Of a stretch of 34,675 bases of DNA, positions 1-34,675 are shown in pieces. The notes under the pieces are model-generated. The model had not been told where the DNA came from, ran no database searches, and saw only the letters and a program-made list of their open reading frames with translations. Position numbers and translations under genes: made by a program. Source of the stretch: Corallococcus sp. CA053C (lineage in GTDB: Bacteria > Myxococcota > Myxococcia > Myxococcales > Myxococcaceae); NCBI RefSeq assembly GCF_003611675.1, contig NZ_RAWA01000053.1, forward strand, positions 1 to 34,675, written 5' to 3'. Positions within the stretch are counted from its first letter, which is position 1. Each line of letters opens with the position of its first letter.

Positions 1-1058
1 GGCCAGGTGAGGGCGGAGGGCATGGGCTCGGAGCCGTCCGCGGACACGGGGCCCGCGGCGCGGGCGGCGGCGAGCAGGCGCAGCGCCGCGTCCTCGGCGG
101 CGTCCTCCGCGGCCAGCTCCGTCATGCGCGCGGACTTCTGCCACATCCGGCGCGCGAAGGCCGCGATGCAGAGGGCCGAAGCGGCGAGCCACAGCAGCGC
201 GGAGCTGGTGGTGAGCGGCAGCCAGCCGTACCGGGCCGCGAGCCCCTCGCGCCAGTCCTGCTCCTCCAGCAGCAGCGACGTGCGGAAGGCCTTGCCGAAG
301 GCCTGCTCGAAAGGCTCTCCCGCGCGCACGCCGTCCACCAGCAGGCCCATGGCCTGGGGGCCGTGCTTCCCGGTGAGGTAGGCCACGAAGGCGGCGCTCT
401 GCGCGTAGGCGATCTCCACGTCGGCGGGCACGTCCGGCCAGTCCTCGGACAGGTCCTCGAAGTGGAAGACGCGCTCCTGCGTCACGGCGCGGAAGAGGGC
501 GCTGTAGTGCGCGACGGAGTAGCGCTCGTCGGTGAGGTTCTGCGCCACGCCCTCCTGGAACCAGCGCGGCCACTCCTTCGCCAGCTGCCCCAGCGCCACG
601 TGCGCCAGCTCATGCCTCAGCGTCGTGGGGCCCTCCGTGTCGCTCAGGCTCAGCGCGTCCAGGAGGATGATCTGATGCGCGGGGTAGGCGAGCGCCACCG
701 CCCAGCCCGGGGGCTTGCCGCCGGGGAGCGCCAGCGCCTCGAACTCCGCGCGGCCCACGCCCAGCCGGATCTCCGTGGTGCCCGGCCAGTCGCGCCCGAG
801 CATCGCGCCGAAGCTGTCGCGCACGCCCTCAATCTGCTGGGCCAGCGCCCGGGCCGCGCCCGTCGCCTTCGCCGTGTGGACGATGACGAAGCGCTTCGTG
901 CGCAGCTCACCCGTTGCCAGCGCGGGCCGTGCGTGGGGCACCAGCGCGCTGTCGGTGACGACGGCCTCCTGGCTGTGGATTCCGCGCGGACCCTCGTCCT
1001 GCGCGAACACCGGGGGCGAGGCCAGCAGCATCATCAGGACGGCGAACAGGCGGAGCAT
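1..1058 (-). CDS. Secreted zinc metallopeptidase-like protein (HExxH, peptidase MA-like). The ATG is at 1058 and the ORF runs off the window start, so the C-terminus is missing.
   Basis: Manual reverse-complement translation from ATG 1058..1056 gives MLRLFAVLMMLLASPPVFAQ (signal peptide), then a clean protein-like sequence with RHELAHVALGQL (HExxH) and no stop before position 1. It is absent from the ORF track because no stop lies in the window. Confidence 0.55.
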   Translation of the reverse strand, partial: MLRLFAVLMMLLASPPVFAQDEGPRGIHSQEAVVTDSALVPHARPALATGELRTKRFVIVHTAKATGAARALAQQIEGVRDSFGAMLGRDWPGTTEIRLGVGRAEFEALALPGGKPPGWAVALAYPAHQIILLDALSLSDTEGPTTLRHELAHVALGQLAKEWPRWFQEGVAQNLTDERYSVAHYSALFRAVTQERVFHFEDLSEDWPDVPADVEIAYAQSAAFVAYLTGKHGPQAMGLLVDGVRAGEPFEQAFGKAFRTSLLLEEQDWREGLAARYGWLPLTTSSALLWLAASALCIAAFARRMWQKSARMTELAAEDAAEDAALRLLAAARAAGPVSADGSEPMPSALTW

Positions 1059-1066
1059 GCGTGGCC

Positions 1067-1366
1067 TCACGGTCCACCAGAGATAACAGCCTCCACCGCC
1101 GCCGCATCAACCCCCTGCACCTTCAATCGCTTACGGCGCGACGTGTCACCCGCCGTGAGGGTCACCTGCCGGCGCGGGACACCCAGCTTTTTCGCGATGA
1201 ATTCCACCAGGGCGGCATTCGCTTCGCCGTCCACGGGCGGGGCCGCGAGTTGGATCTTCAACTGGCCGTCGTGTTCCCCCACGAACTTCGTGCGGGACGC
1301 GCGCGGCTGGACGAGCACCGTCAGCTCCACCCCGTCGGGCACTGCCTTGAGCCAGGGGGCGGGCAC
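1067..1366 (-). CDS. DUF167 / YggU family protein (UPF0235)
   Basis: 99-aa ORF. The LKIQLAAPPVDGEANAALVEFIAKKLGVPRRQVTLTAGDTSRRKRLKV pattern is typical of the YggU family. It sits 3 bp downstream of divIVA on the same strand. Confidence 0.8.
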   Translation of the reverse strand: MPAPWLKAVPDGVELTVLVQPRASRTKFVGEHDGQLKIQLAAPPVDGEANAALVEFIAKKLGVPRRQVTLTAGDTSRRKRLKVQGVDAAAVEAVISGGP

Positions 1367-1369
1367 GGG

Positions 1370-1897
1370 CTAGTCGTTGGAGTTGGCCTTCTTCTGCGTC
1401 AGGAAGGCGACGTTGTCCTCGACGCGCGCGTAGTCGCGGTCCGCGAACGAGGGCGCGGCGAACGTCTCCAGCAGCTTGCGGTGGGCCTCCACCACGGAGC
1501 GCACCTGCGACTCGAACTGGGTGCGCTGGCGCTTGAGCTCGTTGATGTCTTCCACCACCTGCACCAGCCGCTGGTGCGCACCGTGGACGATCTTCTCCGC
1601 CTGGTGCTCCGCGTCCGCGATGATGATCTCCGCTTCCTTCTTCGCGGCGTCCTTCAGGTCCTCGCTGATGCGCTGCGCGGTGACCATCGTCTCCTGGAGG
1701 GTGCGCTCGCGCTCCTGGTGTTGCTCGAGCTTGTGCTGCGTGCGCTTGAGCTCCTCCTTGAGCGCGATGTTCTCCTTCACCACCTCTTCGAACTCACCGG
1801 CGATGAGCTCCAGGTACGCGCTCACTTCGGGACGCGCGTAGCCGCGCATCGCCGTCTCGAAGCGCTTCTGCCGGATGTCGAGCGGGGTGATCTTCAT
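1370..1897 (-). CDS. divIVA: DivIVA domain cell-division protein. The start is the internal ATG giving MKITPLDIRQKRF, and the ORF track start at 1963 is probably an over-extension.
   Basis: The N-terminus MKITPLDIRQKRFETAMRGYARPEV is the canonical DivIVA N-terminal domain, followed by a long coiled-coil-like region. Confidence 0.8.
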   Translation of the reverse strand: MKITPLDIRQKRFETAMRGYARPEVSAYLELIAGEFEEVVKENIALKEELKRTQHKLEQHQERERTLQETMVTAQRISEDLKDAAKKEAEIIIADAEHQAEKIVHGAHQRLVQVVEDINELKRQRTQFESQVRSVVEAHRKLLETFAAPSFADRDYARVEDNVAFLTQKKANSND

Positions 1898-1987
1898 GCG
1901 CGCCAGTCTAACCCATACACGCGCGCACTCCAGGAATCGGCCCCCCTGCCGGGGGGAGGACACGGCAAGCAGGCAGGCAGGCGTGTC

Positions 1988-2581
1988 TCAGGGCGTCGCG
2001 GTCGCGGCGCCGTCCCACTGCGACACCACGGAGCGCGCGGCGTTCTGCACCGCGTAGCCCATGCGACTGTCCGCGGCCACGTCCTGCACGGTGCGCCGCG
2101 CGGTGGGGGTGCGCTGGTAGAGCAGCCCTCCCAGGGCCTGGATCTTCAGGGCGTCCGGCAGGCGCGGGTGCCGCACGATGTTGCCCAGGATCTCTTCCGC
2201 GCGGCGGTGCTGGAAGAGCGCCACCGCGCGCAGCGCCGCCTGCTGGATGCGCGGGTTCGGATCCCAGATGAACGCGGCCAGCGGGTCCAGGGCGCGCGGG
2301 TCGCCCAGCAGCGCCAGGTCCTCGATGGCGAGCGTGCGGATCTCCTCCGGCGCCGGCTCCGAGGCCCACAGCAGGCCCCTCAGGAGCGCCACGTCCGGCG
2401 TGCTCACGTCCGCGGGCGTCGGGGAGGGCCGGGTCAGGGCGGCCTTGTCGGCGCCCGCCTTGTCTCCGGAGGCCTTGTCTCCAGAGGCTTTCTCCGGGGC
2501 CGGCTTCAGGGGAGCCCGGGCCGGAGCCTGGGCGTGCGCGGCGGCGGTCAGCAGCAGGGCGGCGGCGAGGAGCGGACGCAT
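1988..2581 (-). CDS. Secreted HEAT/PBS-lyase-like repeat protein
   Basis: Signal peptide MRPLLAAALLLTAAAHAQA, repeated A/L-rich helical units (e.g. DPNPRIQQAALRAVALF, EDLALLGDPRALDPLAAFI), and a low-complexity KASGDKASGDKAG linker. Confidence 0.55.
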   Translation of the reverse strand: MRPLLAAALLLTAAAHAQAPARAPLKPAPEKASGDKASGDKAGADKAALTRPSPTPADVSTPDVALLRGLLWASEPAPEEIRTLAIEDLALLGDPRALDPLAAFIWDPNPRIQQAALRAVALFQHRRAEEILGNIVRHPRLPDALKIQALGGLLYQRTPTARRTVQDVAADSRMGYAVQNAARSVVSQWDGAATATP

Positions 2582-2698
2582 GGCCCCGTTCTACCCGAAT
2601 CCCGGGGCCCGGACAGCGGGATGGAACACCCCCCTGGGTCGCGGGCGACATTTTCTTGACGGGATCGTCGGACGTGGGAGGTTGCTGGCGCTACAGGC

Positions 2699-3241
2699 GT
2701 GTTGCGAACGGAGAGCGAAGACATCATGGGTGCGGCGGTCGCGAGCTGGCAGACGCTGGAGAACGTCGAAGTGGAGTGCACCCACTGCGGCGTCATGATG
2801 ACCCTCCAGCCCGGGAACCGGGTGAAGTACTTCCGGTGTGGTTCATGCCACCGCTGGGTGTCCAGCACCTACAGCGAGGTGTTCCGCGCGGACTCGAAGA
2901 TGCGCACGCACCCGGTGAAGGACACCGCGGACGCGGATGCGCGCTTCGTGGAGGTGAAGGACCGGCTGGACAAGTGGCTCACCGCCGTCCAGGAGCAGTG
3001 CCCGTACCAGATGATGGGCGTGTCGCCGTTGGATCCGCCCGACGTGGTGCGCGCGCGCTTCCACGCGCTGGCCATGGAGCGGCACCCGGACCGGGGCGGC
3101 TCCGCCGAGCAGATGCGCGAACTCAACGCCGCCTACGAGCGCATCCTCAAGCACCGTCAGCGCAAGCGGATGGAGTCGCTGTCCTCCGGCACGGCCTCGC
3201 GCGCGACGCCCACGTCCGTCCTGCCCGCGCGCAGCAGGTAG
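2699..3241 (+). CDS. J-domain (DnaJ-like) protein with an N-terminal Cys4 zinc ribbon. The GTG at 2699 is called by the track, and an ATG at 2726 is an alternative start.
   Basis: CTHCG...CGSCHRW zinc-ribbon motif. The J domain contains PYQMMGVSPLDPPDVVRARFHALAMERHPDRGG with the HPD tripeptide. Confidence 0.7.
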   Translation: MLRTESEDIMGAAVASWQTLENVEVECTHCGVMMTLQPGNRVKYFRCGSCHRWVSSTYSEVFRADSKMRTHPVKDTADADARFVEVKDRLDKWLTAVQEQCPYQMMGVSPLDPPDVVRARFHALAMERHPDRGGSAEQMRELNAAYERILKHRQRKRMESLSSGTASRATPTSVLPARSR

Positions 3242-4167
3242 AGCCAGAAGAGCGCTCCCAGTGACAGGCCCAGCCCCACCTTGGCCCAGGTGGGGAAGAA
3301 GCGGCCCGGGGAGATGAAGCCCTCCACCACGCCGATGCCGGCGAGGAAGGGCGCGCAGCCCACCACCAGCTTCACCGCCTCGCGGCCGCGCACCTGGAGC
3401 GCCTGCGCCCGGGGCAGCTCGCCGGGGTCGATGAGCGCCTGGCCCACCATCAGGCCCGCGCCCCCCGCGATGACGATGATGGACAGCTCCACCGGCCCGT
3501 GCGCGGCGATGAAGTCCAGGAAGCCCACCGCCATGCCCTCGCGGAAGCACAGCGCGCCCACCGCGCCAATCAGCACGCCGTTGTTCACCAGCGTGAAGAT
3601 GGGCCCCACGCCCAGGAGGATGCCGGACGCGAACGCGAACAGCGTGACGGTGAGGTTGTTGGTCGCGATGCCGGAGGCCACCGCGTTGGGCGGCGCCACC
3701 GACAGCAGATCATCCGTCCACATGCGCCCCTGGGCCACGTAGCGCCGCACCCCCTCCGGCACCAGCAGCTCCGCGCCGCGCGGCTCCAGCGTCACCACCA
3801 GCGCGCCCAGCAGCAACCCCAACACCAGCAGGCCCGCGCTCACGCCCACGAAGCGCGCCTCGCGGCGCAGGGTGGCCGGGAAGTCGCGCCGGAAGAAGTC
3901 GCGCGTGGCGGCCCAGCGCTCGCGGGGCGGCTGGTAGATGGCGCCATACGCCTGCCCGCACAGCTGGTTGAGGAACCGGTGCGCGTCCGTGCCCGGGTAG
4001 AACGTCTGCGCCTGGGCCAGGTCCGCGGCCGCGCGGCGGTAGAGCGTGTCCAGCCGTCGCAGCTCGTCCAGGTGCAGCCGGCCCGACCTCTGGCGCGTCA
4101 GGAGCCCCTGGAGCGCGTCCCAGTCCGGCCGGCGCCGGGTGACGAAGGCGGGGAGGGGAAGGGCCAT
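3157..4167 (-). CDS. SpoIIM-like (DUF95) polytopic membrane protein
   Basis: 336 aa with multiple hydrophobic helices. The N-terminal cytoplasmic segment is typical of bacterial stage II sporulation protein M homologs. Its start lies 1 nt after the stop of the upstream RDD gene, so the pair is an operon. Its 3' end overlaps the convergent J-domain gene by 85 bp. Confidence 0.65.
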   Translation of the reverse strand: MALPLPAFVTRRRPDWDALQGLLTRQRSGRLHLDELRRLDTLYRRAAADLAQAQTFYPGTDAHRFLNQLCGQAYGAIYQPPRERWAATRDFFRRDFPATLRREARFVGVSAGLLVLGLLLGALVVTLEPRGAELLVPEGVRRYVAQGRMWTDDLLSVAPPNAVASGIATNNLTVTLFAFASGILLGVGPIFTLVNNGVLIGAVGALCFREGMAVGFLDFIAAHGPVELSIIVIAGGAGLMVGQALIDPGELPRAQALQVRGREAVKLVVGCAPFLAGIGVVEGFISPGRFFPTWAKVGLGLSLGALFWLYLLRAGRTDVGVAREAVPEDSDSIRLR

Positions 4168-4168
4168 G

Positions 4169-4939
4169 TCAGTGGCTCGCCCGGGCGCGCGCGCGCAGGA
4201 AGGCCTCCGTGGCGTCCGCGGAGGCGAGCACCCGCTCGCGCTCCGCGTCCGTCAGCGAGGCGCCCACGCGGTCCACCATCCGCGCGCCCAGCCGTCGCCG
4301 CACCTCCGGCTCCAGCCCGGACGCGCGCGACAGGAACGCCAACACCAGCTCCACGTCCTCCGCGTCCAGCGGGCGCTCAGGCGACGCGGGCGCGGGAGGC
4401 GCTTCGGAGGCGGGGGCCTGCGTGTACTTGTCCAGGTCGATGGCCTCCTCGCGCACCAGCACGGTGCCGGCGAGCAGGTCTCCCAGCCGGCGGTGCCGCC
4501 CGTCCAGCAGCATGGTGATGCAGCCGGTGGCGTAGAGCACCGGCAGGAAGTCCACCGCGCGGCACAGGTTGCGCACGGCGCTCTCGTAGAAGCCCACCGG
4601 CGCGCCGTCCTCGCGCACGACGCGGATCTTCAGCACGCGCTTGCCGGGTGTCTGTCCATGGAAGAAGACCTCCGCCAGCGTCCAGTACAGCCATTGCGTG
4701 GCGAAGATGCCCACCGCGAACAGCGACTGCGCCAGCCCCGACAGCGCCTGGAATGCGCCCAGCACGTCGGAGATGAGCAGGGTGATGACGAAGTAGAGGG
4801 CGACCCAGAAGAAGAACAGCAGGCTTGCGTCCACCAGCCACGCAAGACAGCGGTAGCCGATGCCGGCCACGGGCAGGGACAGCGCCACCCGTTCGGGCGT
4901 GGCGACGTCGACGTGAGGTGCGGGGGCGGAGGGTGTCAT
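4169..4939 (-). CDS. RDD family membrane protein. The start is taken at MTPSAPAP..., and the track ORF extends to 5128.
   Basis: Hydrophobic helices around an R..D..D-containing core (LAWLVDASLL, VVREDGAPVGFYESAVRNLCRAVDFLPVLY). The choice of start is inference. Confidence 0.65.
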   Translation of the reverse strand: MTPSAPAPHVDVATPERVALSLPVAGIGYRCLAWLVDASLLFFFWVALYFVITLLISDVLGAFQALSGLAQSLFAVGIFATQWLYWTLAEVFFHGQTPGKRVLKIRVVREDGAPVGFYESAVRNLCRAVDFLPVLYATGCITMLLDGRHRRLGDLLAGTVLVREEAIDLDKYTQAPASEAPPAPASPERPLDAEDVELVLAFLSRASGLEPEVRRRLGARMVDRVGASLTDAERERVLASADATEAFLRARARASH

Positions 4940-5417
4940 GCGTGTCGGACGCACAGCATACGCCCTTGGCGTCCAGGGCGCGCCCTCCGTGTTTTGCGTG
5001 CCACCAACACCCGGGAGCCAAAACAGCGCACGAAACATCGAATGGTGGACGCAAATGCGTGTCCCTGGCTGGACAGCGATCCTGGCCTGACGGACGAGGG
5101 CCTGGATTTCGATACACTTCATGCGCAATTGACAGTCCCGACAAAGCCGGTTCGCACGGAGCGGCTGAGGGTGTTAGGGTCTCGGGTGGTGGTTGGCATT
5201 GCCCGAGCGAAAAAGGAGGAACGGCCCGAAGGGGCCGGTTCGGCAGTCGCAAGCGCAGTCCGCAGTGCAGCACGGACAAGACCCCCGGATGGAGTTGAAG
5301 CGCGGTTCTCGCACGCCCATCACAGGCGGAAGTTCCGCCGCGGTTCCACCGACTCCGGGGCAGGTTGCAGTCGACAGGTTGTAAAGCAATTCGCCACGAC
5401 GGCTGGGGGGCCATCGC

Positions 5418-6104
5418 ATGGCAGCGAATCAATCCGCAGTGCGTATTTCGATTCTCGAAGGACCTTGGGCGGCCTGGCAGGGCCTCTCCGACGGACTTCG
5501 GGGTGAGGGTCATTCCACTTCGGTGACGCGCGACGTGCGCGGCTTCCTGGATGGGCTTGGAACGGATCCGCCGCAGGTGGCCATTCTGGATGTGGAGAGT
5601 GATGGCGAAGCCGCCATTGGCTGCTCCGTGACGGAAGGGCTCAACCTGCTGCGCGAGGCCCGCAAGCGCAGACTGGAAGTCCGCATGTTGCTCCTGTCCG
5701 CCGTGAGCACGCCGGAGGTCATCTCCCAGTGCTTCGACGAGGGCGCCTCCGGCTACCTCTTCCGCGCGGGGCTGGGCGTCAATGCCGTCTCTTCCGCGGT
5801 CCAGTCACTGGTGAGGGGCGAGCGCCTCTTCCCGGTGCAACTGCTGCGCAATGACTTCGAACATCCGCCGGTGACGTCACCCACGGCGAGCGTGCTGCTG
5901 CTGCTCACGCAGCGGGAGCGCGAGGTGCTGGCGTACGTGGCGGGAGGCGCGGACAACCTGAAGATCGCCGCGCACCTTCAAATCGCCGAGCGCACGGTGA
6001 AGTCACACGTCACGCAGCTCTACCGCAAGCTTGGAGCGGAGAACCGCACCCAGCTTGCCCTGCGCGCCTGCCATCTGGGCGTCAGGCCTCCGCCGGACCT
6101 CTAG
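5418..6104 (+). CDS. LuxR/FixJ-family response regulator (atypical receiver domain plus C-terminal LuxR HTH)
   Basis: The C-terminus LTQREREVLAYVAGGADNLKIAAHLQIAERTVKSHVTQLYRKLGAENRTQLA is a textbook LuxR-type HTH. The N-terminal ~120 aa is receiver-like (VAILDVESDGEA). Confidence 0.8.
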   Translation: MAANQSAVRISILEGPWAAWQGLSDGLRGEGHSTSVTRDVRGFLDGLGTDPPQVAILDVESDGEAAIGCSVTEGLNLLREARKRRLEVRMLLLSAVSTPEVISQCFDEGASGYLFRAGLGVNAVSSAVQSLVRGERLFPVQLLRNDFEHPPVTSPTASVLLLLTQREREVLAYVAGGADNLKIAAHLQIAERTVKSHVTQLYRKLGAENRTQLALRACHLGVRPPPDL

Positions 6105-6119
6105 TCGGGGACCGGCCCA

Positions 6120-6142
6120 CCCTCCCCGCGAACCGGGGAGGG
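6120..6142. terminator. GC-rich hairpin between convergent luxR-type and mbtH-like genes, probably a bidirectional terminator
   Basis: CCCTCCCCG (6120-6128), a 5-nt loop, then CGGGGAGGG (6134-6142), giving a perfect 9-bp stem. It lies 16 bp after the stop at 6104 and 29 bp before the stop of the minus-strand gene at 6171. Confidence 0.4.
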
Positions 6143-6170
6143 AGTCGCGGCAGTCGGAAACGGCGCGGCC

Positions 6171-6392
6171 CTAGTTCTTGCGGGCCGCCTCTTCCATCTT
6201 CTTGCGGAGGCTCAGGGGACGCATGTCCGTCCAGACCTCCTTGATGTACTCCAGGCACTCGGCCTTCAGGCCCTGCTTGCCGGCGTCCTTCCAGCCCAGC
6301 GCGTTCTCGCGGTCGGCGGGCCAGATGGAGTACTGCTCTTCGTGGTTCACGACGACCTTGTAGATGGTCGTGTCTTCGCGCTCGTCGCTCAT
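6171..6392 (-). CDS. MbtH-like protein
   Basis: 73 aa, [41 protein letters not shown], with the conserved MbtH Trp/Pro signature (N.E.QYS.WP....P.GW). Confidence 0.85.
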
Positions 6393-6581
6393 GGGGGGTG
6401 GCTCCTACGACACCAGGGAGCCCCTTTCGTCGCACACCCGGGGAAAAGCGGTCAAGGTAGGCGAACGGGAAGGCTCGGGAGCCGTCCTGTCAGGGCGGAT
6501 CCGCGCCCGGCCGCCCGGTAGGGCTCCACCCGTGACCCGCGTCCGTGACACAGGGGATGCGGGCCACGGATACTCCCGCCC

Positions 6582-7589
6582 ATGCGCTTCTTGAAGAACG
6601 GCATCGCGGGCATCCTCCTCCTCGTGGGAGGCGCCTGGGCCGCGCTGGCCCTGGCCCTCACGGGCTCAGGCCCGGAAGGTCCCCACCTGGGGAGGGCCCT
6701 CTTCGCCGTGGGGCTCCTGGGCGCGGCGGTGGCCGCGTGGCGGTGGCGCTCCCGGCGCTGGAGCGTGGCGGTGGTGCTGGTGGGGTGCGCGGCCGTGTAC
6801 GGCTGGGTGCGCACGGTGCAGCCCTCCAACACCCGGGACTGGGCGCCGGACCTGACGCGGGCGCCGTGGGCGGAGGTCGCCGGCTCGAAGGTGACGCTCC
6901 ACGAGGTGCGCGACTTCCGCTACCGCAGCACCACGGACTGGGATGAGGCCTGGTACACGGCCACCTACGACACGGACGCGCTCACGGGCGCGTCGTTCAT
7001 CGTGGAGCCCTTCTCCGGGTTCTACGGCGCGGCGCACACGATGGTGTCCTTCAGCTTCCAGGACGGCCGCCACGTGGTGTTCTCCGTGGAGGTGCGGCGC
7101 GAGAAGGGCGAGACGTTCTCCGCGGTGGGCGGCCTGTTCCGCCGCTTCGAGCTGGCGTACGTCGTGGGCGACGAGCGCGACCTCGTGCAGCTGCGCTCCA
7201 ACTTCCGCCACGACGCCGTGTACCTGTACCCCGTGAAGGCGTCGAAGGAGCGCGTCACCGCGTTCTTCCTGGACATGGTGCAGCGGATGAACGGGCTGCA
7301 CGCGGCGCCGGAGTTCTACGACACGCTCACCAGCAACTGCACCACCAACCTGGTGCGCCACTTCGAGAAGGTGGCCACGAAGGACGTGCCCTATGATCAC
7401 CGCACGCTGATGCCCGCGTTCGCGGACGCGCTCGCGTACGAGCTGGGCATCATCGACACGGACGCCCCGCTGGAGCAGGTCCGCGCGCGCTACCACATCA
7501 ACGCGCGCGCGCTGGCGGCGCAGGGGCAGGACGACTTCTCCCAGCGCATCCGCGCCCCCGAGCCCACCGCCACCGCCCCGGCGCCGTGA
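6582..7589 (+). CDS. DUF4105 domain-containing membrane-anchored protein
   Basis: N-terminal TM/signal segment followed by a conserved region (VTLHEVRDFRYRSTTDWDEAWYT...FIVEPFSGFYGAAHTMVSF) typical of DUF4105. Confidence 0.65.
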   Translation: MRFLKNGIAGILLLVGGAWAALALALTGSGPEGPHLGRALFAVGLLGAAVAAWRWRSRRWSVAVVLVGCAAVYGWVRTVQPSNTRDWAPDLTRAPWAEVAGSKVTLHEVRDFRYRSTTDWDEAWYTATYDTDALTGASFIVEPFSGFYGAAHTMVSFSFQDGRHVVFSVEVRREKGETFSAVGGLFRRFELAYVVGDERDLVQLRSNFRHDAVYLYPVKASKERVTAFFLDMVQRMNGLHAAPEFYDTLTSNCTTNLVRHFEKVATKDVPYDHRTLMPAFADALAYELGIIDTDAPLEQVRARYHINARALAAQGQDDFSQRIRAPEPTATAPAP

Positions 7590-7590
7590 C

Positions 7591-8328
7591 TCAGGTGCCC
7601 GTCTTCTTCAGGTCGCCCTGGAGGTGTCGCACGTAGTGCTCCTCCAGCGCGGTGAAGTAGCCGCGCTCCTCCCACAGCTCCTGGAGGAGCCGGTCGGTGA
7701 GGGACCGCACCTCCGCGCTCTCGCCCTCGCGGTCGGGCACGCGCGGGCCGCGCTTCGGGTCGAGCAGGGCGCGGGTGGCCTCCGCCATCAGCAGCCGGCT
7801 GCTCCGGAAGATGCGGCGCAGGGCCTGGTTGATGGGGCGGGCGTCCAGCTCCTTGCAGGCGGCCACGATGGCGTCCTGCACCTTCCGGGGCGCGTCACCC
7901 TGGAGGGACGCGGCGTCCAGGTCGCCGCGCTCCAGGGCGTGGTGCAGCAGGTAGCCGTGGTGCAGCGTCAACGACGTCAGGTCCACGCAGTCCTTCACCC
8001 AGAGGACGAAGAAGACCTTGCGGAACACCTTGCGCACCGGGAAGAGGGCCACGGCCTTCAGGTACGAAACGAGCCGCCCGCCCAGGCTGCGCGCCTCGTT
8101 GGAGCCGGCCAGCAGCGCCACGGCCTTGTCCGGGGCCTTGATGCCCCGCTCCTGGAGCTGGTCGCGCACGGCCTGCTCGCGCACCTGCCGCAGGGCGTAG
8201 TCGTCCAGGAAGGGCACGGGGATGAGCGGGGTGAGCCCGGCCGCCACGGCGTGGAAGGCCACGCGTTTGAGCGGGGGCGGCACGGCATTCGACGGACGGG
8301 GCGAGGGGTCGGCCATGGCGTGTTTCAT
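7591..8328 (-). CDS. Hypothetical protein. The real ~246-aa coding part is the C-terminal third of the 468-aa track ORF.
   Basis: Protein-like composition from MKHAMADPSPRP (ATG at 8328) onward. Upstream of that the ORF is Arg/Pro-rich antisense-type translation. The start is assigned by eye. Confidence 0.45.
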   Translation of the reverse strand: MKHAMADPSPRPSNAVPPPLKRVAFHAVAAGLTPLIPVPFLDDYALRQVREQAVRDQLQERGIKAPDKAVALLAGSNEARSLGGRLVSYLKAVALFPVRKVFRKVFFVLWVKDCVDLTSLTLHHGYLLHHALERGDLDAASLQGDAPRKVQDAIVAACKELDARPINQALRRIFRSSRLLMAEATRALLDPKRGPRVPDREGESAEVRSLTDRLLQELWEERGYFTALEEHYVRHLQGDLKKTGT

Positions 8329-8421
8329 AACCGCTTCCGTCCCGGCCGCCTTCCGTCGGTAGAGTGCCGGCAGGTTTTTTGTCGGCGGGAGTGTCCTGAA
8401 CTCCTCCGAGAGGTGGATTGG

Positions 8422-9003
8422 ATGAAGGCGAAGCTGGAACTCCCCATCGTGCCGTTCGCGTCGGAGAAGGCGTGGGAGAAGTGGCTGGAGAAGCACCACG
8501 CGGACTCGCCGGGTGTCTGGATGAAGCTCGCGAAGCGGGAGTCGGGCATCCCGTCGGTGACGTATGCGCAGGCGCTGGACGTGGCGCTCTGCTACGGGTG
8601 GATCGACGGGCAGAAGGACGCGCTCGACGCGGAGTACTGGCTCCAGCGCTTCACGCCCCGGGGCGCCCGCAGCCGGTGGTCGAAGATCAACTGCGGCAAG
8701 GTGGAGGCCCTCCTCGCCGCGGGGCGCATGAAGCCCGCGGGCCTGCGCGAGGTGGAGGCGGCCCGGGCCGACGGACGGTGGGAGACGGCGTACGCGGGGC
8801 CGAAGACCATCACCGTCCCGGAGGACCTGCTGCTCGCGCTGGACGCGAACCCGAAGGCGAAGGCGTTCTTCGCCACGCTCAAGAGCGCCAACCGGTACGC
8901 CATCCTCTACCGGCTCCACGAAGCGAAGAAGCCGGAGACGCGCGCGCGGCGGTTGGACATGTTCGTCGCCATGCTCGAGGCCGGCGAGACGCTCCACGGC
9001 TAG
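8422..9003 (+). CDS. YdeI/OmpD-associated family protein (PF13376-like)
   Basis: MKAKLELPIVPFASEKAWEKWLEKHHADSPGVWMKLAKRESG...ALDVALCYGWIDGQKDA...SRWSKINCGKVEALLAAGRMKPAGL...ADGRWETAY fits the family pattern. The ATG is at 8422, in frame with track ORF 7624..9003. Confidence 0.6.
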   Translation: MKAKLELPIVPFASEKAWEKWLEKHHADSPGVWMKLAKRESGIPSVTYAQALDVALCYGWIDGQKDALDAEYWLQRFTPRGARSRWSKINCGKVEALLAAGRMKPAGLREVEAARADGRWETAYAGPKTITVPEDLLLALDANPKAKAFFATLKSANRYAILYRLHEAKKPETRARRLDMFVAMLEAGETLHG

Positions 9004-9021
9004 GGACGGCGGGCAGGCGGG

Positions 9022-9903
9022 CTACTTGGGCTCGCCCATGACTTCCAGCGTGTGCTTGAGCCGCTCCAGGCCCAGGCGCACCAGGGCGCCGCGCAGGTCG
9101 GGCTGGCCCAGGAACGCCTTCTTGAACACGTCGCGCTCCAGCTTGAGCAGCGTGCACGGCGTCACGGTGCGCACGGTGGCGGTGGCGAGGCGGCTGCGCA
9201 GCAGGGAGATCTCCCCGAACAGGGCGCCTTCCTCCAGCACGGGGAAGGACGTCTGGCGACCGTCGCTGTGCGTGTGGAAGACCTCGCACTGGCCGCGCAG
9301 CAGGACGTAGAGCGCGTCACCCGGCTGTCCCCGGGTGAGGAGCGTTTCCCCCGCGGGGACGGTGCACGGGATGAAGGCGTCCCCCAGCTCGTGCTGCACT
9401 TCCGGGGGCAGCGCGGCGATGAGCGGGTTGCTGCGCAGCGTGTCCGCGAGCAGGCGCTCCTTCGCGGCCAGCTGCATCTGCTCCCCCTTCACGCCGTAGT
9501 CCTTGCCCAGCTCCCGGACGCCGGCCTGCGTGAGCTCCAGCAGCACCACGTCCTCCACCGTCACCACCGTGGCGGTGCGCTTCGTGCCGGTGAGCAGCGC
9601 CAGCTCCCCGAAGAACTCACCGGAGCCCAGGCGGCCCACCTCCAGGTTCGCGGCGCCGTCGTTGCCGCGCAGCACCGCGACCCGACCCTCCAGCACGACG
9701 AACATCGAGTTGCCGGGGTCGCCTTCGCGCACCACCACCTGGCCCGCCTGGAGGTAGCGCGTGCAGACGGGAGGGGCCGGGGCCACCTCCGCTTCCGTTA
9801 CGTTCGCCGGGGCGGAAGGTGTCGCGGACGCCGGTCCGGCGGAGACCTCCGGGGCGGACGGGTGGGCGGACAGCAGGGCCTGCAGGCGCGCGAACAGGGA
9901 CAT
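9022..9903 (-). CDS. Protein with two tandem cyclic-nucleotide-binding (CAP-effector) domains and no DNA-binding domain
   Basis: Two copies of the cNMP-binding signature (GEFFGELALLTGTKRTATVVTVEDVVLLEL and GALFGEISLLRSRLATATVRTVTPCTLLKL). There is no HTH after the second domain. Confidence 0.8.
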   Translation of the reverse strand: MSLFARLQALLSAHPSAPEVSAGPASATPSAPANVTEAEVAPAPPVCTRYLQAGQVVVREGDPGNSMFVVLEGRVAVLRGNDGAANLEVGRLGSGEFFGELALLTGTKRTATVVTVEDVVLLELTQAGVRELGKDYGVKGEQMQLAAKERLLADTLRSNPLIAALPPEVQHELGDAFIPCTVPAGETLLTRGQPGDALYVLLRGQCEVFHTHSDGRQTSFPVLEEGALFGEISLLRSRLATATVRTVTPCTLLKLERDVFKKAFLGQPDLRGALVRLGLERLKHTLEVMGEPK

Positions 9904-9938
9904 GGGGCCCGGACGCTATCAGGGGGCTGGCCGGTGAC

Positions 9939-9954
9939 TGTGAAATGCTTCACA
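9939..9954. promoter_or_regulatory. Perfect CRP/FNR-type palindrome TGTGA-N6-TCACA in a divergent intergenic region
   Basis: tgtgaaatgcttcaca at 9939-9954, flanked by c/g to give an 18-bp CTGTGAA-N4-TTCACAG inverted repeat. It lies ~36-51 bp upstream of the cNMP-binding gene start (9903, minus strand) and ~130 bp upstream of the hydrolase gene (10082). Confidence 0.45.
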
Positions 9955-10081
9955 GGCATCGGGAGATCCTCAGGAACGCCTTCCGACCAAGCAGGCGGAC
10001 TAAGGGTAAATCCTTACGGCGTCAGTGTTTGGCGGACAGGTCCGTGGAAGATGCAAGGCATTGGCTTGAGCACAGGGAGGC

Positions 10082-10798
10082 GTGATGCCGCGAGAACAGA
10101 GGGTGCTGCTCGGTGAGGCTCCGGCGTTGGTGGTGGGGGACGGGTCGACCCTGGCCCCGGGACCCAGGGGCACTTTCGTGCTCATTCATGGACTTGGGGG
10201 GTCGAAGGAGGTCCAGCTGCCCGAGGCGCAGCTGTTGGCCCGGCATGGCTACCTCGCGGTGATTCTTGACGCGATGGGGCACGGCGAGCGGCGGTATCCC
10301 GACTTCGAGCGGCGCTTCAGCCCCGACCATCGGGATCAGTCCTTCCGCGAAGTCGTCTCGCGCTCCGCGCAGGAGCTGCCTCGCGTCCTCGGAGCCCTGG
10401 CGGAGCGGGGCTGGTCGCGGCCGGGAGCGGTGGGCGTGTGCGGCATCTCGATGGGCGGTGCGATCCTCTTCGAGGGCCTGGGTCCGGAGCTGGCGCTCGA
10501 CGCGGCCGTGACCGTCATCGCCCCGCCGCCGCGAGGGCCTCAAGGCCACGCACGGCTGGAGCGCTTCTTCCCGACGCCCCTGCTGATGCAGGCGGCGGGT
10601 GCGGACTCCCTGGTCCCGGCACAGGACGCGCGCGACTTCCACCACGCGCTCCTGCCGCGTTACGCGAGCGCACCCGAACGCCTCCGCTACTTCGAGCATC
10701 CCGGCGAAGAGCACATGTTCACCGAGGCAGGCTGGGGCCGCGTCTGGGAAGAGGTGCTGGGGTGGTTCGACCGGTTCATGCCGGTCGCCGGAGGCTGA
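10082..10798 (+). CDS. Alpha/beta hydrolase, dienelactone-hydrolase-like
   Basis: FVLIHGLGGSKE, nucleophile elbow GISMGG (GxSxG), and a C-terminal His region (EEHMF). The stop TGA at 10796-10798 overlaps the next start (ATGA). Confidence 0.75.
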   Translation: MMPREQRVLLGEAPALVVGDGSTLAPGPRGTFVLIHGLGGSKEVQLPEAQLLARHGYLAVILDAMGHGERRYPDFERRFSPDHRDQSFREVVSRSAQELPRVLGALAERGWSRPGAVGVCGISMGGAILFEGLGPELALDAAVTVIAPPPRGPQGHARLERFFPTPLLMQAAGADSLVPAQDARDFHHALLPRYASAPERLRYFEHPGEEHMFTEAGWGRVWEEVLGWFDRFMPVAGG

Positions 10799-11817
10799 TG
10801 ACAGGGCTACACTTCGTGGCCATGGGTGACACGCTGGACGTTGTCGTGGACGTGGGGGACGTGGGGGACGTGGCCGCGGACGGCGTGCTGCTGAAGTACG
10901 CCCAGGGCTTTCACGGCGCGGACGGCGCGGTGATGCGCCGGTTGGCGGAGGCGGGCCTCGCGGACGAAGGACTCTCGCTGCTCCCCGGCGATCACCGCAT
11001 CATCGAGACGAAGGGGAGCCTGGGGGCTCCCTGGGTGCTGTTCCTGGGGACGGTGCGCCTGCGCCAGTTCGGCTACCACGAGATCCGCCAGTTCGCGGTC
11101 CGGGCGCTCCAGCTCCTGGAACCGCGGCAGGGCCTGCGTCACCTCGCGTGCACGGTGCACGGTCCCAACTATGGGCTCGACGAGGACGAGGCGGTGCTGG
11201 CCCTGGTGGGTGGCTTCGTGGATGCGTTCCAGCGCGGCATCGGCCCGCGCGACCTGGAGCGCATCACCGTGGTGGAGCTCAATCCCAAGCGCATGGAGCG
11301 GCTGCGCAAGGCCCTGGCGTTGGGCCTGGGGGCCACCCTGGGCGTGGAGCCGCTGCCAGGTGGGATGGGGTTCCGCGTCCGGCGCAACGCCCGGTTCGTC
11401 GCGGCGGCGCCCATGGCCTCCGCGGGCGCGAACTCGAACGAGAAGCCGCATGCCTTCGTCGCCATGCCGTTCGCGCCGGAGCTGGAGGACACCTACCACT
11501 ACGGCATCCTGGGGCCCGTGAAGGCCGTGGGCCTGCTGTGTGAGCGCGTGGATCAGGCGACCTTCGATGGCCCCATCATCCAGCGCATCCGGGACCGCAT
11601 CGACACCGCGAAGGTCGTCATCGCGGACCTGTCGCTGGCGAACCCCAACGTGTACCTGGAGGTCGGGTACGCCTGGGGCAGGGGAAAGCCCACGCTGATG
11701 CTGGTGCGGGACGTGAGGGAGCTGCGCTTCGACGTGTCCAGCTACCGCTGCCTCGTCTACCGCAGCATCCGGCACCTGGAAGAGGTGCTCACCCAGGAGC
11801 TGCAGCGGATCCTCTGA
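10798..11817 (+). CDS. Fusion protein with an N-terminal macro (ADP-ribose-binding) domain and a C-terminal nucleoside 2-deoxyribosyltransferase / DNPH1(Rcl)-like N-glycosidase-family domain
   Basis: Macro motifs: GDTLDVVVDVGDVGDVAADGVLLKYAQGFHGADGAVMRRLAEAG (compare with GDIT...VNAAN..L.GGGGVDGAIHRAAG) and LACTVHGPNYGLDEDEAVLALV (compare with AFPAISTGVYGYP). C-terminal motifs: HAFVAMPF...KVVIADLSLANPNVYLEVGYAWGRGKPTLML (compare with the Rcl/NDT VVVAEVTQPSLGVGYELGRAVALGKPIL). The ATG at 10798 is in frame with track ORF 10438..11817. Confidence 0.6.
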   Translation: MTGLHFVAMGDTLDVVVDVGDVGDVAADGVLLKYAQGFHGADGAVMRRLAEAGLADEGLSLLPGDHRIIETKGSLGAPWVLFLGTVRLRQFGYHEIRQFAVRALQLLEPRQGLRHLACTVHGPNYGLDEDEAVLALVGGFVDAFQRGIGPRDLERITVVELNPKRMERLRKALALGLGATLGVEPLPGGMGFRVRRNARFVAAAPMASAGANSNEKPHAFVAMPFAPELEDTYHYGILGPVKAVGLLCERVDQATFDGPIIQRIRDRIDTAKVVIADLSLANPNVYLEVGYAWGRGKPTLMLVRDVRELRFDVSSYRCLVYRSIRHLEEVLTQELQRIL

Positions 11818-11821
11818 CACG

Positions 11822-12916
11822 TCACCAGCCGCGCGCGGCGACCTCCCACGTCGCCACGCCCGTGTCGCCCCGCACGACATGCAGCCGCGCATGCAGGGGG
11901 ACGGAAACACAGACATGGTTGGGCACCACGCGCACGCGCTCGCCGATTCGGGGGCGCCACGTCGTGGCGGACACGTCCAGCAGCCCGTGCTCCTCCGACA
12001 GGTTCTTCACCACGACCTCCGGCCGTTCAAGCAGGACGCCATACCCCGGCGCCACGCCTTCCTCCTTCGCGAGCGCCTTGGCACCCGCGTCGATGACGAC
12101 CTGTCCGGGAACGGCGGTGCTCACCACGGTGGCGAGGACGGAGTAGGCGCACTCCGTCCAATCACAGGCGCCGATGGTGACGCTGTTGCGGTCGTTCAGG
12201 ACGTTGAGGCCCGGGCGGATCTCCGTCAGCCCTCGCACGGCATGGGATTGCCAGAGGGTGGGAGTGGAGCCGCCGCTCACGACCTCGGGAGGGAGCCCCG
12301 CGGCGCGCAGGGCCTCCACGAACGACGCCAGTGTCTGGGATTGGGTCTGCATCGCGGCAGGCAGCTCCGCCTGAGGCATCCGGAGGTGACCCGCGTAGAA
12401 CGTCACGCCGCGAAACGCCACGCCCGGCGTGGAAGCCGCCACGCGCGCCAGGGCCACGGCGTCCTCGGGCGTGCGCAGCCCGACCCGACGCATGCCCAGG
12501 TCCAGCTCCACGAGCACGTCCACGGTGCGCCCGGCGTCCCGGGCCGCGAGTGCCAGGCCCTCCAGCACTTCGCGTGAGTCCAGCGCCACGGTGAGCCGCA
12601 CGCGGGAGGGCAGGGCCATCAAGCGCGCGAGCCGGCGCGTTCCCACGGGCGGATACGCCAGCAGCACGTCGTCGGACACCCGGGCCAAGACCTCGGCCTC
12701 CAGGATGGTGGCCACCGTGACGCCCGAGGCTCCCGCCGCGACCTGGAGCGCGCCCAGTTCCACCGTCTTGTGGGTCTTCGTGTGGGGCCGCCAGCGCAGG
12801 CCATGCTCCCGCGCATAGGTCGCGACGCGCTGGAGGTTCCGCTCGACGCGGTCCAGGTCGACGATGGCGGCGGGCGTGTCGAGGGCATCCAGGGCGGGCG
12901 TGGACATGCGGCGCAT
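11822..12916 (-). CDS. PLP-dependent D-serine deaminase-like / alanine-racemase N-terminal-domain family enzyme (DSD1 / D-threonine aldolase-like)
   Basis: MRRMSTPALDALDTPAAIVDLDRVERNLQRVATYAREHGLRWRPHTKTHKT (PLP-Lys context) is typical of the family. The start is moved to the internal ATG at 12916, and the upstream part of the track ORF is Arg/Gly-rich junk. Confidence 0.7.
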   Translation of the reverse strand: MRRMSTPALDALDTPAAIVDLDRVERNLQRVATYAREHGLRWRPHTKTHKTVELGALQVAAGASGVTVATILEAEVLARVSDDVLLAYPPVGTRRLARLMALPSRVRLTVALDSREVLEGLALAARDAGRTVDVLVELDLGMRRVGLRTPEDAVALARVAASTPGVAFRGVTFYAGHLRMPQAELPAAMQTQSQTLASFVEALRAAGLPPEVVSGGSTPTLWQSHAVRGLTEIRPGLNVLNDRNSVTIGACDWTECAYSVLATVVSTAVPGQVVIDAGAKALAKEEGVAPGYGVLLERPEVVVKNLSEEHGLLDVSATTWRPRIGERVRVVPNHVCVSVPLHARLHVVRGDTGVATWEVAARGW

Positions 12917-12969
12917 GCTGGCACCCGGCTGTACTTCGAGACCAGCGCCAACCGCGCCGCGGTCACGCC

Positions 12970-13392
12970 CTACGCGGCAGGCTCGAAGCCGATGCGCGGG
13001 CGCTGCCAGGCCCAGCCACCGGCCTTCAGCGCTTCCAATGCCTGCGCCTCCAGCGCCTGCAGCGCGGCCAGCACCTGCGCGGGCGGGCGGGGCGCTCCCG
13101 GCGCGCTCTCCACCTCGAAGCGTGCGGGAATGGTGCTGGCGTCCTGGCCGCCCATCACCACGCGGATCCAACAGTTCTGCGGTGACAGCTCCGTCTCCCC
13201 GGACCACGACACGTCCTGGACGAAGAGGTCCACCGCGCCCAGCACCTTCTGCCCGCGCAGCCGCGTCACCACCGCGTCCAGGGAGCCCTTCGCGCGCTGG
13301 TTCCGCCGCTTGCCAATGCGGGTGAGCGTCCACCAGGCCAGGCCGCCCGCGACGACGGGGGAGAGGATGAAGTAGGGGATGAGCGGGCTCAT
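12970..13392 (-). CDS. Small membrane protein, hypothetical
   Basis: A single N-terminal TM segment (LIPYFILSPVVAGGLAWWTL) and protein-like downstream sequence. The start is taken at MSPLIPY and is uncertain. Confidence 0.4.
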   Translation of the reverse strand: MSPLIPYFILSPVVAGGLAWWTLTRIGKRRNQRAKGSLDAVVTRLRGQKVLGAVDLFVQDVSWSGETELSPQNCWIRVVMGGQDASTIPARFEVESAPGAPRPPAQVLAALQALEAQALEALKAGGWAWQRPRIGFEPAA

Positions 13393-13469
13393 GGGCGCCA
13401 GGGTGCCACGAAACTCAGGGGAAGGAACGCCCATCCCTCACGGTGCGAGGGACGGGCGTTGAAGCACGG

Positions 13470-15650
13470 CTACTGCGGCGCGGGAGCGGTGGGCTTCTTC
13501 GTCGCGTTGGGCTTGTACGTCATGCCCAGCTCGTTGAAGACGAAGGAATAGACGTCCACCTCCTCCTCGATGCGCGCGGCCAGCGGCGTGCCGGCCCCGT
13601 GCCCCGTCTCCGCGTTGGCGCGCAGGAGGATGGGCTTCGGGGCGCTGGTCGCCGCCTGCATCCGGGCCACCATCTTGCGCGAGTGGAACGGATCCACGCG
13701 CGGATCATTCGCCCCGGAGGTGAAGAGCACCGACGGGTACTTCGTCCCGTCCTTCACCTGGTGCACCGGCGAATAGGCATACAGCGCCTTGAACTGCTCG
13801 GGGTCCTTCACCGAACCGTACTCGGTGACGTTGAACTGGCCGTTGGGCGTCAGCTCCGTGCGCAGCATGTCGTAGATGCCCACGCGCGCCACCACCACGC
13901 CGTACTGCTCCGGGTGCTGCGTCACGGCCGCGCCCATCAGCAGGCCGCCGTTGCTGCCGCCCTGGATGGCCAGCTTCTTCGGCTGCGTGTACTTCTGGTC
14001 CACCAGCAGCTTCGCGCACGCGTAGAAGTCGTCGAACACGTTCTGCTTCTTCGTGAGCGAACCGTCCTGGTGCCAGGACTCACCGAACTCCGAGCCGCCG
14101 CGCAGGTTGGCCACCGCGAACACGCCGCCCTGCTCCAGCCACAGGCCCGTCATCGCGCTGTACCCCGGCGTGATGGAGACGTTGAAGCCGCCGTAGCCCG
14201 TGAGCCACGCCGGGTTCTTGCCGTCCAGCTTGGTGCCCTTCTTCTTCAGGATGGTGAGCGGCACCTTGGTGCCGTCCTTCGACGTGGCCTCCGTGCGCAC
14301 CACCTCCACGTCGCTCATGTCGATGGCCGCCGTGCGCGCCAGCGCCGTCTTCGTCACCTTGCCGTCCTTCGCCGAGTAGCGGAACCACGCGGCCGGCTGC
14401 GTGAAGCTGCCGTTGACGAACAGCAGGTCATCCGCGCCCTGCCGCACCGCTCCGCCCACGGACGACACCGGCAGCGTGGGCACCATCCCCAGCGCCTGCC
14501 CCTTCAGGTCCACGATGCGCAGCTGCGACGGTCCGCCCAGCTGCTCCACCAGGTACAGCCGGCTCTGCGTCGCCAGGATGGACTGCACCGTGGCCTCGCT
14601 CTCCGGCACCAGCACCGTCGCCTTGTCCAGCGTCGGCGTCGCCAAGGGCAGGCGCAGCACCTTGCCGCGCGACGCGTCCTTGCGGCTGAGCAGGTACGCC
14701 GCGCCGTCGCTGCCAAAGCGCGCCGACACCACCTTGTCCGTGAACTTCGCCACCTGCGTCCACTTGCCGGAGGGGCCGTGCAGGTACAGCTCGAACTCGC
14801 CGCCGTCCCCGTTGGCGACGCGCGCGACCGTGTACTGGCCGTCATCGCTCGCCTCCAGGTCCGTCATCGCGATGCGCGGGAAGTCCTTGCCCAGCGCGTA
14901 CGTGTCCTTCTCCGTGGGCGTGCCCAGCGTGTGGAAGTACACCTGTTGATAGACCTCGCGGTCGATGGCCGGACGCTCCTCGCCGCGCGGATAGCGCGTG
15001 TAGAAGTAGCCCGTGCCCTGCGCGTTCCACGCGAGGCTGCCGCCCGCGGTGCCGCCGTTGACGCGAGGAACGAGCTCGTTGGCCAGCGCCTTCGCGCCCG
15101 CCACGTCGTACACGGACACGTCACCGCTCTCCGTGCCGCCCTTCGACATGGACACGGCCACCTTCTTGCCGTCGCGCGTGAGCTGGAACCAGTCAATGGT
15201 CGTCTTGCCGGACGTGTCCACCTGCGTGGGGTCCACCAGCAGGCGCTCCTTCGACGTGTCGTCCAGCGAGCCCACGACGACGAGCACCGGCTGCTGCTTG
15301 GGCGGCTGGAACTTCAGCGCCAGGATGACGCCGCCCTTCTCGTCCAGCGCCGCGTACGCGGGGGACTTCCACGACAGCAGCTCCGTGATGCGCTGGCGCA
15401 GGCCCTCGCGCCCGGGGAGCTTGTCCAGCACCGCGCGGGTGTAGGCGTTCTGCGCGTCGGTCCACGACTGCACCTTCGGGTCGGTGGCGGACTCCATCCA
15501 CTGGTAGGGGTCCGACACCTTCGTGCCGTGGTAGGTGCTCTCCACGGGCTGCTTCTCCGCGGCAGCGGGCTTCGCGGGCGCCTTGCCCGCGGCGCTGGCC
15601 ACGAGCGGGAGGAGCAGCGCGGCGGTGGTCACGGCGGTTCTGAACTTCAC
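13470..15650 (-). CDS. Secreted prolyl oligopeptidase (S9A family serine peptidase)
   Basis: 726 aa with a signal peptide. The beta-propeller N-domain region and C-terminal catalytic domain (GGSNGGLLMGA, HGAGTP) are characteristic of prolyl endopeptidase. Confidence 0.85.
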   Translation of the reverse strand: MKFRTAVTTAALLLPLVASAAGKAPAKPAAAEKQPVESTYHGTKVSDPYQWMESATDPKVQSWTDAQNAYTRAVLDKLPGREGLRQRITELLSWKSPAYAALDEKGGVILALKFQPPKQQPVLVVVGSLDDTSKERLLVDPTQVDTSGKTTIDWFQLTRDGKKVAVSMSKGGTESGDVSVYDVAGAKALANELVPRVNGGTAGGSLAWNAQGTGYFYTRYPRGEERPAIDREVYQQVYFHTLGTPTEKDTYALGKDFPRIAMTDLEASDDGQYTVARVANGDGGEFELYLHGPSGKWTQVAKFTDKVVSARFGSDGAAYLLSRKDASRGKVLRLPLATPTLDKATVLVPESEATVQSILATQSRLYLVEQLGGPSQLRIVDLKGQALGMVPTLPVSSVGGAVRQGADDLLFVNGSFTQPAAWFRYSAKDGKVTKTALARTAAIDMSDVEVVRTEATSKDGTKVPLTILKKKGTKLDGKNPAWLTGYGGFNVSITPGYSAMTGLWLEQGGVFAVANLRGGSEFGESWHQDGSLTKKQNVFDDFYACAKLLVDQKYTQPKKLAIQGGSNGGLLMGAAVTQHPEQYGVVVARVGIYDMLRTELTPNGQFNVTEYGSVKDPEQFKALYAYSPVHQVKDGTKYPSVLFTSGANDPRVDPFHSRKMVARMQAATSAPKPILLRANAETGHGAGTPLAARIEEEVDVYSFVFNELGMTYKPNATKKPTAPAPQ

Positions 15651-15694
15651 GGTTCACCTCGCATGGATGTGCCCTGTGACGTGCCCTGCCTGCG

Positions 15695-17182
15695 TCAGCG
15701 CAGGGGCAGCTCCACCAGGGCGGTGGAGAAGAGATCAAAGGCTTCGTTGGCGTTGGGCTTCGTGCCCTCGTCCATGTTGCCGAGCATCAGCGCGAAGACG
15801 ACGCGCGGGTGCTCCAGGTCATTGGGGCGCTCGGCCACGCCCACGAAACACTTCTGGCCCGTCAGCGTCCCCGTCTTCGCGCGGATGCGGCCCGCCGTGG
15901 CCTGCGTGGTGCGCCGTCCCGCCAGCGTCCCGTCCACGCTCAGCACGGGCAGGCTGTCCACCAGCGCCTGCCCATAGGGCTCCTGGAGGCTGGTGAGGAT
16001 CACCCGCGCCATGCCCCGGGGCGTGGCCAGGTTGTAGCGGGACAGGCCGCTGCCATCCACCGGGCGCAGGTCCTTGGGCGGCACCCCGCGCCGCAGCAGC
16101 TCCGCGCCCAGCGCCGACCTGAGCGCGGCGTAGCCCTCCTGGCCGGTGCGCTCGCGCGCGAAGCGCATGCCCAGCCGCTCCGCGTAGAGGTTGAGGCTCT
16201 CCTTGTTCGTCGCGCGCACCAGCTCCGACAGCGGCGGGCTCGTCAGCTCCACCAGCGGCACCGGCACCGGCGGCAGGGGCGGCGTGGGCGCCTCCAGCGA
16301 CATCGGCAGCCGCGTCACCCCGTGGCGCGCCAGCGCGTCGTCCACGCACGCGGCGAAGAGGTCCTGCGGCGCCTCCACGGCCAGCTTCACGGCGGCGGCC
16401 TGGGGGCAGGGGCCTCCCGCGGGGGAGCGCCACGTGCAGCTCACGCCCGCGCTCCCTCGCATGCAGGACAGGTTCGTGCGGTCCGCGTTGACGTCCACGC
16501 GCACCACGGCGGACAGCGTGGCGAAGGTGGGGGTCCACTGGACGGCGGGCGCGTCCGCGCAGGTGGAGCCGGGGGCGCGGGCCAGGGCCAGGTCCACCAC
16601 GTTCTCGCGGAAGACGAACGGGGTGGGGGCCGCGCTGTAGGCATAGGCGGCGTCATCCCAGGCCCAGCCCGGACCCATCAGGCCGTCCACGCCGTCGGTG
16701 CCGGCGATGCGCACGTTGCCGCGCCACTGGTGGATGCCGTGCGCCTGGAACGCCTCCGCGATGCGGTCGCACGCCAGCGCTGTCTCCGGGAAGCGCCAGG
16801 AGCCCAGGGACGGGTCGCCGGAGGCCTGCGCCACGATGTCGCCCAGGAACAGGCCGCCCACCTGCGAGCCCTCCAGCGACACCGGCGTCACGAAGCGGAA
16901 GTCCGCCCCCAGCGCGGACAGCGCAGCGGAGGTGGACACCACCTTCATCGTGGACGCGGGCAGCAGCCGCACGTTCTCCCGGTGCTGGAAGAGGGGCTCG
17001 CCGGTGCGCGCGTCCACCACGTATGCCCCCGCGAGCGCGCCGTCCGCCTCCAGCGTCTCCAGCAGGGTCCGGGTGACGCCGGGCAAGGTGCTTCGCTGGG
17101 AAGCAGCCTCCGGCCCGGGAGGCGCGTGGGCGCAGGCGGACAGCAGGACGGAGACGCTGGCGAGGAAGAGGGCTCGGCGCAT
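15695..17182 (-). CDS. dacB: D-alanyl-D-alanine carboxypeptidase/endopeptidase, PBP4 (DacB, S13) family lipoprotein
   Basis: Lipoprotein signal MRRALFLASVSVLLSAC, SxxK motif (PASTMKVVS), and KTG motif (RAKTGTLTG). The ATG at 17182-17180 was verified against the sequence, and the track ORF is extended to 17602. Confidence 0.8.
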   Translation of the reverse strand: MRRALFLASVSVLLSACAHAPPGPEAASQRSTLPGVTRTLLETLEADGALAGAYVVDARTGEPLFQHRENVRLLPASTMKVVSTSAALSALGADFRFVTPVSLEGSQVGGLFLGDIVAQASGDPSLGSWRFPETALACDRIAEAFQAHGIHQWRGNVRIAGTDGVDGLMGPGWAWDDAAYAYSAAPTPFVFRENVVDLALARAPGSTCADAPAVQWTPTFATLSAVVRVDVNADRTNLSCMRGSAGVSCTWRSPAGGPCPQAAAVKLAVEAPQDLFAACVDDALARHGVTRLPMSLEAPTPPLPPVPVPLVELTSPPLSELVRATNKESLNLYAERLGMRFARERTGQEGYAALRSALGAELLRRGVPPKDLRPVDGSGLSRYNLATPRGMARVILTSLQEPYGQALVDSLPVLSVDGTLAGRRTTQATAGRIRAKTGTLTGQKCFVGVAERPNDLEHPRVVFALMLGNMDEGTKPNANEAFDLFSTALVELPLR

Positions 17183-17399
17183 GGCGGCGGCCACCGTATG
17201 TCGCGTGCCTGGGAGTGTCATGGTTTCCGGCCGGCGGGGACGGGCGGGCGTGCACGGTTGGACGGACGGCCCGGGGAGCGACCGGGCAGGGACGACGGGC
17301 GCGCAACGGCCGGGTGCGCCGCCTATTCCCACGACAGCGCGTCCAGCCACCCCGAGTGCCTTGACGCCACGGCACCGGACCCCCATCCTCCCGCGCCCC

Positions 17400-18050
17400 A
17401 TGCCTGTCCTACGTGGTGCCGTGACCTTTTCGCGCTTCCGGACCGAGCCGGCCAAGGATGCGCCGTCCGACGTGAAGCGCTGGCTGACGAAGGGACTCAA
17501 GTCCCATGCGTTCGAGCCCATCGACCGCCGCTCCGAAGATGAGCGCGCGGCCGGTTTCGTGGAGCTGGAGAACGCGGAGGCCTCCGACTTCTCCACCAGC
17601 AACCTCTTCTATGGCGAGTACGCCCTCTTCGCCTTCCGCATCGACACCCTGAAGGTCCCCGCCTCCATGATGAAGGCGGAGCTGGACAAGTGGTCCGCCG
17701 CCTTCGCCAAGGAGAACAGCCGCCCGCCCGCGCGCGCGGAGAAGAACAAGCAGCGCGCGGAGTTGAAGCAGCTGCTCCGTCAGCGGGCGGTGCCGCGCAC
17801 CAGCGTGCTGGACGTGGCGTGGAACCTGAAGACGCAGCAGGTGCAGATCTGGGCCGCGTCCCGCAAGACGGTGGATGAGATCTCCGTCGCGCTGGAGGGC
17901 GCCCTGGCGGTGAAGGTGATTGGCATCACGCCCGCGTCGATGGCGCAGCGTGCGGGCATCGACGACAAGGCCCTGGGCCCCACGGCGGAGCTCATCGGAA
18001 TGGACCTGCCGGCGACGGCTTCGGTGGAGGACAGCCATGGCGAAGGGTGA
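17400..18050 (+). CDS. RdgC-like recombination-associated protein (short form)
   Basis: MPVLRGAVTFSRFRTEPAKDAPSDVKRWLTKGLKSHAFEPIDRRSEDERAAGFVELE...LFYGEYALFAFRIDTLKVPASMMKAE matches the RdgC N-terminal region. The ATG at 17400 is in frame with track ORF 16698..18050. Confidence 0.55.
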   Translation: MPVLRGAVTFSRFRTEPAKDAPSDVKRWLTKGLKSHAFEPIDRRSEDERAAGFVELENAEASDFSTSNLFYGEYALFAFRIDTLKVPASMMKAELDKWSAAFAKENSRPPARAEKNKQRAELKQLLRQRAVPRTSVLDVAWNLKTQQVQIWAASRKTVDEISVALEGALAVKVIGITPASMAQRAGIDDKALGPTAELIGMDLPATASVEDSHGEG

Positions 18051-26069: not shown

Positions 26070-26822
26070 CTACGGACAGGGGCCGGGCACCGTGCTCGTG
26101 CAGTTGGTGCACAGGCTGTGGGCGCAGGCCAGCCCATCGGCATCGGAGAACGCCGTGATGGTCACGGGCGCCGAGGGGTCGATCCCCGAGCCGGAGTTGC
26201 AGAAGTCGAGCTGCTTGATCGGGGTGTTGTCAGGGGCGAAATGCCCCCCGGCGGCCAGGACCTGGGATTGGACGCAATCCTTCGCGGCCTGCAGGCTGGT
26301 TCCGTTGATGGAGACCCAGGAGCCGCACTTCGTGCTGTCGGCGACCACCCCGATGGTGAAGGAGGTGGGGCCCATTCCGCACGTGGACGCGTTCGCCGCC
26401 ACGCACTTCTGGGTGTTGCCGTTGCACACCAGGCCGTTGCCGCACTGGCTGTTCTCGCAGCAGCTGTCGCCCACCTGGGTGCAGGCATTGGAGCAGACGG
26501 GGAAGGTGTGGTCCTCCTTGGGCTTCACGCACGCCGCCGTCCCATCGCAGCCCTGGTGGTCGCAGCAGACCATGCCGGGCTGGCCGCACGGGATGCAGCT
26601 GTTGGAGACACACTTGTTGTCCGGCTCATCGCAACCGAAGTTCCCGAGGAAGTTGTTGCACACTCCGCCGGGCGAGCCCTGGGCATGCCCTGGAATGGGA
26701 CAGGACCCGGGCTCTGGAAAGTGTTTACCGGCAACGCAGGGTTGCTGCAGGCAGCTCGCACAGCCCTGGAACAGGGTGAACACGAGCGCCATGAGCATGA
26801 GCTTGTTCTTACGCTTCATCAT
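26070..26822 (-). CDS. Secreted/lipoprotein-like cysteine-rich protein with two repeated Cys-rich modules
   Basis: Start MMKRKNKLMLMALVFTLFQGCASC (signal peptide, lipobox-like). Repeated modules CVSNSCIPCGQPGMVCCDHQGCDGTAACV and CSNACTQVGDSCCENSQCGNGLVCNGNTQKCV (C-x3/4-C...CC...C...C pattern). About 34 Cys in 250 aa. Local GC is slightly below surroundings. Confidence 0.6.
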   Translation of the reverse strand: MMKRKNKLMLMALVFTLFQGCASCLQQPCVAGKHFPEPGSCPIPGHAQGSPGGVCNNFLGNFGCDEPDNKCVSNSCIPCGQPGMVCCDHQGCDGTAACVKPKEDHTFPVCSNACTQVGDSCCENSQCGNGLVCNGNTQKCVAANASTCGMGPTSFTIGVVADSTKCGSWVSINGTSLQAAKDCVQSQVLAAGGHFAPDNTPIKQLDFCNSGSGIDPSAPVTITAFSDADGLACAHSLCTNCTSTVPGPCP

Positions 26823-26859
26823 GATGGAAATCCTTTGAGGGTGCGGGCTGGGAGGTGGA

Positions 26860-28668
26860 TCAAGGAAGGGTGAGCAGGTAGAGCGCCCGGTTGCCGTTGG
26901 CGGTCGCGTGCACCAGCACCTGATCCGCATCCGTGACGCGCAGGGCGTCCGTCACCACCACGCTGCCGGCCGGAGAGAGCCGGCGGTTGAGATCCACCAG
27001 CCCGTCCTCGCGGGTGTAGAGGAAGCCGCTCGTGCCGGTCCGCGAGGTGGCGGTGGCAGACACCCAGCCCCGGGCATTGATGGACGTGGCGCTGAGCCCG
27101 GTGAAGCCCGAAGGCACGCCGAGCAGGTGCACGGTGTCATCCGTGTCGATGACGGCCGCCGCGAGCACGGCGCCGGAGGAGTCCACGGAGTGGGCGACCA
27201 CCTGGCCCCGGTTGTTGACCGCCACGGGGACCGTCGTGGTGGCGCGCGAGAGCAGGGGAAGCGTGCGGAACACGCCCTCCGCCGTGAAGAGGAAGGCCCG
27301 CACGGCACCGTCCCGCTCGTAGGTGCCCACGACGTGTCCGGCCTCGCTCACCGCGAGCGCCTGGCTGGAGGTGGCGCCGGAGACCGGCAGCTCCTTCAGC
27401 GACCTGCCATCGTGGTACATGGCGACGCTGCCGGTGCGTGAGATGTGATTGCCAATGACCACGCCGCTCGCGGTGATGGCGGTGGGGGTGAAGGCACCGA
27501 GCACGAACGGGGCCGTGGGGCCGCCCTCCAGGCTGGCCTTGAACGCCACCGGGGCGTCGCCCGCGTGGACGACCATTGAACCGGTGATGAGCCCGCTGTC
27601 CGTCATGTCCACGGCGCTCACCGAGGCCACGTCGAACACGCTGGAGAGGCGGCGGAGCTGGCTGCCATTGAAGTACACATCCACGCCCTGCACGCGGATG
27701 AGGCCCTGGCCCCGGATGCCCAGGTCGGTGAGCTCCGAACAGTTGATGCATCCCAGGAGCAGGTCCGGGACGTAGGCCCGCACGTCGAACGGGTCGTTCC
27801 GGTTGCCGCCGTCTTCACAGTCCGCCCGGGGGAAGATCTGCACCATGCGGGAGAAGATGGAGCCCGCGGAGGACGCGACCACGTTCACCTGGCCGGTGAA
27901 GTCAGGCCCCACCGCGGCCTTGAACGACGCGGAGGATTGACCGCCGGCGACGGTGATGTTGGGCGGGACCTTGAGCCCCTTGGGGTAGGCGCTCACGAAG
28001 TCGACCTTCGTGCCCCCCGAAGGCGCGAACCCGGTGAGGAACGCGGTCATCGGCAGGTAGGTGGTCACCGACGAGGAGCAGACCTTGGCCGTGCCGGGGA
28101 CGTAGAAACCGGCGAGGCCGGGCTGGGGGATTCCGCCCAGCCCGCGGAAGTAGTCGACCATGACGAGCCGCGAGAAATCGATGCCAAGCGCGCCCTCTCC
28201 CTCCACGAGGATCCAGGAGCCGGGAGACTGGGTGAGCAGCACGTCGCTCAGGCAGGGCTGGAAGCCGCAGAGCGGGTGATTGCTGCCGGAGAGCAGCGTC
28301 GCGTTGACGATGAGCAACCCGGAGACGTGGTTGACGTCGGTGGTGCCATCGACGGCGATGGGAGGATTGAACGTCTGGTTGAACGTCCAGAGGATGGAGT
28401 TGCCGGTCTGCACGCCCGTCAGGTGGACGGACTGGGAGAAGTTCAGCCCCAGGTCCGCGCCCGTGACGGTGATGTCGAGCGTGTCAGCGGCCTTGGGGAT
28501 CCGGAAGCCGGCGAGGGAGTAGAGCTGTCCGTCCATGACCGCCGCGGCGGCGGTCAGCTGGACGTCCGTGCCCTTCTTGAAGTCTTCGACCGCGCCGGCC
28601 CACGCAGAGGGGGCAAGGCACAGCGAGGCCAGGGCGCCAAAGGCACCGAGGGAGAGTCTTTGTGACAT
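26860..28668 (-). CDS. Secreted HAF-family extracellular repeat protein
   Basis: Signal peptide MSQRLSLGAFGALASLCLAPSAWA. The C-terminal half carries ~35-40-aa repeats with an N..G.VVG..........A(F/Y) pattern (ASGVVIGNHISRTGSVAMYHDG; SEAGHVVGTYERDGAVRAFLFT; NNRGQVVAHSVDSSG; INARGWVSATATSRTGTSGFLYT) typical of HAF repeats. It is 37 bp upstream of the Cys-rich gene on the same strand, so the two are probably an operon. Confidence 0.6.
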   Translation of the reverse strand: MSQRLSLGAFGALASLCLAPSAWAGAVEDFKKGTDVQLTAAAAVMDGQLYSLAGFRIPKAADTLDITVTGADLGLNFSQSVHLTGVQTGNSILWTFNQTFNPPIAVDGTTDVNHVSGLLIVNATLLSGSNHPLCGFQPCLSDVLLTQSPGSWILVEGEGALGIDFSRLVMVDYFRGLGGIPQPGLAGFYVPGTAKVCSSSVTTYLPMTAFLTGFAPSGGTKVDFVSAYPKGLKVPPNITVAGGQSSASFKAAVGPDFTGQVNVVASSAGSIFSRMVQIFPRADCEDGGNRNDPFDVRAYVPDLLLGCINCSELTDLGIRGQGLIRVQGVDVYFNGSQLRRLSSVFDVASVSAVDMTDSGLITGSMVVHAGDAPVAFKASLEGGPTAPFVLGAFTPTAITASGVVIGNHISRTGSVAMYHDGRSLKELPVSGATSSQALAVSEAGHVVGTYERDGAVRAFLFTAEGVFRTLPLLSRATTTVPVAVNNRGQVVAHSVDSSGAVLAAAVIDTDDTVHLLGVPSGFTGLSATSINARGWVSATATSRTGTSGFLYTREDGLVDLNRRLSPAGSVVVTDALRVTDADQVLVHATANGNRALYLLTLP

Positions 28669-28782
28669 GGGGAAGCGCTCCTGGGGGTGAACGGATTGCG
28701 CTCAACTCCAGTGCACCCCACGTGCCGGTCCCTGGAAGCCCTCGCTCACGGGGCTTCCGCGGGGAGGGCCAGCAAGGCGCCC

Positions 28783-28829
28783 GGCAAGGCTTGCCATCCG
28801 GGGGCGGGAGCTGCTGGCAAGGCTTGCCA
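28783..28829. promoter_or_regulatory. Two copies of a 15-bp palindrome (T/C)GGCAAG-G-CTTGCCA spaced 33 bp apart, plus a degenerate third copy at 28771-28778, in a 263-bp intergenic region. Candidate tandem operator for a dimeric regulator.
   Basis: ggcaaggcttgcc at 28783-28795 and tggcaaggcttgcca at 28815-28829. The arms GGCAAG/CTTGCC are perfect reverse complements. The centre-to-centre spacing is about three helical turns. Confidence 0.35.
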
Positions 28830-28965
28830 GAGTCACCCACCGCCGCGAAGGACATCCCACCCCGGAGGAGCTGCGGAACTTCCTGAAGTGGGGGAGGCGA
28901 ATCTCCGGAACGTGCGGTATCTCAAGGGCCATTGCCGGGTGAAACCGCGGTAGGGAGCCAGGGAG

Positions 28966-29076
28966 ATGAAGCCTCAGGAGCGCTACCGATTGGACACGCA
29001 GCGCCTGGGCGCTGGGGGGTATGGCACGGTGCTGCGTGCCACTCACAAGGAGACGGGCCAGACGGTCGCCCTCAAT
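28966..29076 (+). pseudogene. N-terminal remnant of a Ser/Thr protein kinase gene (glycine-loop subdomain I only), truncated at a junction with low-GC DNA
   Basis: MKPQERYRLDTQRLGAGGYGTVLRATHKETGQTVAL is a canonical STK start (Y.L...LG.GG.G.V..A........VAL). The expected invariant Lys codon is missing (gtc gcc ctc aat tgg...) and the frame runs into unrelated sequence and a stop. No kinase catalytic region follows anywhere downstream. Confidence 0.45.
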
Positions 29077-29633
29077 TGGAGAGAAACACCGAGGTCATCT
29101 CCACCCTGGAGCGTTTGCTCTTCATCACCACACGGGAGTGGACGTACTTTGAAGGGGCGGCGCATGGCAACACCGTCTTCGACTTCTATGTCTACGACGC
29201 CGCTTCGAAAACACGGGTAGATGTCTTGTCGGCGCAGGAACTGGAACCCGCGTTTCGTGAAGAGCGGGACCTGGCGTTCGAGAAACTCCGCGAGCACGAC
29301 TCGTTCAATTCCTTTGAAGAGTTCACCCCGGATGATGTCTCACTGACGCTCTACCGGCCCTTCTACGACGGGTCTGGAAGACTGAAGCTGGAACTGCAGT
29401 TCACGGCTTCGACCGCCTATGGGGCTTCGGATGGCCAGTGGTCGTCCTATACCTACTCTGTCCGGCTCACGAGCCCTCGCATTCCCGCCGCCCTCCAGGA
29501 GTTCGTGTCTCCTCCTGATGCGCTGGCCACGTATCTCGCCGCGACGGGGACGGCGCGCAGGATGGGATGGAGCACCGTGGGGCCCAGCCCGGCGACGAGG
29601 GCATGGCTGAGAGACGTGGTCGTACAGCGCTGA
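29077..29633 (+). CDS. Hypothetical protein encoded in a low-GC (~56%) segment, probably horizontally acquired. The start is uncertain. The track ORF 28932..29633 reads through the kinase remnant in another frame, and a TTG at 29077 is one candidate start.
   Basis: A long uninterrupted frame with A/T-ending codons (ttt, gaa, aaa, ttc) unlike the host bias: TREWTYFEGAAHGNTVFDFYVYDAASKTRVDVLSAQELEPAFREERDLAFEKLREHDSFNSFEEFTPDD... No family is recognised. The GC drop spans about 29075-29520. Confidence 0.35.
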
Positions 29634-29853
29634 TAACTGACGGGATGCTTCCCGCGAGCGGTACGCGTGCGAGGCGGAGTCCCGGCGCGGGGTGAGCGCG
29701 TCGCGGGTGGTGACTGGTGTCATCAAGGGCTGACTCCCGTCATCAGGGACGGGGGCCTGGTTGGCCCCGCCGCGCCTCGCGCTTCGAGGCCGGGCGGAGG
29801 TCCGCCTCAAGGAGATCAAGCACTTGGCTTCGCGCGAGCGCCTTCCGAAGGGC

Positions 29854-29869
29854 TGGCATGTCTCCTGCT
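29854..29869 (+). promoter_or_regulatory. Sigma-54-like -24/-12 element (TGGCAT-N6-TGCT) ~50 bp upstream of the SLT-domain gene
   Basis: ctggcatgtctcctgctg: GG at 29855-56 and GC at 29867-68 with the canonical 12-nt spacing. The -12 element reads cTGC rather than TTGC. Confidence 0.2.
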
Positions 29870-29917
29870 GTAGGTGTTCGTCATTCAGCACCACTCACTT
29901 CCCCCGAGGAAAACCCC

Positions 29918-30709
29918 ATGGCCCTCTCGCCCCTGTCGAACCGCTCCGCCGCCTTCCGCGTCCCCTCTCAGGAGGTGGCTTCCCGCCCTGAAGGCGTGTC
30001 CAGCCCCCGCACCCAGGGGTGCATCAGCCAGAAGCCCACGTCGAACGTGGCGTCCCAGCTCCAGCAGGATGGCTTCAGCGCGGGCCCCCAGCAGGGTGCG
30101 CAGTTCAAGCAGTTCATGGAAGGCCTCACCGAGGTGATGAAGGATCTGGAGCAGCTCGCCCAGATGCTCCAGGCCGGCGGGATCGGTGAAGCTCCCTCCC
30201 TGGGCGGCGAGGAAGGAGCCGAGGCTTCGTCGGGCGTGTCCGGTGCGGAAGGTGCGGGCGGTCCGTCGAGCGCGGGTGACTCGTACGAGGCCGGGGCCTC
30301 CGAGGCGACCGGCTCCGCCGAGGCGGCCGGCTCCGCGGGTGAGGCTCCGCAGGGTCAGGTGGGTGACTGGATCAAGCAGGCCCAGAAGCTGCTCGCCGCC
30401 GCGGGCATCCCGGCCGACAAGATGAACGCCCAGGACATCGCGAAGATTGTCGAGCACGAGTCCAGCGGCAACCCCAGCGCCATCAACCTCACGGATCAGA
30501 ACGCCAAGGATGGCCACCCGTCCATCGGCCTGATGCAGACCATCCAGCCCACGTTCGATGCGTTCAAGCTCCCGGGCCACGACAACATCCGCAACCCGGT
30601 GGACAACATCGTCGCGGCCGTGCGCTACGCGGTGGACCGCTACGGCTCGGTGTCCAACACCCCGGGCATCAAGGGCCTCAACGGCGGCAGCGGCTACGTC
30701 GGCTACTAG
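29918..30709 (+). CDS. Lytic transglycosylase (SLT domain) protein with a long disordered N-terminal region and no signal peptide
   Basis: C-terminal domain: DIAKIVEHESSGNPSAINLTDQNAKDGHPSIGLMQTIQPTF...VDNIVAAVRYAVDRYG (E-S catalytic motif, GLMQ motif, AxxY motif). The N-terminal 170 aa is Gly/Ser/Ala/Glu-rich low complexity. The ATG at 29918 follows a good SD (cgaggaaaacccc). Confidence 0.75.
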   Translation: MALSPLSNRSAAFRVPSQEVASRPEGVSSPRTQGCISQKPTSNVASQLQQDGFSAGPQQGAQFKQFMEGLTEVMKDLEQLAQMLQAGGIGEAPSLGGEEGAEASSGVSGAEGAGGPSSAGDSYEAGASEATGSAEAAGSAGEAPQGQVGDWIKQAQKLLAAAGIPADKMNAQDIAKIVEHESSGNPSAINLTDQNAKDGHPSIGLMQTIQPTFDAFKLPGHDNIRNPVDNIVAAVRYAVDRYGSVSNTPGIKGLNGGSGYVGY

Positions 30710-30750
30710 AGGGACCCTTCCCCCAGCGCCGCGCTCGAGTCCGCGAGAGA

Positions 30751-30774
30751 CAGGCCCTGCCAGTCATGGGCCTG
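30751..30774. terminator. Hairpin between convergent SLT gene and small membrane-protein gene
   Basis: CAGGCCC (30751-57), a 10-nt loop, then GGGCCTG (30768-74). Confidence 0.25.
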
Positions 30775-30787
30775 CCGGGCGCGGCGG

Positions 30788-31150
30788 TCAGAGTCCTCCC
30801 ACCAGGTTGATCACCTTGCCGTCCTGAGCCACCACGCGCAGCCGGCTGAAGCCCCAGACCTTGCTGGTCTGCACGGCCTTCACCTCCAGGACGCCATCCT
30901 GCTTGCTGCCGGAGAGGTCGATCTTCATGTCGGCGACCGCGTCGTCGTCGCGCGACCGGGTGTTGCCTGAGAAGAAGAAGGCGCCGCTGACGGGCGCGCC
31001 CAGCGACTTGATGACCGACGGATGGTTCGTCACCCGGGCCAGCGCCTCGTCGTAGGGAAACTGGCTCCGGAACCACATGCCCCCGCAGCCGCAGCACATC
31101 AGCGGCAACCCCACGAGCGCTCCGAGGACCCACTTCATTGTCGGTGACAT
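30788..31150 (-). CDS. Small membrane-anchored hypothetical protein
   Basis: MSPTMKWVLGALVGLPLMCCGCGGMWF (N-terminal TM anchor) plus a ~90-aa soluble domain. The start is placed at the ATG at 31150, and the track ORF is extended to 31564. Confidence 0.45.
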   Translation of the reverse strand: MSPTMKWVLGALVGLPLMCCGCGGMWFRSQFPYDEALARVTNHPSVIKSLGAPVSGAFFFSGNTRSRDDDAVADMKIDLSGSKQDGVLEVKAVQTSKVWGFSRLRVVAQDGKVINLVGGL

Positions 31151-31307
31151 CTTCTGCTCCTGACCTGTTGGGAGAGGGAAGACCGGGGGTTCCGGGAACA
31201 CCCTATAGGCGCGTGCCCGTCGTGACAAAAATCGACGTGGAGGTCGGAGGAATTGGCGCGCCAACGAACGTTGAGATGCGGCATTCCTCTTCTTGGAAGG
31301 GCCGCGA

Positions 31308-32510
31308 ATGAGATGTCTTCTGCTCCTGCTCCCCTTGCTTTCGAGCTGCGCCTCGCTCTCCCGAGGCGCGGCGGCGCAGGAGGCCGTGGCGGTCTCTGAC
31401 ACCGACACCGACCGGATCGTTCGTGACCTCTGCGACAAGAGGCTTGCGCTGCTCGGCGAGGACTCCCACCACGGAAGCGGCAGGACCGTCGCCTTCAAGG
31501 CCGCGTTGACCCGCAGGCTCGTGGAGGAATGCCAATACGATGCCTTCTTCATCGAGGCAGGCATCTATGACTTCCTCCACATCCAGGAGCGGCTGGAGGC
31601 GGGCCAACCCGTCAGCGAGGACATGATCGCATCTGCGATTGGCGGGATGTGGGCCCATCAGGAGATGGCGCCCCTGATTCCGTTCCTGTCCGAGCGGCTC
31701 AATGCGGGAACCCTCGTCGCCGGGGGGCTGGATGATCAGATTGGCAGAGGCACCTACGCACAGCGCCAGATGGCGCGTGAGCTCATCCCCTCCCTGGAGG
31801 GCCCGAGGCGGGCCGAGTGCGGAGCGGAGATCGAGCGGCACATGGCCTGGCAGTACGACGACGCCCACCCGTACACGGCGGAGACCGCGAAGTTCATCCT
31901 GGGCTGTTGGAAGGAGTTGGAGGCGGCTGCGACACCGGGCACCCTGCAGAGGGTCCGCAACCTGGAACGGTATTTCGCCCGTCAAGTCGCTGACTTGTCC
32001 CAGGCTCCGGCGCAGCCCGGAGGGCCCCGGGATTGGAGCGGTTACAACGATCGTGATCGCTCCATGTTCATGAATCTGGAATGGCTGCTGTCCCAGTCAG
32101 CCAGGCCCCGGAAGGCCATTGTCTGGCTTGCCACCCTTCATGCCGCGAAAGACCTCAAGGGCCTGGATACGGACGAACGCCACAGGATTCCCTTCGGCTC
32201 CTATGTCCATGAGAAGTTCGGGGCCCAGTCCTTCGTGCTTGGCTTTTCCGCGCGCTCCGGGAGCTATTCGCGCGGCGGCAGTGCTCGCACCCAGGACCTT
32301 GCGCTCGCGGTGGCCGACTCCCTGGAGGACTGGGCGTTCTCGAACCACACCGGGGACACCCGGTATCTGGATGGACGCCAGCTTCGTGACTTCGGGTCCA
32401 GGGTGGCCCGTCCCTTGACCTACTCGTGGATGACGGCCTCGTGGGCAACGGTCATGGATGGGCTGCTGGTCTTTCGGGAAGAAGCCCCACCGCATCCGGT
32501 GACCCGCTAG
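31308..32510 (+). CDS. Erythromycin esterase (Ere) family protein, lipoprotein-type signal
   Basis: MRCLLLLLPLLSSCAS signal. LALLGEDSHHGSGRTVAFKAALTRRLVEECQYDAFFIEAG and later HAAKDL...GSYV match the Ere-family N- and C-terminal blocks. Confidence 0.7.
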   Translation: MRCLLLLLPLLSSCASLSRGAAAQEAVAVSDTDTDRIVRDLCDKRLALLGEDSHHGSGRTVAFKAALTRRLVEECQYDAFFIEAGIYDFLHIQERLEAGQPVSEDMIASAIGGMWAHQEMAPLIPFLSERLNAGTLVAGGLDDQIGRGTYAQRQMARELIPSLEGPRRAECGAEIERHMAWQYDDAHPYTAETAKFILGCWKELEAAATPGTLQRVRNLERYFARQVADLSQAPAQPGGPRDWSGYNDRDRSMFMNLEWLLSQSARPRKAIVWLATLHAAKDLKGLDTDERHRIPFGSYVHEKFGAQSFVLGFSARSGSYSRGGSARTQDLALAVADSLEDWAFSNHTGDTRYLDGRQLRDFGSRVARPLTYSWMTASWATVMDGLLVFREEAPPHPVTR

Positions 32511-32516
32511 CTTTCG

Positions 32517-33560
32517 TCACGAGGCGCCAAGCTGCCCGCGCGCCGCGTCGATGGTTTCGAGCAAGGCGATGCTGTGCTCGAGCGGATGCATCGGCGACTC
32601 CGTGTGTCCCTCGGCGATGTGCTGTGCGACGGCGGCGGCCTGGTAGGCGAGGCCCTCGCTGCCGTGGATGCCGGACGGGTCGGTCCAGCGCAGCCGCTGA
32701 TCCGACCTCGCGGCCTTCAACGTGAAGCCGCCGGGCGTGAAGAAGCGTGAGTCGAGCTGGAGGCGCGCGTGCGTGCCCGCGATGACGGCCTCCTGGGGCG
32801 TCTCCGCGAAGAGGGTGGTGTGCAGCAGCGCCTGGGCCCCCATGGCGTAGGTAAGGATGAGGGCCGCCTGCCCGTCCACACCTGTCTGCGTGAGCGAACC
32901 CGTGGCATGCACATGCGGGGGCGGGCCGAGCACGAAGTGCGCGAGCCAGATGGGATAGATGCCGATGTCGAGCAGCGCGCCGCCGCCGAGCGCGGGGTTG
33001 AAGACGCGCCCTTCGGGATCAAAGTCGAAGCGTCCACCGAAGTCCGCCGTGACGAGCCGGATGTCTCCGAGCACGCCTTCGCGCAGCAGCCGTTCAATGA
33101 GCACGGTCTGCGGGAGGAAGCGCGACCACAGGGCCTCCATGACGAAGACGCCCGCGGCGCGAGCGGCCCGCGCGATGTCCCGGGCCTCCGCGGCGTCGAG
33201 CGCGAGCGGCTTCTCCACGAGGACGTGCTTGCCGGCGGCGATGGCGAGCAGGGCCTGGCGCCTGTGCTCGCTGTGGGGCGACGCCACATAGACGATGTCG
33301 ACCTGCGGATCCGCGACGAGCTGCTCGTAGGACGCGTGGACGCGGGGGATGCCGTAGGTCGCGGCGAAGTGCTGGGCGCGCTCGGGCGAACGCGAGGCGA
33401 CCGCGTGGACGCGCTGGTCGGTGTGTCGGTGCAGGGCCCAGACGAAGCCTCCCGCGATCCGTCCGGGCGCGAGCACACCCCAGCGCAGCACGGGGCCTCC
33501 GCGCAGGGGAATGGTTTCGGCGGAGGGGAGGGTGGTCGGGAAGAGGCTCACGGACTGCAA
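32517..33560 (-). CDS. Gfo/Idh/MocA family NAD(P)-dependent oxidoreductase
   Basis: LRWGVLAPGRIAGGFVWAL Rossmann N-terminus, then VDIVYVASPHSEHRRQALLAIAAGKHVLVEKPLAL, the canonical family motif. Confidence 0.85.
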   Translation of the reverse strand: MQSVSLFPTTLPSAETIPLRGGPVLRWGVLAPGRIAGGFVWALHRHTDQRVHAVASRSPERAQHFAATYGIPRVHASYEQLVADPQVDIVYVASPHSEHRRQALLAIAAGKHVLVEKPLALDAAEARDIARAARAAGVFVMEALWSRFLPQTVLIERLLREGVLGDIRLVTADFGGRFDFDPEGRVFNPALGGGALLDIGIYPIWLAHFVLGPPPHVHATGSLTQTGVDGQAALILTYAMGAQALLHTTLFAETPQEAVIAGTHARLQLDSRFFTPGGFTLKAARSDQRLRWTDPSGIHGSEGLAYQAAAVAQHIAEGHTESPMHPLEHSIALLETIDAARGQLGAS

Positions 33561-33596
33561 TCTATCCGCGAGGCCTCATGGGAGGCGTGAACTCCT

Positions 33597-34673
33597 TCAG
33601 CCGCCCTTGGGCATCTTCAAGGCCATCGCCACCAGCGAGAGGGTCAGGTCCTCGGGCTGGTAGGGCTTGAACAGGTTCAGCGAGTCCCCGGTCGCATCCA
33701 TGTGATCCAGCCCCTGCAGGGTGACGGACTTGGAGCCCGGGATGAACGCGTCCTGCGGGAGCACCAGGCCGTCCGACTTCACGCCGTAGCGCTGGTGCAT
33801 GTACTCCTCGGTGGCGAACAGCGGCGAGGTGGGGTTGGCGGTGGTGGAGGCCATGCACACGGTGGGGATGCCCGCGGGCATCGGGTGCTCGGCCAGGAAC
33901 TTCTTGCGCGAGTCGTAGGTCAGGGCCTCACCGCCCTGCAGGCTGCCGCCAAGCGCCTCGATGGCGCCGCCCACGCCGTAGCGCACCAGCGGGTTGTCCA
34001 GCAGGTCCTGCGCCATGGGCGAGCCGCCGTACGGCGACTGGACGGTGACGAGGGCGCGCACGTGGTCCTTCAGCTCCGGGTACATCGCCAGCGCCCCCGC
34101 GGCGTCCAGGCCGCCCTTGCTGTGGCCGATCAGCACCACCTGCTTGCCGTTCTTGGAAGCCTCGAGCACCGCCTGACGGACGATGGCCGCGTTGTGCTCC
34201 ACGCCCATGTCCGTGTCCACGGGCACCCGGCCCACCTGCAGCCCCTGGGCCTCCAGCGCGTCCAGGTTCTTGTCCATGTACAGCTGCTTGGGCGCCGCGT
34301 CCGTGAACAGCCCACCCACCGCCAGGAACACGCAGTCCTTGGCCTCGGGAGGCATCACGTCCTGGCCTGCGCGCACCGCCTTGTCGAGCTTCTGGAACTC
34401 CGCCGTGGAGTCCTTGGCCGGCGGATACGCCTTCTGCATCCAGCCGATCTTGTCCGCCTCGCCCCTGCCCAGCCAGGGGATGGGAAGGCGCAGGCTGTTC
34501 ACCTGCGAGAGCGCGTTGCCCCGCTGCGCGCCCGCCGGAGCGGCCGTGGTGAAGCTGTCGCGCACCCCCAGTGCGTTGTAGCCCGTCGATGGCTTGGACC
34601 GGGTGGAGGCTTCCGGAGCGACCCGCGTCGGGGTGGGCGACGTGAGGCTGGAAGGACGCGTGACCTGGACCAT
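33597..34673 (-). CDS. Alpha/beta hydrolase (putative secreted lipase/esterase). The N-terminus may extend beyond the window end.
   Basis: GHSKGG nucleophile elbow (VVLIGHSKGGLDAAGA) in an alpha/beta-hydrolase context. The first Met codon sits 2 nt from the window edge. Confidence 0.6.
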   Translation of the reverse strand: MVQVTRPSSLTSPTPTRVAPEASTRSKPSTGYNALGVRDSFTTAAPAGAQRGNALSQVNSLRLPIPWLGRGEADKIGWMQKAYPPAKDSTAEFQKLDKAVRAGQDVMPPEAKDCVFLAVGGLFTDAAPKQLYMDKNLDALEAQGLQVGRVPVDTDMGVEHNAAIVRQAVLEASKNGKQVVLIGHSKGGLDAAGALAMYPELKDHVRALVTVQSPYGGSPMAQDLLDNPLVRYGVGGAIEALGGSLQGGEALTYDSRKKFLAEHPMPAGIPTVCMASTTANPTSPLFATEEYMHQRYGVKSDGLVLPQDAFIPGSKSVTLQGLDHMDATGDSLNLFKPYQPEDLTLSLVAMALKMPKGG

Positions 34674-34675
34674 GA

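Follow-up and report, generated by a model that had tools for sequence, protein, structure and literature searches.

Gene 2 and its upstream neighbour

The window analysed here is a 34.7-kb stretch of DNA from Corallococcus sp. CA053C, in which two genes lie side by side on the forward strand. Gene 1 (10082..10798; GC3 = 0.85, coding) encodes a DLH/esterase-like alpha/beta hydrolase with a GISMG nucleophile elbow. This assignment, already made in a first-pass annotation of the sequence, is supported by Pfam matches to Hydrolase_4 (3.7e-9), DLH (1.2e-8) and also Abhydrolase_1, and by a match to the NCBIfam PRK10566 esterase that falls under the model cutoff (8e-14). Gene 2 (10822..11817, same strand; GC3 = 0.93, 3' end at 11817) encodes a 331-aa didomain protein in which a macro-fold domain precedes a TIR/DrHyd-like domain. 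We recovered 1592 homologues, the best matches ranging from 97% identity (Corallococcus) down to 55% (other Myxococcota). The orthologue in Myxococcus xanthus is MXAN_3123, which our literature search found mentioned in no paper.

The two genes had been described as translationally coupled through an ATGA overlap. We find this overlap to be an artefact of an in-frame but non-conserved ATG (10798..10800, + strand), which is not the start codon. Two relatives that are 96–97% identical, C. sicarius (L006) and C. llansteffanensis (L007), have ACG here, and three further loci (L008, L009 and L044) lack it. Since the hydrolase stop is the TGA at 10796–10798, with a second in-frame TGA right after it, any overlap at this ATG would be of 1 nt only. 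The start equivalent to ATG 10822 is used by 42 of 44 aligned homologues and kept at all Myxococcaceae loci checked, and we therefore place the beginning of gene 2 there, 23 nt past the hydrolase stop. Residues are numbered accordingly (331 aa), except where the earlier 339-aa numbering, counted from ATG 10798, is indicated.

A conserved −10-like hexamer, TACACT (10808..10813, + strand), lies 8 nt 5' of ATG 10822 and is a putative promoter element of gene 2's own; the gene 2 mRNA is putatively leaderless or near-leaderless. The sequence TACA(G/C)T occurs 12–15 nt 5' of the gene 2 ATG in 35/84 loci, including every Corallococcus locus, with or without the hydrolase, and every Myxococcus and Pyxidicoccus locus, and Archangium has nACAGT at the same position. 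A sigma-70 consensus scan of 9850–11950 returned no promoter, so it is the conservation of the box that suggests a possible function as a −10 element.

The hydrolase and the downstream macro::NDT protein had further been proposed to act together as a coupled two-gene module. Their common strand, the 23-nt gap and the lack of a predicted terminator between them would fit this idea, and read-through transcription is for this reason possible in Corallococcus sp. CA053C; a relative fused to EAD7 also has an Abhydrolase_1 gene two genes upstream, and Hyalangium versicolor has a hydrolase of 42% identity on the opposite strand, some 1.2 kb upstream of the gene 2 homologue. However, the hydrolase is found upstream of gene 2 in only 5/85 loci, all within one Corallococcus subclade, and is not there in five other Corallococcus species or in any other genus. 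It also diverges faster than gene 2 (70–88% versus 89–96% identity), the conserved box upstream of gene 2 is present irrespective of it, and the ATG that creates the overlap is lost even at 96–97% identity. The hydrolase was thus rejected as an operon partner: it is a lineage-specific neighbour outside the gene 2 unit, the adjacency is incidental, and a jointly acting module, already largely refuted, is highly improbable.

The C-terminal domain

The two domains of the gene 2 protein are joined by a flexible linker (11401..11442, + strand; pLDDT <50 at residues 202–213 in the 339-aa numbering), which is the least conserved segment of the protein with a mean identity of 51%. It is followed by a TIR/DrHyd-clade Rossmannoid N-glycosidase-like domain (11443..11814, + strand; aa 208–331), with 80% identity within Myxococcota. 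The predicted catalytic glutamate, E280 (E288 in the 339-aa numbering; codon 11659..11661, + strand, confirmed by translation), lies within NPNVYLEVGYAWG where the helix that follows the central strand begins, in a motif of the E-[LV]-G-x-A...G-K-P type. The stretch ADLSLANPNVYLEVGYAWGRGKP had been picked out as an NDT/Rcl motif, and MilB and Rcl/DNPH1 do have their catalytic-Glu motif at the aligned position. E280 falls on the catalytic Glu of both MilB (profile E 2e-3) and Rcl (E93; hhalign E 9e-6, restricted to the Glu motif and using an Rcl sequence whose residues 59–104 agree with the PDB alignment), and it is invariant in Myxococcota.

The earlier description as a macro::NDT/DNPH1-like fusion thus holds for fold and motif, but not for Pfam scoring, as PF05014 (NDT) reaches 25.8 bits against a gathering score of 28.8 (E 1.3e-5, residues 260–309 only); the same model matches 50/147 relatives at E<=1e-3. 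The top profile match of the domain is the PADLOC CBASS 'Effector TIR' model PDLC00733 (E 5.2e-13), a partial match in which residues 257–329 cover model positions 290–362 of 388. This model matches the domain in 10/10 relatives tested, with values from 5e-13 to 1e-6 when the gene 2 protein is included. Pfam CAP12-PCTIR_TIR gave no match to the gene 2 protein. In structural comparison the domain is slightly nearer to MilB and NDT than to TIR, and a nucleotide is therefore as possible a substrate as NAD+.

A strand-1 active-site Tyr, hydrogen-bonded to the Glu, accounts for 2'-deoxy specificity (PMC11204291). Strand 1 of the gene 2 domain is KPHAFVAMPF (strand residues 218–222 in the predicted model), and the corresponding position appears to hold Phe and not the 2'-deoxy-specifying Tyr of NDT/DNPH1. 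Among relatives this position is F in 32/40 and Y in 2/40, the equivalence being drawn by strand position only since hhalign left strand 1 unaligned to Rcl. A Phe here would suggest that the substrate is of the ribo type, for instance NAD+ or a ribonucleotide. The LOG/SLOG (cytokinin riboside 5'-monophosphate phosphoribohydrolase-like) clade was rejected as a home for the domain, which has no LOG match among Pfam, NCBIfam and PADLOC profiles and does not have LOG as its closest structural relative.

The N-terminal domain

Residues 1–193 (10822..11400, + strand) form a divergent macro-fold domain, a three-layer alpha/beta/alpha structure with a mixed six- or seven-stranded sheet and a TM score of about 0.7, normalised to target, against MacroD-type macro structures. 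The first-pass annotation had singled out the blocks GADGAV and HGPNYG as macro motifs. In an hhalign alignment (P 7e-4) of 154 colinear columns, their counterparts in E. coli YmdB are GVDGAI and TGVYG; the alignment pairs GD13 with GD11, G32-A-D34 with G33-V-D35 and Y117-G118 with Y126-G127. G32, D34 and G118 are kept in 36–39 of 39 diverse relatives, where the polar residues D20, K25, D34, H113, D120 and E121 are near-invariant. Compared with MacroD-type proteins (E. coli YmdB, OiMacroD, Af1521), the domain has the same fold with GD, G-x-D and (Y/F)-G colinear; it differs in that loop 1 has one Gly in place of GGG, Ala or Gln stands where MacroD proteins have the catalytic Asn, and an invariant extra motif, H-G-x-G-(F/Y)-G-L-D-E, is present. 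Detection at the HMM level also differs: no Macro-family Pfam model matches gene 2 at E<=1, NCBIfam and PADLOC likewise gave it no Macro assignment, none of 147 relatives has a Pfam Macro match at E<=1e-3, and searching PDB sequences with the N-domain profile recovered no macro chain. The assignment as a macro domain is sound in fold and motifs but finds no counterpart in Pfam. Since the domain retains the GD that contacts adenine, G-x-D in loop 1 and G-(Y/F)-G in loop 2, it most likely binds an ADP-ribose-containing ligand, as far as sequence can indicate, although the failure of HMM searches to detect a Pfam Macro model or a PDB macro sequence means that such binding is not assured.

The best sequence-only match of the domain, and the sole PDB sequence-profile match, is to the macro-fold N-domain of M17 aminopeptidase, at a marginal E of 0.038. 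Together with an hhalign match to the PepA N-domain (P 4.5e-4, 53 columns) and one relative that matches Pfam Peptidase_M17_N, this raises the possibility of a scaffold of the leucine-aminopeptidase N-domain type, serving oligomerisation or nucleic-acid binding and not binding ADP-ribose, with small-molecule chemistry confined to the C-domain. However, the likeness to PepA is limited to the central beta-beta-alpha segment, whereas the YmdB alignment is colinear across the whole domain and pairs family-conserved residues with macro ligand loops. The near-invariant polar residues likewise point to a pocket and not to a scaffold, and we regard the scaffold explanation as improbable.

Distribution and fusion partners of the cassette

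The macro and TIR-like pair is a fixed cassette: clustering at 50% identity gives at least 740 protein clusters that have it, and it occurs in 358 GTDB species genomes. Both domains occur together in 108/150 cluster representatives, and most of the others look truncated. An N-terminal TIR_2 domain is fused in 39 of 147 relatives, with EAD7 (n=4), EAD1 (n=3) and bDLD1, a bacterial death-like domain (n=1), as further partners in this set, and CHAT is fused in rare relatives. A profile search with the full alignment was swamped by TIR columns and was uninformative on the two domains. Outside Myxococcota the distribution is patchy and crosses phyla at 40–47% identity (Chloroflexota, Acidobacteriota, Binatia, Bacteroidota and a Methanosarcina MAG).

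The catalytic Glu is kept in 46/49 relatives without an N-terminal extension versus 16/38 with one. Its loss is concentrated in the extended forms, which mostly carry TIR (Fisher p = 1.1e-7), suggesting that the C-domain does a catalytic job equivalent to that of TIR. In TIR–macro–C-domain triple fusions the macro residues are kept and the C-domain Glu is often lost.

Kaur et al. (2020, 2021; PMC7159879, PMC8195603) describe TIR, EAD1, EAD7, bDLD1 and CHAT as effector or adaptor domains in conflict systems of 'multicellular bacteria', whose listed effector domains include DRHyd, TIR and Macro; in the text of these two papers we did not find this particular pairing of macro and DrHyd. Relatives of gene 2 resemble the systems of Kaur et al. 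in carrying EAD1, EAD7, bDLD1, TIR or CHAT N-terminally, but the gene 2 protein itself has no EAD or bDLD domain (Pfam), and none of its near neighbours is a STAND, vWA-MoxR or other NTPase partner. The EAD1 and EAD7 forms show no partner on the long contigs examined, including a 259-kb contig on which an EAD7 form has no adjacent one; most of the loci of these forms that were looked up are on short contigs. The family is large and uncharacterised, and elsewhere it bears immune-type domains.

Genomic context in Myxococcota

Across the Myxococcota sampled, gene 2 is a single syntenic gene of uniform length, present in all Myxococcaceae and Archangiaceae species recovered. In Myxococcaceae it sits in a conserved backbone (SpoIIM-RDD-...-Lnb_N-...-gene 2-D-Ser-dehydratase-like-...-S9-S13 peptidases). 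No TIR, cyclase, CD-NTase, SIR2, defence or mobile-element gene lies beside it in the 34.7-kb window or at the relatives' loci examined, in agreement with the earlier remark that no TIR/SIR2/CD-NTase generator is visible in the window; the linked TIR or cyclase genes that homologous loci might have revealed are found at none of them. A tie to conflict systems is seen for the family, in its fusions to conflict domains, and not at the loci, which show no defence island, generator or mobile neighbour. The biochemical idea of the first-pass annotation stands; its picture of a module and that of a defence island do not. Of the findings that the annotation had named as contrary to its defence-like description, most are present here, namely a conserved chromosomal context and no defence-island association, whereas membership in the LOG clade is not.

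Clustering of neighbours over 84 loci revealed no gene recurrently linked to gene 2 beyond close relatives, and the protein therefore appears self-contained. Linkage to NAD or nucleotide salvage genes was likewise not seen at the loci examined. One cluster of nine loci, from a Kofleriaceae MAG and some other MAGs, consists of an ORF without annotation that lies about 2.5 kb upstream. Separately, the second gene upstream of gene 2, on the opposite strand, encodes a tandem cNMP-binding protein; this gene is directly upstream of gene 2 in the Corallococcus species without the hydrolase and is not conserved outside Corallococcus.

Comparison with known systems

In type II Thoeris the TIR/NDT-like ThsB makes a ligand that is bound by the macro domain of the TM-macro protein ThsA, so that a macro domain serves as sensor of an ADPr derivative with ligand-induced oligomerisation (Shi et al. 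2024, PMC11204291); imidazole adenine dinucleotide (IAD) is one ligand of the ThsA macro domain in that work. Thoeris uses two separate genes, whereas gene 2 has both kinds of domain in one polypeptide. ThsA has N-terminal transmembrane helices; the gene 2 protein has none and begins directly with macro strand 1. ThsB subfamily 9 typically has Tyr at strand 1, where gene 2 probably has Phe, and Thoeris is an island gene whereas gene 2 is conserved and core-like. The PADLOC ThsA models match neither the gene 2 protein nor any relative, and those for ThsB do not match the gene 2 protein but match two relatives, in both cases only at the TIR fused to the N-terminus. Canonical Thoeris membership was thus rejected, on the transmembrane helices, the PADLOC results and the lack of a separate ThsB/TIR gene in the window.

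MilB/BlsM CMP N-glycosidases and DNPH1 (Rcl)/NDT share the catalytic Glu motif, but gene 2 has a macro domain in addition. NDT and DNPH1 lack the family motifs KPHxFVAMPF, LCER and FDV..R.C..Y, and there is no nucleoside-antibiotic or salvage context around gene 2.

CBASS and Pycsar employ TIR-like NADase effectors fused to a sensor (TIR-SAVED/Cap12, TIR-STING and PycTIR). The sensor there is a SAVED, STING or cNMP-binding domain, whereas gene 2 has a macro fold in the sensor position, and these systems have an adjacent cyclase/CD-NTase gene, which gene 2 does not. Canonical CBASS membership was rejected because neither the window nor the relatives' loci hold a cyclase/CD-NTase and the protein has no SAVED, STING or cNMP sensor.

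Proposed function and alternatives

The folds, motif alignments, cassette architecture, fusion partners and genomic context observed here lead us to propose, tentatively and at somewhat under even chances, that gene 2 encodes a self-contained NAD+/ADP-ribose-centred effector-type enzyme in which a macro pocket is coupled to an N-glycosidase. Gene 2 would be expressed from its own putative promoter, independently of the hydrolase, and the C-domain, its predicted catalytic Glu intact, would cleave NAD+ or a nucleotide. Occupancy of the macro pocket by a ligand may control the C-domain, probably via oligomerisation, by analogy with ThsA, TIR-SAVED, TIR-STING and PycTIR; besides the ligand motifs, the macro domain carries a family-specific polar cluster of K25, H113, D120 and E121. 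The didomain would then serve as an effector cassette in conflict or cell-death systems centred on NAD+/ADPr, and in Myxococcaceae it would have become a fixed, vertically inherited chromosomal gene. Against this proposal, the core-gene behaviour in Myxococcota (uniform length, synteny, 80% C-domain identity, no mobile or defence neighbours) is not what arms-race immunity genes typically show, gene 2 has no nearby gene for a signal-generating partner, the MacroD catalytic Asn is not conserved and the macro domain escapes HMM detection.

If correct, our proposal would describe a widespread effector cassette, in at least 740 clusters and 358 GTDB species genomes, that is absent from the catalogues searched; its macro-like domain has no Pfam family, which is why it escapes the annotation and defence-finder pipelines in current use. 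A macro domain would act as sensor of a TIR-like NADase, extending the logic of Thoeris, CBASS and Pycsar to ADP-ribose-type ligands, and an immune-type NAD+ effector would, in a rare case, have been turned into a lineage-wide chromosomal function, syntenic and core-like across myxobacteria. MXAN_3123 makes the model testable in the genetically tractable M. xanthus.

A somewhat less probable explanation is a housekeeping two-step enzyme of NAD+/ADP-ribose/nucleotide salvage or detoxification, with no conflict or signalling role in myxobacteria. The C-domain would be a MilB/DNPH1-like nucleotide N-glycosidase, and the macro domain a MacroD/Poa1p-type hydrolase or binder of compounds such as O-acetyl-ADPr or ADPr-1''-phosphate. 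The uniform single gene in its conserved backbone beside metabolic and peptidase genes, a C-domain under strong purifying selection whose top structural matches, MilB and NDT, are metabolic enzymes, and the window free of defence or mobile genes all agree with this, as does the pairing of D34 with YmdB Asp35, which we take to be a catalytic residue. It accounts less well for the fusion of the cassette elsewhere to TIR, EAD1, EAD7, bDLD1 and CHAT, domains without a known metabolic role, for the CBASS effector TIR model as the strongest profile match, for the patchy cross-phylum spread outside Myxococcota, or for the lack of linkage to NAD/nucleotide salvage genes. Were it true, gene 2 would define a new NAD+/ADPr/nucleotide-processing enzyme.

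Two further readings are less probable again. An undescribed one-protein NAD+/ADP-ribose immune or cell-death switch, in which an ADPr-derived ligand drives macro-mediated assembly and NAD+ depletion, seems rather unlikely. Its ligand might come from the protein's own TIR-like domain or from phage or host ADP-ribosylation chemistry, and the switch might have been fixed as a Myxococcaceae core gene for, for example, kin-protective or developmental cell death.

Slightly more doubtful still is a one-protein signal circuit in which the C-domain, or a fused TIR, makes an ADPr-derived molecule from NAD+ that a macro domain, in the same protomer or in one next to it, either binds, giving a self-amplifying assembly, or hydrolyses, turning the signal off. 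No effector domain lies downstream beyond the two, CHAT in rare forms excepted, the MacroD-type catalytic residues are only partly retained, and sequence data cannot separate the prediction from that of our main model. Consistent with such a circuit, the ThsB and ThsA activities of type II Thoeris (PMC11204291) would here be combined in one chain, no separate generator gene is linked across the 84 loci, and the TIR-bearing triple fusions retain the macro residues, with the C-domain Glu often gone.

Gene structure and the start of gene 2

The interval 10082-11817 holds two coding genes on the same strand, with GC3 values of 0.85 (10082..10798) and 0.93 (gene 2), the third-position GC bias typical for this genome (~70% GC). 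The nearest genomes to the window are those of Corallococcus sicarius and C. llansteffanensis (96-97% protein identity). Gene 1 (10082..10798, + strand) encodes a small alpha/beta hydrolase (Pfam Hydrolase_4 3.7e-9, DLH 1.2e-8 and Abhydrolase_1 5e-6; NCBIfam PRK10566 esterase 8e-14, under the model cutoff) with a GISMG nucleophile elbow visible on direct reading of the sequence. Its TGA stop (10796-10798) is followed by a second in-frame TGA. The first-pass annotation had proposed translational coupling of the two genes through an ATGA overlap. However, ATG 10798 would overlap the functional stop by one base only (TGATG), and its position is ACG in C. sicarius (L006) and C. llansteffanensis (L007) and lies in unrelated sequence at the three remaining hydrolase-bearing loci. 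Since this ATG is not conserved and the Met equivalent to ATG 10822 is the N-terminus in 42 of 44 aligned homologues (pattern M-[GS]-x-x-L-D-V), we assign gene 2 to 10822..11817 (+ strand, 331 aa), starting 23 nt 3' of the hydrolase stop, and abandon the coupling.

A TACA(G/C)T hexamer (10808-10813, + strand), conserved 12-15 nt 5' of the gene 2 ATG, is present at all Corallococcus, Myxococcus and Pyxidicoccus loci, with or without the hydrolase (at equivalent positions in L001-L044 and L068), and Archangium has nACAGT at the equivalent position. Its position and conservation upstream of the start codon suggest a putative −10 element giving a leaderless or near-leaderless transcript; a sigma-70 consensus scan of 9850-11950 reported no promoter.

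Domain identities

In an AF2 model of the gene 2 protein (45-sequence alignment, mean pLDDT 83), a disordered linker separates two globular domains. For the N-terminal, macro-like domain, Pfam Macro gave no match in the window protein or in 147 relatives, and a family profile found no macro chain in the PDB. Profile-sequence comparison with the genuine macro protein YmdB of E. coli was colinear over 154 columns (P 7e-4), pairing GD13 with GD11, G32-A-D34 with G33-V-D35 and Y117-G118 with Y126-G127; these are the blocks from which a macro domain had been called at first pass, and the call is borne out at the level of fold and motifs. The PepA N-domain aligned over a central 53-column segment only. 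In 39 diverse relatives, D20, K25, G32, D34, Y85, T111, H113, G114, G118, L119, D120, E121 and R157 vary little or not at all, which indicates a conserved pocket.

The C-terminal domain was originally described as NDT/DNPH1-like. That description survives in part: E280 (codon 11659-11661), the predicted catalytic residue, falls on the catalytic Glu in alignments with MilB and Rcl, but the Pfam Nuc_deoxyrib_tr score falls below the cutoff (25.8 against 28.8 bits). The PADLOC CBASS 'Effector TIR' model PDLC00733 matches the domain at 5e-13, and did so in 10/10 relatives tested. Judging from strand position, Phe would occupy the place of the 2'-deoxy-specifying Tyr of NDT/DNPH1, where MilB also has Phe or Ala. 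NADase-type TIRs carry Phe or Ala at that strand position (PMC11204291).

A family with recurrent N-terminal fusions

Searching with the macro-like domain alone returned at least 740 clusters at 50% identity, 527 of them with E<=1e-10, and the C-domain follows it in 108 of 150 representatives, the remainder being mostly truncated-looking. The cassette is not unique to the window. No description of it was found in the literature searched; there is no Pfam or NCBIfam family for the macro-like domain, and the PADLOC model spans the C-domain only. It is best seen as a variation on a kind already known, in which a sensor or processing domain is joined to a TIR-like N-glycosidase.

Further N-terminal domains occur among 147 representatives (TIR_2 in 39, EAD7 in 4, EAD1 in 3, bDLD1 and HTH in 1 each), and a separate scan found CHAT and Hsp70 at the N-termini of two more. 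According to Kaur et al. (PMC7159879, PMC8195603), EADs and bacterial death-like domains serve multicellular bacteria as adaptors, linking effectors such as TIR, DRHyd and caspase to conflict systems built on NTPases. The catalytic Glu is kept in 46/49 relatives without an N-terminal extension and in 16/38 with one, mostly TIR (Fisher p = 1.1e-7); it is replaced in 22 of the extended forms, mostly by Gln (e.g. proteins P0137, P0139, P0151, P0155, P0160, P0165, P0166 and P0174), and in 3 of the unfused ones. The macro-domain residues stay conserved in the extended relatives. This preferential loss of the Glu suggests that the C-domain and a fused TIR are catalytically interchangeable.

Genomic context and possible function

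The GTDB species genomes hold 358 loci with a relative of gene 2. Those outside Myxococcota (40-47% identity) are scattered among Chloroflexota, Acidobacteriota, Binatia, Bacteroidota, Gemmatimonadota, Gallionellales and a Methanosarcina MAG; within Myxococcota mean identity is 80% for the C-domain and 57% for the macro domain. The gene also turns up under the record titles 'Comamonas sp. KCTC 72670' and 'uncultured Enterobacterales' (L024, BNCN01000010.1; L055/L056/L063). At L024 the Myxococcus-type synteny is complete, with 67-77% identity. Contamination or mislabelling of these assemblies is indicated.

A module of hydrolase plus gene 2 was rejected, given the non-conserved ATG and the hydrolase lying upstream in just 5 of 85 loci encoding relatives (tblastn with the window's proteins). 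These five are C. sicarius, C. llansteffanensis, C. terminator CA054A, C. praedator and one Myxococcaceae MAG, with 70-88% identity for the hydrolase versus 89-96% for gene 2. None of the Myxococcus, Pyxidicoccus, Archangium, Hyalangium, Vitiosangium, Kofleriaceae or non-myxobacterial loci in this set has it at the upstream position. In the window a tandem cNMP-binding-domain gene (9022-9903, − strand; Pfam cNMP_binding 1.5e-46, two copies) diverges from the hydrolase; in C. exercitus, C. coralloides, C. aberystwythensis, C. interemptor and Corallococcus sp. RDP092CA it lies directly upstream of gene 2, and among the loci compared it was not seen beside gene 2 outside Corallococcus. An EAD7-fused relative has an Abhydrolase_1 gene two genes ahead of it (L091/L092, 4047-4934), and in Hyalangium versicolor a 42%-identical homologue of the window's hydrolase sits on the opposite strand, ~1.2 kb 5' of the gene 2 orthologue (L035, 4085-4780, − strand). 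These, the sole hint of a hydrolase link, are probably coincidence.

The gene 2 protein appears self-contained, and resembles ThsA, TIR-SAVED, TIR-STING and PycTIR in that a domain with a ligand pocket is paired with a catalytic domain of the TIR/DrHyd clade. Macro domains in type II Thoeris are established ADPr-derivative sensors that oligomerise upon ligand binding (PMC11204291). On these grounds we tentatively favour, at somewhat below even confidence, an effector-type protein in which the macro-like domain would gate an NAD+/ribonucleotide N-glycosidase. The main rival, a housekeeping two-step NAD+/ADPr/nucleotide enzyme, seems only somewhat less likely; in its favour, the C-domain structural match is slightly closer to MilB and NDT, and gene 2 behaves as a core-like, syntenic gene in myxobacteria. 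The Myxococcaceae backbone runs SpoIIM, RDD, GerE-type regulator, MbtH, Lnb_N, ..., gene 2, a convergent Ala_racemase_N/D-ser_dehydrat gene, and S9 and S13 peptidases. The stops of gene 2 (TGA, 11815-11817) and the convergent D-Ser-dehydratase-like gene (11822-11824, − strand) are only 4 nt apart, leaving no space for a terminator, an arrangement kept in Corallococcus sp. H22C (4 nt) and M. xanthus (10 nt). Neighbours are unrelated in Archangium, a Myxococcales MAG and a Kofleriaceae MAG, and on contigs of 72-392 kb the TIR-fused and EAD7-fused forms likewise stand alone amid metabolic genes.

The Pfam map of the entire window has no TIR, SIR2, CD-NTase, restriction-modification, transposase or integrase genes, in agreement with the initial remark that no signal generator was visible, and clustering of all neighbouring ORFs at 84 loci revealed no recurrent linkage beyond close relatives.

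About 9 kb downstream of gene 2 lies a gene for a bacterial homologue of Major Vault Protein (771 aa; 20800-23115, + strand; Pfam MVP_shoulder 4.8e-45, Vault repeats); a 2026 preprint describes a TIR-like NADase within the vaults of eukaryotes, where the MVP shoulder binds ADP-ribose. Further on, a LysM protein with a T6SS_VgrG3-like C-terminal domain (24347-25984, + strand; 4.8e-53) and, downstream of it, an SLT transglycosylase (29717-30709) represent cell-wall-degrading functions typical of predatory myxobacteria.
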